Shown piece by piece: positions 1-64,000 of a DNA stretch of 64,000 nt; the stretch's first letter is position 1; each line of letters starts with the position of its first letter. The stretch spans positions 7,316 to 71,315 of the forward strand of contig JADGOO010000060.1 in the NCBI GenBank assembly GCA_017882905.1, given 5' to 3'. A program made the position numbers and the translations under genes. The notes below the pieces were generated by a model that was given only the letters and a program-made list of their open reading frames with translations, did not search any database and was not told the origin of the DNA. Source of the stretch: Acidimicrobiia bacterium (GTDB lineage: Bacteria; Actinomycetota; Acidimicrobiia; IMCC26256; PALSA-610).

Positions 1-434
1 ACCCGCTGCTGCTGGCCACCCGAGAGCTGCGCAGGCTTTCGCTTCCCGAGCCCTTCGAGGCGCACGAGCGCGATCGCGTCGCCCACCCGGCGGCGCTTGT
101 CGACCTTGCTGAGTCCCTGTTGCCAGCGCAACCCGTAGGCGATGTTGTCCTCGACCGTGAGGTGCGGGAAGAGCGCGTAACTCTGGAACACAGTGTTCAC
201 GGGCCGGCGGTGCGGCGGAGTGCGCACCAGGTCGAAGCCGTCGAGGAGGATGCTCCCCGCGCTCGGTTGCTCGAAGCCGGCGATGAGCCGCAGGGTCGTG
301 GTCTTGCCACACCCTGACGGTCCGAGCAGCGAGAAGAACTCGCCCGCCGCGATCTCGAGATCGATGCCCGCGACGGCGACGAAGTCGCCGAAGCGCTTCT
401 CGAGACCGACGAGCTCGATGCGACCACCGCGCAT
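1..434 (-). CDS. ABC transporter ATP-binding protein (importer type, PotA/CysA/MalK-like); C-terminal end lies outside the window
   Basis: Absent from the ORF track because it runs off the window edge. The reverse-strand translation from 434 reads [46 protein letters not shown] (Walker A at ~297-325). The signature QLSGGQQQR is encoded at 1-29 in the same frame. An in-frame GTG at 524 is an alternative start. Confidence 0.85.
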
Positions 435-574
435 GCCGGCCTGCGACTGCAGCCGCTCGGGCGCGCCGCCAGTCGGACGGTCGGGAGCTCCACCTGACTC
501 CGCGGTCCCCACGGCTTGGGCCACGCCGCATTGTACGAGAGGCTCGCGGCGCCGCAACGGCACCCGCGCGCCCA

Positions 575-603
575 TTACAGACTGACTCGTCAGTCAGTAG
601 AGT
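575..603 (+). promoter_or_regulatory. Candidate promoter with embedded operator palindrome upstream of the Rieske oxygenase gene (leaderless layout)
   Basis: TTACAG (575-580), a 17-nt spacer, then TAGAGT (598-603, fits TANNNT). The ATG at 610 lies 7 nt after the -10 element. The spacer carries a perfect inverted repeat GACTGAC-TC-GTCAGTC (580-595). Confidence 0.4.
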
Positions 604-609
604 GGCTGT

Positions 610-1797
610 ATGCGCACCGATCCGCTGGCCCGCTCCGATCTGGCGCGTGAGCTCGCGAGCCGCGCCGACATCCCGCCGGAGCGCGCCCGCACGCTCCCGG
701 GCCATTGGTACGCATCCGCCGAGCACCACGCGATCGAGATGGACCGCGTGTTCCGCCGCTCGTGGATCGGTGTCGGTCTCGACGACGACGTGCGCCCGTC
801 CGGCTCGTACCTCAGCACCACCGTCGCGGGTGTGCCAGTGCTCGTGGTGCGCGACGAACAGGGCACCTTGCGCGCGTTCCTCAACGCGTGCCGGCACCGT
901 GGCGCACCGCTCGCCGATGGCCACGGCAACGCGCGGGCGCTGCAGTGTCCGTACCACGCGTGGGTGTACCGCCTCGACGGCTCGCTGGCGCGCGCGGGTG
1001 GCGTCGGTGCACCGGAAGGCTTCGACACCGGTTGCTGCGATCTCTTCGAAGTGCGCGTCACCACGTTCGCGCGGTCGATCCTCGTCAACCTCGATCCCGA
1101 AGCACCCGACTTCGATCCCGGGCCGCTCGGCCCGGGCATCGACCCATACGACCTCGCTCGCCTCGAGGTCGTCATTCGCGATCGGTACGAGTGCGCGTGC
1201 AACTGGAAGGTGCTGCTCGAGAACTACTCGGAGAACTACCACACGCCGTTCGTGCACTCGCAGCTCCCCGCGGCCGGTTACGAGTACCCGATGCGCGAGG
1301 CGGGCCCGATCGTGTTCGCCTGGGATCGGCCACTGCAGCCACGCGACGTCTCGGAAGAAGCACTCGCCACGAGCGCTCCCGGCGAACCGGGCTGGGAGCG
1401 CGTCGCGGAGCGCAGCGCACCCGAGTCGTTCACGAACGGCGCCTACGTCACGCTGTTCCCGAACACGATGATCTCGATGTTCGCGGGGTACGCGGCCACG
1501 ATGCGACTCACGCCGACGAGCCCGACCACCACGCTCGTCGAGCGCGAGCACATGTGGGGACACGAACACGACGAGCGCCGTCGCCGGGCCGACCACGCGG
1601 CGACTCGACTCGTGGTCGATCAAGACCTCGCGATCTGCGCGGCGGTCCAGCGGACCTACGACGGCGGGATATCGGCGCACGGCGTGCTCTCCACCGAACA
1701 CGAGCGGGGCGTAGCGTACGTGCACCGTTTGCTCGTCGATGCCCTGTCGCGCGACGAGCTGCCGCGCGGCGGCGACGCGTCGCAGACATCCTTCTGA
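610..1797 (+). CDS. Rieske [2Fe-2S] aromatic-ring-hydroxylating oxygenase, alpha subunit (stand-alone)
   Basis: Rieske motif CRHRGAPL...CPYHAWVY. Catalytic-domain motif ENYSENYHTPFVH (mononuclear iron histidines). 395 aa, with no beta-subunit gene adjacent. Confidence 0.9.
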   Translation: MRTDPLARSDLARELASRADIPPERARTLPGHWYASAEHHAIEMDRVFRRSWIGVGLDDDVRPSGSYLSTTVAGVPVLVVRDEQGTLRAFLNACRHRGAPLADGHGNARALQCPYHAWVYRLDGSLARAGGVGAPEGFDTGCCDLFEVRVTTFARSILVNLDPEAPDFDPGPLGPGIDPYDLARLEVVIRDRYECACNWKVLLENYSENYHTPFVHSQLPAAGYEYPMREAGPIVFAWDRPLQPRDVSEEALATSAPGEPGWERVAERSAPESFTNGAYVTLFPNTMISMFAGYAATMRLTPTSPTTTLVEREHMWGHEHDERRRRADHAATRLVVDQDLAICAAVQRTYDGGISAHGVLSTEHERGVAYVHRLLVDALSRDELPRGGDASQTSF

Positions 1798-1915
1798 AGC
1801 GGGCCACGGCAGCAGTCCCCGATCGGCGCCGGCTGCCCGGCGCGCTCACGCCGCGGCAGTACGCTCGCCCGTCGTGCGCAAGGCCGCCACGTCGTCGAAC
1901 CGATCCCGCAGTCGC

Positions 1916-2518
1916 GTGAGCGTCGAGCAGCGACGCATCGAGATCCTCGAGGCGACGCGCCAGGTCGTGCTCGACAAGGGCTTCGGCGGCACGCGCATCA
2001 AAGATGTCGCTGATGCGCTGAACGTCTCCACAGGCCTGGTGCACTACCACTTCGCGTCGAAGGACGAGCTGCTCGCCGAGACGATGCGCTACGCGGCCGA
2101 CGCCGACATCCGCCGCCTGGAGAAGAGCGTCGCGGCAGGCTCAGACCCAGTGGAACGAATCGACCGGGTGCTCCGCGAGTATCTGCCCGGCCCGCGTGAC
2201 CAGAGCTGGACGCTGTGGATCGATGCGTGGGGAGAGGCGCTGCGCAACGCGACGCTGCGCGAGATCTCCGAAGAGCTCGATCAGGCGTGGGTGGCGCTGC
2301 TCGAGCGAGTGATCCGCGACGGGGTCACCGCGCGGCGGTTCCGTACCGACGATCCCGCCGGTTCGGCGTGGCGCCTCGCCGCGCTCATGGACGGGCTCGG
2401 CCTCCAGGTGCTGTTGCACCGATCCACGATGAGCCGCGCCAAGATGCTGGAGCACACGCGCACCTTCGCAGCCGTCGAGCTCGGCCTGCACCGAGACGAC
2501 CTCCCGTCACGCCGGTGA
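1916..2518 (+). CDS. TetR/AcrR family transcriptional regulator
   Basis: The N-terminal HTH reads RRIEILEATRQVVLDKGFGGTRIKDVADALNVSTGLVHYHFASKDELL. The ORF-track start at 1739 overlaps the upstream gene. In-frame GTG codons at 1916 (preferred) or 1874 give a typical TetR N-terminus. Confidence 0.85.
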   Translation: MSVEQRRIEILEATRQVVLDKGFGGTRIKDVADALNVSTGLVHYHFASKDELLAETMRYAADADIRRLEKSVAAGSDPVERIDRVLREYLPGPRDQSWTLWIDAWGEALRNATLREISEELDQAWVALLERVIRDGVTARRFRTDDPAGSAWRLAALMDGLGLQVLLHRSTMSRAKMLEHTRTFAAVELGLHRDDLPSRR

Positions 2519-2551
2519 CCGAACACGGCCGGCGCGGCCGCGTGCCTCGCG

Positions 2552-3217
2552 TCAGGCGCTGACCGCTGGATCGGCGAAGACCGCGCCGTAGAAGTCGCGG
2601 AGTGCTTCGCCGTCGAGCTGCACGGCGAAGCCGTTCACGTCGTGGCTGATCCGCAGGCTGGGACAGAACCACGCATGATCGTCGACGAAGAAGTGCGGAG
2701 AGCCCTGCGCGCCGCGACGACGGCCTTCCTCCCAATCGCGGTAGACCATCTCGATCGAGGCCTCGGTCGACATCGGTTGCACGCTGAACGGCCCGCCGAT
2801 CTTCCAGAGCACCTGGTGATCGGTGATGTCGAGACCCTCTTCGAACAGCGCACGGCGGATGGCGAGACTGACGCCTTCGCCGGCAACGACGCTGCGTTGG
2901 TACGCCGCGGCCGCAAGACCGAACGCGGCAATCGAGCTCTCGGGCATGAGCTCCGCAGAGAACCCCCGGAACAGATCCGGCGCGATCTCGGCTCGGAGGG
3001 CGGCGACCTCCTGCGCGACGAGACGCCCGTCGAGCGGCCGGCCGTTCACGAGCTCGAGGGGCCACGACCGCACCACCAGCCGCGGACCCGCCAACGCGCG
3101 TCGCGTGCGCTCGGCAACGAGGCGGTGCAAACCCACGTGCGTGAACGGACAGGTGATCTCAGCGAACACGTCGACGCTGCGCTCGGGCTGGTTCACAGCG
3201 TTGCTGCCTCCGATCAC
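2552..3217 (-). CDS. DsbA-family thioredoxin-fold protein (2-hydroxychromene-2-carboxylate isomerase-like)
   Basis: N-terminal VDVFAEITCPFTHVGL has a single-Cys CPFT in place of CxxC. Length and C-terminal GSPHFFV are typical of DSBA-like oxidoreductase/isomerase proteins. Confidence 0.7.
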   Translation of the reverse strand: MIGGSNAVNQPERSVDVFAEITCPFTHVGLHRLVAERTRRALAGPRLVVRSWPLELVNGRPLDGRLVAQEVAALRAEIAPDLFRGFSAELMPESSIAAFGLAAAAYQRSVVAGEGVSLAIRRALFEEGLDITDHQVLWKIGGPFSVQPMSTEASIEMVYRDWEEGRRRGAQGSPHFFVDDHAWFCPSLRISHDVNGFAVQLDGEALRDFYGAVFADPAVSA

Positions 3218-3382
3218 CGGCGGTGCCGCCGGCGCTGCGCACGACGGTACCGCCCCGCGGCGCGCACCGGCCGTCCCGCTCCCTCGCTAAGTGACCTTCG
3301 ACCCTCGTGGCGCGTGCACGGCTCTCGTCATGCTGAATCCAGCACGACGAAGTCCGCGACCGATGCGCCGACGGTGGTTCCA

Positions 3383-3469
3383 ATGCCCACGACACACGCC
3401 TCCGCGAGCCCGCTGCTCGACGCGGTGCTCAACTTGTCGCGATGCCATCGGGAACACGAAGAGTTCTAG
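3383..3469 (+). pseudogene. Short ORF ending in TAG, in frame with the downstream 3494..5281 ORF; possibly a disrupted N-terminus
   Basis: ATG at 3383 gives MPTTHASASPLLDAVLNLSRCHREHEEF, then TAG (3467-3469). The same frame continues ATEPRETAVRLQRHARTLLALADRW... without another stop until 5281. Confidence 0.3.
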
Positions 3470-3493
3470 GCGACCGAGCCGCGCGAGACCGCA

Positions 3494-5281
3494 GTGCGCC
3501 TCCAGCGCCACGCGCGCACACTGCTCGCCCTCGCCGATCGGTGGTCGGCCGCCGTCGACGGGCCGGCACCGGCACCGGCAATTGCCAACGACTGGCTGGC
3601 GGCCAACATGAGCGTGCTCGCGGCGCGCATCTTGCACCGGGCCGTGTCGGTCCTCGACCAGGTCGACTTCACGCCCGGACCACCGAGTCGTCCCGCTCGG
3701 AACCAGCTGGCGGCCCTCGGCCTTGCGCAGCAACGAACCTCGTTGGAACTGCAGCAGAAGATGCAGCGTGTCGCGTTCATCGCCGACCAGTCGCGGGGGC
3801 TGCTGATCCGCCACGAACCTGATGCTCGAGCGCACTCCGCAGACGCTCCTTGCACTACGTGCACGGCCCGAGTGCACGCGACGGCACCACGCGAGGATGC
3901 CGACAGGAGACCATCGAGTGTCGGGACCTTTGGCACCATGATGGCGGTGAGCATCTTGCACACCACATGCGGTGGTCGTGCGTCGCTGCGGATGGAGACG
4001 AGGAAGCACATGGATTCCGACCTGTTCGCAACCGAAGACGCGAGCCGCCACGTCCACGAACAGGTGCTCCGGTCCGTTCGCGAGATCAGCGACGCGGGAC
4101 GGGTCGACGCCGCGCTCGCGCAACACGAACGCCGGCGGTCTCAGTCGCAGCGGCTCGAAAGCCTCGGTCAGCTCGCCGGCGGGATCGTGCACGACTTCAA
4201 CAACCTGCTCATGGTGATCACGTTCAGCGTCGACTTCCTGCGCGACGCCATTGCCGCGCTCGATGTCCCCGAAGCCGTGCGCGCCGACCTCACGTCGAAC
4301 CTCGACCACATCGACAACGCCGCGACGAGCTCGGCCACCCTGACAAGCCAGCTCCTGTCGTTCAGTCGCTCCGAGCCGATGCGCATCGAATCGCTCGACC
4401 TGAACGAACGGGTCAGTCACATCGAGGCGCTGTTGCGTCCTTCGATCGAGGAGAGCGTCGAGCTCGTGGTCGACCTCACACCCGGATTGCCGCCGGTCGC
4501 GGCCGACCGTGGACGCTTCGATCAGCTCGTCGTGAACCTCGTGGTGAACGCTCGCGACGCGCTCCCCGATGGTGGTCGCGTGCGCATCGCGACGTCGCTC
4601 GTCGACGACACGGATCGCGTGCGTGTGGAGATCGCCGATAATGGAACCGGCATGTCGGCCGAAGTGCGCGGCCGGGCATTCGACCCGTTCTTCACGACCA
4701 AGGGTGCGGGTCGGGGCACCGGCCTCGGTCTCGCAACCGTGTACAGCATCGTGACCGATCTGGGTGGCACCATCGCCATCGATTCCACGCTCGGCGTGGG
4801 CACGCGCGTGATCGTCTGCCTTCCGATCGCAGACTCGGCGCCACACTCGGCTCCGATCACGACGGCCCGTCGCGGGCACGGCGAACGTGTGCTGCTCGCC
4901 GAGGACCACGACGACGTGCGGACCTCGTTCGCGGCGATGTTGCGTCGTTCCGGCTACACCGTCGTGGCCGTGTCGAGCGGGGAAGCAGCACTCGACGCGT
5001 CGGGCGCGACCGAGTTCGATCTACTGATCACCGACATCGTGATACCCGGCATGTCGGGACGTCGCTTGGCCGAGCGGCTCCGTACCGTGAGTCCCGGGCT
5101 GCCCGTGATGTATCTGTCGGGCCACGCTCGCCATCTTGTCGACGCAACCGAAGACGAACACGGGAGGGCGGTCACCATCGCGAAGCCGGTCGCGCGAGTG
5201 CAACTGCTGCGCCACGTGCGGGCGCTGCTCGATACCCGCCCCGGGATCGTCAGCGATACGCGAGTCCGCACGGCACCGTGA
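3494..5281 (+). CDS. Hybrid sensor histidine kinase/response regulator (HisKA + HATPase_c + REC)
   Basis: H-box LESLGQLAGGIVHDFNNLLMVI. N, G1 and G2 boxes VNARDAL, DNGTGM, GTGLGLATV. C-terminal receiver RVLLAEDHDDV...DLLITDIVIPGMSG. No TM segments. The start is uncertain: GTG at 3494 (ORF track), or ATG at 4010 preceded by GAGGAAG, which would remove the uncharacterised 172-aa N-terminal region. Confidence 0.85.
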   Translation: MRLQRHARTLLALADRWSAAVDGPAPAPAIANDWLAANMSVLAARILHRAVSVLDQVDFTPGPPSRPARNQLAALGLAQQRTSLELQQKMQRVAFIADQSRGLLIRHEPDARAHSADAPCTTCTARVHATAPREDADRRPSSVGTFGTMMAVSILHTTCGGRASLRMETRKHMDSDLFATEDASRHVHEQVLRSVREISDAGRVDAALAQHERRRSQSQRLESLGQLAGGIVHDFNNLLMVITFSVDFLRDAIAALDVPEAVRADLTSNLDHIDNAATSSATLTSQLLSFSRSEPMRIESLDLNERVSHIEALLRPSIEESVELVVDLTPGLPPVAADRGRFDQLVVNLVVNARDALPDGGRVRIATSLVDDTDRVRVEIADNGTGMSAEVRGRAFDPFFTTKGAGRGTGLGLATVYSIVTDLGGTIAIDSTLGVGTRVIVCLPIADSAPHSAPITTARRGHGERVLLAEDHDDVRTSFAAMLRRSGYTVVAVSSGEAALDASGATEFDLLITDIVIPGMSGRRLAERLRTVSPGLPVMYLSGHARHLVDATEDEHGRAVTIAKPVARVQLLRHVRALLDTRPGIVSDTRVRTAP

Positions 5282-5326
5282 GCAAGAAACGAGAGCGCGC
5301 CGCAACCTGGTGATTAGCGTGCCGAC

Positions 5327-6832
5327 GTGTCGCGCGTGCCGACAGAGCTCTCGGTCGACGGTCTCGCGCTGCACAGTGCGAAAGGACGCGTCGCGCTCGT
5401 CGCGACTGTCGCCGCGAGCGCCATGGCGAGCCTCGACGCGACGGTCGTCAACGTGGCGCTGCCCCGCATCGGCAGGGAGTTCGGCGTGGCGGTCAGCGCG
5501 CTGCAGTGGGTCCTGACCGGGTACCTCCTCGCGCTCTCGTCACTCATCCTGCTCGGTGGCGCACTCGGCGACCGCTACGGCCGGCGCACGATCTTCGTGA
5601 TCGGGACGGTGTGGTTCGCAGTCGCCTCGCTGGGCTGTGCGGTCGCGCCCAACATCGAGGTGCTCATCGCGGCACGGATCCTCCAAGGCATCGGTGGCGC
5701 CCTGCTCACACCGGGCAGCCTGGCCATCTTGCAGGCGAGCTTTCGCGAGTCAGACCGGGCGGCCGCCGTCGGAGCCTGGTCGGGATTGGGCGGCGTAGCC
5801 GGTGCGCTCGGCCCGTTCGTCGGCGGCATCCTCGTCGACGGCCCCGGCTGGCGGTGGGCGTTCCTCATCAACCTGCCGGTTGCGGCTCTGGCCGTCGTCT
5901 GCGCGCGTTCGGCAGTACCCGAGACGCGCGACCCGAATGCGCAGCGGCGTCTCGACATCGGCGGCGCGGCGCTGGCGGCGCTGGCGCTTGCGGCGAGCAC
6001 GTGGGCGCTCACCGAAGCCGGGCCCCGGGGCTGGACCGATGCCACCGTGCTCGGCGCGGCGGCGATCGCCTTCATGGCGATCGCCGCGTTCGTGGCGCGC
6101 ATGTTGCGCGCCGAGAACCCGCTCGTTCCACCCGCACTGTTCCGAAACCGCACGTTCACGGTCGTCAACCTCGCCACCGTGCTGCTCTACGGCGCGATCG
6201 GCGTGTCGTTCTTCCTCGTCGCCTACGAGCTCCAGGTCGCGACCGGATGGTCGGCGCTCCAGGCCGGTGTCGCGCTGTTGCCGACCACGCTGTTGATGTT
6301 CTCGCTCTCGGCCGCGTCCGGCGCGCTCGGCCAGCGCATCGGACCACGCTTCCAGCTCACGGTCGGGCCGCTCGTCGCGGGCGCCGGCCTCGTCCTGTTG
6401 GCCCGCATCGGGCCGGACGCGTCGTGGCTCACGCAGGTGCTGCCAGGATCGCTGGTGTTCGGCCTTGGCCTCGTCTCGTTCGTCGCGCCGCTGACCGCCA
6501 CCGTGATGGCGGCCGCCGATCCCGATCATGTGAGCGTTGCGTCGGGCGTGAACAACGCGATCGCACGCGCCGCCGGCCTGGCCTCGCTCGCCGTCATTCC
6601 CGTGGTGTCGGGGCTCTCATCGGCGAACGGACCCGTGCAGGTGACGCACTCGTTTCGCGTCGCGCTCGTGATCGCAGCGTGCACGGCGGTGTCGGCCGGG
6701 CCGCTTGCGTTCATCGGTCTCGGACCGCGACTGCACACCGTGCGCAGCGCCCGCCGCATGCATTGCGCGGTCGACGGCACGCCGTTGCAACCCGATCCGG
6801 CTCGCTGCCCGGTCGACGCGGCTGCCCGCTGA
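5327..6832 (+). CDS. MFS transporter, DHA2 (EmrB/QacA, 14-TMS) drug:H+ antiporter family
   Basis: LDATVVNVALPRIGREFG...LQWVLTGYLLALSSLILLGGALGDRYGRR is the classic DHA2 N-terminal motif. Multiple hydrophobic segments across 501 aa. Confidence 0.9.
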   Translation: MSRVPTELSVDGLALHSAKGRVALVATVAASAMASLDATVVNVALPRIGREFGVAVSALQWVLTGYLLALSSLILLGGALGDRYGRRTIFVIGTVWFAVASLGCAVAPNIEVLIAARILQGIGGALLTPGSLAILQASFRESDRAAAVGAWSGLGGVAGALGPFVGGILVDGPGWRWAFLINLPVAALAVVCARSAVPETRDPNAQRRLDIGGAALAALALAASTWALTEAGPRGWTDATVLGAAAIAFMAIAAFVARMLRAENPLVPPALFRNRTFTVVNLATVLLYGAIGVSFFLVAYELQVATGWSALQAGVALLPTTLLMFSLSAASGALGQRIGPRFQLTVGPLVAGAGLVLLARIGPDASWLTQVLPGSLVFGLGLVSFVAPLTATVMAAADPDHVSVASGVNNAIARAAGLASLAVIPVVSGLSSANGPVQVTHSFRVALVIAACTAVSAGPLAFIGLGPRLHTVRSARRMHCAVDGTPLQPDPARCPVDAAAR

Positions 6833-6835
6833 TCG

Positions 6836-7879
6836 TCAGCTCCGCGTGAGCACGACCTTGAGGGCGCCGGTCTCGGCCGCGCGGCCGAACACGTCGTAGG
6901 CCTCCATGAAGTCGTTCAGAGCGAAGTGGTGCGTGACGAAGCGACCCGCTTCGACCTGGTGGCCACTGCTGAGCTTCAGCAGCGTTGGCGTGGAATAGGT
7001 GTCGACGAGGCCGGTCGTGATCGTCACGTTGCGGATCCAGAGCGACTCGAGGTGCAACGTGGCCGGTTCACCGTGCACACCGATGTTCGCGATGTGGCCG
7101 CCGGGCCGCACGAGCTCTGTGGCGAGCTCGAAGGTCGCGGGCACGCCCACCGCCTCGATGGCGACGTCGGCGCCCAGCCCGTCGGTGAGCGCGGCGATGG
7201 CAGCCATCGGGTCTTCGCGGCCGTTGTTCACGACCACGTCGGCACCGAACTGCTTCGCCGCTTCGAGCCGCGAATCGGCCTTGTCGATGGCCACGATGTG
7301 CGCCGGACTGAACAGCTTGGAGCCCATGATCGCGGCGAGGCCGATCGGGCCTGCGCCCACGACTGCAACCACGTCCCCGGGCTGAACCTTGCCGTTGAGG
7401 ACACCGACTTCGTAGCCCGTTGGCAGGATGTCGGCGAGCATCAACAGGTCTTCGTCGCTCATGCCGGCCGGCGCCTTGTGCGTGGACGTGTCGGCGAACG
7501 GTACGCGCACGTACTCCGCCTGCGTGCCGTCGATCTTGTGGCCGAGGATCCAGCCACCGCCACCGAGGCACTGTCCGTAGCTGCCTTCACGACAGAAGCG
7601 GCACGCGCCACAGGCGGTGATGCATGACACGAGCACCTTGTCGCCGACGCGAACGTTCTTCACGCCCGAACCGACCTGCTCGACAGTGCCGACTGCCTCG
7701 TGACCGAGGATGCGGCCGTCGGTGACGGCGGGGACGTCACCCTTCAAGATGTGCAGGTCGGTCCCGCAGATGGTCACTGCGTCGACCTGCACGATGGCGT
7801 CGGTGTCGGCCAGGATGGTCGGCTTCGGCACCTCTTCCCACGCCTTGTTGCCCGGACCGTGATAGACGAGCGCGCGCAT
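6836..7879 (-). CDS. Zn-dependent alcohol dehydrogenase (medium-chain dehydrogenase/reductase)
   Basis: Catalytic-zinc motif GHEAVGTVEQVGSGV. Structural-zinc cysteines CGACRFCREGSYGQC. Rossmann motif VAVVGAGPIGL. GGAGG RBS 7 nt upstream. Confidence 0.93.
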   Translation of the reverse strand: MRALVYHGPGNKAWEEVPKPTILADTDAIVQVDAVTICGTDLHILKGDVPAVTDGRILGHEAVGTVEQVGSGVKNVRVGDKVLVSCITACGACRFCREGSYGQCLGGGGWILGHKIDGTQAEYVRVPFADTSTHKAPAGMSDEDLLMLADILPTGYEVGVLNGKVQPGDVVAVVGAGPIGLAAIMGSKLFSPAHIVAIDKADSRLEAAKQFGADVVVNNGREDPMAAIAALTDGLGADVAIEAVGVPATFELATELVRPGGHIANIGVHGEPATLHLESLWIRNVTITTGLVDTYSTPTLLKLSSGHQVEAGRFVTHHFALNDFMEAYDVFGRAAETGALKVVLTRS

Positions 7880-7952
7880 AGCGACCTCCGAGGTCTCAGA
7901 TCTCGATAGGTCGACCGTACGAAGCCGGGCGCCGATCAGACAGAGGACAAGG

Positions 7953-8882
7953 TCACTTCGCCGTTGTGCGCAACCCGAGCGTGGGTCCGAGCACCACGAA
8001 CGCGGTCACGACCTCCAACGCTTCGACGCCGCCCCACGCGATGGCACCGGCGAAGGTGGCCTCGGCGTGCGCCATCGAGCCCAGCGCAGCCACGATCGCG
8101 ACGACTGCACAGACGACGACCGGTCGGTGCTGAACGAGTCGCACCGTCGATTCGCCGGCGCCGAGCGCTCCGGCGCGGGCAGCGGCATCCGTGTCGTCAT
8201 CGCCACCCGCGGCGGTCGACTCGACTCGAAGCTCGCGTCGGTGCGCCGACGCGACCACGACGAGCGTCACCAGCGCAGCCAACGTCATGAGCACGCCACC
8301 GCCCACACCGGCGACCATTCGCGTGTGGGGACGCCCGATCACGACCTTGGCGAGCGCCGCGGTCCAACCGACGGCGGCCAGCGTCAAGCCACCCGCTGCC
8401 ACCACCGCCGCGCGGCTGATGAGCGCGCGCTCGGTGGCGGGCGCGTTCGTGCTGCGCCAGTGCGCGGCCGCCAACGACGCCGCGCGCGCACCCGCGACCA
8501 CTGCGATCTGAAGGCCGAGCACAGCCAGGAAGAAGGAGATCCGTGTGAGCGGCGCGGCCGTGCCACGCACCGCGGGTCGCGGTTGTGTGACCGCGGCGAT
8601 GAGGAACGCGACGACCACCGTGAGCCCGGTCGCGGCGACGAGCACCGGGATGCGACGGGCCGTCGTGGTGGCGGTCTGCGCGTCGAGCTGCCGCGCGATG
8701 TCGCCGGCGCGACCGAAGGCCGCAATCGCCTGCTCAACGGCGACGCCGCGAGCGAGCCCGCGCGATTCCAGATCGGCGACCGCGTCGGTGAGGTGGTCGT
8801 GCACCTCTTCGATGATGCGGGCGCGCGCCGCGTGGCTCACGTGCAGCCCGGCGGCCAGCTCGTCGAGGTAGGCGTCGATCAT
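7953..8882 (-). CDS. Membrane protein with N-terminal DUF1700/HAAS-like helical domain (PadR-associated sensor)
   Basis: Starts MIDAYLDELAAGLHVSHAARARIIEEVHDHLTDAVADLESRG, followed by about 5 hydrophobic segments. Its ATG overlaps the PadR stop (ATGA at 8879-8882). The ORF-track extension to 9224 overlaps PadR in another frame. Confidence 0.7.
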   Translation of the reverse strand: MIDAYLDELAAGLHVSHAARARIIEEVHDHLTDAVADLESRGLARGVAVEQAIAAFGRAGDIARQLDAQTATTTARRIPVLVAATGLTVVVAFLIAAVTQPRPAVRGTAAPLTRISFFLAVLGLQIAVVAGARAASLAAAHWRSTNAPATERALISRAAVVAAGGLTLAAVGWTAALAKVVIGRPHTRMVAGVGGGVLMTLAALVTLVVVASAHRRELRVESTAAGGDDDTDAAARAGALGAGESTVRLVQHRPVVVCAVVAIVAALGSMAHAEATFAGAIAWGGVEALEVVTAFVVLGPTLGLRTTAK

Positions 8883-9205
8883 GCGGAGCTCGCCGCCAAG
8901 ATCGCGTTGACCGCCGACGAGAACCGCGTCCACTCCCGCCGTCGCGCCGCGAGCGCGGTCCGCCCGCGGCGCGCGAGGCGGTAGACCCGCCGTTCGCGAC
9001 CGCCCACGACCTCGCGCACGCTCGTGAGCAGACCGAGCCGCTCGAGGCGGTGGAGCGCCGGGTACACCGTTCCCTCGGGAAGGTCGAACACGTCGCCGCT
9101 GCGCAGCCGCAGCTGTTCGATGATCGCGTATCCGTGCCGAGGGCCGTCTTCGAGGACAGCCAGCACGAGTGGATCGAGGTGGCCCTTGATCTGCTCGGTG
9201 CTCAT
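8879..9205 (-). CDS. PadR family transcriptional regulator
   Basis: MSTEQIKGHLDPLVLAVLEDGPRHGYAIIEQLRLRSGDVFDLPEGTVYPALHRLERLGLL is a canonical PadR winged helix. Confidence 0.92.
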   Translation of the reverse strand: MSTEQIKGHLDPLVLAVLEDGPRHGYAIIEQLRLRSGDVFDLPEGTVYPALHRLERLGLLTSVREVVGGRERRVYRLARRGRTALAARRREWTRFSSAVNAILAASSA

Positions 9206-9363
9206 ACCTAGAGAACCTAAGCATAGGAGACCGAGGCTCGCCAGGTCGCGGTGAGATTCTTCACAGCTTCGCCACACTCCGGCACCATGAAGGGCACGGG
9301 TGCGCACATCCCGCCACGGGCGTAGCGTCTCGTTGCCGGCCCGCGCCGAACCAAGGAGCCACC

Positions 9364-9831
9364 GTGCCCGACAAGCCCAGCTATCTCGGCCTGCTCAATG
9401 CGATTGCCGTCGCGGAGGGCCGCGCCCACCGGTACCTCACGGCATGGGCGGCGACGACCTCACGCGACGACGTGCGGGGCGTGCTGCTCACGGTGGCCGC
9501 ACGCGAGGGCGAGCATGCGATGAGCTTCGCCCGACGGATCAACGAGCTCGGCTTCGAAGTTCGCGAGCGCGATGCCGACGAGCTCGACCGAGCGATGGAG
9601 ATCGTCACCGCTTCGTGCCCCGACCTCGAGAAGATGCAGGCACTCAAGCTGCAGCGACTCGACACCGGCGACCGGCCCGACATCTTCGACGAAATGTTCA
9701 AGGATCACTCGATCGACATCGCCACCGGCGCGCTGCTGGGTCGGTACATCGCCGAGGAGCGCGACACCGGCCGCCTGCTGCGCCGCTGCTATGAGCAGCT
9801 CGAGGCTGAGGTCGTCGCGCCCGCTCAGTGA
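9364..9831 (+). CDS. Ferritin-like superfamily protein (hypothetical)
   Basis: 155 aa, all-helical character with E/H pairs (AEGRAH, REGEHA, AEERD). AAGGAG RBS upstream of the GTG start. Family assignment is tentative. Confidence 0.55.
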   Translation: MPDKPSYLGLLNAIAVAEGRAHRYLTAWAATTSRDDVRGVLLTVAAREGEHAMSFARRINELGFEVRERDADELDRAMEIVTASCPDLEKMQALKLQRLDTGDRPDIFDEMFKDHSIDIATGALLGRYIAEERDTGRLLRRCYEQLEAEVVAPAQ

Positions 9832-9838
9832 GAAGCGC

Positions 9839-9869
9839 TTGACTTCAAGTTCACTTGAACTTGTACGTT
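9839..9869 (+). promoter_or_regulatory. Candidate promoter with operator palindrome; leaderless start at 9876
   Basis: TTGACT (9839-9844) and TACGTT (9864-9869, fits TANNNT). The perfect inverted repeat CAAGTTCA-CT-TGAACTTG (9846-9863) fills the spacer. ATG at 9876 is 7 nt after the -10 element. Confidence 0.45.
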
Positions 9870-9875
9870 GCCGCG

Positions 9876-11162
9876 ATGGCGCTCACCGACGACCTCACGA
9901 GGCGCGACCGCGCGACCGCCGCGCTCGATCTCGACAATGCATCCGACACGACGCTCCTCGCGTCGGTCGCCTCGGTGGTCTCCGAGCCCCGCGCGCAGGT
10001 GGCCGACTCGTTCGTGCTCCACGCCCCGTTGGAGCTCGCCGCGCGTGCCGCGCTCCTCCCCTTCGTGGCAACCTCCGCGCGCGACACGGCGCGCCGACGG
10101 ATCGCCGAGATCGCGCCGTCGTACGAGGCGTTCGCCGACCCGGTCGCGCCACCCGCACGCCTCGACTTCGACTCGCTGGAGACGGCCGCGGCGCACCTCG
10201 CCGATGCGATCAGCGGCGGCGACCTCGACACCGTCGACGCGGTCGCCGCGTGGCTCGGTGAACACGGGCGCCCGAGCCGGCTGCGCAGCCTGCTCGCCGA
10301 GCCCGTCGTGGATCGGCTCGCGGCCGCCGCGCATGCGCCGATCTTCTTGTATCTCCTGCCGCGCGTCGCGCCGCGCGGCGAGCTTCCGGGCACGTTGTTG
10401 CGTCCGCTGGCGCGCGAGCTCGCCCGGCATCCCGACTGGAAGATCGAATGGTGCCGAGCGGAGTCCGACGACCACGTCGCACCGCCGCGCCCCGGAGATC
10501 TGTTCGAAGCGCTCGCGAGCACGCCTCACCTCGGGATACCGGGAAGCGAGTTCATCTACCCGCTCATGCATCAGGTCGATCGGCCCGACATCGCCACGCT
10601 CCTCACGCCGGCGACAAGCGGGCACGGGTCCGAGCGCCCGACCGAACGCGAGTACCTCTCGCGATGCGCTCGCGAGCTGTTGCGCGCCGCGGCCGCCTCG
10701 ATGCTCACCGAACCGCCCGATCACGCGCCGTACGGATGGAGCCACTGCCTCACCATGACGCAGGCCGCGCTCGGCATCGCCGCCGACTGCGCCGACGCCA
10801 CCGTGGCAGTGCGGGTGGCGGCCACGTTCGTCGCCGGCTTCCGCGCCGCGCTCGCGCGCCGGCCCCTCGTCGCCACGTTCACGCCCGCTGCAGCACCGCG
10901 CGGCGATCTGCGGGCCGCCCTCCACGACGGGCCCGGCGCCGCGGCGGCAACCGTGTGGCACGCCCCGCCGCACTCGACCGGCATGATCGCGACCGCGCTG
11001 GCCACGCACGCCGCCACGCATCACGACGCCCATCTCGTGAAGTACACGCTGGCCTGCCTCGACGCGGCGGCCTGGGACCGGACCGCGGCACGCCTCTACC
11101 TCGCCGCCGCAGCCGCGCTCGGCGGCTGGTGGGCCCAACCCGACCACGCGGCCGTGGACTGA
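9876..11162 (+). CDS. Hypothetical protein (429 aa; possibly questin-oxidase-like DUF4243, low certainty)
   Basis: Long ORF with Ala/Leu/His-rich soluble composition (HAPLELAARAALLP, HAPIFLYLLPR, YGWSHCLTMTQAAL, HHDAHLVKYTLACLDAA). The ORF-track TTG at 9855 lies inside the palindrome, so ATG at 9876 is preferred. Confidence 0.6.
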   Translation: MALTDDLTRRDRATAALDLDNASDTTLLASVASVVSEPRAQVADSFVLHAPLELAARAALLPFVATSARDTARRRIAEIAPSYEAFADPVAPPARLDFDSLETAAAHLADAISGGDLDTVDAVAAWLGEHGRPSRLRSLLAEPVVDRLAAAAHAPIFLYLLPRVAPRGELPGTLLRPLARELARHPDWKIEWCRAESDDHVAPPRPGDLFEALASTPHLGIPGSEFIYPLMHQVDRPDIATLLTPATSGHGSERPTEREYLSRCARELLRAAAASMLTEPPDHAPYGWSHCLTMTQAALGIAADCADATVAVRVAATFVAGFRAALARRPLVATFTPAAAPRGDLRAALHDGPGAAAATVWHAPPHSTGMIATALATHAATHHDAHLVKYTLACLDAAAWDRTAARLYLAAAAALGGWWAQPDHAAVD

Positions 11163-11544
11163 CCCCGACTACGTGCGGTCAGCCGCCGGTCTGGCGGGGT
11201 GAGCCCATCTGTGTCGGGTTGTCGTCGTTGGCAGCCCGGTCGCGGGCCCGCTGACGGGCGGCGGCGGCTTCGAGATCGGCCAGTCGTTTGCGCTCGGCGG
11301 GCGCAAGACGGCGTGTCGGTGGTTTGGTGGGCAAGGTCGCACCATAACGGACACTGACGGGGGCACCGCAACCGACCGGCCGGCCTGCGTCCGGAGGCCA
11401 CCCGGCCACTGGTAGATTGGCTAGGTAGTCCCCTGCATGGGGGCGCCCCGCTCTTCCTCTGCCCACGCACGCTCGCCCCGGTGAGCACCGGCCACGGCTC
11501 TCGCAGACTCGACGCCTCCCCGTCTTTCGGAGGCCGGCGCTGTC

Positions 11545-11859
11545 ATGATGGAGTTCGAGTGGAATCAGCTGGTCGCCGAAGATCGTGTCGTGATCCACGC
11601 CCACGGTGAGGGCGCGAACCGGACGACGGTCGGCACGGTCATCTCGGTCACCGCGCAATCGGGACACAACGAGGTGGGTGTGCGGGCCGACGGCAACACC
11701 GAAGCGACCCTCCTCTGGCCGACTCGCTTCGAGATGCACTCGATGACCGACGCCGCCACCTCGGTGTGCCCGTGGTGCGCGAGCGCGGGTTTCCCGACCG
11801 GCACGACACACGCCAGCACGCTGCTGCGCCCGAGCGTGTCGGCCGACGGCCGGCGATGA
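11545..11859 (+). CDS. Small hypothetical protein (104 aa) translationally coupled to the hemolysin III gene
   Basis: MMEFEWNQLVAEDRVVIHAHGEGANRTTVGTVISVTAQSGHNEVGVRADGNTEATLLWPTRFEMHS...CPWC is non-repetitive and beta-rich. GGAGG lies 11 nt upstream. The stop overlaps the next ATG (ATGA at 11856-11859). Confidence 0.55.
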   Translation: MMEFEWNQLVAEDRVVIHAHGEGANRTTVGTVISVTAQSGHNEVGVRADGNTEATLLWPTRFEMHSMTDAATSVCPWCASAGFPTGTTHASTLLRPSVSADGRR

Positions 11860-12509
11860 ACGCGGGGGTTGCGATCGGGGCTGAGATCAAGCCCCGATAC
11901 CGAGGCCGCATCCATCAGGCGGCCTTCTTCGCCGCGATCCCGGCCGGCGCGGCGCTGATCCTCACGGCGCACCGTGGCGCACAGTACGCCGCAGCGGCGA
12001 TCTTCGCGACCTCGATCGTGGCGCTCTTCGGCACGAGCGCGGCCTACCACTGCCGTCAGTGGACCGAGACGTGGCGAGCGCGCATGCAGCGCCTCGATCA
12101 CGCGATGATCTTCGTGCTGATCGCCGGTTCCTACACGCCGTTGACCGTCGTCGCGCTCGGACACGCGCTCGGACTCACGTTGCTCGTGCTGGTGTGGACG
12201 GTTGCCGCACTCGGCATCGCCGCCACCATGATCCGCTACGACCTCGTCGACCGCTACGAAGGCGTGCTCTACGTAGCCTTCGGCTGGTTCCTCGTGCCGG
12301 TGCTGCCCGCCGTGGTGCACGCACTGTCGCTCGCCGAGCTGCTGTGTCTCACGGCCGGCGGCTTGCTCTACACGATCGGTGCGATTGGCTTCGTGCGCGA
12401 GCGACCTGATCCCCGGCCCACGATCTTCGGGTACCACGAGGTGTGGCACGTGATGACCGTCGCCGCCGCGGCATGCCACTTCGCGCTGGTGTTCCTGCTC
12501 GTCCGCTGA
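11856..12509 (+). CDS. Hemolysin III / PAQR family membrane protein
   Basis: RGRIHQAAFFAAIP..., SAAYH, MQRLDHAMIFVLIAGSYTP, and HEVWHVMTVAAAACHF (conserved His motifs, 7 TM). ATG at 11856 is preferred over the ORF-track start at 11766. Confidence 0.9.
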   Translation: MNAGVAIGAEIKPRYRGRIHQAAFFAAIPAGAALILTAHRGAQYAAAAIFATSIVALFGTSAAYHCRQWTETWRARMQRLDHAMIFVLIAGSYTPLTVVALGHALGLTLLVLVWTVAALGIAATMIRYDLVDRYEGVLYVAFGWFLVPVLPAVVHALSLAELLCLTAGGLLYTIGAIGFVRERPDPRPTIFGYHEVWHVMTVAAAACHFALVFLLVR

Positions 12510-12516
12510 CGCCTCA

Positions 12517-12951
12517 TCACACGCCGAGCTCGACGAGCAGTGCGCGCACGCGCTCGCCGATCTCGTCTCGGATGCGGCGCACCACATCGGTGTCCTGGCC
12601 GGCGGGGTCGTCGAGCGGCCAGTCTTCGTAGCGTGTGGCCGGATAGATCGGGCATGCATCACCGCAGCCCATCGTGACCACCACGTCGGCCGCCTGCAGC
12701 GCGGCGTCGGTCCACCGCTTCGGCTGCGCCGAGCTGATGTCGATGCCGAGCTCGGCCATCACGGCGACGGCCGCCGGATTCACCGTCGCCGCTGGTTCGG
12801 AGCCACCCGACCAGGCCGTGGCGCGCCCGCCGGCAAGATGGTGGAACCACCCGAGCGCCATCTGCGACCGGCCCGCGTTGTGCACACAGAGGAACACCAC
12901 CGTCGGGCGGATCGCGTCGGAACCTTCGACGGGGGGTGTGGCATCGGTCAT
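12517..12951 (-). CDS. arsC: Arsenate reductase, low-molecular-weight phosphatase (thioredoxin-coupled) type
   Basis: P-loop VVFLCVHNAGRSQMA (CX5R-S), and downstream CGDACP. Confidence 0.92.
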   Translation of the reverse strand: MTDATPPVEGSDAIRPTVVFLCVHNAGRSQMALGWFHHLAGGRATAWSGGSEPAATVNPAAVAVMAELGIDISSAQPKRWTDAALQAADVVVTMGCGDACPIYPATRYEDWPLDDPAGQDTDVVRRIRDEIGERVRALLVELGV

Positions 12952-13679
12952 TGCTCACCTCGGTCGGTCGCCATGGCTTGATGTTCGTGCGGTACCACCG
13001 CGTCGCGCGCGGCCACGTCGGGGTGCAAGAAGCGCACGAGCACGACCGCAACCAGCCCACCCGCGACCTGCATCCCCACGAACACGCCGACCGACGACGG
13101 CCGGATGCCCGCGAACGTGTCGCTGAGCGTGCGCGCGACCGTGACCGCCGGGTTCGCGAACGACGTCGACGACGTGAACCAGTACGCCGCGGCGATGTAA
13201 CCCCCCACGGCGAAGGGCGCCACGCTGCTCCGACCGGAACGCACGACACCGAAGATCACGAGCAGCAGACCCACCGTGGCCACGAGCTCACCGAGCCACA
13301 GCCCGCCTGACGAACGCGTGTGATGGGAGACGTTCACGGCTGCCAGCCCGAACATCAGGTTGGCGACCACGGCGCCGACGCAGGCGCCGACGAGCTGCGC
13401 GAGCACGTACAGCGTCGCCGCGACGTTGTCGATGCCGCCGAGCAGTCGATCGGCGAGCGTGACGACCGGGTTGAAGTGGGCACCCGAGACGGGCCCGAAC
13501 GCCAAGATGAGCGCCACGAGGCCCGCGCCGGTGGCCGTCGAGTTCTCGAGCAGCGCCAGGCCCGCGTCGTGTGGCGAGCTCCGCTGGGCCGCGATCCCAG
13601 AACCGATCACGATGGCGACGAGCAGACCCGTTCCGAGCGCCTCCGCGGTGGCTCGCCGCGCCAGACCCCGATCGATCAT
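12948..13679 (-). CDS. MIP/aquaporin family channel (aquaglyceroporin-like, probable arsenite channel)
   Basis: SGAHFNPVVTLA (NPV variant) and SFANPAVTVAR (NPA), with six hydrophobic segments. ATG at 13679 shares one base with the upstream stop (TGATG). Its stop overlaps the arsC ATG (ATGA). Confidence 0.88.
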   Translation of the reverse strand: MIDRGLARRATAEALGTGLLVAIVIGSGIAAQRSSPHDAGLALLENSTATGAGLVALILAFGPVSGAHFNPVVTLADRLLGGIDNVAATLYVLAQLVGACVGAVVANLMFGLAAVNVSHHTRSSGGLWLGELVATVGLLLVIFGVVRSGRSSVAPFAVGGYIAAAYWFTSSTSFANPAVTVARTLSDTFAGIRPSSVGVFVGMQVAGGLVAVVLVRFLHPDVAARDAVVPHEHQAMATDRGEQ

Positions 13680-14152
13680 CAACAGCAACGGGCGGCCGAC
13701 TCGGGCGCCGCCGAGCAGCACAGGGCGTCGTCGGCCGCCACCGACGGCGACCCGGGCGCGACCGTGCGCAGGTCGCCGGGTGCCATCTCCACGTCGCTGA
13801 GCACCGTGTAGATCTCCCACGGCTCACCGTCGGGCGCGTCGACCCACACCTTGTCCTGCACCGCGTAGCAGCACGCGACCTCGTCCTCGGTGGCGCACGC
13901 GAGGCCTTCGCCGGTGAGGCGACCCTGCGCGGCCCGTACCGCATCGGTCGACTCCACCTCCACGCCGAGGTGGTTCAGGCTGCCCGGGGCGCCGTGGCCC
14001 TCGATCAGCACCAGCTTGAGCGGCGGCTCGGCGATGGCGAAGTTGGCGTAGCCGGGCCGGCGCTTGGCCGGCTGCGTGGCGAACAGCTTGGAGTAGAACG
14101 ACACGGCGGCATCGAGGTCTGCGACGTTGAGGGCGAGCTGCACACGCGACAT
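13679..14152 (-). CDS. ArsI/CadI family glyoxalase-fold metalloenzyme
   Basis: MSRVQLALNVADLDAAVSFYSKLFATQPAKRRPGYANFAIAEPPLKLVLIEG...ACCYAVQDKVWV...CCSAAPESAARCC is near-collinear with my recollection of M. tuberculosis CadI (Rv2641), including the vicinal Cys pair. Confidence 0.88.
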   Translation of the reverse strand: MSRVQLALNVADLDAAVSFYSKLFATQPAKRRPGYANFAIAEPPLKLVLIEGHGAPGSLNHLGVEVESTDAVRAAQGRLTGEGLACATEDEVACCYAVQDKVWVDAPDGEPWEIYTVLSDVEMAPGDLRTVAPGSPSVAADDALCCSAAPESAARCC

Positions 14153-14181
14153 CTGGACTCCCATCAGGGGCAACGAGCGAT

Positions 14182-14237
14182 ATATTGGCGGTTGTCGATG
14201 GATCCATCATCGCGGATACATCGACGTTCGTCAATAT
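14182..14237. promoter_or_regulatory. Nested palindromic operator in the arsR / cadI-MIP-arsC divergent region
   Basis: ATATTGGCGGTTGTCGATG (14182-14200) pairs with CATCGACGTTCGTCAATAT (14219-14237); 15 of 19 positions are complementary. A perfect 12-bp palindrome GATGGATCCATC (14197-14208) overlaps the inner end of the left arm. Confidence 0.6.
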
Positions 14238-14284
14238 GTGATTCGCCCAGGATCCTGCCCAGACACCGGCCGGGAGCACCCCAG

Positions 14285-14620
14285 ATGGCCAAGCGCCTCA
14301 TCGCCGCCACCATGACCGAGGGCTGTTGCGGATCGGTGCTCGGCGCGCCACTCGACGCCGACGACGCCACCGAGCTCGCCGCCGCCTTCGCGGCCCTCGC
14401 CGACCCGGTGCGCCTGCGCTTGCTCAGCCTGGTGGCCGCCGCGGGCGAGGTGTGCTCGTGCGACCTCGAGGGTCCGCTCGCCAAGTCGCAACCCACCATC
14501 AGCCACCACACGAAGGCGCTCGCCGAAGCCGGGCTCATCGTGGGGGAACGCCGGGGCCGCTGGATGTGGTGGCGCGTCGCGCCCGAGCGCATCGAAGCGC
14601 TGCGCGCCGCGCTCGCCTGA
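14285..14620 (+). CDS. arsR: ArsR/SmtB family metalloregulator
   Basis: FAALADPVRLRLLSLVAAAGEVCSCDLEGPLAKSQPTISHHTKALAEAGLI has the CxC metal site in the HTH. An N-terminal CC pair (TEGCCGS) is also present. Confidence 0.9.
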   Translation: MAKRLIAATMTEGCCGSVLGAPLDADDATELAAAFAALADPVRLRLLSLVAAAGEVCSCDLEGPLAKSQPTISHHTKALAEAGLIVGERRGRWMWWRVAPERIEALRAALA

Positions 14621-14661
14621 CCGAAGCCAGGCGAGCGACGGCACCGCGCGCGTAGTGCGGA

Positions 14662-15156
14662 TCAGGCGCCGGGCTGCTTCGGCGCCTTCGTCGTGACGAT
14701 CGCGGTGCGCGAATCGAGCAGCGCGCCGCTCGAGTCCGTGACGGTCAGCGTCACCGTGTACGCCGTCGAGAAGGCGGCCCAGTCCTCGTCGATCGTCCCG
14801 CTCGGCATGTAGGCCGTGGTGCTGCTGCGCGCGAAATCCACGAGACCGGTCGTGCCGTTCGTGTAGGTCATCGTCCAGTTCGCGGGGCTCGTGCACGAGC
14901 TCGAGATGCTGAAGGGCGTCCAGATCGCGGCCCACACCGAGTAGTAGCCCGTCGAGTTGCTGAAGCTCGTGATCTGCGCACACGTGCCCGAAGGCACGAC
15001 CGTGGTCGGCGTGCCGCCACCGCCACTCCCGCCGGTACCGCCGCCGCCGCTGTTCACGCCGCCGCTGTTCACGCCGCCGGAAGCGAACGCAGCGCCACCA
15101 CTCACTGCGCACACGCTCGCGATGGCCGCCGCGGCCAACAGACGCCTTGCCTTCAT
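14662..15156 (-). CDS. Secreted hypothetical protein (signal peptide, Gly-rich linker, Ser/Thr-rich beta domain)
   Basis: MKARRLLAAAAIASVCAVSGGAAFA signal peptide, then GGVNSGGVNSGGGGTGGSGGGG, then a Cys-containing domain ending TVTLTVTDSSG. Confidence 0.6.
   Translation of the reverse strand: MKARRLLAAAAIASVCAVSGGAAFASGGVNSGGVNSGGGGTGGSGGGGTPTTVVPSGTCAQITSFSNSTGYYSVWAAIWTPFSISSSCTSPANWTMTYTNGTTGLVDFARSSTTAYMPSGTIDEDWAAFSTAYTVTLTVTDSSGALLDSRTAIVTTKAPKQPGA
15046..15075. repeat. Perfect 15-bp tandem duplication inside the secreted-protein gene (encodes GGVNS x2)
   Basis: GCCGCTGTTCACGCC occurs at 15046-15060 and again at 15061-15075. Confidence 0.9.
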
Positions 15157-15238
15157 CACACACTCCTCGTGCTGGGGATCAGTGTGGGCAGGATGCGACA
15201 CGCGAGGTCGACGCGACCATTGCACATAGGTCGTAGTA

Positions 15239-15862
15239 CTACGTCCCCAGGCCGTGCTCCTTGGCCCAGAGCGCCGCTTGCGTGCGGTCCGACACTTCGA
15301 GCCGCTCGAAGATCCGCGTCAGATGCGCCTTCACGGTGCGCTCGGTGATGCCGAGCCGACGGGCGATGACCTTGTTGGTCAGTCCACCGGCTACGAGGCC
15401 GAGCACTTCGCGTTCACGGTCGCTCAACTTCGGGCCGCTGCGACGCTCGGCGCGACCGCCGAGCAGGAGTCGTGCCGCGCGCGGATCAAGGGGCCAGTCG
15501 CCACGGGCGGCCGCGCGCACACCGCGCAACAGGTCGTCGGGTTCGGCGTCCTTCAGGAGGTAGCCCACGGCGCCGGCGTCGAGCGCGGCGAGGATGCGCT
15601 CCCGATCCGAGAACGAGGTGAGCACCACAACCTTGGCCGCCGATCCCGAGGCAACAATTGCTCGAGTGGCATCGACGCCGTCCATTCCCGGCATCGACAG
15701 ATCCATCAACACGACATCGGGGTGGGTCTCGCCAACGAGCCGGAGCGCGTCGACACCATCGCCGGCCGTGCCCACCACTTCGAACTCGGCTTCGGCTTCG
15801 AGTAGGCGGGTGAGACCGACGCGCACGATCTGATGGTCGTCGACGAGCAGCACACGGGTCAT
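15239..15862 (-). CDS. NarL/FixJ (LuxR-type) response regulator
   Basis: MTRVLLVDDHQIVRVGL...DVVLMDLSMPGMDG (REC). C-terminal LSDREREVLGLVAGGLTNKVIARRLGITERTVKAHL (LuxR HTH). The ATG overlaps the kinase stop (ATGA). Confidence 0.93.
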   Translation of the reverse strand: MTRVLLVDDHQIVRVGLTRLLEAEAEFEVVGTAGDGVDALRLVGETHPDVVLMDLSMPGMDGVDATRAIVASGSAAKVVVLTSFSDRERILAALDAGAVGYLLKDAEPDDLLRGVRAAARGDWPLDPRAARLLLGGRAERRSGPKLSDREREVLGLVAGGLTNKVIARRLGITERTVKAHLTRIFERLEVSDRTQAALWAKEHGLGT

Positions 15863-17175
15863 CGCGTCGGAACCTCCAGGTGCACACGAGCTCCGCCACC
15901 CGGCCGGGATGTGACGTCGAGGTGGCCGCCCGCCTCGGCCACGAGATCGGCGAGCACGCGCAATCCCACATGGCCTTCCACAGGACGATCGGCGACTGCG
16001 GCCGGATCGAAGCCGACACCGTCGTCGACCACATCGAGCACCGCCGTGTGGTCGGCGCGCGACACGCTCACGTGCACAGTGCGGGCGCGTGCGTGCGCGA
16101 CCACATTGCGGAGCGCTTCCTGCGCGGATCGGTACAACAACGCTTCCACTTCGGGCGGCAAGCCGAGATCTTCGCCGAGCTCGAGGCGCGCCTCGACGCC
16201 GTGAGTCGCAAGCGGCGCGGCGAGATCGGACAGCGCCGCCTCGAGCCCGGCGTCGCGCAAGCTCGGTGGGTAGATCTCGACGAGCAGCGAACGCAATGCC
16301 CGGATGCTGCGTCGCGTCCCGGCGGCCGCATCGCGGAGCACCTCCCGGTCGGTACCCGCGACCGCGCCGTCGATCGCGGCCAGCGAGTACGAGACGCTGG
16401 CGAGGTCTTGCACGACACCGTCGTGCAGGTCGCTGGCGATCCGGCGTCGCTCCGCCTCGGACGCGTCGATCGCGCGGCGCAACAGGCGCTGCCGGCGCCG
16501 CTCGCCGGAGTGGAGCCGCCGAGCCATCGACCAAGCGAGAGGGATCTGCAACGCCTCGAGGCCGACCAGCGCGCCGAGCATGATCGGTGCGAAGTGCTGC
16601 CACACGTTGCGGCCGTCGGCGATCACCGCGTCGTAGCGGTAGTACGCCTCGAACAGCAACGAACTCCCGTCCGGCGTGTGCACCGGCTGGTACACCTCGA
16701 GCAACTTGACGAACCGGCGCTCGAACCGATTCTCGGGCCGGGCCAGATCGCTGACGTCGGCGGCTGCGGCACCGGTTCGGAACGCGTCCAACTCGTCGGA
16801 CGCGAGCGTGTAGATGGTGCCGATGAGCCGCGGCTCGTCGGAGTACACGACGCGCCCGTCGGACCGCCACAGCTTCACGCGAACCAGATCCGCGTCGAGC
16901 ACTCGCCGGCGCACTTCGCGGTCCATCGCGGCGACCGCCGCGGGTTGCGACTGAAGCAGGCTGTCGGTGAGCGTCGGTTCGATCGCGGTCCGGGCGAGGA
17001 CGGCGGCATCGCGGCGGGCGTCGTGGATCGCGAAGTCGGTGCCGGCGTTGCGACTCGCAACGTTGGCGGCCAACGCCACCGCGAGCAGCGCGACGACACC
17101 CGCCGACGCGAAGACCACGACCGCGCGCGCCACCGGCCGATCGCGGCGCTTCAGTACGCCATGCAGCTCGGCCAT
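15859..17175 (-). CDS. Sensor histidine kinase, HisKA_3 (NarX/DesK-like) type
   Basis: ERRRIASDLHDGVVQDL H-box. HATPase motifs ALRNVVAHA and DDGVGF. Two TM segments flank a ~150-aa extracytoplasmic region. Start at MAELHGVL (17175); MRGG at 17232 is an alternative. Confidence 0.88.
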   Translation of the reverse strand: MAELHGVLKRRDRPVARAVVVFASAGVVALLAVALAANVASRNAGTDFAIHDARRDAAVLARTAIEPTLTDSLLQSQPAAVAAMDREVRRRVLDADLVRVKLWRSDGRVVYSDEPRLIGTIYTLASDELDAFRTGAAAADVSDLARPENRFERRFVKLLEVYQPVHTPDGSSLLFEAYYRYDAVIADGRNVWQHFAPIMLGALVGLEALQIPLAWSMARRLHSGERRRQRLLRRAIDASEAERRRIASDLHDGVVQDLASVSYSLAAIDGAVAGTDREVLRDAAAGTRRSIRALRSLLVEIYPPSLRDAGLEAALSDLAAPLATHGVEARLELGEDLGLPPEVEALLYRSAQEALRNVVAHARARTVHVSVSRADHTAVLDVVDDGVGFDPAAVADRPVEGHVGLRVLADLVAEAGGHLDVTSRPGGGARVHLEVPTR

Positions 17176-17376
17176 CACCTGTACGGTGCGCTCCGCGCGA
17201 GGCGGAGAGAAGGGGCCAAGGCCCCCCCTCATGGAGTCGACAGGCTCCCCCTGGCCGGCTTCGCCCGACCTCCGGCTGCCGTCGCGCCGACCCCTAAGGT
17301 GCAGCGCAGACTGACGCGCCGCGGTGGCTCGCCTCCCGCCTGCTCCACCGCACGACGGCAACACAGGGACGATGCG

Positions 17377-18474
17377 ATGACCAATGACGAAGAGCGGATC
17401 GCGCTGTTCCTCGACTACGAGAACCTCGCCATCGGCGCACGGGAACAGCTCGGCACCACGTTCGACTTCCGCCCGGTGGCCGACGCGCTCGCCGAGCGCG
17501 GACGCGTCGTGGTTCGGCGTGCCTACGCCGACTGGTCGCGCTTCGACGAAGACCGCCGGATGCTCACCCGCCATCACGTCGAGCTGATCGAGATGCCCCA
17601 ACGCATGGGTTCGGTCCGCAAGAACGCTGCCGACATCAAGATGGCCGTCGATGCGATCGAGCTCTGCTTCGAGCGCGACTACATCACGACCTTCGTGCTC
17701 GCGACGGGCGACAGCGACTTCACTCCCCTCGTGCACAAGCTGCGCGAGCTCAACCGGCGAGTGATCGGCGTGGGTGTCGAAGCGTCCACGTCGGCGCTGC
17801 TGCCACCGGCCTGCGACGAGTTCTTGTTCTACGAGCGCCTCGAGGGCGTGGAACCGGTCGCCCGCAAGCGTCCGGCCTCCCGCGGCGGGCGCACGCCCGC
17901 GCCGCCGGTGGTCGAGGAGCGCAGCGCCGACGACGAACAGCCGGTCACCCGCCCCGAAGACGCCGACCTCGGCGTGATCATCACACAGACGCTGTCGGGT
18001 CTCGAACGCAGTGGCGGCGGACCCGTGCTCGGCTCCACGTTGAAGCGCGCGATCTTGCGCAAGGACCCCACGTTCAGCGAGACCACGTATGGGTTCCGCG
18101 GCTTCGTCGAGCTCCTGCGCAACCTCGAGCAACGCGGCGTGATCGAGCTCACGTCGGGCCCGGCCAAGGGCGATCCCGAGGTGGCGTTCGCGAGCGAGGC
18201 CGGCGACGAACAGGCCGCGTTCGAGCTGCTGCGCACCGTGGTGCAGCGCCTGACCGAGTCGTCAGGTCCGCCGCACCTGTCGGGCCTCAAGACCCAGCTC
18301 CGCAAGACGCAACCCGACTTCAGTGAGAAGCGCTTCGGGTTCGGTGGGTTCCTGCAGTTCTGCAAGGCCGGCCGCGCGCGCGGCGTGATCGACATGGAAT
18401 GGGATGCGCAGGCCGACGACTACATCGTGCGGCCCGCCACAGCCGCCGCCGGAGGATCACCCGATCGCGGGTGA
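17377..18474 (+). CDS. NYN (LabA-like) nuclease-domain protein with two C-terminal OST-HTH/LOTUS domains
   Basis: IALFLDYENL...RAYADWSRF...NAADIKMAVDAIE...FVLATGDSDFTPLVHKLRE (NYN acidic residues). Two repeats of a GSTLKRAILRKDPTFSETTYGFRGFVELL / LSGLKTQLRKTQPDFSEKRFGFGGFLQF type follow. The upstream part of ORF 15880..18474 is antisense to the kinase. Confidence 0.85.
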   Translation: MTNDEERIALFLDYENLAIGAREQLGTTFDFRPVADALAERGRVVVRRAYADWSRFDEDRRMLTRHHVELIEMPQRMGSVRKNAADIKMAVDAIELCFERDYITTFVLATGDSDFTPLVHKLRELNRRVIGVGVEASTSALLPPACDEFLFYERLEGVEPVARKRPASRGGRTPAPPVVEERSADDEQPVTRPEDADLGVIITQTLSGLERSGGGPVLGSTLKRAILRKDPTFSETTYGFRGFVELLRNLEQRGVIELTSGPAKGDPEVAFASEAGDEQAAFELLRTVVQRLTESSGPPHLSGLKTQLRKTQPDFSEKRFGFGGFLQFCKAGRARGVIDMEWDAQADDYIVRPATAAAGGSPDRG

Positions 18475-19443
18475 CGGATCCACGTAGGTGGTTCCGAGGA
18501 GGCCGACCCACGTACGGTCGCGCAGCGGGTCGGACGGAAGCGCGGCATCAATACCGCGGGCGTGCAGGTCGTCGAGGAACATCGCGACCACGCGCTCGAG
18601 GTCGAGGCAGTCGGCTCCCGAGTCGGCGCGCGCTGCGGCTGCGGCGTCGGCGTGGACGTCGGCCTTCCACGACACCGTGATGCGAACCACCTCGTCGGTG
18701 TAGCTCGCCACCACTGCGTCGTCGTGCACCACCAGCCACTCGCCATCGCCGCGCACGAGCCGACTCTCGTGGCTCAGACCTCTCGGCATGCGATCGCCCG
18801 GCCGGCCGAGCGGTCCGACCCCATGGAACGTTGCTTCGTTGTCGGCCACGACAGCGACGTTGTCGAACGGTGCGCGCTCGACCGCATGCGCGTCATCAGG
18901 GCCGTCGGGCCAGTAGTAGAAGTCACCGCCGGGACCGGCGTAGAACCACGACACGGCGGTAGCGATCCACACGCGCCACGCTTCGAAGAGGCCCGACGTC
19001 TTCATCACCTTCAGCAGCCAGATCGGATGGTCGGCGCGCGTGACACCGCGGAACGCGGGCACATCGAGGTGCGCAGCGAAAGGAAACGGTGTTGGGCCCA
19101 TCACGTTCACATAGACCGTCGACGGGCGCACGACCGCGGCTTCCCCGTACACGGCACGCGCCGCGTCGACGAAGCGCGAGTTGTCGAGGATCACACCCGC
19201 GTCGGCGACGACGGGCCGGCCGGCAAGAGCGAAGTCCTGGCGGAACCACGGCGGCGTGAACGCACTCGGCGCGGCACCGCCGTTGTCGGAACCGGAACGT
19301 CCACCGAGCGCCTGCATCTCCTCCGGGTTGCCGGCGTAACGGCTGAGCGGCCAGAACGGCCCGGCCGCCTCGATGACCTTGCGCACGGCGCCGGCATCAT
19401 CGAATGCCGGCTGCACGCGTACCGCAGTCCGTGTCGTTGCCAT
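18457..19443 (-). CDS. Conserved hypothetical protein (328 aa, possibly cupin/oxygenase-like fold)
   Basis: Non-repetitive, Trp/Phe/Tyr-rich soluble sequence (FTPPWFRQDF, HLDVPAFRG, SWFYAGPGGDFYYWPDGP). No family motif recognised. Confidence 0.6.
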   Translation of the reverse strand: MATTRTAVRVQPAFDDAGAVRKVIEAAGPFWPLSRYAGNPEEMQALGGRSGSDNGGAAPSAFTPPWFRQDFALAGRPVVADAGVILDNSRFVDAARAVYGEAAVVRPSTVYVNVMGPTPFPFAAHLDVPAFRGVTRADHPIWLLKVMKTSGLFEAWRVWIATAVSWFYAGPGGDFYYWPDGPDDAHAVERAPFDNVAVVADNEATFHGVGPLGRPGDRMPRGLSHESRLVRGDGEWLVVHDDAVVASYTDEVVRITVSWKADVHADAAAAARADSGADCLDLERVVAMFLDDLHARGIDAALPSDPLRDRTWVGLLGTTYVDPSPAIG

Positions 19444-19624
19444 CGATCAGACGCTACTCAAGCAGTCGCGGAAGACGCCGAGCCCTCACCGACGACGCGG
19501 TGGCGCCGTCCGAGCCGAGAGCGACGAAGGAGCGACACGGGCGGCAAGCCACTCGCCGCGGTAGGCGAAGCCGTCGCGGAAAATGCCGTAGGGTTCCGCC
19601 GTTCGCCGACGAAGGGCTTGGGAC

Positions 19625-20998
19625 ATGGGCAGCAGGCGTCACGTGCGATTCGGGGCGGTGGTCCTTGCGGTCGCGATCCTCGCGGCGTGCGGGAGCAGCT
19701 CGAAGGGTGGCTCCTCTTCGACGTCGACGAAGGTCACGGCCTCGTCGGGTCCGTATCCGGTGTCGAAGGTGCTCGGAACCGGCGTGACGGCGACCACGGT
19801 GAAGATCGGGATCGCGCTCGTCGACTTCACATGCATCAAGCAGTTCGTCGATTCGATTCGCGTCAACCAGGACAAGAACTACCAAGCGTTCATCGACGAC
19901 ATCAATGCGCGTGGCGGCATCGCGGGTCGCAAGATCGTGCCCGTGTACCACTCCTTCTGCCCGATCCAGAACAGCAACGCGGTGGCGTTGTGCACGAAGT
20001 TCACAGAAGACGACAAGGTCTTCGCGGTGCTCGGCAACTTCGTCGACTTCTCGGGCGACGCGGAGACATGCCTGGCGAAGCAGCACAACACGCCGCTCAT
20101 GACGTTCCAGCTGACGCAGGCGATCATGAACGGATCGCCGCCGGGCATGATCATCTTGCCCGGTACCAACCCGGAGCGCTCCGACGCGGTGGTGCTCTCG
20201 CTGTTGAAGAAGCAGCACATCCTCGATGGCAAGAAGATCGGCGTGCTCGGCGAGATCACGAGTCGCAAGGTCGTGACCACCAGCGTCGTGCCGGGCCTGA
20301 AGAAGATCGGCGCGACGCTCGGCTCCACCGCGATCCTGTCGATCACGGGCACGGACACGACGGCGGCGCAGAGTCAGCTCGACAGCTTCATCGAACGCTG
20401 GAAGAGCGAGAACGTGTCGGCGCTGTTCGTGTCGGGCACACAGGTCGCGTCGAAGCAGTTCATCGAGAAGATCCGCAAGCAGATGCCGAACATCCTGCTC
20501 GTGAGCGACATCAGCGATGTGCTGTCGTACGGACAGCAGGAGACCACGGCGGGCGTGAAGCCGAATCCGTACGAGGGCATCATGATCGCAGGTGGCCCCA
20601 CCGCTCACGAGTACGACCAGAGCGACAACTGGAAATACTGCGCCGACATCTACCAGAAGCAGACCGGCAAGGTCGCGCCGAACGCCGAGGCGGTGGTGCC
20701 CGGCCCCGACGGCAAGACGCTCGACACGTACGGCAGCATCAACGATGCCTGCCAGCTGCTGAGCCTCTTCCGCGACATCACGAACAAGCTCGGCACCTAC
20801 CTGAACGTGCCGAACTGGCGCTACACCGTGGATCACTACGGCACGATCACGAACCGGGGCGGGGGCGCGTTCGCGTCGTTGCACGCCGGCAAGTACGACA
20901 TCGACGACACGTTCCGGCTCGAGTCGTTCGACTCGTCGATCCCGCCGAAGGGCAACTGGAAGCCGCTCACACCGTTGCAGGGCATCAGCGGCTCGTAG
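19625..20998 (+). CDS. ABC transporter substrate-binding lipoprotein (type I periplasmic-binding fold, LivK-like)
   Basis: Lipobox VLAVAILAACGSS. VKIGIALVDF...FIDDINARGGIAGRKIVPV is typical of branched-chain amino acid/amide binding proteins. No cognate permease or ATPase is adjacent. Confidence 0.8.
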   Translation: MGSRRHVRFGAVVLAVAILAACGSSSKGGSSSTSTKVTASSGPYPVSKVLGTGVTATTVKIGIALVDFTCIKQFVDSIRVNQDKNYQAFIDDINARGGIAGRKIVPVYHSFCPIQNSNAVALCTKFTEDDKVFAVLGNFVDFSGDAETCLAKQHNTPLMTFQLTQAIMNGSPPGMIILPGTNPERSDAVVLSLLKKQHILDGKKIGVLGEITSRKVVTTSVVPGLKKIGATLGSTAILSITGTDTTAAQSQLDSFIERWKSENVSALFVSGTQVASKQFIEKIRKQMPNILLVSDISDVLSYGQQETTAGVKPNPYEGIMIAGGPTAHEYDQSDNWKYCADIYQKQTGKVAPNAEAVVPGPDGKTLDTYGSINDACQLLSLFRDITNKLGTYLNVPNWRYTVDHYGTITNRGGGAFASLHAGKYDIDDTFRLESFDSSIPPKGNWKPLTPLQGISGS

Positions 20999-21049
20999 CA
21001 GAACGCAGTCGTCGTTCGTCTTGCGCACGCCGGTCGCTAGGTTGAGACC

Positions 21050-22096
21050 ATGAAGCTCAGCGTGATGCTCAACTACTCGGGTGACGTGATGGCCTCGGCA
21101 CGCGAAGTGGTCGAGCTCGAACGCGCCGGCCTCGATGCAGTCTGGGTCGCCGAGGCATACAGCTTCGACGCCGTGTCGATGATGGGCTGGCTGGCAGCTC
21201 GCACCGAACGGCTGGAGATCGGCAGCGCGATCGTCAACATCTACAGCCGCACACCCACGCTGCTCGCCATGACGGCCGCCGGGCTCGACTCGGTGAGCGG
21301 CGGCCGTGCGAACCTCGGCCTGGGCGCGAGCGGTGCCCAGGTGATCGAAGGCTTCCACGGCGTGCCGTTCGAGAAGCCGTTGCAGCGCACACGCGAGATC
21401 ATCGAGATCTGCCGGGCGGTATGGCGCCGCGAGGTGATCGACCACCACGGACCCGCGGTCGACATCCCGCTCCCCGCCGGTGCGGGCACGGGCATGGGCA
21501 AGCCGTTGAAGCTGATCAACCATCCGCGGCGCGAGCGCATCCCGATCTGGGTTGCGTCGTTGAAGGGCCGCAGCGTGGAGATGACTGCCGAGCTGGCCGA
21601 GGGATGGATCCCGATCTTCTATGTGCCCGGCCGCGCCGACCGGGTGTGGGGCGACGCGCTGGCGCGCGGCAAGACGAAGCGCGATCCGGCGCTCGGACCG
21701 CTGCAGACGATCGCCGGTGGACCGGTGCTGTTCACCGACGACGGGGATCTCGCCGCGAAGATCAACGACTTCGCTCGTCCACAGGCGGCGCTCTACGTAG
21801 GTGGCATGGGCGCCCGCGGCAAGAACTTCTACAACGACATCATGAGTGCCTACGGGTGGGAGGGCGAAGCGAAGGTCATCCAGGACCTCTACCTCGACGG
21901 CAAGAAGGCCGAGGCCGCCGCGGCCGTGCCCGCCGAGTTCCTGAGCGAGGCGTCGCTCGTGGGCAGCGTGGGTCATGTGACCGAGCGCATCGCCGCCTAC
22001 GCGAGCAGCGGGGTCACGCACCTCCAGCTGGCCCTCGTGGGCGATCTCGCCCAAAAGCAGCGCACCCTCGAACAGCTCCGCACGATCATCGGCTGA
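21050..22096 (+). CDS. LLM-class (luciferase-like) F420-dependent oxidoreductase
   Basis: MKLSVMLNYSGD...AGLDAVWVAEAYSFDAVSMMGWLAARTERLEIGSAIVNIYSRTP...LGLGASG. Confidence 0.88.
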   Translation: MKLSVMLNYSGDVMASAREVVELERAGLDAVWVAEAYSFDAVSMMGWLAARTERLEIGSAIVNIYSRTPTLLAMTAAGLDSVSGGRANLGLGASGAQVIEGFHGVPFEKPLQRTREIIEICRAVWRREVIDHHGPAVDIPLPAGAGTGMGKPLKLINHPRRERIPIWVASLKGRSVEMTAELAEGWIPIFYVPGRADRVWGDALARGKTKRDPALGPLQTIAGGPVLFTDDGDLAAKINDFARPQAALYVGGMGARGKNFYNDIMSAYGWEGEAKVIQDLYLDGKKAEAAAAVPAEFLSEASLVGSVGHVTERIAAYASSGVTHLQLALVGDLAQKQRTLEQLRTIIG

Positions 22097-22122
22097 CACT
22101 CGGCCGGAGACTTTGGTAGAAA

Positions 22123-22138
22123 CTAGAACCTGTTCTAG
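22123..22138. promoter_or_regulatory. KstR-type (TetR family) operator-like palindrome upstream of the nitronate monooxygenase-family gene
   Basis: CTAGAAC-CT-GTTCTAG is a perfect 7-2-7 inverted repeat. Its core TAGAACCTGTTCTA fits the published KstR motif TnnAACnnGTTnnA. It lies 22 nt upstream of the ATG at 22160. Confidence 0.5.
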
Positions 22139-22159
22139 CAATCAGGAAGAAGGCTCCAG

Positions 22160-23269
22160 ATGCGAACCCCATTGTGCGACGTCTTTGGCATCGAGTACCC
22201 GATCTTCGCGTTCACGCACTGCCGTGACGTCGTCGCCGCGGTGAGCAAGGCCGGCGGCCTCGGCGTGCTCGGCGCGGTGGGCTTCAGCCCGGAGCAGCTC
22301 GAGATCGAGCTCGACTGGATCGACGCGCATGTCGACGGCAAGCCGTACGGCGTCGACACGGTCATGCCGCAGAAGAAGGTCGACGTGCACGGCGCCACGC
22401 CCGACGACATGCTCGCCCAGATCCGCTCGATGATCGACGCGAACCACTGGCGCTACGTCGACGAGCTGATGGAGCGCTTCGAGCTGCCGCCGCTGCCGGA
22501 AGGCGAAGGTGCCCACGGCGTGCTCGGCTGGACCGACGACGTGGCGCACCGCCATGTGGAGATCGCGCTGGCGCACCCGATCAAGCTGATCGCCAACGCG
22601 CTCGGCTCGCCGCCGGAAGACGTGATCGACCAGGCCCACGCGCACGGCGTGAAGGTGGCGGCCCTGGCGGGCAAGGCCCAGCACGCGGCGCGTCACGTGG
22701 CCAACGGGGTCGACGTCGTGGTCGCGCAGGGCTACGAAGCCGGCGGGCACACGGGCGAGATCGCCACGATGGTGCTCGTGCCCGAGGTGGTCGACGCGGT
22801 TGCGCCGGCGCCCGTGCTCGCGGCCGGCGGCATCGGCAGCGGTCGCCAGATCGCGGCATCGCTCGCACTCGGCGCGCAAGGCGTGTGGCTCGGTTCGCTG
22901 TGGCTCACCACCGCGGAGAGCAACTCGGGGCCGGCCGTGCTGCAGGCTTACCTCGAGGCAACATCGGCCGACACGGTGCGGTCGCGCTGCTACACCGGCA
23001 AGCCGGCGCGCATGCTCCGCAACGAGTGGACCGAAGCCTGGGCCGACAACGCCGGTCCGGGGCCGCTCGGGATGCCGTTGCAGAACATCCTCACGTCGGA
23101 GGCCAACGCCCGCATCGCCCGCTCGGGCCGCAAGGATCTGGCGTTCGCCCCGGTCGGTCAGATCGTCGGGCGCATGAACCAGGTGCGTTCCGTGCGCGAC
23201 GTGATGTACGACCTCGTGGAGGAGTACATCGAGACGGTCGAGCGGCTCGAAGCCGGCGTGGAGGCCTGA
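22160..23269 (+). CDS. Nitronate monooxygenase (2-nitropropane dioxygenase) family FMN oxidoreductase
   Basis: FGIEYPIFAFTHCRDVVAAVSKAGGLGVLG..., VVAQGYEAGGHTGEI, and LAAGGIGSGRQIAASLALGAQGVWLGS. Confidence 0.9.
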   Translation: MRTPLCDVFGIEYPIFAFTHCRDVVAAVSKAGGLGVLGAVGFSPEQLEIELDWIDAHVDGKPYGVDTVMPQKKVDVHGATPDDMLAQIRSMIDANHWRYVDELMERFELPPLPEGEGAHGVLGWTDDVAHRHVEIALAHPIKLIANALGSPPEDVIDQAHAHGVKVAALAGKAQHAARHVANGVDVVVAQGYEAGGHTGEIATMVLVPEVVDAVAPAPVLAAGGIGSGRQIAASLALGAQGVWLGSLWLTTAESNSGPAVLQAYLEATSADTVRSRCYTGKPARMLRNEWTEAWADNAGPGPLGMPLQNILTSEANARIARSGRKDLAFAPVGQIVGRMNQVRSVRDVMYDLVEEYIETVERLEAGVEA

Positions 23270-23279
23270 CCGGCCCGCG

Positions 23280-23954
23280 TCAACCAGCCACGTTCCAGCG
23301 CGCGAGCACGGCCTGCTCGCGCTCCCATCCGAGCGTGCTCACACTCGCAGGGTCGAGCGCGAGGTAGCGACCGGCGTCGGGCGGCAGCCCGAGCCAGCGC
23401 GCACCCAACACGCGCAAGAAATGGCCGTGCGAGAACACGAGCGCAACTCCGTCGAGCGCGCGCAGGCGAGCGATGACGGCGTCCGCCCGTGCGGCCACCT
23501 CAGCCGCCGTCTCGCCGCCCGGCACGCCATCGGCCCACAACGACCAACCGGCATGTTCCACGCGGATCTCGCGCGTGGTTCGCCCTTCGTAGTCGCCGTA
23601 ATCCCATTCGACGAGCAGCGGTTCGGCCTGCGCGACCGCGGCGAAGCCCGCCGCGGCGGCGGTGTCGCGGGCCCGGCGAGCCGGGCTGGTGAGCACCAGT
23701 GCGAAGCCCTCGGATGCGGGCGCGTCGCCCTTCGGGGTCGCGGTCAGCGTTGCGCGCAACGCCGATGCCTGGGCACGACCGCGGTCGGTGAGCTCCACGT
23801 CAGTGCGGCTCGTGTGCCGACCGGAGCGCGACCACTCCGTCTCGCCGTGACGCACCACCACCACGGGATGGCGCGCCGCTCCCCCGCTGTCACTGGCCGT
23901 CGCGCTGTCGCTGTCGGTGTCGGTGTCGGTGTCACGGTCGGGCACGACGCCCAT
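23280..23954 (-). CDS. Histidine phosphatase (phosphoglycerate mutase-like) family protein
   Basis: VVVVRHGETEWSRSGRHTSRTDVELTDRGRAQA carries the RHG catalytic motif. Start at ATG 23954 (MGVVPDRDTDTDTDSDS) is preferred; the ORF-track start at 23996 lies inside a strong hairpin. Confidence 0.85.
   Translation of the reverse strand: MGVVPDRDTDTDTDSDSATASDSGGAARHPVVVVRHGETEWSRSGRHTSRTDVELTDRGRAQASALRATLTATPKGDAPASEGFALVLTSPARRARDTAAAAGFAAVAQAEPLLVEWDYGDYEGRTTREIRVEHAGWSLWADGVPGGETAAEVAARADAVIARLRALDGVALVFSHGHFLRVLGARWLGLPPDAGRYLALDPASVSTLGWEREQAVLARWNVAG
23905..23940. repeat. Imperfect hexanucleotide tandem repeat inside the phosphatase N-terminus (encodes DRDTDTDTDSDS)
   Basis: Six consecutive hexamers: CTGTCG CTGTCG GTGTCG GTGTCG GTGTCA CGGTCG. 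Confidence 0.85.
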
Positions 23955-23969
23955 GATGCCCCGTACCTG

Positions 23970-24004
23970 CGTCGTAGATACGCGCCTGGCGCGCATCTAC
24001 GACG
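23970..24004 (-). terminator. Strong hairpin downstream of the large secreted-protein gene (candidate intrinsic terminator without a U-tract)
   Basis: CGTCGTAGAT-A-CGCGC CTG GCGCG-C-ATCTACGACG forms 15 bp with one mismatch and a 3-nt loop. It lies 23 nt after the stop at 24027. Confidence 0.45.
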
Positions 24005-24026
24005 CTGGTCGGGAAAGGGGCAGGCG

Positions 24027-27000
24027 TCAGCCGAGGTCGGTGACCGACAGGTTGTCGAAGAAGAACACCGGGGTGTTGGTGGAGCTGCCACCGAGGAACG
24101 TTCGCACGCCGTCGGAGCCGGCGGCCTGGAGCTGTGCCGTGGTGTCCGTGACGGTGAGGTTGAAGCTCGCCGGTTCGGTCGTGCCCGCGAGCCAGACCTT
24201 GCCCGCGAGGGTGGTGGGGTTCGTACCCGTCACCCGGAAGCGGATCGTGTAGGCCTGGTTGGCGGTGTACGAGAGACCGGCCACCGTGACCTCGTTGCCG
24301 ATCTGCACCTCGGTGGTGTTGCCCACCACCTTGACGATCGACAGCTTCACACCGCCCGTCGGCGGGAAGCGCAGCCGGAGCCGGTACTCGGTGTTCGCGG
24401 CCGTGCGCCGCGCCGTGAGATAGCTCACCTGGCCCCACGTGCCGCCGGCCGGCGCGAGCGATGTGCCCGTGTCGACCACCTCGTCGGTGTTCAGCACGCT
24501 CGTGCCCAACAACGTTGCCGCGTGTCCGCTCGCCGCCGTGTGGATCGTCATGTTGCCACGACCCGACGCTGTGGTGAAGTCGGCCGCCGTACCTTGCAGC
24601 GTGTAGGCGCCGCCGAGGTCGGCGGTGCCCCAACCGCTCGCCGTGCTGCGCGAGAACGTGTCGAGTGCGACGGTGCCGTTCGATTGCGGGCTCGCCGAGT
24701 GCGACACGGCGTTCGTGCCGCCGTCGTTGTCGGTGACGGTCAGCGTCACCGTGAACGTGCCGGCGGTCGCGTACGCGTGGTTGGTCGTGGAGCCGGTGGC
24801 GGTGCTGCCGTCACCGAAGTCCCAGGCGTAGCCCACGACGGTGCCGTCGGCATCCGACGACGTGGTGCCGTCGAATGAGCAGAGCAGACCGTTGCACGAA
24901 CCCGTGAAGCGCGCCACGGGCGGGATGTTGTTCGGGTTCGACGACGGGATGTTGACGTTGCGGGCGAACTCCGACGTGCTGCCCGCGGTGTTCGTCGCGG
25001 TGGCCGTGACCGCATGGCCGAGCGCACTCGCCGGCACGGTCACCTGCGCGAAGCCAGTCGAGTCTGCGCTGGCCGAGCTCAGGTACGTGACACCCGAGCC
25101 GATGGCGCCGGCTCCCTGGTCCGAGAGGAACAGCTCGACCACGCAGCTCGCACATGTCTGTGCGTTGATCGTGGTCTTGGTGGGGCTCGACAGCACGGGT
25201 GCGAGCATCGCGTCGTTCACGTTGGCGTCGGAGTTCGCCGCCGTGTTCACCGCGCCGAACGGCGCGAGGTCGATGCCGAGGGCAGCCACGCCATTGACGC
25301 CGTTGTTGTGGATCGAGTTCTGCGTGAACGTGTCTTGGTCGGTGAGCGTCTCGGCCGAGTTCGCCGGCGAGGTACCCAGTGCCATGAGCTGGATGCCGCT
25401 CGTGTTGTTGGCGATCTCGTTCGCCGGGCCGACGGTGATGCGCACCGCGCCGGCCTGGATCATCACGCCGAAGCCGCCGTTGCCGGCCGCCGCGCCGTTC
25501 GCGGTGACGCCGATCTTGTTGCGGGCCACGACCGAGTCGTGCACGCCCTTGTCGATCAGGATCCCGCCCTTGCCGTTGTTGGCGATCACGTTGTCGGTGA
25601 TCGTCATGAAGCCTTCGTCGCCCGGGCACGGCTGGTTGTTGCAGTCGGGGTTGCCTTCGAGACGAATGCCAATCGTCAGGTTCTTGGCGTAGGCCGGCGC
25701 GTTGTTGCCGGTGAGGTCGGTACCGACGAAGTTCCCGATGATCGAGTTGTGCTGCGTGAGTGGGTTGTGCGAGATCTCGATGCCCTCTTGCACGTTGCCT
25801 GACGAAACGTTGCGCAGCAACGGGTCGGTCCCGCCGATCATCGTGAACTGCGTACCGGTGTTGATGTCGATGCCGTGCGACTTCGAGCCGCGCGCCTGCG
25901 TGCCTGTGGGGTCGAGACCCGTGATGTTGTTCTGGATGTTGTTGTTCTTCGTGGGCCACTCGTAGGTGGCGATCCCGATGTGACCACAGCCGGAGACCAC
26001 GTTGCGGTTTGCCGCGCCGGCGGCACCGATCTGGTTGCTCTGCGCGCCACCCTGGAGCACGATGCACGACGACTGCGGCACGTAGGCGAACCCGGGGATC
26101 AGCCCGCCGCTCGGTGTGAGACCGATCATGTTGCCGACGACGGTGTTCGTGCTCCCGCCGTTGATCCAGATCGCACGCCGCCAGTTGTCCATGACGAGCC
26201 CGCGGATCGTGTTGCTCGCGCTCGCCATGAACAGACCGTCGATCCGCGACTCACCGGTGCCTTTCAGCTCGATGCCGTAGACCGCGTTGTCGGCGAGCGG
26301 GTCGGAGTTGGGAACCGAGCCAGGCTCGGTGAACCCGTCGATCGTGATGCCGCCGTTGACGTCGTTCAGCTGCGGCAGCGTGGTGGCCGGCGTGATCGTG
26401 TGGATGCCGGCACCCGCGATGTTGAACGCGATCGTGGCCGGACCGGTCGCCCGGTTGGCCTCCTGGATCGCGGCCCGCAACGTGCACTGGCCGGCCACGG
26501 ATGTCTGGCAGATGCCATCGGCCGCGACATCGCCACCATCAGCGTTGGAGTTCACCGTGAACGTGACGGGCGGTGACGCGGCGAGCACGGCGGTGGTGGT
26601 CGCGGTGGCGCGGGCCGACGCCGTCTGCAGGTCGGCGATCGTGATGCACCCGTCGCCGTTGACGTCGGTGCCCGCTTCGGGAGCCGCACACGCGACGTCG
26701 TCATCGGCACCACGCAGGAAGCTGCGCTCCATGCCCATCGCGTCGGCGAAGGTGACGCGACCGTCGCGCGTGAGGTCGGGGGAATCGCCGCGGCGATGAG
26801 TGCGCGCCGCGAGCTCGGGCCCGTGCGGCGCGCGCCACACGTGCGACGAGCCGGCCACGTCGAGCACCACGCTCGACGCGCCAGTGTGCGCGATGACCGC
26901 GCCGCTGCGGTCGACGAGGAGGCCGCCGTCGAGACGGACCTCCACCCGCCCGGGCCGCAGCACTTCGACATCGATCGTGGCGACGGAGCTGCCGTCGGCG

Positions 27001-27392
27001 GTGGTGGCGTTCGATACCGCACACGCCGGGGCGACGCAGCTGAAGCCCGCGATGACCTTCCGATTCGGTGTCTCCACGGCCGACAGCGCGGTGACGGGAC
27101 CGGTACCCGCGAGCGGCGAGCGCAGGACCACGCGGCCGACGTCGAGCGCGCGCCCGTCGAAGCGCAGGTTGGCCTGCAGTGCACCGAGCGAGTGTGCGCC
27201 GTCGACGACGACGTGCAGGGTGATCAGCTGGCCGGCGACCACGTGGGCCGGTGCAACGAGTCGCAGCGCCGGCGCGCGGGTCGAGGCGCCGAGCGGCGCG
27301 GCCGCCAGTCCGGCCACGGGCAGTGCGGCGATCAGCGCGACCGCGCTACCGAGTGCAATCCGTCGAGCGAGCGAAGTCGCCGTACGCGTCAT
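24027..27392 (-). CDS. Large secreted multidomain protein: signal peptide, cohesin-like, dockerin-like EF-hand pair, CSLREA-like segment, parallel beta-helix repeats, PKD domain, C-terminal lectin-like domain
   Basis: MTRTATSLARRIALGSAVALIAALPVAGLAA signal peptide. DLTRDGRVTFADA and DVNGDGCITIADL (dockerin-type Ca loops). QCTLRAAIQEAN. Many NxxxGIxI beta-helix turns (NTIRGLVM, NTVVGNMIG, NNIQNNITG, ITDNVIANNGKGGILI). The PKD signature is YAWDFGDGSTATGSTTNHAYATAGTFTVTLTVTDNDGG. Confidence 0.85.
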   Translation of the reverse strand: MTRTATSLARRIALGSAVALIAALPVAGLAAAPLGASTRAPALRLVAPAHVVAGQLITLHVVVDGAHSLGALQANLRFDGRALDVGRVVLRSPLAGTGPVTALSAVETPNRKVIAGFSCVAPACAVSNATTADGSSVATIDVEVLRPGRVEVRLDGGLLVDRSGAVIAHTGASSVVLDVAGSSHVWRAPHGPELAARTHRRGDSPDLTRDGRVTFADAMGMERSFLRGADDDVACAAPEAGTDVNGDGCITIADLQTASARATATTTAVLAASPPVTFTVNSNADGGDVAADGICQTSVAGQCTLRAAIQEANRATGPATIAFNIAGAGIHTITPATTLPQLNDVNGGITIDGFTEPGSVPNSDPLADNAVYGIELKGTGESRIDGLFMASASNTIRGLVMDNWRRAIWINGGSTNTVVGNMIGLTPSGGLIPGFAYVPQSSCIVLQGGAQSNQIGAAGAANRNVVSGCGHIGIATYEWPTKNNNIQNNITGLDPTGTQARGSKSHGIDINTGTQFTMIGGTDPLLRNVSSGNVQEGIEISHNPLTQHNSIIGNFVGTDLTGNNAPAYAKNLTIGIRLEGNPDCNNQPCPGDEGFMTITDNVIANNGKGGILIDKGVHDSVVARNKIGVTANGAAAGNGGFGVMIQAGAVRITVGPANEIANNTSGIQLMALGTSPANSAETLTDQDTFTQNSIHNNGVNGVAALGIDLAPFGAVNTAANSDANVNDAMLAPVLSSPTKTTINAQTCASCVVELFLSDQGAGAIGSGVTYLSSASADSTGFAQVTVPASALGHAVTATATNTAGSTSEFARNVNIPSSNPNNIPPVARFTGSCNGLLCSFDGTTSSDADGTVVGYAWDFGDGSTATGSTTNHAYATAGTFTVTLTVTDNDGGTNAVSHSASPQSNGTVALDTFSRSTASGWGTADLGGAYTLQGTAADFTTASGRGNMTIHTAASGHAATLLGTSVLNTDEVVDTGTSLAPAGGTWGQVSYLTARRTAANTEYRLRLRFPPTGGVKLSIVKVVGNTTEVQIGNEVTVAGLSYTANQAYTIRFRVTGTNPTTLAGKVWLAGTTEPASFNLTVTDTTAQLQAAGSDGVRTFLGGSSTNTPVFFFDNLSVTDLG

Positions 27393-27615
27393 GAAGCAGG
27401 TTCCCTTTCGTGGGCGTCGACACGGCGATGCACCGTCTCGACGCGCTCCTCGGTCGCCGGCGCCGGCCCGCAGCGACCCTTCCCACCAGTCAGCCAGATC
27501 CACCACGTTACGCGCGCACTCCACGCGCGCTCGCGCGGCCCGCGTGCATCAGCGCGCCAACGAGACCATCGTCGCACCACGCGTCGCGACGTTTGCCTCG
27601 ACGCCTGAGGTTCCT

Positions 27616-27650
27616 GATGCTGATGTTGTTGATGCTGATGTTGTTGATGA
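27616..27650. repeat. 15-bp direct tandem repeat (2.3 copies) in the 349-bp divergent intergenic region
   Basis: GATGCTGATGTTGTT occurs at 27616-27630 and 27631-27645, followed by a partial GATGA. This gives five TGATG pentamers. The segment is locally AT-rich relative to the window. Confidence 0.9.
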
Positions 27651-27741
27651 CATTCGAGACGTCTTGAGTTGTCTGGTCAACTGTGCTCGCACCGCGACAT
27701 CGTGCGACGATCCCACGGCAGCGAAGTCAGGACCGAGACCG

Positions 27742-29823
27742 ATGACCGAGACCAACGCCGGCGAGGTGCGGTCGTACTGCCGGATCTGCGCGGCGGCATG
27801 CGGCATCGTCGTCCAGGTCGACGGCAACCGCGTGCTGCAGGTGCGCGGCGACGCGCAGCATCCGGAATCGGCGGGCTACACGTGCCCGAAGGGACGCGCC
27901 CTGCCGCAGCTGCACCACCACCCCGAGCGCCTCGACGCGCCGCGCATCGGCACGCAGACGAGCTCGTGGCCGACCGTGCTCGACGACCTCGCCGCGCGTC
28001 TCGCTCGCGTGGTCGACGAGCACGGGCCGCACGCCGTCGGCGCCTACTTCGGAACGGGCCTCGCGTACGACACGGCCGGATGGGCCGCGGCGAACGCATG
28101 GCTCGCCGCGATCGGATCGCGCCGGCTCTTCACGCCGGCCACCGTCGACAACGCGCCGGTGCTCGCCGCGGCCGAGATCGTGGCCGGTCACCCTCAGGCG
28201 AACCCTGTGTGCGACTTCGAGCGGGCTCGGCTCGTGCTCGTCGTCGGCTCGAACCCGATCGTGTCGCACGGGTACGGGACGGCGATGCCCGACCCGGTGC
28301 GGCGGCTGCGTGCCGTGCAAGCGCACGGCGGGCGCGTGTGGGTGCTCGACCCGTTGCGCACCGAGACCGCCGCCGCGGCCGACGGGCACCTGATGGTCCG
28401 GCCGGGAAGCGACGCCGTGACGCTCGCCTGGCTGCTGAGCGAACGGCTCGCCGCCGGGCTTTCGCACCACGCGACCGCCGTGACCGAACCGCAGGCCCGT
28501 GACCGCCTCGCCGATGCCGTGCACCCGTTCACACTCGACCGCGTACGCGACGCCACGGGCGTAGACGTCGAGCAGCTCGTCGCGCTGCGCGACGCGGTGA
28601 TCGCCGCCGACGGCGCGCTCGCCTTGTGGTGCGGCACCGGGGTCACCATGGGACGCGACGGTCTCGTCGCGGAGCTTCTGCGCTGGGCGCTGCTCGCGTT
28701 GAGCAGCTCGCTCGACACGGCCGACGGCATGCACTTCCACCGCGGCACGCTCTTGGCGATCCGGCGACTTCGGAGCGCGACCGCCGCCGACGCGGACACC
28801 GCGCCCACCGCGCCCGCGGGCCGGCCGGAGCTGCGGCATTGGCTCGGCCAAGATCCGTGCGTCGCGCTGGTCGATGAGATCGAGGCCGGCGCAGTGCGCG
28901 CGCTCGTGGTGGCCGGTGCGAACCCCATCACCGCGTTCCCGCAGCCCGACGCGACGCGCCGCGCGCTCGCGCGCCTCGACACGCTCGGCGTCGCCGACGT
29001 GACCGACAACGAGCTGACGCGCGCCGCGACGCACGTGCTCGCGGTTGCCGGCCAGCTCGAACGCGCCGACGTGCCGATGCAGGAGCAAGTGCTCGCGCAC
29101 GCCGGGAGCCGCTTCACCCCCGCGGTGGTCGCGGTGGCACCGGAGCGCCGACCGGCATGGTGGGTGTTCGCGCAGCTCGCCCACCGCATGACCGGCCGTG
29201 ATCTCTTCGGCCACAGTGCCGACGAGCTCACCGACACCGACGTGCTGGCGCTCGTGGCGCGCCGAAACCGCGACGACTTCGACGCGGCGCTTGCCGCCGG
29301 TCCACACGGAGTGCGCAAGCCCACCGAGATCGGCTGGGTGCGCGATGAGCTCCGCGACGGCGCGCCGTGGGCAATCGCGCCCGACGTGTTGCTCGCCCGA
29401 CTCGCGGAGCTCGACACGCGGTCGCAGGGCCGCCCGAACGAGGCACGCCCCGGCGAGCTTCGCCTCGTGCCGCGGCGCCGCATGAGGGCGAACAACTCGG
29501 TTTCCGATCCCGTCGACCCCGAGCGCGAGCCGCTGATCGTGATCCATCCCGACGACGCACGAGAGGCCGGCGTCACCAACGGCGACACGGTCGTGGTCAC
29601 GAGCGCGCACGGCCACACGTCGGGCGTGGCGCGCGTCGACGACAAGGTGCGGGCCGGCGTCGTGTCGATGAGCCACGGCGACGCGGCGTGCAGCCCCGGT
29701 GCGCTCGTGAGCGCGCACGACGAGATCGACGAGCTCACCGGCATGCCGATCGCGTCGGGCGTGTCGGTGCGACTGAGCGGCGCTATGCGTGCTTCGCGAT
29801 CGACGCCCGTCTCCCCGACGTGA
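27742..29823 (+). CDS. Molybdopterin-dependent oxidoreductase (MopB superfamily, stand-alone catalytic subunit with N-terminal 4Fe-4S motif)
   Basis: CRICAAACGIVVQV...YTCPKG (CX2CX3C...C). C-terminal molybdopterin dinucleotide-binding barrel IVIHPDDAREAGVTNGDTVVVTSAHGHTSGVARV. ATG at 27742 is chosen; the upstream part of ORF 26800..29823 is antisense or intergenic. Confidence 0.85.
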   Translation: MTETNAGEVRSYCRICAAACGIVVQVDGNRVLQVRGDAQHPESAGYTCPKGRALPQLHHHPERLDAPRIGTQTSSWPTVLDDLAARLARVVDEHGPHAVGAYFGTGLAYDTAGWAAANAWLAAIGSRRLFTPATVDNAPVLAAAEIVAGHPQANPVCDFERARLVLVVGSNPIVSHGYGTAMPDPVRRLRAVQAHGGRVWVLDPLRTETAAAADGHLMVRPGSDAVTLAWLLSERLAAGLSHHATAVTEPQARDRLADAVHPFTLDRVRDATGVDVEQLVALRDAVIAADGALALWCGTGVTMGRDGLVAELLRWALLALSSSLDTADGMHFHRGTLLAIRRLRSATAADADTAPTAPAGRPELRHWLGQDPCVALVDEIEAGAVRALVVAGANPITAFPQPDATRRALARLDTLGVADVTDNELTRAATHVLAVAGQLERADVPMQEQVLAHAGSRFTPAVVAVAPERRPAWWVFAQLAHRMTGRDLFGHSADELTDTDVLALVARRNRDDFDAALAAGPHGVRKPTEIGWVRDELRDGAPWAIAPDVLLARLAELDTRSQGRPNEARPGELRLVPRRRMRANNSVSDPVDPEREPLIVIHPDDAREAGVTNGDTVVVTSAHGHTSGVARVDDKVRAGVVSMSHGDAACSPGALVSAHDEIDELTGMPIASGVSVRLSGAMRASRSTPVSPT

Positions 29824-30262
29824 GCGCGAGCAGATCGTCGGGCGCGATCTCGATCTCGAGCCCGCGCCGCCCCGCGCTGCAGAACACGGTGTCGTGGTCG
29901 AACGCGGAGTCGTCGATCACTGTCAACAGCGCGCGCTTCTGGCCGAGCGGGCTGATCGCGCCGAGCAGGTATCCGGTGGTGCGCTCCGCGCGTGCCGGGT
30001 CGGCCATCTCCACCCGCTTCGTGCCGACGGCCGCCGCCGCGGCCTTCAGGTCGAGCGTGGCCGCCACGGGCACCACGCACACCCCGAGCTCACGGTCCCA
30101 CGCCGTGATGAGTGTCTTGAACACCCGCGTCGGATCGACTCTGAGCGCGCCGGCGGCCTCTTGACCGAACGAGCGCACCGACGGGTCGTGCTCGTACTCG
30201 TGTACGCGATGTTCGGTGCCGGCGCGCGCCAACGCTACGAGTGCCGGGGTCGCGGCCTTCAT
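29783..30262 (-). CDS. ybaK: Cys-tRNA(Pro)/Cys-tRNA(Cys) deacylase, YbaK/EbsC family
   Basis: MKAATPALVALARAGTEHRVHEYEHDP..., VFKTLI, and GYLLGAISPLGQKR. Confidence 0.85.
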   Translation of the reverse strand: MKAATPALVALARAGTEHRVHEYEHDPSVRSFGQEAAGALRVDPTRVFKTLITAWDRELGVCVVPVAATLDLKAAAAAVGTKRVEMADPARAERTTGYLLGAISPLGQKRALLTVIDDSAFDHDTVFCSAGRRGLEIEIAPDDLLALTSGRRASIAKHA

Positions 30263-30305
30263 CGCCGACTGCCGCACGGTGAGCGCGACGGCAACCGCGG
30301 GAGGG

Positions 30306-31115
30306 TCACTTCCACCACTCGGGACGATCACCGCTCCGGCTCGCCCATCGCGGTGGTCGCCGTTCGCGCCACGCGGCGACGCCTTCGCGAGAGTCGGGCT
30401 GTGCCGCCAGCCAATCGAACATCCGCAGCTCGGCGCGCCGGACATCGGCGTGCGTCGCGTCGAGCGAGCGCCACAGCAGCTCCTTCACCATCGCGGCGGC
30501 AGCGGGCGAGCACTGCTCGGCGATCTCGTGCGCATAGTCGAGCGCCGCAGGCAGCACGTCGGCCGCATCGAACGCGCGCGACGCCAGCCCCATTGCCGCA
30601 GCGTCGGAACCGCTGAAGGTGCGGCCCGAGATCAGCAGGTCGGCGGCGTTCGAGAAACCCACCACGCGAGGCAGCACGAAGTGCGACCCGAGCTCGGGGG
30701 CCACGCCGCGGCGCGTGAAGGCGAACGCGAGCTTCGCGTCGGCCGCCACGAAGCGAACATCACACTGCAAGGGGTACGTGAGGCCGATGCCGATGGCATG
30801 GCCGTTGATCGCGGCGACCACGGGCTTGCGCACCTCGTGCGGTTCGCGTCCGGCCCGGCGCGGCTCGCCCGACGGCGCCTCCCACGCGTGGTCACCGCCC
30901 GAAAGGTCGCTTCCGGCGCAGAACGCCGGCGGCTCGCCCGTGAGCACCACCACCCGCACGTCGTCGTCGGCATCGGCGCCCGCCATCGCGTCGGCGAGCT
31001 CCACGTGCATGCGCCACGTCATGGCGTTGCGTTGCGGTGCACGATCGAGCGTGATCACCCGAACGGGCCCGACATCGCGCAATCGGATCTGCTCGTAGGC
31101 CGGTTCGGCGGTCAT
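30306..31115 (-). CDS. Enoyl-CoA hydratase/isomerase (crotonase) family protein
   Basis: VRVITLDRAPQRNAM...VRVVVLTGEPPAFCAGSDL...KPVVAAINGHAIGIGL. Confidence 0.9.
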   Translation of the reverse strand: MTAEPAYEQIRLRDVGPVRVITLDRAPQRNAMTWRMHVELADAMAGADADDDVRVVVLTGEPPAFCAGSDLSGGDHAWEAPSGEPRRAGREPHEVRKPVVAAINGHAIGIGLTYPLQCDVRFVAADAKLAFAFTRRGVAPELGSHFVLPRVVGFSNAADLLISGRTFSGSDAAAMGLASRAFDAADVLPAALDYAHEIAEQCSPAAAAMVKELLWRSLDATHADVRRAELRMFDWLAAQPDSREGVAAWRERRPPRWASRSGDRPEWWK

Positions 31116-31215
31116 CACACCGTCTCGCGTCGCGTGGCGCAGCGGTCGAGTGCACAGCTCAGCACGCGCGCACCGTAGCGGGCGCCGTCGCGGCGCGCCT
31201 CGGCGCTTGGCTACC

Positions 31216-32241
31216 GTGGCCGTCCTGACTTCCGAACCCTTCACGATCATCAGCGGTCCGCACGACCCGTGCACCTCCACTCCGCCGCGGGCGGCCCGTT
31301 CCGTGCGCCGTACCACCTCGATCGACACATCGCGTCCCGACGGGCTGCTCGGGCGGCTTGTGCTGGCCGGCCGCGCGCGCGACCTCGTGACCGACGCCGA
31401 TGGCGATGCCGTCGTGGCCGCCGAAGCCGCGATGGAGCTGCGCGCCGATGTGCTGCGATCCCTCACGGGCATCGACACCACGCCGGACATCGCCGGGCTG
31501 CAGTCGCTGCTCGGCGCCACGGTCGGCCCGGGCTTCCGATCCCGCCTCGACGCCGTCGCGCCCACTTTGGCGCTCGTCGCGAATCCGCTCTATCTGCTCC
31601 TCGACGACGCGCCCGGCGCCGCGCTCGTCTCCGGATACGCGCTCCAACATGCCGGCGCGCTCGGCGACTCGCACATGACCGACGAGTTCCTTGCTGCGCA
31701 GGGCGACCTGTGCGCCGGATGGGCGAACGACGCCTCGATGATGCAGGCGATCCGCGTCACCGGGCGCAATCCGGTGGTGCGCGGACCGGTCGCGCCGCAG
31801 CTGGAGCGCGCCGACGACCCGTGGTCGTGGCCCGCCCTCCCCACACTCGTCGGCCACTCCACCCGCCGCCGGCGGCGGATCGATCTCATCGCACCCATGC
31901 CGGGCGGCGACGGGCTGCACCGCGTCGATGTGCACTTCCGCGACTCGCACATGAGCGCGGCGGGCGTGGAGACCGTGGTGCACGAGTACGCCGTGCGGGC
32001 CACCGTCGATGCCGACACGCGCACGATCGTCGCCATCGACGCCACGGCGCACGTGCTGCCGTGGGTGGAATGCCCGTCGGCCGTGGCCAGTGCGCTGCGC
32101 TTGGCCGAAATGCCGATCGCGGGCCTGCGTAAGCACGTGCGCTCCACGTTCCGCGGCACCACGACATGCACGCACCTCAACGACGTGCTGCGCGGCCTCG
32201 CCGACGTGGATCAGCTGCTCGATCTCGTACCGGCCACCTGA
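31216..32241 (+). CDS. DUF2889 domain-containing protein
   Basis: RRRRRIDLIAP...HRVDVHFRDSH...VHEYAVRATVDADTRTIVAIDATAHVLPWVECPSA...CTHLNDVLRGL. Start at GTG 31216 is inferred (ORF track gives 31150). Confidence 0.7.
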   Translation: MAVLTSEPFTIISGPHDPCTSTPPRAARSVRRTTSIDTSRPDGLLGRLVLAGRARDLVTDADGDAVVAAEAAMELRADVLRSLTGIDTTPDIAGLQSLLGATVGPGFRSRLDAVAPTLALVANPLYLLLDDAPGAALVSGYALQHAGALGDSHMTDEFLAAQGDLCAGWANDASMMQAIRVTGRNPVVRGPVAPQLERADDPWSWPALPTLVGHSTRRRRRIDLIAPMPGGDGLHRVDVHFRDSHMSAAGVETVVHEYAVRATVDADTRTIVAIDATAHVLPWVECPSAVASALRLAEMPIAGLRKHVRSTFRGTTTCTHLNDVLRGLADVDQLLDLVPAT

Positions 32242-32243
32242 TA

Positions 32244-33110
32244 TCAGACCGACATGTCGAGTGCGTCGGCCACCGCTTCGAGCGCACGGAGGTGGTCGTC
32301 GACGCTGGCGAAGCCCGCTCCCATCGTGCTCACCGACAGGTGCGTTGCGCCCTCGTCGCGCCATTCCTGCACCTCGGCGAGCAGTCGATCGAGACCGTCG
32401 GGACCCCACGCGACGCGGCCTTCCATGCCGATCGTCGACGGGTCGCGTCCGGCCGCGCGTGCCGCGTCGGCGACGATCCCCTTCGCGGCGTGCAGCTTCG
32501 GACCGAGCCATTGCGGGAACCAGCCATCGGCGAGCGCGCCCGCGCGGCGCAGCGCGGGCTCGGCCACAGCACCGAACCAGATCGGGATCGGGCGCTGGAT
32601 CGGCATCGGCAGGATGCCGGCGCCCGTCACGCGCTCGTGCTCGCCGTGGTGGGTGACCGTGGGCTGCGTCCAGAGCTCACGCATCAGCTCGACTTGCTCA
32701 CCGAGCCGCCGGCCGCGGTTGTTGAAGCTCTTGCCGAGCGCTTCGTACTCCACGGCGTTCCACCCGAGCCCGACGCCGAGCCGGAGGCGGCCGCCCGTGA
32801 GGAGGTCCACCTCGGCGGCCTGCTTCGCAACGAGCGCGGTCTGGCGTTGCGGCAGGATGATGATGCCGGTCACGAGCTCGACCTCGGTGAGCGCGGCGAT
32901 GTAGCCGAACATCACGAAGGGCTCGTGGAACGTGGTGTGCACGTCGTAGGGCCCGCGCCAACCTTCGTGGACGGCAGGATCTGCACCCACCACGTGGTCG
33001 TAGGCGAGCAGATGTTGGTAGCCGAGCTCCTCGATCCGCAATGCGTACGCGCGCACCGCGCCCCGGTCGCCACCGAGCTCCGTCTGCGGGAACACCACAC
33101 CGATGCGCAC
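32244..33110 (-). CDS. LLM-class F420-dependent oxidoreductase
   Basis: MRIGVVFPQTELGGD...LGYQHLLAYDHV...TGIIILPQRQTALVAKQAAEVDLLTGGRLRLGVGLGWN. Confidence 0.88.
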   Translation of the reverse strand: MRIGVVFPQTELGGDRGAVRAYALRIEELGYQHLLAYDHVVGADPAVHEGWRGPYDVHTTFHEPFVMFGYIAALTEVELVTGIIILPQRQTALVAKQAAEVDLLTGGRLRLGVGLGWNAVEYEALGKSFNNRGRRLGEQVELMRELWTQPTVTHHGEHERVTGAGILPMPIQRPIPIWFGAVAEPALRRAGALADGWFPQWLGPKLHAAKGIVADAARAAGRDPSTIGMEGRVAWGPDGLDRLLAEVQEWRDEGATHLSVSTMGAGFASVDDHLRALEAVADALDMSV

Positions 33111-33126
33111 GCCGGCTGTCTACCGC

Positions 33127-34098
33127 TTACCCGCGGGCGCCGGCGAGCGCCGCACGCCAGGGCTGCAGGTCGAGGTTCGGATACAGCGACGCAGTCGCGT
33201 CGAGGAGCGCGGCGTCCCAGACCGCGTGACCCGGCGGCGGGAAGCCGAACAGCTCGAGCTCGCGCGGTGTGCTGCCCTCGACGAACGCCACCCAGTGCGG
33301 CGACGTGGCGCGTGACTGGCTCGAGTGGTACCCGATCCATTCGTGCGCGGCGTGGCGATACGACACGTTGAGGAAGAAGCGTGCCGCGCCCGGCGCGGTG
33401 AGGTTCGTGCCGCGATGGAACACGTCGGGCCGGTAGGCGAGCAACGAGCCGCGCCGGCCGGGCGCCGCTCGCTCCGCGCCGTAGAGCTCGGGATCCTGGC
33501 GCGGCATGTACAGCGGCGCGGTCGGCGAGCGGCCGACGGAGTCGTGCGTCGACACGAGATGGGTCGGTGCGTTGCCCTCATCGACATCCACGAGATAGAG
33601 GAACGACTCCACGTGCCAGTACCGGCCGTCGTGGTGTGCGGGGAGCCACGAATGGTTGCGGTCGGTGTGCATGGGCTGTTCGTAGTTCGTGAGGCCGGCG
33701 TACTTGGCTGACAGCCCCGTTTGGTAGATGCGCAGATCGTCGCTGCGCAGCGCGCGCTCCATGAAGTCGACGATCGAAGGATGGGCGCACATCCGGTTGA
33801 GTGCGCGGCCGGGAAACGGGAACTGACCTTGCCAGATGTGCTGTTCGGGCCGGAACCCCGGGCCTTCGGGCGGCCAGGTGTAGAACGCGGGCGGCTCCGC
33901 GGGGTGGCCGATCCACCGGTTGGTCTCGCCTTCGGGGTCGGCGTGGTAGGCCTCGGCCGTCGGGAAGATCTCGGTGAGCTCCTGCGCGGCGGCGGCGATC
34001 TCGTCGCCGCCGACCAAGCCTTCGAGGAGCACCCAGCCGTGCTCACGCCACGTGTCGACCTCGTCATCACGCGCCCGGCGCGACTCCGCTTCGCTCAT
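33127..34098 (-). CDS. Phytanoyl-CoA dioxygenase (PhyH) family Fe(II)/2-oxoglutarate oxygenase
   Basis: MSEAESRRARDDEVDTWREHGWVLLEGLV...MHTDRNH...AYRPDVFHRG fits an HxD...H facial triad pattern. Start at ATG 34098; the ORF-track extension to 34752 is antisense to the SDR gene. Confidence 0.75.
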   Translation of the reverse strand: MSEAESRRARDDEVDTWREHGWVLLEGLVGGDEIAAAAQELTEIFPTAEAYHADPEGETNRWIGHPAEPPAFYTWPPEGPGFRPEQHIWQGQFPFPGRALNRMCAHPSIVDFMERALRSDDLRIYQTGLSAKYAGLTNYEQPMHTDRNHSWLPAHHDGRYWHVESFLYLVDVDEGNAPTHLVSTHDSVGRSPTAPLYMPRQDPELYGAERAAPGRRGSLLAYRPDVFHRGTNLTAPGAARFFLNVSYRHAAHEWIGYHSSQSRATSPHWVAFVEGSTPRELELFGFPPPGHAVWDAALLDATASLYPNLDLQPWRAALAGARG

Positions 34099-34136
34099 GG
34101 CGGAACAGTACCGAGCAGAACCGCGCCCGGCGTGCG

Positions 34137-34925
34137 CTACCAGGTGATGCCGAGCGTCGTGCGCATGGCCTGTTCGAACGACGCATCGTCGAGACGGCTG
34201 CGGCTCTTCAGGGACATCTCGGCGTCGCGGCCCACGGGCACGCGCAGCTGCTGCGCATCGGCGGTGATCGCCGACCAGATCGCCTCTCCCACGATCTCGG
34301 GCTGCGGCCGTCCACCTTCGCCGAGCAGCTTCGCGTCGAGCCCGCCGAGCTGCCGGCCGAGCTCGTCGTAGGGCGGCTCCATCCCCCACGCCGGGCTCGC
34401 CTTCATCCCTGGCGCGATGTAACCGGGCTCCACGATCACGACCCGAATGCCGAAGTGGGCCAGCTCGTAGTGCAACGACTCGCTCAACGCCTCGAGCGCG
34501 AACTTCGTCGCGGAGTACGAGCCTTCGAGCGGGAGCGCCACGCGGCCGTTCACAGAGCTGACGTTCACGATCACGCCGCTCTGCTTCCGGCGCATCACCG
34601 GCAGCACCGCTTGCACCATGCGCAGCACGCCGACCGTGTTCGTCTCGAGGCACGCGCGGAACCGCTCGATCGGGTAGTGCTCGAGCGGCCCCTTCTCCGA
34701 GATGGCCGCGTTGTTGACGAGCACGTCGACGTCGCCGGCCGCCGCCATGCACGCGGCCACCGATGCGTCGCTCGTCACATCGAGCGCGAGCCGCGCGTGC
34801 GCGGGTACCGCTTCGAGCAGCTCAGGCGTTCGCGCGGTGGCGACCACTTCGCAACCGTGGTCGTGGAGCACCTTGGCCGTCGCCGCCCCGATACCGCCCG
34901 CCGCTCCCGTGATCAACGCACGCAT
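34137..34925 (-). CDS. Short-chain dehydrogenase/reductase (SDR)
   Basis: MRALITGAAGGIGAA (TGxxxGxG), NNAA, and SYSATKFALE (YxxxK). Confidence 0.92.
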   Translation of the reverse strand: MRALITGAAGGIGAATAKVLHDHGCEVVATARTPELLEAVPAHARLALDVTSDASVAACMAAAGDVDVLVNNAAISEKGPLEHYPIERFRACLETNTVGVLRMVQAVLPVMRRKQSGVIVNVSSVNGRVALPLEGSYSATKFALEALSESLHYELAHFGIRVVIVEPGYIAPGMKASPAWGMEPPYDELGRQLGGLDAKLLGEGGRPQPEIVGEAIWSAITADAQQLRVPVGRDAEMSLKSRSRLDDASFEQAMRTTLGITW

Positions 34926-34975
34926 CGAGCGAATCGTACCGATGGCGCATCTGAGCCGCGACGTACGCTCGCTCG

Positions 34976-35839
34976 ATGCCGATCCGCGAGGAACGGGTCG
35001 CCGGCCTCGATGCACTCGGCGCCGCGACGCGTCTGCTGCATCGGGCGCGGCTCGCCGACGCCGAAACCGGCATCTGGGAAGCCGACGACCTCCAGTGGTG
35101 GTGGCGCACCCCGCGGCCCTCGGACACGATCGAGCAGTCCTTCTGGTTCGACGACGAAGGACCGGTCGCCGCGGCGATCTTCACCGACTGGGGTCGGTGC
35201 TGGGGTTTCGATCCGCTCGTGCTCCCCGACGCGTCGCCGCACCAGCGATCCGCGGTGTGGTCGCGTGGACTCGATCTGATCGACGCGCGGCAGCTGCCGT
35301 GCGTCGAGGTGCTCGCGCGCGACGACGACACCGACACGCGCCTGCGGCTCACGACCGCGGGGTTCGTCGCGACCGGCGAACGCTCGGGCACCACCTGGAT
35401 GCAGCCCGGAGCTCGACCAGCGGTCCCGGCGCTCCCCGACGGCTTCCGGCTCGTCGACCGAGCGCACGCCGAGGATCGGCCGCATCCAATGCGACCACGC
35501 AACGGCAACGATGTCGAAGGGCGCCTCCGCCAGTGCTCGCTGTACGACCCCGAGCTCGACGTCGGCATCGTCGCGCCCAACGGTGACAGCGCGGGCTACG
35601 CGCTGTTCTGGAACGACACGGTGACCGGCGTCGGTCTGCTCGAGCCGATGCGCGTCGAAGACGCGTACCAACGGCGTGGGCTCGCGCGCGCCTTGCTCGC
35701 GGTCGGGCTCGATCGTCTCGCGGCGCGGGGTGCAACGCGACTCAAGGTTGGGTACGCCACCGACGCGGCCCGCGACCTCTATGTGGGCGCCGGCTTCCGC
35801 ATCACCACGACGGACCAGACCTACCGGCGCCCCGAGTAG
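34976..35839 (+). CDS. GNAT family N-acetyltransferase
   Basis: The C-terminal half reads LLEPMRVEDAYQRRGLARALLAVGLDRLAARGATRLKVGY...LYVGAGF (acetyl-CoA binding Q/RxxGxG/A motif). Confidence 0.8.
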   Translation: MPIREERVAGLDALGAATRLLHRARLADAETGIWEADDLQWWWRTPRPSDTIEQSFWFDDEGPVAAAIFTDWGRCWGFDPLVLPDASPHQRSAVWSRGLDLIDARQLPCVEVLARDDDTDTRLRLTTAGFVATGERSGTTWMQPGARPAVPALPDGFRLVDRAHAEDRPHPMRPRNGNDVEGRLRQCSLYDPELDVGIVAPNGDSAGYALFWNDTVTGVGLLEPMRVEDAYQRRGLARALLAVGLDRLAARGATRLKVGYATDAARDLYVGAGFRITTTDQTYRRPE

Positions 35840-35912
35840 ACGCTCGTCGAAGTGGCCGCGGCCGAGTGGGCAGCAGCGAACGGCGGATCGAACGGCGGTA
35901 GCGTTGAGCGCG

Positions 35913-37637
35913 ATGGCCCGCCCCGCAGCGTCCGCTCGAGCGATCGCGGCGGCGCGGGGCGATGGCCCGGCCGACCTGCTCATCACCGGCGGTCGCGTGT
36001 TCGCCGCACCCACGCGCGAGTGGATCGCCACCGATCTCGCCGTGTGCGACGGCGTCGTGGTCGGCTGGGGTCCCCGCGATGCGATCGAGACCGTCGACGT
36101 GGCCGGCGCCGCGCTCACACCGGGCTTCATCGACGCGCACATGCATCTCGAGTCGACGAAGCTCTGGGTCGACGAGTTCGTGCGCGCCGTGCTGCCGCAC
36201 GGCACCACGGCAGTGGCCGCCGATCCCCATGAGATCGCCAACGTCTTCGGGGTTGCCGGCGTGGCCGCGCTCGCCGCGGCGGCCGCGCCGCTGCCGTTCA
36301 CGTTCGGCATCTGCGCGTCGAGCTGCGTGCCCGCGTCGCCGTTCGAGAGCCCCGGCGCCGAGCTCCACGCGGCCGACGTGCGCGAGCTCCTCGACGAGCA
36401 CGGCGCGATCGGCGTCGCCGAGGTCATGAACTTTCCCGGCGTGATCGCCGCCGACCCCGAGGTGATGGCGAAGATCGCCGCGGCCGGCCATCGCCGTGTC
36501 GACGGTCACGCGCCCGGTCTGTCGGGCAACCGACTCGACGCCTACCTCGCGGCCGGCGTCGAGTCGGATCACGAGTGCACCACCCTCGCCGAAGCCGAGG
36601 AGAAGCGCCGCAAGGGCATGTGGGTGTTCGTGCGCGAGGGCTCGGCGAGCAAGAACCTCGTGGAGCTGATCCCGATGGTGTTGCGCGGTGGCGTCGATCT
36701 CGTCGCGCTGTGCACCGACGACCGCGAACCCGACCTCATCCGCGATCGCGGGCACATCAACGATTGCGTCCGCCTCGCGGTGGAACACGGCGTGCGCCTG
36801 GAAGATGCGCTCGTGCTCGGATCGATGCACGTGGCGGAGTACCACAACTTCCACCACCTCGGTCAGCTTGCACCCGGCTATCAGGCCGACATCTGCGCGT
36901 TCAGCGACCTCGCGTCGCTCGAGCCCGACCGGGTGTGGCAGCGCGGCCGACTCGTGGCGCGCGGCGGCGACATCGTGACCGGGGCCGTGCCCACTTCGCC
37001 GGCCCCCGCCTGGATGCTGCGCTCCGTGCACCTCGCGCACGTGCCCACCGCCGCGGCGCTCGACCTGGCTCCGCCCACCGACGGTGTGGCGCGCGTGATC
37101 GGGCTCATCGCCGGTCAGCTCGTCACCCGCCATCTCGTCCTCGACGTCACCGCGCCCGACATCGACGTGGCGCGCATCGGCGTGCTCGAGCGTCACCACC
37201 GAACCGGGCGCGTGGGGCTCGGTTGGGCGAGCGGCTTCGGCCTGCGCCGCGGCGCGATCGCCTCGACCGTGGCCCACGATGCCCACAACTGCATGGTGGT
37301 GGGCACGCGCGACGCGGCGGGGCCCGCCGACATGGCCGCCGCGGTGGCTCGCCTCGCCGAGCTCGGCGGCGGGCAAGTTGCGATGCTCGACGGCAAGGTG
37401 CTCGCCGAGATCGCACTCCCGATCGGCGGACTCATGTCGGATCGCACCGCGAGCGACGTGGCCTCGGGCATCGCCACGGTCACCGCCGCCGCGCACACCC
37501 AGCTCGGCATCACGATCCCCGCACCGTTCATGCAGCTGTCGTTCCTCGGCCTCTCGGTGTTGCCGCAGCTGCGGCTCACCGATCTCGGCCTGGTCGACGT
37601 CGACGCGTTCGCGCTCACCGACGTCGCCGCGCACTGA
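35913..37637 (+). CDS. ade: Adenine deaminase
   Basis: DLLITGGRVF...LTPGFIDAHMHLESTK...TTAVAADPHEIANV...GHAPGLSG...ESDHECT. Start ATG 35913 is inferred. Confidence 0.9.
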   Translation: MARPAASARAIAAARGDGPADLLITGGRVFAAPTREWIATDLAVCDGVVVGWGPRDAIETVDVAGAALTPGFIDAHMHLESTKLWVDEFVRAVLPHGTTAVAADPHEIANVFGVAGVAALAAAAAPLPFTFGICASSCVPASPFESPGAELHAADVRELLDEHGAIGVAEVMNFPGVIAADPEVMAKIAAAGHRRVDGHAPGLSGNRLDAYLAAGVESDHECTTLAEAEEKRRKGMWVFVREGSASKNLVELIPMVLRGGVDLVALCTDDREPDLIRDRGHINDCVRLAVEHGVRLEDALVLGSMHVAEYHNFHHLGQLAPGYQADICAFSDLASLEPDRVWQRGRLVARGGDIVTGAVPTSPAPAWMLRSVHLAHVPTAAALDLAPPTDGVARVIGLIAGQLVTRHLVLDVTAPDIDVARIGVLERHHRTGRVGLGWASGFGLRRGAIASTVAHDAHNCMVVGTRDAAGPADMAAAVARLAELGGGQVAMLDGKVLAEIALPIGGLMSDRTASDVASGIATVTAAAHTQLGITIPAPFMQLSFLGLSVLPQLRLTDLGLVDVDAFALTDVAAH

Positions 37638-37664
37638 CCCTGCGCCCGCGTCAGCCGGCGTGCG

Positions 37665-39614
37665 TCACGTCGCGCCCGACGCCGCGCTCTCGTCCGGTGC
37701 CGACATCGCAGCCGAGGCATCAACGTCTTGTTGCGCGAACTGCGTGTGGTACAGCTCGGCGTACAGGCCCTCGGCTTCGAGCAGCTCGGCGTGCGTGCCC
37801 CGCTCCACGATGCGACCCTCGGCGAGCACGAGGATCATGTCGGCTTGCCGCACGGTCGAGAGCCGGTGCGCGATCACGAGCGACGTGCGCCCCGACAACG
37901 CGGTCGCGAGCGCCATCTGCACCGCCACCTCCGACTCGGAGTCGAGGTGCGCGGTCGCCTCGTCGAGCACCACGATGTCGGGTGCCTTGAGCAGCAACCG
38001 GGCGATCGCGATGCGCTGCTTCTCCCCGCCCGACAGCCGGTAGCCGCGATCACCCACAAGCGTGTCGAGCCCATCGGGCAACGACTGCACGAGCGGCAGG
38101 ATCTGGGCGGCGTCGAGTGCCCCCAGTAGGTCGTCGTCGGTCGCGTCGGGCTTGGCGTAGCGAAGGTTCGAACGGATCGACTCGTGGAACAGGTGCGAGT
38201 CCTGGGTGACCACGCCGATCGCGGCGTGCAACGACGCCAGCGTGGCATCGCGCACGTCGATGCCGTCGATCCGGATCGCACCCTCGTTCACGTCGTAGAG
38301 ACGCGGCACGAGGTTGCTGATCGTGGTCTTGCCTGCACCGGACGGGCCGACGAGCGCGATCAGCTGGCCCGGTTCGGCGCGGAACGACACGTCGAACAGC
38401 ACCTGGTTCGACGGCGCTTGCTCGAGGATCGCCACCGACTCGAGCGAGGCGAGCGACACCTCCTCGGCGCGGGGGTACCGGAACTGCACGTGCTCGAACT
38501 CGATCGTGGCCGGACCACGCGGCACCGTGACCGCGTCGGGCTTCTCGGCGATCATCGACGGCAGGTCGAGGACCTCGAACACTCGATCGAACGACACGAG
38601 CGCGGTCATCACGTCGACCTGCACGTTCGACAGCGCGGTGAGCGGCGCGTAGAGCCGCCCGAGGTAGGCCGTGAGCGCCACGACGGTACCGACGCCGAGT
38701 GAGCCGTGCACGGCGAGCACGCCGCCCCAGCCGTAGACGATCGCCGTGGCCAGCGAGGCAGTGAGGAGCAGCGCAGCCATGAACACCCGCGTGTACATCG
38801 CCTGCGTGATGCCGATGTCGCGCACACGGGCGGCTCGTTGCTCGAACACGGCCCGTTCGTCATCGGGGTTCCCGAACAGCTTCACGAGCAGGGCGCCGGC
38901 CACGTTGAAGCGCTCGGTCATCGTGGTGTTCATCACCGCATTCAGGCCGTACGACTCACGGGTGAGCGATGCGAGCCTGCGACCGACCCAGCGAGCCGGA
39001 ACGACGAACACCGGCAGCAGCAGCAACGCCACGAGCGTGATCTGCCATGACAGGATGAACATCGCCGTGAGCGTGACGGTGACACCGATGAAGTTGCCCA
39101 CGACCGACGACATCGTGTCGGTGAACGCCTGCTGCGCGCCGAGCACATCGTTGTTGAGGCGCGTCACGAGCGCGCCCGTCTGCGTGCGGGCGAAGAACGC
39201 GATCGGCATCTGCTGCACGTGCCCGAACAGGCGCGCCCGAAGATCGAAGATGAGACCCTCGCCGATGCGGGCCGACACGTACCGCTGGAAGAGCGAGAGC
39301 ACCGCGTCGAGCACGGCGAGACCGGCCACGACAAGTGCGAGCACCTCGATGAGACCGGTGCGGTGCTTGAGGATGCCCTGGTCGATGATCGCTCGCAGGA
39401 TCAACGGGTTGGCGGCGCCGAGCACGGCATCGGCCGTGATCAGCAGCAGGAACGACAACAACAGCCGGCGGTACGGCCGGGCGAAGGTCATGATCCGGCC
39501 GAAGAGTCCCTTCGGCAGCTTGTACCGCGTGACGTCTTCGTCACGGCGCATCGAGCGCATCAGGCCCCAGCCCGCGGCGCCCCGGCCACCTCCGTGGCCC
39601 ATTCCCATCGTCAT
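37665..39614 (-). CDS. ABC transporter, fused permease/ATP-binding exporter (MsbA/MdlB type)
   Basis: Six-TM N-terminal domain. Walker [10 protein letters not shown], signature [16 protein letters not shown], Walker [13 protein letters not shown]. Confidence 0.93.
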
Positions 39615-39688
39615 GCGTCGGTACCTCGTCGAACGCGGCTCATCAGCTCTCGGTCTACCCGACCCGCAGGCGCCCAGCCGACGCGGAG

Positions 39689-40384
39689 GTGGCCATCACC
39701 GCACGTCCGCGTGCCGTGCCGCACAATGAGGCGATGCCGCGCACCAGCCCGCCCCGAACAGTCACCGAACGGACCCGGCTGCTCGTGGTGGCGCCGCTCG
39801 GCCTGGTCGCCGGTGGCATTGCCGCGATCGCGGCGCCCTGGCAGCTCGCGGTGCTCATCGGCTGGGACATCGCCGCGACCACCCTCTTGGTGTGGGTGTG
39901 GGTCACGATCGGCCGAACGGACGGTCCGCAGACGCGTGCGCTCGCGCTCAGCGAGGACAACAGCCGCACCGGGTCGTGGTTGGTGCTGCTCGGCGCTGCC
40001 GTGTTCAGCCTTGTCGGCGCCGTGTTCGCGTTCGTGCAGGGCAACAACTCGACCGGCGCGCTGAAGGGCGTGCTCGTCGGCGGGTGCGTGCTCACGGTGG
40101 CGGTGTCGTGGGTGGTCGTGCACACGGTGTTCACGTTGCGCTACGCGCACCTCTACTACAGCGACGACGTGGGCGGCATCGACTTCGGTCAGGACATCAC
40201 ACCCGACTATCACGACTTCGCGTACGTCGCGTTCACAGTCGGTGCGACGTTCCAGGTCTCCGACACCGACGTCACGCACCGCGACATTCGCCACGCGGTG
40301 CTGCACCACGCCTTGCTCTCCTACCTGTTCGGCGCCCTGATCGTCGCGTTCACGATCAACGCCGTCGCCGGCCTCGCCAAGTAG
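39689..40384 (+). CDS. DUF1345 domain membrane protein
   Basis: [17 protein letters not shown]...[33 protein letters not shown] at 39734 (MPRTSPP) is an alternative start. Confidence 0.8.
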
Positions 40385-40419
40385 GGCGCTCGCCGGCCGC
40401 GGGCCGGGCCCGGCGGCCG

Positions 40420-41097
40420 TCAATCGGCGAGGTCGTCGTCGCGCAGGTCGAACAGGTGCAGACTCTCGAGCGCCGCGCCCGGTTCGCCCTGCCAGCGTGC
40501 GCTCGTCATCTGGGCGCGGCTGCGCCGACCGAAGATCATGCGCAAGATCTCGTCGTCGGCGGTCGAAAGCATGGCGATCGGTTCGCCGGCGCCGACCACG
40601 ACGTCGTTGTTGGCGGTGACCACGCGCACCGCCGGGCGGCCCGGACCTTGCGCGCGTTCGGCCATCGTGTGCAAGGCGCGACCAGCGAGCACCGCGGCGC
40701 GCTCGTCGGCGGGTCGGGGACACTCGAGCGCGCCCATGAGGTCGCGTTGATGGGTCCAGATGTCGAATGCGGGGAAGAGTGGTGCCGCGTCGCCCTGGGC
40801 GCGCAGCAGCGCATCGAGCTCGGCGCCGCGCGCCGACCATTCCGCCGTGATCGCAGCGAGATCGTCGGTGGCCCGCTCCGCGATCTGGCGGGCCGTCCAG
40901 CCGGGCGAGCCACCACCCTCCATGCGGCCGTCGAGCACGTCGGCGCACACTCCGGTGAGGTGCGCGTAGACGTCGCGCACGCACCAGCCGGGCGTGGACG
41001 GCACCGCGACCGTGGCCTGATCGATACTCAACCGACCGGCCAGGTCGATCAGCTGGAAGCGGGTCTGCGCGTAGATCTGCGAGATCTCCATCGACAC
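40420..41097 (-). CDS. Maleylpyruvate isomerase family mycothiol-dependent enzyme (DinB-like)
   Basis: VPSTPGWCVRDVYAHLTG...GWTARQI is the typical MDMPI_N / TIGR03083-type N-terminus. Confidence 0.8.
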   Translation of the reverse strand: MSMEISQIYAQTRFQLIDLAGRLSIDQATVAVPSTPGWCVRDVYAHLTGVCADVLDGRMEGGGSPGWTARQIAERATDDLAAITAEWSARGAELDALLRAQGDAAPLFPAFDIWTHQRDLMGALECPRPADERAAVLAGRALHTMAERAQGPGRPAVRVVTANNDVVVGAGEPIAMLSTADDEILRMIFGRRSRAQMTSARWQGEPGAALESLHLFDLRDDDLAD

Positions 41098-41100
41098 ACG

Positions 41101-41526
41101 CTACGAGGCCGGCGTGCCCCCTGGCGTTGCGATGAGCGCCGCGCCGATGGCGTCGATCTTCTCCTCGAGGCGATGCAGGTCGGCTTCGGCGCTGATGGCC
41201 ACGCGCAGCGCCTCTTCATCACGCAGCCGGTCGCGTTCCGCGCCCCGCCGTTGAGCCAACAAGATGAGCGGGCCCTGCATCGCGGCCAGCGTGGCGAGCG
41301 CGGCACTCAACACCGCGAAGATGATCACCGGATACGGCGAAAAGGGTTCGGCGGCCACGTTCCACACCACCCATGCCGCGACGAGGCCGAGCACGGTCGC
41401 CGGGAACCACCACGACGCAACCACATCGGCGATGCGCATCGCGAGCAGCTCGCCGCGGCTCGTCTCCGGCGGCTGCCACACGCTGAGGTCGTGACCGCAT
41501 TGCGGGCACTGCAGATCGCCGTCCAT
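41101..41526 (-). CDS. DUF1003 domain membrane protein with N-terminal CxxC element
   Basis: CPQCGH at the N-terminus. WWFPATVLG...PFSPYPVIIFAVLSAALATLAAMQGPLILLAQRR, then a coiled C-terminus. Confidence 0.8.
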   Translation of the reverse strand: MDGDLQCPQCGHDLSVWQPPETSRGELLAMRIADVVASWWFPATVLGLVAAWVVWNVAAEPFSPYPVIIFAVLSAALATLAAMQGPLILLAQRRGAERDRLRDEEALRVAISAEADLHRLEEKIDAIGAALIATPGGTPAS

Positions 41527-41639
41527 CGTCGCCTCCGTGGTTCCGTCGTCGGCTCGCGCACGGATCGTACGATTCCCTGGGATGCGGCGCGCAGGTACGG
41601 GATACGTGGCCAGAGGTCACGGCGAGCGGAGGTCAAGCG

Positions 41640-44600
41640 ATGAGTGAGCAACGCGCGGGTCATGAGCCAGGTTCGGTGCACGACGACCGCGCCGAAGCCA
41701 GGCCCTCGATCGCAGCATCGCTGCGAGCATCGATCGAGCGCTGGCCCGTGCTGCGTCAGCTGCGCGGTGATCTCACCGGCCGTGGTGCCGCCGTCACGTC
41801 GCCCGGCACCGACGCGCGCCGTCCCCGCACCGAGACCGCTGATCGAGTGGCCCGCTCCGTGTGCCCGTACTGCGCGGTCGGTTGCGGCCAGCTCGTGTAC
41901 GTGCGCGACGAGCAGGTCATCCAGATCGAAGGCGACCCGGCCAGCCCGGTGTCGCGTGGCCGGCTGTGCCCGAAGGGATCGGCGTCGAAGAGCCTCGTCA
42001 CGAGCCCGTCACGCGTGCAGACGGTGCAGTATCGCCGGCCCTACGGAACCGAATGGGAACCGCTGTCGCTCGACGCCGCGATGGACATGATCGCCGATCG
42101 CGTGATCGCGACCAGGGCCGCCACATGGCAGGACACGACCACCGACGTCGACGGCAACGTGCTCGGGCTGCACCGAACGCTCGGCGTCGCATCGCTCGGC
42201 GGCGCCACGCTCGACAACGAGGAGAACTACCTCCTGAAGAAGCTCTTCACCGGTCTCGGCGTGGTCGGCGTCGAGAATCAGGCGCGCGTCTGACACAGCT
42301 CCACCGTCCCCAGTTTGGGGACATCGTTCGGTCGGGGCGGCGCCACCGACTTCCAACAGGATCTCGCCGAGTCGGATTGCATCTTGATCATGGGCTCGAA
42401 CATGGCGGAGAACCATCCCGTCGGGTTCCAGTGGGTGATGGAGGCCAAGGCACGGGGCGCCACGGTGTTCCATGCCGACCCGCGCTTCACGCGCACGAGC
42501 GCGATGGCCGACCGCTACGTGCCGTTGCGTGCCGGCTCCGACATCGCGTTCCTCGGCGGCATCGTGCACTACATCCTCGAGCACGAGCGGTGGTTCGACG
42601 AGTACGTGAAGGCATACACGAACGCACCCGTCCTGATCAAAGACGGCTACGCCGACACCGAAGACCTCGACGGCTTCTTCTGCGGTTGGGACGCCGAGAA
42701 GGGCGCGTACGACAGCACCGCCTGGGAGTACGCCGGCACGAGCATGAAGAGCGCCGCCGGCCAACGTTCGCAAGGCGGGGTGCGCGGGAACCAGGCTGGT
42801 CACGGCGGCGCCGCGGGCGACTTCGCATCGGGCGACGCACCCGAGCTCGACGAGACTCTGCAAGATCCGCGCTGCGTGTTCCAGCTGCTCCGCAAGCACT
42901 ACCAGCGCTACACGCCGGAGATGGTCGAGCAGGTCTGCGGTACCCCGAAGGCCGACTTCGAACGGCTGTGCGAAGCGCTGTGCGACGCGTCGGGCCGCGA
43001 GCGCACGGGTGCGTTCGTGTACGCAGTCGGTCTCACGCAGCACACCACCGGTGTGCAGACGATCCGCACCGCGGCGATCATGCAGCTGCTGCTCGGCAAC
43101 ATCGGTCGTCCAGGTGGCGGCATCATGGCGATGCGGGGCCACGCGTCGATCCAGGGCTCGACCGACATCCCCACCCTCTACGACATCCTGCCCGGCTACC
43201 TCCCGATGCCCCACGCGGCCGCGCATGACGTCCTTGCCGATTACGTCGAGACGAACGCCGCCCCGAACGGCTTCTGGGGCAACATGGATCGCTACATCGT
43301 CAGCCTGCTCAAGGCGTACTGGGGCGAACACGCCACCGCCGAGAACGACTACGCCTTCGGCTACCTGCCGCGCATCACCGGCGATCACTCCGTGTACCAG
43401 ACGATGCTCGACGCGCTCGACGGGAAGGTGCGCGGCTACTTCATCCTGGGCGAGAACCCCGCGGTCGGCTCCGCCAACGGCAAGCTCCACCGCCGCGCGA
43501 TGGCGAACCTCGAATGGCTCGTCGTGCGCGATTTCTCCTTGATCGAATCGGCCACGTTCTGGAAGGACGGCCCCGAGGTGGAGACCGGCGAGATGGCACC
43601 CGACGCGATCGCCACCGAAGTGTTCTTCCTTCCCGCGGCCGCCCACACCGAGAAGGAGGGCACGTTCACCAACACGCAGCGCATGTTGCAGTGGCGAGAC
43701 AAAGCCGTGGAACCGACCGGCGATCAACGGTCTGAGCTGTGGTTCGCGTACCACCTCGGACGGCGCATCCGGGACAAGCTGGCCGCCTCCACCGAAGCCC
43801 GCGACGAACCGATCCAGCGCCTCACGTGGGATTACCCCACGAGCGGCCCGCTCGATGAGCCCGACGCGGCCGCAGTGCTGCGCGAGATCAATGGATGGAA
43901 CGCGCAGCACGACCCGCTCGCGAGCTTCACCGATCTCGCGGCCGACGGCTCCACCGCGTGCGGCTGTTGGATCTACTGCGGCGTGTACAAGGACGGCGTG
44001 AACCAAGCGGCGCGCCGCAAGCCGCACTGGGAGCAGAACCGATTCGCGCTCGAGTGGGCGTGGGCGTGGCCCGCGAATCGCCGATTGCTCTACAACCGGG
44101 CGTCGGCCGATCCCGAAGGCCATCCCTGGTCGGAGCGCAAGAAGCTCACGTGGTGGGATGACGCGCAGGGCAAGTGGGTGGGCGACGACGTGCCCGACTT
44201 CGAGCTGACGAAGCCGCCGAGCTACCGCCCGGCTCCCGATGCGCGCGCCCAAGACGCGATCGCGGGCGACAAGCCGTTCGTGATGCAGGCCGACGGGCGA
44301 GGCTGGATCTTCGCGCCGGCCGGCATCATCGACGGGCCGTTGCCCACGCACTACGAGCCGCACGAGTCGCCGGTGCGAAACCCGCTGTACGGGCAGGCGA
44401 CGAACCCCACGCGCCAGCAGTACCAGCGACCCGAGAACCCGTACAACCCTTCGCGGGGTGCACCGGGAGCATCGTCGTATCCGTACGTGGTCACGTCGTA
44501 CCGACTCACCGAGCACCACACGGCCGGCGCCATGACCCGCACGCTGCCGTACCTGTCGGAGCTGCAACCCGAGCTCTTCTGCGAGGTGTCGCCGGCCCTC

Positions 44601-44948
44601 GCGGCCGAGCGCCGGCTCCGCCACGGCGAGTGGGCCACGATCATCACGGCCCGGGCTGCGATCGAGGCGCGCGTGATGGTGACGGATCGGATCGCGCCGC
44701 TCCAGGTGGATGGCCGTACGTCGCACGTCGTCGCCTTGCCGTACCACTGGGGCTACGAGGGATTGTCGAAAGGCGATGCGGTCAACGACTTGTTCGCGCT
44801 CGCGCTCGACGCGAACGTGCACATCCAAGAGGTCAAGGCGGCGAGTTGCGACATCCGGCCCGGGCGCCGACCGAGAGGTGCGGCGCGCCCCGCGCTCGTC
44901 GATTCCTATCCGCGTACCGAAGCACGTGAAGGTCGAGAAGCACAGTGA
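41640..44948 (+). CDS. fdhA: Formate dehydrogenase alpha (molybdopterin) subunit, selenocysteine-containing; in-frame TGA at 42291-42293 read as Sec
   Basis: ORFs 41640..42293 and 42315..44948 share one frame. The joined sequence reads ...CPYCAVGCGQLVYV...CPKG...VENQARV-U-HSSTVPSLGTSFGRGGATDF...IMGSNMAENHPV..., which matches FdnG/FdhA architecture. 1102 codons. Confidence 0.88.
42306..42322 (+). promoter_or_regulatory. SECIS-like hairpin 13 nt downstream of the in-frame UGA
   Basis: GTCCCCA-GTT-TGGGGAC forms a 7-bp stem, or a 6-bp stem with an AGUUU loop. G and U are in the apical loop. Confidence 0.5.
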
Positions 44949-44952
44949 CCAC

Positions 44953-45804
44953 ATGACGCCGGCCGACGCCCACGACACCTACGGCACGCGCGCGCGCGAG
45001 CGCGTCGGGTTCTTCACCGACACATCGATCTGCATCGGCTGCAAAGCCTGCGAGGTTGCGTGCAAGGAATGGAACCTCGTGCCCGAAGACGGGCTCGCGT
45101 TCACGGGATTCTCGTACGACAACACCGTGGAGCTCAGCGCGAACAGCTGGCGCCACGTGGCGTTCATCGAGCAGAGTGCCGAAGTCGGCCTCGCGCCGAA
45201 CATGGCGCCGGAGCGGGGCGACGTTCCACAAGCCGACTTCCGCTGGCTCATGGAATCCGATGTGTGCAAGCACTGCACGCACGCGGGCTGCCTCGACGTG
45301 TGCCCGACCGGCGCGATCCTGCGCACCGAGTTCGGCACCGTCGTCATCCAGGACGACGTGTGCAACGGCTGCGGCTACTGCGTGACCGGTTGCCCGTTCG
45401 GAGTGATCTCGATTCGCGAGATCGCGCACGACGGCGGCGCCCACAAGTGCACCCTCTGCTACGACCGTCTGCGGGGCGACCTCGAACCGGCCTGCGCGAA
45501 AGCGTGCCCGACGGGATCGATCCAGTTCGGGCCGCTCGACGAGCTGCGGGCCCGTGCGCGCGGACGCGTCGCCGATCTGCGCGACGCCGGTCACACGAAC
45601 GCGCGGCTCTACCTCGCGAGCGACGACGACGGTGTCGGGGGCGCGGGCGCGTTCTTCCTGTTGCTCGACGAGCCCGAGGTGTACGGACTCCCACCCGACC
45701 CGGTGGTGCCGACTCGCCATCTGCGGTCGATGTGGGCGTGGGCCGCGGCCGCGGCCGCCGCGCTCGCAGCCGCGTCACGGATCGCCGCGGGAGGCCGCCG
45801 GTGA
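44953..45804 (+). CDS. Formate dehydrogenase beta subunit (4x[4Fe-4S] ferredoxin-type, FdnH-like) with C-terminal hydrophobic helix
   Basis: CIGCKACEVACKEWN, CKHCTHAGCLDVCP, CNGCGYCVTGCP, and CTLCYDR...ACAKACP. C-terminal MWAWAAAAAAALAAA. Confidence 0.9.
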   Translation: MTPADAHDTYGTRARERVGFFTDTSICIGCKACEVACKEWNLVPEDGLAFTGFSYDNTVELSANSWRHVAFIEQSAEVGLAPNMAPERGDVPQADFRWLMESDVCKHCTHAGCLDVCPTGAILRTEFGTVVIQDDVCNGCGYCVTGCPFGVISIREIAHDGGAHKCTLCYDRLRGDLEPACAKACPTGSIQFGPLDELRARARGRVADLRDAGHTNARLYLASDDDGVGGAGAFFLLLDEPEVYGLPPDPVVPTRHLRSMWAWAAAAAAALAAASRIAAGGRR

Positions 45805-46742
45805 GCGACCCCAGCAGGTCGGGCGGTACCGGCGCGAACACCGCGAGTAGCGCGCGCGGCGCCGATTCGTACTACGCACAGCCCATCATCAAGGCGCCGC
45901 ACTGGAAGGCGTACATCCCCGGGTACTTCTTCTTCGGCGGTCTCGCGGGCGGGGCGACCACACTCGCGGGCAGCGCGCGCCGCAGCGGCCACGACGCGCT
46001 GGCCCATCGTCTGCAGCTCGTCGCCACCGGCGCGCTCGCGGTGTCGCCGATCCTGTTGATCAAGGACCTCGGTCGACCGCGCCGCTTCGTGAACATGCTC
46101 CGCGTCGCCAAGCCCACGTCGCCGATGAGCATGGGCACGTGGATCCTGTCGGCCGCGTCTGCGTCGACCGGCTCCGCCGCCGCGCTCTCGGCAACGAGCC
46201 GGTTGCCGCGCGTGCGGTCCGTGCTCGAAGCAGCGTCGGCCGCGCTCGGCCCTCCCCTTGCCACCTACACCGGCGCGCTCGTCGCACAGTCGGTGGTGCC
46301 GGCGTGGCACGACGCGCGCCGCGAGCTGCCGTTGCTGTTCGCGGCAAGCTCGGCCGCCTCGGCGTCGGGCGTGGGCGTGATCGTGTGCGCACCGAGCGAG
46401 GCCGGGCCGGCGCGCCGGTTGGGCATCGCCGCGGGCATCGCGGAAGTTGCTGTGGCTGCAGTGATGAACCGGCGACTCGGTCCGCTCGTAGGTCAGCCGT
46501 ACCGCGAGGGCCGGGCGGGGTCGTACGCGCGCGCGGCGCGTGTGAGCGCGCTGGCCGGTTCGGCCACGCTCGCGATCGGCGGGCGGCGGCGGGTGGTGGC
46601 GGCCGCCGGCGGCGCGCTGCTGCTCGCCGGGTCGTGGTGCGAGCGCTTCGCGGTGTTTCACGCCGGTCGCCAATCGGCGCAGGATCCACGGGCGACCTCG
46701 CTCCCCCAGCGCGAGCGAGCAACATCCCGAGCCCAGACCTGA
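45801..46742 (+). CDS. NrfD/PsrC-type polytopic membrane subunit of the formate dehydrogenase complex
   Basis: The GTG overlaps the beta-subunit stop (GTGA). YYAQPIIKAPHWKAYIPGYFFFGGLAGG is the NrfD N-terminal motif. About 8 hydrophobic segments. Confidence 0.8.
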   Translation: MSDPSRSGGTGANTASSARGADSYYAQPIIKAPHWKAYIPGYFFFGGLAGGATTLAGSARRSGHDALAHRLQLVATGALAVSPILLIKDLGRPRRFVNMLRVAKPTSPMSMGTWILSAASASTGSAAALSATSRLPRVRSVLEAASAALGPPLATYTGALVAQSVVPAWHDARRELPLLFAASSAASASGVGVIVCAPSEAGPARRLGIAAGIAEVAVAAVMNRRLGPLVGQPYREGRAGSYARAARVSALAGSATLAIGGRRRVVAAAGGALLLAGSWCERFAVFHAGRQSAQDPRATSLPQRERATSRAQT

Positions 46743-46751
46743 TCGAGATCT

Positions 46752-47144
46752 TCAGGGTTGGCGGCAGGTGGCGCAGGTCCCGAAGATCTCCACCGTGTGC
46801 GTCACGTCGGTGAAGCCGGCCAGCTCGGCGGTGCGGTCGGCCCACTGCTCCACCGACGGCTCGTGGATCTCGAGCGTCATGCCGCACTGGCGGCACACGA
46901 GGTGATGATGGTGCCCGTCGCTGTGGCACGAGCGGTACGCGATCTGACCGTCGGCCGCGGTGAGCACATCGAGCACACCCTGATCCGCGAGCCGCTGGAG
47001 GTGCCGGTACACGGTGGTCAGACCGATGCGCGCGCCGTCGGCCACGAGGCTCGCGTACACGTCTTGCGCCGTGCGAAAGCCGTCGGCGCCGCGCACGGCT
47101 TCCTCCACGAGCAGGCCTTGGCGCGTCGAGCGGGGCGGCGCCAT
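46752..47144 (-). CDS. zur: Fur family transcriptional regulator, probable zinc uptake regulator
   Basis: FRTAQDVYASL...IGLTTVYRHLQRLADQGVL...HHHHLVCRQCG...FGTCATC (two CxxC pairs). It is the last gene of the Zn-uptake operon, and its ATG shares a base with the znuB stop. Confidence 0.85.
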   Translation of the reverse strand: MAPPRSTRQGLLVEEAVRGADGFRTAQDVYASLVADGARIGLTTVYRHLQRLADQGVLDVLTAADGQIAYRSCHSDGHHHHLVCRQCGMTLEIHEPSVEQWADRTAELAGFTDVTHTVEIFGTCATCRQP

Positions 47145-47998
47145 CAGACCATTGTCGCATCTGGCGCGACGCCCGGCCGCCGACGGTGCCGCAACGTGGG
47201 TGCGACGGCGCGCGCGACCACGTAAATGCCAAAGCTGATCGACGTGACGAACACGCTCGGCTTCACGGTGGTGCTCACGAGGCTCGCGAGCAGGCCGCCT
47301 TCGCACGCGACCATCGCGAACAGCACCGACAGCCCGGTCACCACGAGCGGATTCGGCGACAGGCGTTGCGCGGCCGCCGCGGGCGTGATGGCGAGGCTCA
47401 GCACCAGCAAGGTGCCCACCACCTGCGCGGCTTCGGTGACCGTGAACGCCAACGTGAGCAGGAAGACGATGCCCAGCAGGCGCACGGGCACACCACGCGC
47501 GCTGGCCACATCGGGGTCGACCGACGCGAACAACAACGGCCGGTAGATCACGATCATCACCACGGTCACGGCGATGCCGATCGCAACGAGGCCGAGCAGC
47601 TCGTCGTTGCTCACGCCGAAGATGTCGCCGAACAAGATGTTCGTCGCCGCCGTGGCGAACCCGTGGTAGTAGCTGAGCAGCAACACGCCGAGACCGAGAC
47701 CGAACGCGAGGATCACGCCGATCGCAGAATCTCGCTCGCGCTCGTGCACACCCAGCAGGCCGATCACCGCTGCCACGAGCAGCGCCCCGACCAGCGCGCC
47801 CGCGATCGGGTTGTCGGCCACGACGAGGCCGCCGGCCGCGCCGGTGAACGCGAGCTCACTCGTGCCGTGTACCGCGAACGCCATGCCCCGTGTCACCACG
47901 AACGGGCCGATGAGCCCACACGTGAGTGCCACCAAGGCGCCGGCGATCAGAGCGTGCTGCGCGAACGGCTGCGAGAGGTACAGGTCGACGCCGATCAC
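47144..47998 (-). CDS. znuB: Metal (Zn/Mn) ABC transporter permease
   Basis: FAQHALIAGALVALTCGLIGPFVVTRGMAF is the ABC-3 family N-terminus. About 8 TM segments. GTG at 47998 is preferred over ATG at 48061, which overlaps znuC by 47 nt. Confidence 0.85.
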   Translation of the reverse strand: MIGVDLYLSQPFAQHALIAGALVALTCGLIGPFVVTRGMAFAVHGTSELAFTGAAGGLVVADNPIAGALVGALLVAAVIGLLGVHERERDSAIGVILAFGLGLGVLLLSYYHGFATAATNILFGDIFGVSNDELLGLVAIGIAVTVVMIVIYRPLLFASVDPDVASARGVPVRLLGIVFLLTLAFTVTEAAQVVGTLLVLSLAITPAAAAQRLSPNPLVVTGLSVLFAMVACEGGLLASLVSTTVKPSVFVTSISFGIYVVARAVAPTLRHRRRPGVAPDATMV

Positions 47999-48014
47999 AG
48001 TGCGCTCGCCCGTG

Positions 48015-48863
48015 TCATCGCCGGACCGGCCCGCGGGTCGCGCGCCGCGAGGGCAGGCCAACGTCGAGGTGATGGTGCCCGTGGTCGTGCGCGCCGCCGA
48101 TGTCGTCGGAGCTGATCACGATGATGCGGCCGCGTACGTCGACCACGTCGACGGGCGTGCGGTACAGCGCAGTGAGCTGCTCGGTGGTCATCACGTCGCC
48201 CGGCGGGCCGATCGCCCAACGGCCTTCCACGAGATAGAGCACTCGATCCACGTGTTCGATGATCGGGTTGATGTCGTGGGTGACGAAGACGACTGCCGTA
48301 TCGCGTTCGTGGCTGCGAGCGTCGATGAGGCGGCTCACAGCCTGCTGCTGCGCCAGATCGAGCGACAGCAGCGGCTCGTCGCACAACAGGATCCGCGGGT
48401 CACCCACGAGCGCCTGCGCGATCCGGAGGCGTTGCTGCTCGCCGCCGGAGAGTTCGCCGATCGGCGCATCGGCGTAGCCCGTGGCACCGACGGCCGCGAT
48501 CGCGTCGTCGACGGCCGCGAGGATGGCGCGGTTGGCGAGCGGAACACCTCGCCGGTGGCCATCGAGCCCGAATCGCACGAGATCGCGGCCGCGCAACGGG
48601 AGGTCGGCGTCGAATGCCTTCTGCTGGGGCACGTAGCCGATGCGATGGTCGCCGCGACGCGGCGCGCTCCCGAGCACGGTGGCCTGGCCGCCGGAGAGCG
48701 GTGCGAGACCGAGGAGCACCTTCAACAACGTGGTCTTGCCCGCGCCGTTCGGCCCGAGCACAGCGAGGAACTCGCCCGACGCGACCGCGAGCTCGAGGTG
48801 CTCCCACAGCACCCGCGTGCCGTAGCGCAGGGAGCCGTCGCGCAGCTCGATCACGGCACTCAT
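48015..48863 (-). CDS. znuC: Metal (Zn/Mn) ABC transporter ATP-binding protein
   Basis: Walker A GPNGAGKTT, signature LSGGEQQRLRIAQAL, Walker B ILLCDEPLLSLD. The ATG overlaps the znuA stop (ATGA). Confidence 0.9.
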   Translation of the reverse strand: MSAVIELRDGSLRYGTRVLWEHLELAVASGEFLAVLGPNGAGKTTLLKVLLGLAPLSGGQATVLGSAPRRGDHRIGYVPQQKAFDADLPLRGRDLVRFGLDGHRRGVPLANRAILAAVDDAIAAVGATGYADAPIGELSGGEQQRLRIAQALVGDPRILLCDEPLLSLDLAQQQAVSRLIDARSHERDTAVVFVTHDINPIIEHVDRVLYLVEGRWAIGPPGDVMTTEQLTALYRTPVDVVDVRGRIIVISSDDIGGAHDHGHHHLDVGLPSRRATRGPVRR

Positions 48864-49774
48864 CGCGACAGCGCGGCGTTCAGGGCGTTGGCCTGGTCGA
48901 GCTGCCATTGCTGATAGCTCGGTTCCGAGGTCGGCATCGTCTCGGTCATGCCGACGACGGCAACGCCGGCCTGACGCGCCACGTCGCGCACGTGTTGTGT
49001 GACCTTGCTCGTGGTCTGCAGGTTGTAGATCAGCACCTTGACCCGATGATCGACAAGCAAGGCTTCCATCGCCGCGCGATCGCCCGGGCTCGGTTCGCTG
49101 CCGTCTTCGATGGCCCGCGCGAACCCGGGCGGTGTGGCCACGATCAAGCCCGCGTCGGCGAGGAGGTAACCCGGCACGCGCTCGGTGTACGCGACACGGT
49201 CGTGCGCGTGCTGCATACGGATGTCGCCGACGAGGCCGAGCACGGGCGCGAGCGTCGCGTTGAACCGAGCGAGGTTGCCGCGAAACGTGAGTCGGTCGGC
49301 CGGATCGATCTTGGTGAGCGCGTCGGCGATGCCGGCGGCCACAATCGGCACGCGCGTCACGTCGTACCAGAGGTGTGGGTTGGCGTCACGGCCGTGCACG
49401 CCGAGCACGTCGGCGACCAGGAGCACTCGTCGCGAGCTGTTCGCGGTGCTCGACAGGAGCTTGTTGATGAAGTCGTCGTATCCGAGACCGTTCTCGATCA
49501 CCAAGCGGGCCGAGGCCACGCGCTCGGCGTCTCGTGCCGTCGGCTCATAGAGGTGCGGGTCGGCACTGGCATCGTTGATGAGCGCGCTGACCTGCACGCG
49601 GCTGCCGCCGATCTGTCGGGCGATGTCGCCCCAGAAGCTCTCCCCCGCGACCACGGCGAGCGCGCCGCCCGAGCCTCGGCTCGACCCGCTCGACCCGCAG
49701 CCCGCGAGCACGAGCGCCGTTGCCGCGAGGAGCGCGACCACGAGTCGGGCCGGCAGCGCCGGCGAAGGGGTCAT
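48860..49774 (-). CDS. znuA: Metal (Zn/Mn) ABC transporter substrate-binding lipoprotein (TroA/ZnuA cluster-9 family)
   Basis: Lipobox LVLAGCGS. FWGDIARQIGG...DPHLYEP...NPHLWYD are metal-ligand His motifs. Only the last 305 codons of ORF 48860..51238 are used. Confidence 0.85.
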   Translation of the reverse strand: MTPSPALPARLVVALLAATALVLAGCGSSGSSRGSGGALAVVAGESFWGDIARQIGGSRVQVSALINDASADPHLYEPTARDAERVASARLVIENGLGYDDFINKLLSSTANSSRRVLLVADVLGVHGRDANPHLWYDVTRVPIVAAGIADALTKIDPADRLTFRGNLARFNATLAPVLGLVGDIRMQHAHDRVAYTERVPGYLLADAGLIVATPPGFARAIEDGSEPSPGDRAAMEALLVDHRVKVLIYNLQTTSKVTQHVRDVARQAGVAVVGMTETMPTSEPSYQQWQLDQANALNAALSR

Positions 49775-49780
49775 ACCGAA

Positions 49781-49797
49781 ATGAAAACGGTTTTCAT
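49781..49797. promoter_or_regulatory. Zur box (perfect 8-1-8 palindrome) immediately upstream of znuA
   Basis: ATGAAAAC-G-GTTTTCAT. The core TGAAAAC-G-GTTTTCA fits the actinobacterial Zur consensus (TGAAAATGATTTTCA-like). It lies 7 nt from the znuA ATG, in an AT-rich 50-nt intergenic gap. Confidence 0.75.
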
Positions 49798-49824
49798 TCT
49801 CAAAGTCAAGTCGGCGCGCCGAGC

Positions 49825-50424
49825 TCAGTGGAACCCGGCCCACGCCGCGCCGGCCCCGAGGGCGAACAGCACCACCGCGGTGATGCGCCGCACTAGGCGC
49901 ACGTCGACGAGGCGCAGGAGCCCCCGCCCGCCCACCACGGCGATGGCGCCGACCGACCAGAGCGCCAGCACGGCCCCCGCGCCCACCGAGAGCGCCGAGT
50001 GGTAGTGGGCGGCGAGGTTGGCGGTGAGGATCTGGGTGAGGTCGCCCCATTCGGCGATGAAGATCACCAGAAAGGCGGTCGTGGCCACCCGGTGCCCGGC
50101 CAGCTCCCGCTCGACGAGCTCCTCCTCGTGCTCGGTGCTGGCCCGCCACGCGAGCACGGCACCGCCCACGAACAGTGCGGCCACCACGATGTCGAGCACG
50201 CGGTGCGGGAGGAGCTTGAACAGGCCCACGCCGATCGTCACCGCGATCACCACGTGCACGGCGAAGGCCAGCGCGGCGCCGACCCACACCGACAACGGCC
50301 GCCCGCGCGTGGCGAGCAGCAGGCTCGCCAGCATCGTCTTGTCGGGTAGCTCGCCCAGGAAGATCACCGGGAAGACGGCCGCCACGATCGCCGGATGCAC
50401 CGGGTGATCGTACGGGTGCAGCAA
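49825..50424 (-). CDS. UPF0016 (TMEM165/GDT1) family cation (Mn2+/Ca2+) transporter
   Basis: Two signature E-x-G-D-K/R-T/S motifs: ELPDKT and EWGDLTQ. Six hydrophobic segments. Confidence 0.85.
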   Translation of the reverse strand: MLHPYDHPVHPAIVAAVFPVIFLGELPDKTMLASLLLATRGRPLSVWVGAALAFAVHVVIAVTIGVGLFKLLPHRVLDIVVAALFVGGAVLAWRASTEHEEELVERELAGHRVATTAFLVIFIAEWGDLTQILTANLAAHYHSALSVGAGAVLALWSVGAIAVVGGRGLLRLVDVRLVRRITAVVLFALGAGAAWAGFH

Positions 50425-50454
50425 GCACCGATCGGGCTCCCCACGAGCGGACCG

Positions 50455-51309
50455 CTACATGCGGTCGACGAGCGCGAGGAGTCGCTCGCGCATCTCGGTC
50501 GTCGTGCGACGCGGGCTCCACGATCCGTGTCCGGCGAACACCTGCTCGAACGGGTGCCCGGCGAGACGCCCAAGCGACTTCTGCTGCACCGTCCACGAGT
50601 ACCAGCACGCGTCGGCGAACGCTTCGAGATCGCCCGCGTCGCCATCCCACGCGAGACTGTCTCCGCTGAACAGGTCGCGATCGTCGACGAGGTACACGAC
50701 GCTGCCACGAGTGTGGCCGGGCACAGGGATCATCACGACGCCCGGCCGGATCGGCACCGGGTCCGCACCCTCGATCACGTTCGTCGCGAACGGCGCGGCA
50801 CGAGCATCGTCGACATGGATGTAGATGGCGGCACCGAAGTGCGTGGCGTACTCCTCGGCGTCGGCGACATCGTCGCGGTGACTCAACAGCACTGCCGCGA
50901 TGCCGCCCCGAGCCTCGAACGCACGCATGAGCTTGCGCGTCGCCCTCGGTGAGTCGATCAGCAGGTTGCCGTCCGGCCGCGTCACGAACCACGAGTGCGC
51001 GCCGTACGACGACCGGGAGTTCGAACCGCAGAGGTGCACGCCGGACGCGATCTGGCGCGGGTAGAGACCAACGGGTGCATGACGCCGGCTCGTCGTGCCG
51101 ATCGACTGCGTCGGGCACAGCTCGGCGCCGAGCCACGCCTGTTCCTCTTCCATCGCGTCGGCGGGCTGGCGCGTGAAGATCGTCAATCCGGCCTCGTCGG
51201 CCAGCAACGTGGGCGCCACGTGCCGGCACCCGCCGCAATCGATGCAGCGTGTGTCGACAAACCAGTCGCCCGGCGCACTGCGGCCGTTGCGAGCGTCGAG
51301 GCGAGCCAT
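50455..51309 (-). CDS. MBL-fold metallo-hydrolase with N-terminal single-cluster ferredoxin-like domain
   Basis: WFVDTRCIDCGGCRHVAP...LCPTQSIG (CxxCxxC...CP), then LLSHRDDVADAEE (HxxDx-type variant) and VPGHTRGS. Confidence 0.75.
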   Translation of the reverse strand: MARLDARNGRSAPGDWFVDTRCIDCGGCRHVAPTLLADEAGLTIFTRQPADAMEEEQAWLGAELCPTQSIGTTSRRHAPVGLYPRQIASGVHLCGSNSRSSYGAHSWFVTRPDGNLLIDSPRATRKLMRAFEARGGIAAVLLSHRDDVADAEEYATHFGAAIYIHVDDARAAPFATNVIEGADPVPIRPGVVMIPVPGHTRGSVVYLVDDRDLFSGDSLAWDGDAGDLEAFADACWYSWTVQQKSLGRLAGHPFEQVFAGHGSWSPRRTTTEMRERLLALVDRM

Positions 51310-51363
51310 CGCCGTCTGACGGTACCCTCCGTGGGCCGGCGCGCCCGAGCGACCTGGAGAACT

Positions 51364-52131
51364 GTGGAAGCGATCGTCGCCGACCTGGCCAGCGAGCAAG
51401 ACGAGCTGACCCGCATGCTCACGTCGTGCTCGCCGGGCGACTGGTCACGACCGTCGCGCTGCGCGGGCTGGACCGTTGCCGACGTGGTGCTGCACCTCGC
51501 GCAGACGAACGAGCTCGCGATTGCGAGTGCCGAGAACACGTTCCCGGCGATCGCAGCCGGCTTCGCCGTCTCGCCCGACGCCACGCAGGAGACCGTCGAC
51601 GCGGCAGCCGCCGCACGTGTCGAAGGTGAGCGCGACACCGCCCCCGACCTGCTGCGTGCGCGCTGGGAGACATCAGTCCGCAAGCTCGACCGCGCGTTGC
51701 TCGCGTGCGATCCGCACGCTCGCGTGCAGTGGGTGGCCGGCCGACTGTCGGCACGAACGCTCGCCACCACCCGCCTCGCGGAGACCTGGATCCATCACGG
51801 CGACGTCTCGGCGGCGTTCGGGGTCACCCCCGCCCCCAGTGCCCGACTGCGCCCGATCGCGCGACTCGCGTGGCGCACGCTGCCGTACGCATTCGAGCGA
51901 GCCGGGCGCTCTCTCGCGGGCCCGGTCACGTTCGAGCTCGTCGCGCCCGACGGATCCACATGGCGCTTCGAACCCGACACCGCCGAGGGCCCGGCGTGCA
52001 CGACGATCCGCGGCACCGCGCTCGATCTTTGTCTCGTAGCGGCGCGCCGGGCGGAGCCGGGCGACACATGGCTACGGGGCGAAGGCGCCGATGCCGACGC
52101 GGTGCTCGAGCTCGTGCGCACCTACGCCTGA
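51364..52131 (+). CDS. Maleylpyruvate isomerase family mycothiol-dependent enzyme (TIGR03084-like)
   Basis: WSRPSRCAGWTVADVVLHLAQTNE...WIHHGD...FELVAPDGSTWRF. GTG start at 51364 is inferred. Confidence 0.75.
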   Translation: MEAIVADLASEQDELTRMLTSCSPGDWSRPSRCAGWTVADVVLHLAQTNELAIASAENTFPAIAAGFAVSPDATQETVDAAAAARVEGERDTAPDLLRARWETSVRKLDRALLACDPHARVQWVAGRLSARTLATTRLAETWIHHGDVSAAFGVTPAPSARLRPIARLAWRTLPYAFERAGRSLAGPVTFELVAPDGSTWRFEPDTAEGPACTTIRGTALDLCLVAARRAEPGDTWLRGEGADADAVLELVRTYA

Positions 52132-52700
52132 GCGCTCCCGACTGCGCCGACTACGACGCACGCGTCGCCCACGCGCACCGAACCCGCGGTGACGATGCGG
52201 GCGTTCACACCGCGCAACCGCAGGGCGCGGCCGGCCTCGGTGTTCACGAAGCGAGCCGCGGCGACGCCGAAGCGCTCCGCGAACTTCGAACAGCCATTGT
52301 GCGGCTCCTCCGAGATCTCCACCTCGGCGGCGCCGATGCGCACGCGCGTCCCGGCGGGAAGCGCGGCGTGCGACAGATCGAGATCCACGAACAGCTGGTC
52401 GCCCGCGAGCGGCCAGCTCGCCCGGTCTCCGGCAATGAGGGCCGCCGCCCGCGCGCCCATGATCGTGAGCTGGCGGCCCATCTCGGGTGATCCGTCGGGC
52501 GTGTGGCGGCTCCCGCGGGGCCGCCAGGTGTCGCCGGCCAGTCCGTCGTTCGGATCGAGGTGGCCGAGCTCGAGCACGGCGCGCTCGTCGACCGCGGGTC
52601 GCGCCACGATGAGCTCGACGGTGCCCTGGCTCGTGGGCGCGCGGCGCACGCGGTCGAGACCGGCGACGAGCTCTTCTGTCGAACAATGCGGTGTGTGCAC
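52122..52700 (-). CDS. MOSC domain-containing protein
   Basis: GDQLFVDLDLS...LPAGTRVRIGAAEVEISEEPHNGCSKF...GVNARIVTAGSVRVGD. GTG start at 52700 is inferred. Confidence 0.75.
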   Translation of the reverse strand: MHTPHCSTEELVAGLDRVRRAPTSQGTVELIVARPAVDERAVLELGHLDPNDGLAGDTWRPRGSRHTPDGSPEMGRQLTIMGARAAALIAGDRASWPLAGDQLFVDLDLSHAALPAGTRVRIGAAEVEISEEPHNGCSKFAERFGVAAARFVNTEAGRALRLRGVNARIVTAGSVRVGDACVVVGAVGSAQA

Positions 52701-52782
52701 GCGTCCATGTTCGCGAACCTGGTGCCGCCGCGGCGGGCAATTACGAACGCGGCGCGCGCACCGACGGGCGTACCGTCGTGCC

Positions 52783-53598
52783 ATGACGCCCGCGCCGCCG
52801 GAGACGTACACCCACGGACACCACGAGAGCGTGCTGCGCTCGCATCGGTGGCGCACCGCGGAGAACTCGGCCGCGTACCTGCTCCCCCACCTGCGCGCCG
52901 GCCTCGATCTGCTCGATGTGGGCTGCGGACCAGGCACCATCACGATCGACCTCGCGGCGCGCGTCGCGCCCGGGCACGTGCTGGGCATCGACGCGTCGGA
53001 AGCCGTTGTCGAACAAGCACGCGCCGCGGCCGCGTCGGCCGGCGCGGCCTTGGAGCTGCGGGTCGCCGACGTGTACGCCCTCGACATCGACGACGAGTCG
53101 TTCGACGTCGTGCACGCGCACCAGGTGCTGCAACATCTCAGCGACCCGGTCGCGGCACTGCGCGAGATGCGGCGCGCGTGCAAGGCGGGTGGTGTCGTCG
53201 CGGTGCGCGACGCCGACTACGCCGCGTTCACTTGGTATCCCTCGAATCCACGGCTCGACCGTTGGCTGGAGCTGTACTCCGCGATTCATCGCGCGAACGG
53301 CGGAGAGCCCGACGCGGGCCGGTCGCTGCTCGCCTGGGCGCACCGCGCCGGCTGGCGCGACGACGAGCTCACGCCCGGCGCGTCCACGTGGTGCTACGCG
53401 AACCCGACCGACCGCGCATGGTGGGGTGGCCTGTGGGCCGACCGCATGACCAGCTCCGCCATCGCGCGCCAAGCCGTCCGCGACGGCTACGCGACCGAAG
53501 CTGAATGCGGCGAGATCGCCGCCGCATGGCGCCAGTGGGCCGCCGAGCCCGACGGCTGGTTCGCGGTGCTGCACGGCGAGCTGCTCGCCCGCTGCTGA
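52783..53598 (+). CDS. Class I SAM-dependent methyltransferase
   Basis: LLDVGCGPGTITIDLA (motif I), FDVVHAHQVLQHL, and GGVVAVRD. Confidence 0.88.
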   Translation: MTPAPPETYTHGHHESVLRSHRWRTAENSAAYLLPHLRAGLDLLDVGCGPGTITIDLAARVAPGHVLGIDASEAVVEQARAAAASAGAALELRVADVYALDIDDESFDVVHAHQVLQHLSDPVAALREMRRACKAGGVVAVRDADYAAFTWYPSNPRLDRWLELYSAIHRANGGEPDAGRSLLAWAHRAGWRDDELTPGASTWCYANPTDRAWWGGLWADRMTSSAIARQAVRDGYATEAECGEIAAAWRQWAAEPDGWFAVLHGELLARC

Positions 53599-53630
53599 AG
53601 CGGCACGCGCTCGCTCGATAACGTTTCGCC

Positions 53631-54077
53631 GTGAACAACGGCCCGAACGACTTCGAGCGGGTGATGGGCCCGCGGCCCGACCGCGGCTACCTGCCGATCG
53701 AGACCACCTTCATGGGCTTCCTCGCGGCCCGCTTCCACGATGAAGGGCCGGGCACGCTCTCGTCGACCGTCACGGTCCGTGACGACCTCTTGCAGCCGAT
53801 GGGCATCGTGCACGGCGGCATCTACTGCGCCATCGCCGAATCCGTGGCCAGCATGGCGGCGGCACGGGAGGTGGGCTATGAATCGGGCGAGGCGGTGATG
53901 GGCCAGGCCAACAACACGAGCTTCCTGCGCCCCGTCACGGGAGGATCGATCCGGGCAGTGGGCACCCTGCGCCACCGCGGCCGCACCACCCAGATCTGGC
54001 AGATCGACATGTTCGACGACGCCGACCGCCTCTGTGCCGTCTCCCAGGTGACGATGGCGGTCCGTGCCGCCCGCTGA
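53631..54077 (+). CDS. PaaI-family hotdog-fold thioesterase
   Basis: NPMGIVHGGIYCAIAESVAS...GRTTQIWQIDMFD. Confidence 0.85.
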   Translation: MNNGPNDFERVMGPRPDRGYLPIETTFMGFLAARFHDEGPGTLSSTVTVRDDLLQPMGIVHGGIYCAIAESVASMAAAREVGYESGEAVMGQANNTSFLRPVTGGSIRAVGTLRHRGRTTQIWQIDMFDDADRLCAVSQVTMAVRAAR

Positions 54078-54116
54078 ACCCTGAAAGCCCGGCTCACGCC
54101 GCCGATCAGATGAGCG

Positions 54117-54956
54117 GTGGAACGAGACCTCTCCCGTGGCGCGCGCCTCGGCCTGCTGGCCGCCCTCGCGGTCGTGCTCGGCACGATCGCGCTCGCGCCG
54201 CGCCCGGCGTCGGCGACATCGGCATCGGGACCGGCGGGGGGAACAGCCCCGGGGGCACCGTTGGCGCTCGTTCCGGTTCATGGCCCGGCCCCGATCGCGG
54301 CCACCGTCACCGCCGGCTCGCGCCGATGGGGCCAAGCCGTGCTCGTGAACATGTCGCCCGACCTGCGCCTGACCGTGGCGGTCCAGGGCGGCGGCACCGC
54401 CGGCGCCTGGTTCGCGCCGGTTCCGGCCGTCGTCGAGCTCGCACCCGGCCAGCGCCAAGCCGTCGCGTTCGGCATCGCGCCGCCCGACGACCAGCACGGC
54501 CATCTTCCCGGCGCGCTCGTCGCGCGGGTCGTCGGCGCGCGAGCCGTCGCCGGAGGCGATGCGGTCGTGGTGCGCGTCGCGCGTGTCACGCTCGCCGTCG
54601 ACTTGAACGTCGTGCCTCGTGTACCCCTCACGGCCGCCCATCGATCCGCCGTCACCGCAGTCGGCGCCGCCGACCCGGAGGCGATCGCACCGGTCAGCAG
54701 CGCGCCCGGCCGCCATGCCGACCTCCTGATGATGACGCTCGTGGTCGTCGCCCTCGCGGCGGCAGCGGCGGGTTCGATTGTCTGGCCACGAGTACGCGCC
54801 GCACGCGCCCACGGCGGCGTCGTCGCACTCGACATCTCGATGCTCAACGACGCACTGTCACGCCGCACCTCGACTGCAGCGCAGTCGCGCCGCGGCGACG
54901 CACCGACTGGTCAGCAGCGCTCGGTGCCGGCGATCAGCTCGCGGCGGCGATCGTGA
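54117..54956 (+). CDS. Hypothetical exported/membrane-anchored protein
   Basis: N-terminal signal-like LGLLAALAVVLGTIALA. Ala/Val/Gly-rich beta-type middle region. C-terminal TM LLMMTLVVVALAAAAAG. The 3' end overlaps rsfS convergently by 23 nt. Confidence 0.5.
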   Translation: MERDLSRGARLGLLAALAVVLGTIALAPRPASATSASGPAGGTAPGAPLALVPVHGPAPIAATVTAGSRRWGQAVLVNMSPDLRLTVAVQGGGTAGAWFAPVPAVVELAPGQRQAVAFGIAPPDDQHGHLPGALVARVVGARAVAGGDAVVVRVARVTLAVDLNVVPRVPLTAAHRSAVTAVGAADPEAIAPVSSAPGRHADLLMMTLVVVALAAAAAGSIVWPRVRAARAHGGVVALDISMLNDALSRRTSTAAQSRRGDAPTGQQRSVPAISSRRRS

Positions 54957-55290
54957 CGCGCGGCGCGTCGGACCACAGGCGCTCGAGCCCGTAGAACTTG
55001 CGGGTCTCGTCGAGGAACACGTGCACGACGAGATCGCCGTAGTCGAGCAGCACCCACGTCGCAGAGTCGAGCCCTTCGACCGCGCGCGGGCGAACATCGG
55101 CCTCGAGCCGGAGCGCCTCTTCGACGGCGTCGACGAGCGTGCGCACGAGCCGCGTGTTCGGAGCACTCATGATCACGAACGCGTCGGTGACCGAGATGAT
55201 GTCACCGACATCGAGCACCACGATGTCGTCGCCCTTCTTGGCGTCGGCGGCTCGGGCGGCGATGCGGGCTCTCGTGTACGCGTCGATCAC
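54934..55290 (-). CDS. rsfS: Ribosome silencing factor
   Basis: AADAKKGDDIVVLDVGDIISVTDAFVIMSAPNTRLVRTLVDAVEE...WVLLDYGDLVVHVFLDETRKFYGLERLW. Confidence 0.93.
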   Translation of the reverse strand: MIDAYTRARIAARAADAKKGDDIVVLDVGDIISVTDAFVIMSAPNTRLVRTLVDAVEEALRLEADVRPRAVEGLDSATWVLLDYGDLVVHVFLDETRKFYGLERLWSDAPRVTIAAAS

Positions 55291-55310
55291 GGCTCCTCGG
55301 GGTTAACGGT

Positions 55311-56477
55311 TCACTGCGGATGGCTCACCACGTAATCGTGGCCGATGACCACGGTCACGTCGACGACGGCGATCGGCGTGTCGCCCTTCGCCACCTTCCC
55401 GACGCCGAGGATGCGAGCGAAGGCTCTCGCCGCAGCCTCGTCGGCGTCGCGGTAGTACACCACGGTGGTGGTGGCCACGCCGAAACCCGGCGTGTTGTCG
55501 GTGAGCAGCACGTTGGCGCCCGCCGGCACGAGCAGCCGGGCAACCCGAGGTGTGACACCCACCGTTCCCACGCCGTTCTGGATCTCGACCCTCGGGCGCC
55601 GTCCCTCGAACGACACGCGAGCGAACGCGAAGTCGTCGGCCACGAGCGTGGCCGCGTCGGCGTCACGGATCTGGAAGCGCTGCTGACCGTCGCCCGAGTC
55701 GATGGAGTCGACCGGCAACGTGTCGAAGCGCGTCTGCGCGGCAGCCGCGCCCACGAGCACACGAGCCGAGGTCGTGAGCTTCAGCATCGACGCCGCGACA
55801 GCCGGACGCGCGTGCACCGCGTCGAACCACGCCGCGAACACCGCTTGCACGGTCACGAGGTGCGACAGCGCACCGTCGGCCTCGTGGGCCAACATCACGC
55901 GTTGCGCTTCGGGTGGACTCATCACCACCGGACCCGCCGCGAAGCTCTCGGAGCCCCTGGCATCGTCGAGGCGGACGCCGGCCGAGAAGTTGACCCGAAG
56001 CGAGCGCACGGGCGCGAGCAGCTTGGCGAGCGAGGCGTCGTTCACCGTGAGCAGGTCGTCGATGCGCACGCCGAGCGCGTTCTCGACCGAGGTCACGAGC
56101 AGGTAGCGATCGGCGTAGAGCGTCACGTCGCGCAACGGGGTGAGGTCGAGCGACGGCACCTGCACGACTGTGGTCGCGGGCACGAAGACCACGCTCGCGG
56201 CGCGGCCACCCGGTTGCAGCGCGAGCAGCACGATCAGATCGGTCTGGCGATGCGCGTCGACATGGGCGAACAGCAAGGTGCGGCCGGCGGCCAGCCGCAC
56301 GAGCGGCACGGTGGTCTTCGTGCTGCTCCCGCTGCGGAACGGCGAGCGCGGCGAGACCGCGAGGCCGGCGATCGTGCCCACGACGAGGGCGACCGCAAGG
56401 ATGACGCCCTGCGCGCGGCGCTCCGTGCCGTTCGGGCGTCGCGTCCGCCGGGGCGCGACGCTCGCGGGGAGTGTCAT
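55311..56477 (-). CDS. LytR_C domain-containing (LCP-like) membrane protein
   Basis: A single N-terminal TM. The C-terminal segment is VEIQNGVGTVGVTPRVARLLVPAGANVLLTDNTPGFGVATTTVVYY. It sits in the conserved position between nadD and rsfS. Confidence 0.7.
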   Translation of the reverse strand: MTLPASVAPRRTRRPNGTERRAQGVILAVALVVGTIAGLAVSPRSPFRSGSSTKTTVPLVRLAAGRTLLFAHVDAHRQTDLIVLLALQPGGRAASVVFVPATTVVQVPSLDLTPLRDVTLYADRYLLVTSVENALGVRIDDLLTVNDASLAKLLAPVRSLRVNFSAGVRLDDARGSESFAAGPVVMSPPEAQRVMLAHEADGALSHLVTVQAVFAAWFDAVHARPAVAASMLKLTTSARVLVGAAAAQTRFDTLPVDSIDSGDGQQRFQIRDADAATLVADDFAFARVSFEGRRPRVEIQNGVGTVGVTPRVARLLVPAGANVLLTDNTPGFGVATTTVVYYRDADEAAARAFARILGVGKVAKGDTPIAVVDVTVVIGHDYVVSHPQ

Positions 56478-57118
56478 CGAGGAGCAGTGTAGAGACGGCG
56501 TTCGCGTACGACGTGGATCGCCGCCGGGGGCATGAGCCCATCGACCGGCTCACCCCGGGCCAGTCGAGTACGGACGTCGGTGCTGCTGATGTCGAGCCGA
56601 GGGATCTCGACTCGCTCGCAGCGCCAGCCTGGGCCCGGTGGCAGCGCCTCCGAATCGCCTTCCCGGTGCACCACCGCGATCACGGCACGGTGCTTGATCT
56701 CGTCGGCTCGCGACCATGAACCGAGGCCCCGCACGGCATCGGCGCCCAGGATCAGCACGAGCTCGCGCTCGGGTTCGGCGAGGGCCTCGAGCGTGTCGGC
56801 GGTGTACGTGGGCCCGGCGCGCTCCACTTCGAGCGAGCACAGGCGCAGCCCGTCGATGCCCTCGATCGCCGCGGCCGCGAGTGCGAGCCGATCGGCGGCG
56901 CACGCATGCACGGCACCCGACTTCTGCCAGGGATCGCCCGCCGGGATCACGAGCACCTCGGCGAGCCCGAGCGCGTGGCGGGCCGACGAGGCGGCCACGA
57001 TGTGGCCGGTGTGGATCGGGTCGAACGTGCCACCGAACACTCCGACGCGCACGGCCACAACACGATCGTAGTGACGCTCCCGCCCCGGGCCGTGACGCCG
57101 GCGAACCCTGCTGTTCAT
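56474..57118 (-). CDS. nadD: Nicotinate-nucleotide adenylyltransferase
   Basis: GVFGGTFDPIHTGHI..., ISSTDVR. ATG at 57118 is used; GTG at 57058 (VAVRVGVFGG) is an equally plausible shorter start. Confidence 0.9.
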   Translation of the reverse strand: MNSRVRRRHGPGRERHYDRVVAVRVGVFGGTFDPIHTGHIVAASSARHALGLAEVLVIPAGDPWQKSGAVHACAADRLALAAAAIEGIDGLRLCSLEVERAGPTYTADTLEALAEPERELVLILGADAVRGLGSWSRADEIKHRAVIAVVHREGDSEALPPGPGWRCERVEIPRLDISSTDVRTRLARGEPVDGLMPPAAIHVVRERRLYTAPR

Positions 57119-57162
57119 CAATCGGCAACACGAGCGGCAGAGATCGGTCGTACGCTGATCAC

Positions 57163-57840
57163 GTGGTCGAAGGTGCCGCCGCGGGCGACGACGCACCGGC
57201 GGGCGTGCCCGTCGTGGTGCGAGTGCTCCTCCCCGACCGTCCGGGTGCCCTCGGCCTCGTGGCGTCGCGCATCGGTGCGCTCGGCGGCGACATCGTGGGC
57301 ATCGACGTGCTCGAGCGCGGCGAGCACCTCGCGATCGACGAGTTCTCCCTCTTGTTGCCCCGTGCCGAGCTCGCACCATTGCTCGTGCGCGAGATCGAGG
57401 AGGTCGACGGCGCGCTCGTGGAAGAGTGCCGAACGGTCCACAGCTTCGGCGATCCGCGCCTCGACGCGCTCGACACGGCCGAGCAGCTCGTAGTCGCTTC
57501 GACCAACAGCGCGCTGCGTGCGCGCCTCGTGGCGCGCACGCGCTCGGAGTTCGGCGCCGACTGGACTGCACTCCTCGTGGGCGAAGACGCGCCCGTGTTC
57601 GACGGCACTGCACCCGCCGCCGAGATGCTGCGTGCACTCGCCGCCGGCACGGGCGCGTCGCCGCTCGTCGCCGAAGGGGTCGCCGGCCCCGACGACCTGA
57701 TGGTGGCCCGCTTGGCGAACGCCGGCGCGGTCCTGCTGGTCGGCCGCGAAGGCCATCCGTTCCGACGCCGCGAGCGCAAGCAGCTCGTGGCGCTCGCCCG
57801 CATCGCCGACCATCTCGAGACTCGCCTCTTGCCCGCATAA
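57163..57840 (+). CDS. ACT domain-containing protein
   Basis: VVVRVLLPDRPGALGLVASRIGALGGDIVGIDVLE is a typical ACT beta-alpha-beta. GTG start at 57163 is inferred. Confidence 0.65.
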   Translation: MVEGAAAGDDAPAGVPVVVRVLLPDRPGALGLVASRIGALGGDIVGIDVLERGEHLAIDEFSLLLPRAELAPLLVREIEEVDGALVEECRTVHSFGDPRLDALDTAEQLVVASTNSALRARLVARTRSEFGADWTALLVGEDAPVFDGTAPAAEMLRALAAGTGASPLVAEGVAGPDDLMVARLANAGAVLLVGREGHPFRRRERKQLVALARIADHLETRLLPA

Positions 57841-57904
57841 CGGCGAATCGCGCGCGGCGCGACCAATTAGGTTGCTCGCAACTGCTGCTTCGAGGAGTCG
57901 TCGC

Positions 57905-60097
57905 ATGCTCGCAGGCTTGGCTCGTTGGTGCTATCGGCGCCGACGCATCGTGGTGATCGCCTGGATCGTCGCACTGGTCGGCATCAGCGTGCTCGGCCAG
58001 GCGGCCGGGGGAACGCTGTTGAAGTCGTTCACGTTGTCGGGAACGGAATCGCAGCGTGCGTTCGACGTGCTCGGCAAAGAGTTCGGCCGCAAGGGCGACA
58101 CCGGCGACCTCGTGTACGAGGTACGAAGTCGCGGCACGGTGAACGACGAACACGTGCGCACCGCAGTGAACGCGATCGTCGCGCAGATCCGCAGACAACC
58201 CCACGTGGTGTCGGTCACCACCCCCTACGACCAGGGTGGCGCGCGCTTCATCGCACGCAACGGCGCGATCGCCTACGCCGAGATCCTCTTCGACGTGCAG
58301 GCGAACGACGTACCGATGTCGGTGGGGACGAACATGCGCTCCATCGCGCAGCACGCGAACACGGCGGATCTCAAGGTCGAGCTGGGCGGAACGATGTTCG
58401 CCGATCAGACCCAGCCGGCGAGCGAGCTCATCGGTGTGCTCGCCGCGGTCGTGATCCTGCTCCTCGCGTTCGGATCATTGCTCGCCATGGGTCTTCCGAT
58501 CGTGACCGCTCTGTTCGGCATCGGCATCGGGCTCGCCGGCGTCAACCTGCTCGCGCGCGTGCTCGACGTCCCGGTGTTCGCGCCGCAGGTCACCGCGATG
58601 ATCGGCATCGGTGTCGGCATCGACTACGCCCTGTTCATCAGCACGCGCTACCGCGAGGCGTTGCACGACGGCGCCGATCCCGAGTCGGCCGTCGTGCACG
58701 CGATCGACACGAGTGGGCGCGCGGTGCTGTTCGCGGGCGGCACGGTCGTGATCTCGGTGCTCGGCCTGTTCCTCGTGGGCGTGTCGTTCATCCGCGGCAT
58801 GGCGATCGGCGCTTCGCTCGCGGTGCTCTTCGTGATGGCGGCCGCCGTCACCTTGCTCCCGGCGATCCTCGGCTTCGTGGGCCACACGATCGACCGCCTC
58901 AGCCTTCCCAGCGCCCGCAAGGCACGCGCCACGGATCACAGCTTCTGGGAGCGCTGGAGCCGCACGATCCAACGGCGACCGGCGCCCGTGGCGGTGTGCG
59001 GCCTGCTCGTGCTCGTCGTGCTGGCAGTACCCGTGTTCTCACTGCGCCTCGGCATCGCCGACGCCGGCAACGATCCCACAGCGCACACCACCCGCCGCGC
59101 CTACGACCTGCTGAGCACCGGGTTCGGGCCGGGATTCAACGGTCCGCTGCTCCTCGCGAGCGAAGCGCACAGCGCGGCCGACATCAGCGCGATGGCGCGT
59201 CTCGGCCGGGCGATCCAGCGCGATCCTGGCGTCGCGGCCGTGAGCCCGCCGATCCCGAGCAGCAACGGCAAGGGCGTGCTGTTGCAGGTGGTCTCGAAGG
59301 CGTCGCCGCAGGACAAGGCCACCACGCAGCTCGTCCACCGGCTGCGCGGCGACGTGATCCCGCACAGCACCGCCGGTTCGGCGCTCGCGGTGCATGTCGG
59401 CGGCCAGACCGCGATCGGCGTGGATCTGGCCGACACGCTCGGCCAACGCCTGCCCTTCGTGTTCATCGCGATCCTCGTGTTGAGCTTCGTGTTGCTGATG
59501 CTCGTGTTCCGATCGCTGCTCGTGCCGCTCAAGGCCGTCATCATGAACCTGCTGTCGATCGGCGCGGCCTACGGCGTGGTCGTGGCGATCTTCCAGTGGG
59601 GCTGGATGCGCAACATCGTCGGTATCGGCAAGGAGGGCCCCATCGAAGCCTGGGTGCCAATGATGCTGTTCGCCATCGTCTTCGGTCTCTCCATGGACTA
59701 CGAGGTCTTCTTGCTGAGCCGCATCAAAGAGGAGTACGACCGCACGCGCGACAACGGTGCCGCGGTCGCGCACGGCTTGGCCAAGACCGCACGCCTGATC
59801 ACGGCGGCCGCCGCGATCATGATCTGCGTGTTCGGCAGCTTCGTGCTCTCCGACCTGCGAGTGTTGAAGCTCTTGGGCTTCGGTCTCTCGTTCGCGGTGC
59901 TGATCGACGCCACCGTCGTGCGGCTCGTGCTCGTGCCGGCCACCATGGAGCTGCTCGGCGATCGCAACTGGTGGTTCCCGAAGGCGCTCGAGTGGCTGCC
60001 CCGCGTGCATGTGGAAGGGGCGGAGCTCCACCCGCATCTCGACAGCCCGAACGGCATTCCGAGCGTTCGGGACGACGAATCGGTGAGCGCGCGCTAG
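57905..60097 (+). CDS. MMPL family (RND superfamily) transporter
   Basis: MLAGLARWCYRRRRIVVIAWIV.... Two 6-TM bundles with motifs GIGIDYALFISTRYRE and GLSMDYEVFLLSRIKEE. ATG at 57905 is preferred over TTG at 57872. Confidence 0.92.
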   Translation: MLAGLARWCYRRRRIVVIAWIVALVGISVLGQAAGGTLLKSFTLSGTESQRAFDVLGKEFGRKGDTGDLVYEVRSRGTVNDEHVRTAVNAIVAQIRRQPHVVSVTTPYDQGGARFIARNGAIAYAEILFDVQANDVPMSVGTNMRSIAQHANTADLKVELGGTMFADQTQPASELIGVLAAVVILLLAFGSLLAMGLPIVTALFGIGIGLAGVNLLARVLDVPVFAPQVTAMIGIGVGIDYALFISTRYREALHDGADPESAVVHAIDTSGRAVLFAGGTVVISVLGLFLVGVSFIRGMAIGASLAVLFVMAAAVTLLPAILGFVGHTIDRLSLPSARKARATDHSFWERWSRTIQRRPAPVAVCGLLVLVVLAVPVFSLRLGIADAGNDPTAHTTRRAYDLLSTGFGPGFNGPLLLASEAHSAADISAMARLGRAIQRDPGVAAVSPPIPSSNGKGVLLQVVSKASPQDKATTQLVHRLRGDVIPHSTAGSALAVHVGGQTAIGVDLADTLGQRLPFVFIAILVLSFVLLMLVFRSLLVPLKAVIMNLLSIGAAYGVVVAIFQWGWMRNIVGIGKEGPIEAWVPMMLFAIVFGLSMDYEVFLLSRIKEEYDRTRDNGAAVAHGLAKTARLITAAAAIMICVFGSFVLSDLRVLKLLGFGLSFAVLIDATVVRLVLVPATMELLGDRNWWFPKALEWLPRVHVEGAELHPHLDSPNGIPSVRDDESVSAR

Positions 60098-61101
60098 GCG
60101 CGCTTGGCGCGCCGCTCGGCGCGGTCCTGCTGCTTCACAACACGGCCGCGCGCCTCGGCCTCGTCGTCGAGACGATCGAGCTCGTCGGCCAGACGGCGCC
60201 AGTGCGCGAGGCGTTCGGCGTCGATCACGCCGCGCACCGCACAGCCGGGTTCGTGATCGTGCGTGCAGTCGGAGAAGCGGCACTGACGGGCAAGCTCCTC
60301 GATGTCGGCGAAGGCGAGCGCGAGGCCCTCGTCGCTGCGCCAGAGCCCGACACTGCGCAGGCCGGGCGTGTCGACGAGCACACCGCCTCCCGGCAGGACG
60401 AACAGCGCACGCGCGACCGTGGTGTGACGGCCCCGGCCGTCGGTTTCGCGGGTCGCCTTCGTCGCCTGCACCTCCGACCCGAGCAACGCGTTCACGAGCG
60501 TCGATTTGCCCACGCCCGATGCGCCGATGAACGCCAGCGTGCGGTGAGGACGGCCGTACGCGGCGAGCTGGTCGATGCCGAGGTCGGTGCGCGCGCTCGT
60601 CACGACGACATCGACGTGCGGCGCGCTGGGCGTGAGCACGCGACGCGCCGCCTCCGCGCCGTCGACCGCGAGATCGGCCTTGTTGATGACCAGCACAGGC
60701 ACGGCACCGCTCTGCCAGGCGAGCACGAGCTCGCGCTCGAGTCGGCGCGCGTTCGGCTCCGCGTCGCCGGCGTGCACGACGAACACGACGTCGATGTTCG
60801 CCGCCACCACCTGCGCCTGCATGCGATCGATGTCGCCGCGCAGGAACTCAGAGCGCCGCGCCAACAGTGCGGTGATGACATCATCGTGGGCGTCGACGGC
60901 CACCCAGTCACCGATCGTCGGGCGGTCGATCGGATCCTTGCGGTCCTTGAGCTCGCCGGCCAACGACATCGGTTGCTCTCCGTCGCCGGTGACGACGAGG
61001 TACACACCACGGTCGATGCGCGTGATGCGACCGACGCGCGCGTCGTCGGCATCCACACCGGCGCCGATCGATTCGTCCCAGCCGTAGTCGAGCAAGTCCA
61101 C
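60094..61101 (-). CDS. rsgA: Ribosome small-subunit-dependent GTPase A
   Basis: Circularly permuted GTPase: VINKADL (G4) precedes GASGVGKSTLVNAL (G1) and DTPG (G3). C-terminal zinc motif CRFSDCTHDHEPGC. GTG start at 61101. Confidence 0.9.
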   Translation of the reverse strand: MDLLDYGWDESIGAGVDADDARVGRITRIDRGVYLVVTGDGEQPMSLAGELKDRKDPIDRPTIGDWVAVDAHDDVITALLARRSEFLRGDIDRMQAQVVAANIDVVFVVHAGDAEPNARRLERELVLAWQSGAVPVLVINKADLAVDGAEAARRVLTPSAPHVDVVVTSARTDLGIDQLAAYGRPHRTLAFIGASGVGKSTLVNALLGSEVQATKATRETDGRGRHTTVARALFVLPGGGVLVDTPGLRSVGLWRSDEGLALAFADIEELARQCRFSDCTHDHEPGCAVRGVIDAERLAHWRRLADELDRLDDEAEARGRVVKQQDRAERRAKRA

Positions 61102-61172
61102 TCGCGCCGAGCGTAGAACCCTCAGCCGAGCGCCACCGCCCGCAGGGCGCGAGCGCAGGCGAGCGGGGTGAA

Positions 61173-62660
61173 CTACGTCTGGTCGACGACGGCGGTGACG
61201 AACCGCTGGAGCTGGCGCAGGTTGCGGCATTCGAACACGCCGTCGCAGTGCTTCGCGTATTCCGACACGATGGAGTCGCCGGTGTCCCAGTAGCCACGCG
61301 GCTCGGGATCGAGCCAGTAGAGGCGCCGGGCCCGGTCGCGGATCTCCTTCAACGTCCAGGCCTGCGGCGCGTGGTAGTTGTTGCGCGCGTCGCCGAGGAT
61401 GATCACCGACGACTTCTTGGTGACCTCGGTGACGTGCTGCTTGTGCCACACCTCGAAGGCGTGGCCGTAATCGGAGTGGCCGTCGACCCACACCACGTCG
61501 GCTTCCGTGTTCACCCGGTGCACGGCTTCTTGGATGTCGTCGGAGTCTTCGAAGAACCGAGTCACCTCGTCGACGCCGTCGATGAACACCCACGACCGCA
61601 CGCGCGAGAACTCGCTCTGCATCGCGTACACGAACTGCAGGGTGAAGCGGGCGAAGCTGGCGACCGAACCCGAGATGTCGGCGATCACCATGATCTCCGG
61701 CTTGTGCGGTCGCGGGTGTTTGAACTTCGGCTCCACGGGCACGCCGCCGTAGCTCAACGAGTGGCGCACGGTCTGGCGAAAGTCGAGCGTGCCGCGGTTG
61801 CGACGCCGGCGGCGCTGGGCGAGACGCGCCGCGAGCGCACGCGTGAGCGGGTAGATCGACTTCTGGAGCTGCTGCATCTCCTCGCGGCTCGCGTGCATGA
61901 AGTCGACGTCTTCGGGCAACGGCTTGCGCAGTGTGCGCGCCATCGCCTCCACCCCACGATCGGCCACGAGACGCTTGCGGATCTCGGTTTCGATCATCTC
62001 CTTGAGCACCTTGAGCCGGGCCTCGAAGTCTTCCTTGGCGAGACGCTCGTCGTAGGCGCCTTCGCCGATCTCGCCGGCATCCTGGGCTTGTTGGAGCATC
62101 TTCGAGACGAGGCCGTCGGCATCGAGCTGCCGCAGGGTGCGGTACAGGTAGTACGCACCGCCTACGGGCCGCCCCGGTTCCATACCCGCGAAGCGCGTGA
62201 CGGCCGCGGCCGCGAGCTGGCGCATCTGCTCGCGGTCCATGTTCATGAGCGCTTGCATGAGCATCTTGGCGAGCTCTTCGTTCGACACGTCGCCGAAGGC
62301 GCCGCCGCCTTCCATGGCCTGCATCATCTGCTCGAGGCTCATCTCCGACGCGTCGCCGTCGGCGCCTTCGCCGTCGCCCGCCTGCACGCCGGCCGAGTAC
62401 AGCGAGAAGTACACGTCGAAGACGGTCTCGAAGACCTTGTAGTGGCCGTGGTGCTTCACGAGCGTGGACGCGAGCGCAGCCTTCAACGATTCGCGGTCGT
62501 CGAGCGGGATGTACTCGACGGCGCGCATCGCATCGAGGTTCTCGGTCATGCTCACGGGCAGGCCGGCCGCGCGTAGCTCGTGCACGAAGCCTTGGAAGGC
62601 GTCGAACAGCGTGCGCGCGTCACCTGCTGTGGTCATGGGTTTCGGACCCCATTCCGCCAT
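61173..62660 (-). CDS. VWA domain-containing CoxE-like protein
   Basis: Helical, Met/Glu-rich N-terminal half. C-terminal VWA with MIDAS IMVIADISGSV and WVDGHSDYG...IILGDARNN. Partner of the upstream MoxR ATPase. Confidence 0.85.
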   Translation of the reverse strand: MAEWGPKPMTTAGDARTLFDAFQGFVHELRAAGLPVSMTENLDAMRAVEYIPLDDRESLKAALASTLVKHHGHYKVFETVFDVYFSLYSAGVQAGDGEGADGDASEMSLEQMMQAMEGGGAFGDVSNEELAKMLMQALMNMDREQMRQLAAAAVTRFAGMEPGRPVGGAYYLYRTLRQLDADGLVSKMLQQAQDAGEIGEGAYDERLAKEDFEARLKVLKEMIETEIRKRLVADRGVEAMARTLRKPLPEDVDFMHASREEMQQLQKSIYPLTRALAARLAQRRRRRNRGTLDFRQTVRHSLSYGGVPVEPKFKHPRPHKPEIMVIADISGSVASFARFTLQFVYAMQSEFSRVRSWVFIDGVDEVTRFFEDSDDIQEAVHRVNTEADVVWVDGHSDYGHAFEVWHKQHVTEVTKKSSVIILGDARNNYHAPQAWTLKEIRDRARRLYWLDPEPRGYWDTGDSIVSEYAKHCDGVFECRNLRQLQRFVTAVVDQT

Positions 62661-62689
62661 CGCGCCGGTGAGCTTCGCGGCATTGACCA

Positions 62690-63598
62690 CTACCTGGACG
62701 CGGTGCCGCGCAGTGGCGACGGGTTGCCGTCGACACCCAGCTCCTTGCGGGCCTTTTGGATGTCGCCCTGGTACTTCAACAGCACGTGGAGCGTCTCGCC
62801 GATCGTCTCGGGATCGATCTCGTGACGACCGAGGTAGAGCAGCGTGCGCGCCCAGTCGATCGTCTCGGAGATCGACGGCGCCTTCTTGATGTCGAGCGCG
62901 CGCAACGAGCCGACGACGCGCGCGATCTGCGAGGCGAGCTCGGCGTCGATCTCGGGCACACGCACCCGCACGATCTCTTCTTCGCGTTCGAGCGTGGGGT
63001 AGTCGACATGCAGGTAGAGGCAACGCCGCTTGAGTGCCTCGGACAGCTCGCGGGTGTTGTTCGACGTGAGGAACACGATCGGGCGCACCGGCAGCGAGCT
63101 CTCGATCGTGCCGAGCTCCGGGATCGACACCTGGAAGTCGGAGAGCACTTCGAGCAGCAGGGCCTCGGTCTCGATCTCGAGGCGGTCGACCTCGTCGATG
63201 AGCAACACGACGGGGTCGGTGGACCGGATCGCTTCGAGCAACGGCCTCGTGAGGAGGAACTCCTCGGAGAAGATGTCGCTCTCGACGGTGTTCCAGTCGC
63301 GCTCGGCTTCGCGGTCGACCTGGATCCGCAGGAGCTGCTTCTTGTAGTTCCACTCATAGAGCGCCTTGGCCTCGTCGAGGCCTTCGTAGCACTGCAGGCG
63401 GATGAGGCGGCTGCCGCTGATCGAAGCGACCGCCTTGGCGAGCTCGGTCTTGCCCACACCGGCCGGGCCCTCCACGAGCACCGGCTTCTCGAGCTTGTCG
63501 GCGAGGTACACGACACCCGCGATGCCGGTGTCGGCGAGGTAGTCGACGCCCCGCAGGCGCTCGATCACGTCGGCAACGGACTTGAAGCGGTCGGCCAT
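62690..63598 (-). CDS. MoxR-family AAA+ ATPase (CoxD-like)
   Basis: Walker A VLVEGPAGVGKTELAKA, Walker B VLLIDEVDR, sensor TSNNTRE. Confidence 0.92.
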   Translation of the reverse strand: MADRFKSVADVIERLRGVDYLADTGIAGVVYLADKLEKPVLVEGPAGVGKTELAKAVASISGSRLIRLQCYEGLDEAKALYEWNYKKQLLRIQVDREAERDWNTVESDIFSEEFLLTRPLLEAIRSTDPVVLLIDEVDRLEIETEALLLEVLSDFQVSIPELGTIESSLPVRPIVFLTSNNTRELSEALKRRCLYLHVDYPTLEREEEIVRVRVPEIDAELASQIARVVGSLRALDIKKAPSISETIDWARTLLYLGRHEIDPETIGETLHVLLKYQGDIQKARKELGVDGNPSPLRGTASR

Positions 63599-64000
63599 CA
63601 GCCTCGGACCTGCCCTTCACCCCAGATGAGGTACTTGTACGTGGTGAGCTCGCGTAGGCCCATCGGGCCGCGCGCATGGAGCTTTTGCGTCGAGATCCCG
63701 ATCTCCGCGCCGAAGCCGAACTCTTCGCCGTCGGTGAAGCGCGTGCTCGCGTTCACCACGACGGCGGCCGAGTCGACTTCGTTCATGAAACGGCGCGCGG
63801 CATCGAGGTCGCGTGTGAGGATCGCCTCGGTGTGACCGGTGCCGTAGCGGTTGACGTGGTCGATCGCGGCGTCGAGCGTGGGTACCACCGCGACGCTCAT
63901 CTTCAGATCGAGGAACTCGCGACCGAAGTCGTCGTCGGTGGCCGGCGCGATGTGGGCGCTGCGGGCTTGCGACGCGGCGTCGCCGACGAGCTCGACGTTG
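63598..64000 (-). CDS. proA: Glutamate-5-semialdehyde dehydrogenase (gamma-glutamyl phosphate reductase), C-terminal part; N-terminus outside window
   Basis: [20 protein letters not shown]...[42 protein letters not shown]. The reading frame stays open to 64000. Confidence 0.9.

Follow-up and report, generated by a model that had tools for sequence, protein, structure and literature searches.

Two ORFs on the forward strand of the 64,000-nucleotide stretch analyzed here (hereafter, the window) lie in the same frame and are split by a single TGA. This arrangement raises the question of whether the TGA ends a gene or encodes selenocysteine (Sec) within one continuous formate dehydrogenase (FDH) gene. 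Our analysis makes it very probable, on sequence evidence, that positions 41640–44948 hold one Sec-type fdhA gene, in which the UGA specifies Sec218 and its recoding is directed by a SECIS located in the coding sequence. The features discussed below are collected in Table 1.

Table 1. Features of the fdhA locus (positions refer to the window)
Feature	Position	Strand	Description
Shine–Dalgarno-like GGAGG	41628..41632	+	7 nt 5' of ATG 41640; direct sequence reading
fdhA, selenocysteine-containing formate dehydrogenase alpha subunit, complete	41640..44948	+	1102 aa including predicted Sec218
Putative UGA selenocysteine codon (Sec218)	42291..42293	+	Predicted Mo/W ligand; aligns with FdnG Sec196 and D. 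gigas FDH Sec
Full-length alignment footprint of Rfam SECIS_3 (FdnG/FdoG-type SECIS)	42288..42346	+	Only the apical hairpin comparatively supported
SECIS apical hairpin GTCCCCA-GTT-TGGGGAC	42306..42322	+	7-bp stem 42306-42312/42316-42322; loop G-U-U 42313-42315
fdhB, 4Fe-4S beta subunit	44953..45804	+	283 aa; Pfam Fer4_11, Fer4_7
NrfD/PsrC-type integral membrane subunit	45801..46742	+	313 aa; Pfam PF03916 NrfD, E = 9e-15

Reading frame and family of the fdhA product

The upstream ORF (41640..42293) starts with ATG, encodes 217 aa, and ends in the TGA at 42291–42293. The same frame is open again from 42294 to the stop at 44946–44948, and the second ORF in the ORF list begins with TTG at 42315, leaving 21 nt of open frame between the two; the first-pass annotation had described this arrangement, and it is seen directly in the sequence. 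The read-through product comprises 1102 residues and reads ...VENQARV-U-HSSTVPSLGTSFGRGGATDF, with the residues flanking Sec being ...NQARV-U-HSSTVPSLGTSFGR. The coding GC3 signature was present on both sides of the TGA. Translation probably starts at ATG 41640, with GTG 41676 as the alternative; the former start would make the N-terminus approximately 25 residues longer than those of the homologs.

Two other candidates in the window were rejected. A 583-aa ORF (39892..41643, forward strand) that overlaps the fdhA start as ATGA was considered spurious, because it showed neither a Pfam/NCBIfam match nor a coding GC3 signature and because its region is taken by genes for DUF1345, MDMPI_N, and DUF1003 proteins. 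The TGA at 14618 (forward strand), considered as a second recoding candidate, turned out to be the regular stop codon of an ArsR-like regulator.

Domain assignments spanned the TGA. Pfam identified Fe4S4 (PF04879) before it and Molybdopterin (PF00384) and Molydop_binding (PF01568) after it. The NCBIfam model NF041513 (formate_DH_Act) covered model positions 2–185 before the TGA and 187–1065 after it, such that position 186, the single unmatched position, was occupied by the TGA. The N-terminal part scored 308 bits and the C-terminal part alone 1549 bits, against a curated cut-off of 1400; the fdhA product thus resembles the actinobacterial NF041513 family in giving a full-length match above that cut-off. 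The earlier proposal that the TGA joins the two ORFs into one 1102-aa formate dehydrogenase is supported.

We also compared the joined product with structurally characterized enzymes. The match to Escherichia coli FdnG (PDB ID: 1kqf) had an E-value of 1e-207, with aligned segments covering 86–90% of positions (coverage, not identity) and sequences divergent overall, and E. coli FdhF (PDB ID: 1aa6) was a detectable homolog (E = 1.4e-46). Within the motif NQARV-x-H..TV, the TGA fell in the column occupied by X (selenocysteine) 196 of FdnG and by the X of D. gigas FDH (PDB ID: 1h0h), so that the alignment check proposed in the first-pass annotation agreed with its placement of the TGA at the Mo-ligating Sec/Cys position of FdnG-type enzymes. 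The catalytic His and Arg were conserved, His219 aligning with FdnG His197 and Arg499 with FdnG Arg446. The [4Fe-4S] motif CxxCxxxC...C was present as C75-P-Y-C78-A-V-G-C82 plus C110 and aligned with those of FdnG and 1h0h. The likeness to FdnG therefore includes the domain order, Sec in NQARV-U-H, the conserved His and Arg, and a 4Fe-4S beta gene downstream of the alpha gene. By these sequence criteria, fdhA is predicted to encode the catalytic (alpha) subunit of an actinobacterial, FdnG-like formate dehydrogenase with a Mo/W-bis-pyranopterin center, which would contain Mo or W and oxidize formate. The UGA would be decoded as Sec218, the metal-ligating residue of the active site, adjoining the catalytic His219.

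It is extremely unlikely that the TGA is instead a true stop, leaving a disrupted pseudogene or two separate polypeptides. Gene calls do report two ORFs, and genes of high-GC actinobacteria commonly end in UGA (PMC13449736); however, the break lies exactly at the Sec/Cys column and is common to 72 of 80 orthologs. Termination would cut the molybdopterin domain. Directly after the TGA there is neither a ribosome-binding site nor a start codon; the first restart candidates are TTG 42315, within the hairpin, and ATG 42390, and the conserved HSSTVPS with the catalytic His, which lies between the TGA and the first restart, would be lost.

The hairpin downstream of the TGA codon

The first-pass annotation had pointed out a hairpin with G and U in its loop shortly after the TGA. 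This hairpin is present in the sequence, where a spacer of 12 nt separates the UGA from the stem base and one of 19 nt separates it from the loop, and its stem was fully paired in all 73 TGA sequences compared, among which the loop G and U were invariant. Compensatory pairs occurred at synonymous sites, namely CG, UA, UG, GC, and GU at pair 18–30 and CG and GC at pair 21–27, and the covariation score of the hairpin was reached by none of 500 shuffles.

Folding of the single sequence was less informative. The hairpin gave −10.7 kcal/mol alone and −20.4 kcal/mol in its 48-nt context. In a 63-nt context it was not distinctive (z = −0.54; 53/200 shuffles folded as well), and in the 48-nt context seven of 200 shuffles were as good (z = −2.04). 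The local DNA has a GC content of 70%, in which such a hairpin is unremarkable as a single sequence. Because the single-sequence fold is not distinctive, the significance of the hairpin rests on the comparative evidence, and this evidence is strong.

Next, we considered the hairpin against models of bacterial SECIS elements. The bSECIS consensus model (PMC13188914, Fig. 2A) describes a loop of 3–9 nt on an upper stem of 4–16 bp, a UGA-to-loop distance of 16–37 nt, a minimum free energy no higher than −7.5 kcal/mol, and G at loop position 1 or 2, usually followed by G or U (PMC13188914). The fdhA hairpin agreed with all four descriptors, having a 3-nt loop on a 7-bp stem, a distance of 19 nt, a folding energy of −10.7 kcal/mol, and the loop G-U-U. 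A leave-one-out covariance model built from 72 Sec-type orthologs recovered this site as the sole strong match in the window, at 75.9 bits (E = 2.4e-13), whereas Cys-type loci scored 31–45 bits. The Rfam model SECIS_3 (RF01989) aligned in register over model positions 1–59 of 59, with a local E-value of 0.0033, but its score of 23.6 bits lay below the gathering threshold of 63, and the Rfam search at the gathering threshold returned no SECIS match. The covariance-model check proposed in the first-pass annotation was thus favorable with the ortholog-based model and in the register of SECIS_3, but not by the curated score. The hairpin is a positional homolog of SECIS_3, not a curated-threshold member. 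In addition, the lower stems of SECIS_3 were unsupported here: an extended, E. coli-like lower stem appeared in the single-sequence fold, yet it was only 63% paired across orthologs and showed no covariation, and we rejected it.

The element resembles the SECIS of E. coli fdnG in placing its G-U loop over the same Ser-Leu codons and at the same distance of 19 nt from the UGA, but it differs in its perfect 7-bp G+C-rich stem, as compared with the 5-bp AGCAA/UUGCU stem of E. coli. The SECIS of E. coli FdhF (FDH-H), a soluble enzyme of 715 aa belonging to a different FDH subfamily, is an experimentally defined SelB-binding hairpin; the perfect 7-bp stem of the fdhA hairpin lacks an equivalent of its bulged U. 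Both genes share the order of a UGA followed by an in-coding hairpin with G-U in the apical loop, as in the bSECIS model (PMC13188914). An actinobacterial fdhA SECIS of this kind, lacking both a bulged U and a supported lower stem, would fix the encoded peptide as V-P-(S/G)-L-G.

The recoding signal would then consist of a SECIS within the coding sequence, formed by a 7-bp G+C-rich stem and, at a distance of 19 nt from the UGA, a G-U-Y loop. If the E. coli mechanism applies, the apical loop would be bound by SelB-GTP with its Sec-tRNA(Sec) while the UGA occupies the ribosomal A site, and release factor 2 would thereby be outcompeted. SelB binding and actual Sec insertion are inferred here.

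Sec and Cys variants and the selenocysteine machinery

Among 80 orthologous loci, which were the closest genomic loci, the codon at the Sec column was TGA in 72 and TGC in 8; identity to the nearest genomes found was only 62–69%. Of the top 120 database matches, 119 were full-length homologs, and every one of these was Cys-type. The hairpin features separated the two types. All seven stem pairs formed in 73/73 Sec-type but 1/8 Cys-type sequences, the wobble base of the loop codon was T in 73/73 versus 1/8, and the Pro codon was found in 72/73 versus 0/8 (Fisher p = 3e-10 to 2e-9, values that are overstated because relatives were treated as independent). In the Cys-type genes, 73% of the cells at the hairpin columns were paired.

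These comparisons bear on the possibility that a sequencing or assembly error turned TGC into TGA in a gene that is really Cys-type. One base would suffice, and Cys-type orthologs are known, both among the genomic loci and among the database matches counted above. Against such an error stand the Sec-type hallmarks missing from Cys-type genes, every one of which is present in fdhA (CCC for Pro, AGT in the loop, GGG for Gly, and all seven base pairs of the stem), as well as the covariance-model score, which is higher than those of Cys-type genes. We regard such an error as hardly credible.

Decoding of the UGA as Sec would require the corresponding machinery, which the first-pass annotation had given as selA, selB, selC, and selD, and searches of the 64-kb window with ARAGORN, Rfam, and tblastn found no tRNA-Sec, selA, selB, or selD (tblastn queries were actinobacterial SelA, SelB, and SelD from loci L002, L018, and L034; best E = 0.085). 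The locus differs in this respect from the 20 of 53 scanned Sec-type relatives that carry tRNA-Sec near fdhA, with selA, selB, and selD beside the tRNA-Sec in those loci examined. The remaining 33 likewise lack tRNA-Sec in flanks of up to 10 kb, so its local absence says little, and the difference in tRNA-Sec proximity between Sec-type and Cys-type loci was not significant (Fisher p = 0.084). A Sec codon suspected in the SelD of L002, which looked truncated at its N-terminus, was discarded, as this protein is Cys-type (GAGCACK) and its assigned start lies too far downstream.

The lack of sel genes and tRNA-Sec within the window fits a recent relic, that is, an intact Sec-type gene in a genome without working Sec machinery, where the UGA terminates translation or is read through inefficiently; FDH pseudogenes that retain a SECIS have been reported in some mycobacteria (PMC13449736). 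We consider this very unlikely, however. Both halves of the frame are fully intact, as are the hairpin and the rare codons AGT and TTG, and the coding signature is normal. Moreover, tRNA-Sec is missing just as well from the flanks of most scanned Sec-type orthologs, and related Solirubrobacterales MAGs carry selA, selB, selD, and tRNA-Sec.

Downstream genes and the predicted enzyme complex

Two further genes follow fdhA closely. The ATG of fdhB lies 5 nt past the fdhA stop, and an identical 283-aa product is found in public gene calls; its match to TIGR01582 (FDH-beta) scored 187 bits (E = 2.9e-55), under the equivalog cut-off of 334.7. The GTG start of the third gene overlaps the fdhB stop as GTGA and is preceded by GGGAGG. 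This gene encodes an NrfD/PsrC-type protein (PF03916), presumed to be the quinone-reactive anchor, and not the cytochrome b gamma subunit FdnI of E. coli FdnGHI. The same three-gene alpha-beta-NrfD layout is found in the FDH cluster of Rhodococcus equi (PMC13332983). The enzyme is probably an alpha-beta-NrfD complex. Electrons from formate would pass through one [4Fe-4S] cluster of the alpha subunit, then through the ferredoxin-like beta subunit, and would enter the quinone pool at the NrfD-type protein.

Inspection by eye found neither an SRRxFLK motif nor a hydrophobic h-region at the N-termini of the fdhA product and 11 homologs, and in this the fdhA product appears to differ from E. coli FDH-N, which has a canonical twin-arginine signal. 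For the R. equi FDH homolog, the literature on a Tat signal is ambiguous (PMC13332983). Which metal is bound, which quinone is the partner, and which side of the membrane the enzyme faces are points that we infer. Two more far-reaching proposals, which we put forward as doubtful, are that the actinobacterial fdhA SECIS constitutes a distinct minimal class, with a perfect 7-bp stem and a G-U-Y triloop, that actinobacterial SelB might read with determinants other than those of E. coli, and, separately, that the alpha-beta-NrfD enzyme, in which no canonical Tat signal is apparent, could be oriented toward the cytoplasm, in contrast to FDH-N.

As the first-pass annotation had expected of standard gene callers, the publicly available calls on this contig list fragments of 217 and 852 aa instead of one 1102-aa selenoprotein. 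For the mycobacterial FDH selenoprotein, it has been described that Sec and Cys alternate and that annotation pipelines fail at the UGA (PMC13449736). Here, the mis-split artefact appears to be systematic, given that the 119 full-length database homologs counted above were all Cys-type versus 72 of 80 genomic loci that were Sec-type. The in-frame TGA is very probably a true Sec codon, and the actinobacterial formate dehydrogenase gene that contains it is an ordinary one; this is a textbook and well-understood system, and the locus leaves the current view of Sec decoding unchallenged. The main value of the finding is in annotation: the corrected call indicates that the organism probably uses selenium and has a formate dehydrogenase linked to the membrane.

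One reading frame across the TGA

The first-pass annotation had proposed that two ORFs lie in one frame, separated by a single TGA, and this held for fdhA, the gene for the formate dehydrogenase alpha subunit: the frame stays open from the codon after the TGA to the distal stop codon. Read-through of the TGA yields ...VENQARV-U-HSSTVPSLGTSFGRGGATDF... in a product of 1102 residues. In a window of 69.8% GC, both sides of the TGA show the signature of genuine coding sequence, with GC3 values of 0.84 and 0.88.

Coordinates of features in and around the fdh cluster
Feature	Position	Strand	Basis or remark
GGAGG, 7 nt 5′ of ATG 41640	41628-41632	+	read in sequence
Upstream ORF of fdhA	41640..42293	+	ATG start, ends at TGA 42291-42293
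Inverted repeat GTCCCCA-GTT-TGGGGAC	42306-42322	+	sequence; apical hairpin of SECIS
Downstream part of fdhA, same frame	open from 42294; stop 44946-44948	+	frame reading
Ferredoxin-like beta subunit, 3′ of fdhA	44953..45804	+	Fer4_11; TIGR01582 187 bits, below equivalog cut-off
NrfD/PsrC-type membrane protein	45801..46742	+	GTG start overlaps beta stop codon
FUR-family regulator, ABC-3 permease, ABC ATPase (Mn/Zn/Fe-type metal uptake)	46752-48908	-	abut 3′ end of fdh cluster
Second molybdopterin oxidoreductase, ~12 kb 5′ of fdhA	27700-29823, in ORF 26800..29823	+	Fe4S4, Molybdopterin, Molydop_binding

By Pfam, Fe4S4 lies in the upstream ORF, and Molybdopterin and Molydop_binding follow in the downstream part; the product also contains the CxxCxxxC...C cluster motif. 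The NCBIfam model NF041513 (formate_DH_Act, 1067 positions) was matched at positions 2-185 by the upstream ORF and 187-1065 by the downstream part, so that a single model position remains, which the TGA fills; the downstream part by itself scored 1549 bits (cut-off 1400). A phmmer comparison with solved structures, in which Cys was put in at the TGA position of the query, set this residue against position 196 of E. coli FdnG (1kqf; E = 1e-207), written "X" there, and against the "X" of D. gigas FDH (1h0h); in both enzymes, X stands for selenocysteine. The TGA therefore falls in the Sec/Cys column, as had been claimed. The motif around this column was NQAR(V/I)-x-H, and the adjacent His219, as well as Arg499, corresponded to FdnG His197 and Arg446 in the 1kqf alignment.

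An ortholog scan with one genome per species gave 80 orthologous loci of 62-69% identity, including Solirubrobacterales, Acidimicrobiia, Streptomyces, Actinomadura, Amycolatopsis, and others. The aligned column held TGA in 72/80 loci (Sec-type) and TGC in 8/80 (Cys-type), a pattern that is, at the codon level, the classic Sec/Cys alternation.

With ATG 41640 as the start, the FdhA N-terminus (41640-41747) would be ~25 residues longer than its homologs, which start 8-12 residues ahead of a conserved WPV(L/Y)RQ motif; translation could instead begin at GTG 41676. No canonical twin-arginine motif was seen by eye in the N-terminus of the window FdhA and 11 homologs. A 583-aa ORF at 39892-41643 (+), whose TGA overlaps the fdhA ATG (ATGA) and so mimics translational coupling, was rejected as a coupled upstream gene: it matched no family and lacked the GC3 signature of coding DNA, its region is filled by DUF1345 (+), MDMPI_N (-), and DUF1003 (-) genes, and it is a spurious high-GC ORF. 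TGA 14618 (+), the sole other in-frame TGA in the window to be flanked on either side by a coding-like signature, was likewise discarded as a second recoding site: it is the ordinary stop codon of the gene for a small ArsR/SmtB-like regulator, and the frame beyond it is antisense noise.

The hairpin and its conservation

The hairpin reported downstream of the TGA was found in the sequence, and its reading as a bacterial SECIS with G and U in the loop gained support from a published model and from orthologs. It agreed with all four criteria of a bacterial SECIS model (PMC13188914), having a 7-bp stem, a 3-nt loop beginning with G and then U, a UGA-to-loop spacing of 19 nt, and a folding energy of -10.7 kcal/mol for the isolated hairpin. 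As a single sequence, it was unremarkable in G+C-rich DNA (z = -0.54 in 63-nt and -2.04 in 48-nt context). Rfam SECIS_3, whose consensus translates to the FdnG peptide V-U-H-G-P-T-V-A-S-L-A-P-T-F-G-R-G-A-M-T, aligned end to end at 42288-42346, its UGA and apical loop in register, but scored only 23.6 bits, well short of the 63-bit gathering score, and no SECIS match at gathering threshold occurred anywhere in the window. Trained on the 72 TGA orthologs, with the window left out, a covariance model gave the window site 75.9 bits (E = 2.4e-13), whereas the next best site in 64 kb reached 12 bits; with the same model, Cys-type orthologs scored 31-45 bits and E. coli fdnG 26 bits. In E. coli fdnG (UGA CAC GGA CCA ACG GUA GCA AGU CUU GCU), the hairpin loop lies on the same Ser-Leu codons, which makes the two elements positional homologs.

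All seven stem pairs were formed in 73/73 TGA sequences (the window and 72 orthologs). The pair of columns 18 and 30, which joins the Val and Gly wobble positions, was CG in 42, UA in 18, UG in 6, GC in 4, and GU in 3 sequences with 0 mispairs; where the Pro wobble pairs with the Leu third base, two loci have GC instead of CG. In an 8-pair version of the stem, the covariation score was reached by 0/500 column shuffles, and shifting the 3′ partners lowered pairing from 92.5% to ≤62%. The lower stem given by the single-sequence fold and the Rfam model found no support, being 63% paired across orthologs, with no covariation. The loop G and U were invariant in the 73 Sec-type sequences, so that these genes, despite a GC3 of ~88%, have to use the rare codons AGT or GGT there.

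The 8 Cys-type genes differed: the full 7-pair stem and the T at the loop wobble were each found in 1/8, the Gly codon was GGC in 8/8 versus 4/73 Sec-type sequences, and the Pro of 72/73 Sec-type sequences was replaced by Ala, Ser, or Ile in the 8 Cys-type loci; the Cys-type database homologs shown have Ala or Thr at this position. Fisher p values ranged from 3e-10 to 2e-8, their significance being overstated since related sequences were counted as independent; the direction of the difference was unambiguous. The SECIS constrains the protein, Sec-type genes encoding V-P-(S/G)-L-G with CCC (Pro, 42309-42311) pairing with GGG (Gly), and the Gly codon of Cys-type loci reverts to the usual GGC.

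Gene neighborhood and selenocysteine machinery

The window shares the alpha-beta-NrfD layout that a comparative-genomics study described in Rhodococcus equi, a study ambiguous on whether the alpha subunit is a Tat substrate (PMC13332983). No FdnI-type cytochrome b was found in the fdh cluster. Flanking genes were unrelated, those on the 5′ side being DUF1345, MDMPI_N, DUF1003, and an ABC exporter. The second molybdopterin oxidoreductase was weakly Fdh-alpha-like (TIGR01591 143 bits vs. cut-off 666) and also NasC- and PhsA-like. Unlike several orthologous loci, the window has no GlpC-like gene 5′ of fdhA; L002 carries one (CCG-domain Fe-S; NCBIfam) directly 5′ on the same strand at 8486-9415, and similar-sized ORFs occupy that place in L018 (8489-9430) and L034 (8299-9357).

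The window contained no tRNA, no Rfam tRNA-Sec, and no SelA, SelB, or SelD (tblastn with the NCBIfam-confirmed proteins of L002, L018, and L034; best E = 0.085). Fetched flanks held tRNA-Sec in 20/53 Sec-type and 0/7 Cys-type loci (p = 0.084); absence from the neighborhood is thus the more frequent situation and does not speak against Sec use. In L018, L025, L029, L036 (Kitasatospora), L040, L047, and L069, mostly Streptomyces, tRNA-Sec lies ~1.1 kb 3′ of fdhA (around 13750-14100). L018 has selD between fdhA and tRNA-Sec on the opposite strand and, unlike the window, no beta/NrfD directly 3′ of alpha.

Sec-type genes in public annotation

Gene callers had been expected to split fdhA, and public calls on one 71,958-bp NCBI contig indeed list a 217-aa N-terminal ORF, an 852-aa C-terminal fragment beginning MGSNMAENHP (ATG 42390), and a 283-aa beta subunit. 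Among the best 120 homologs, 119 were full-length proteins, all Cys-type (NQARV-C-HSSTV-A/T-GLG), whereas 90% (72/80) of the closest genomic loci were Sec-type, a sign that protein collections systematically lose Sec-type FDHs. This annotation problem has already been recognized in the literature (PMC13449736).

Together, the sequence comparisons identify fdhA as the gene of an actinobacterial formate dehydrogenase that very probably contains selenocysteine, with a conserved SECIS inside the coding sequence; the slight remaining doubt is whether the source genome still has working Sec machinery. Public protein collections seem systematically to omit Sec-type FDH genes or to list them as fragments, and the window fdhA is a new member, unannotated until now, of a well-known kind of enzyme.
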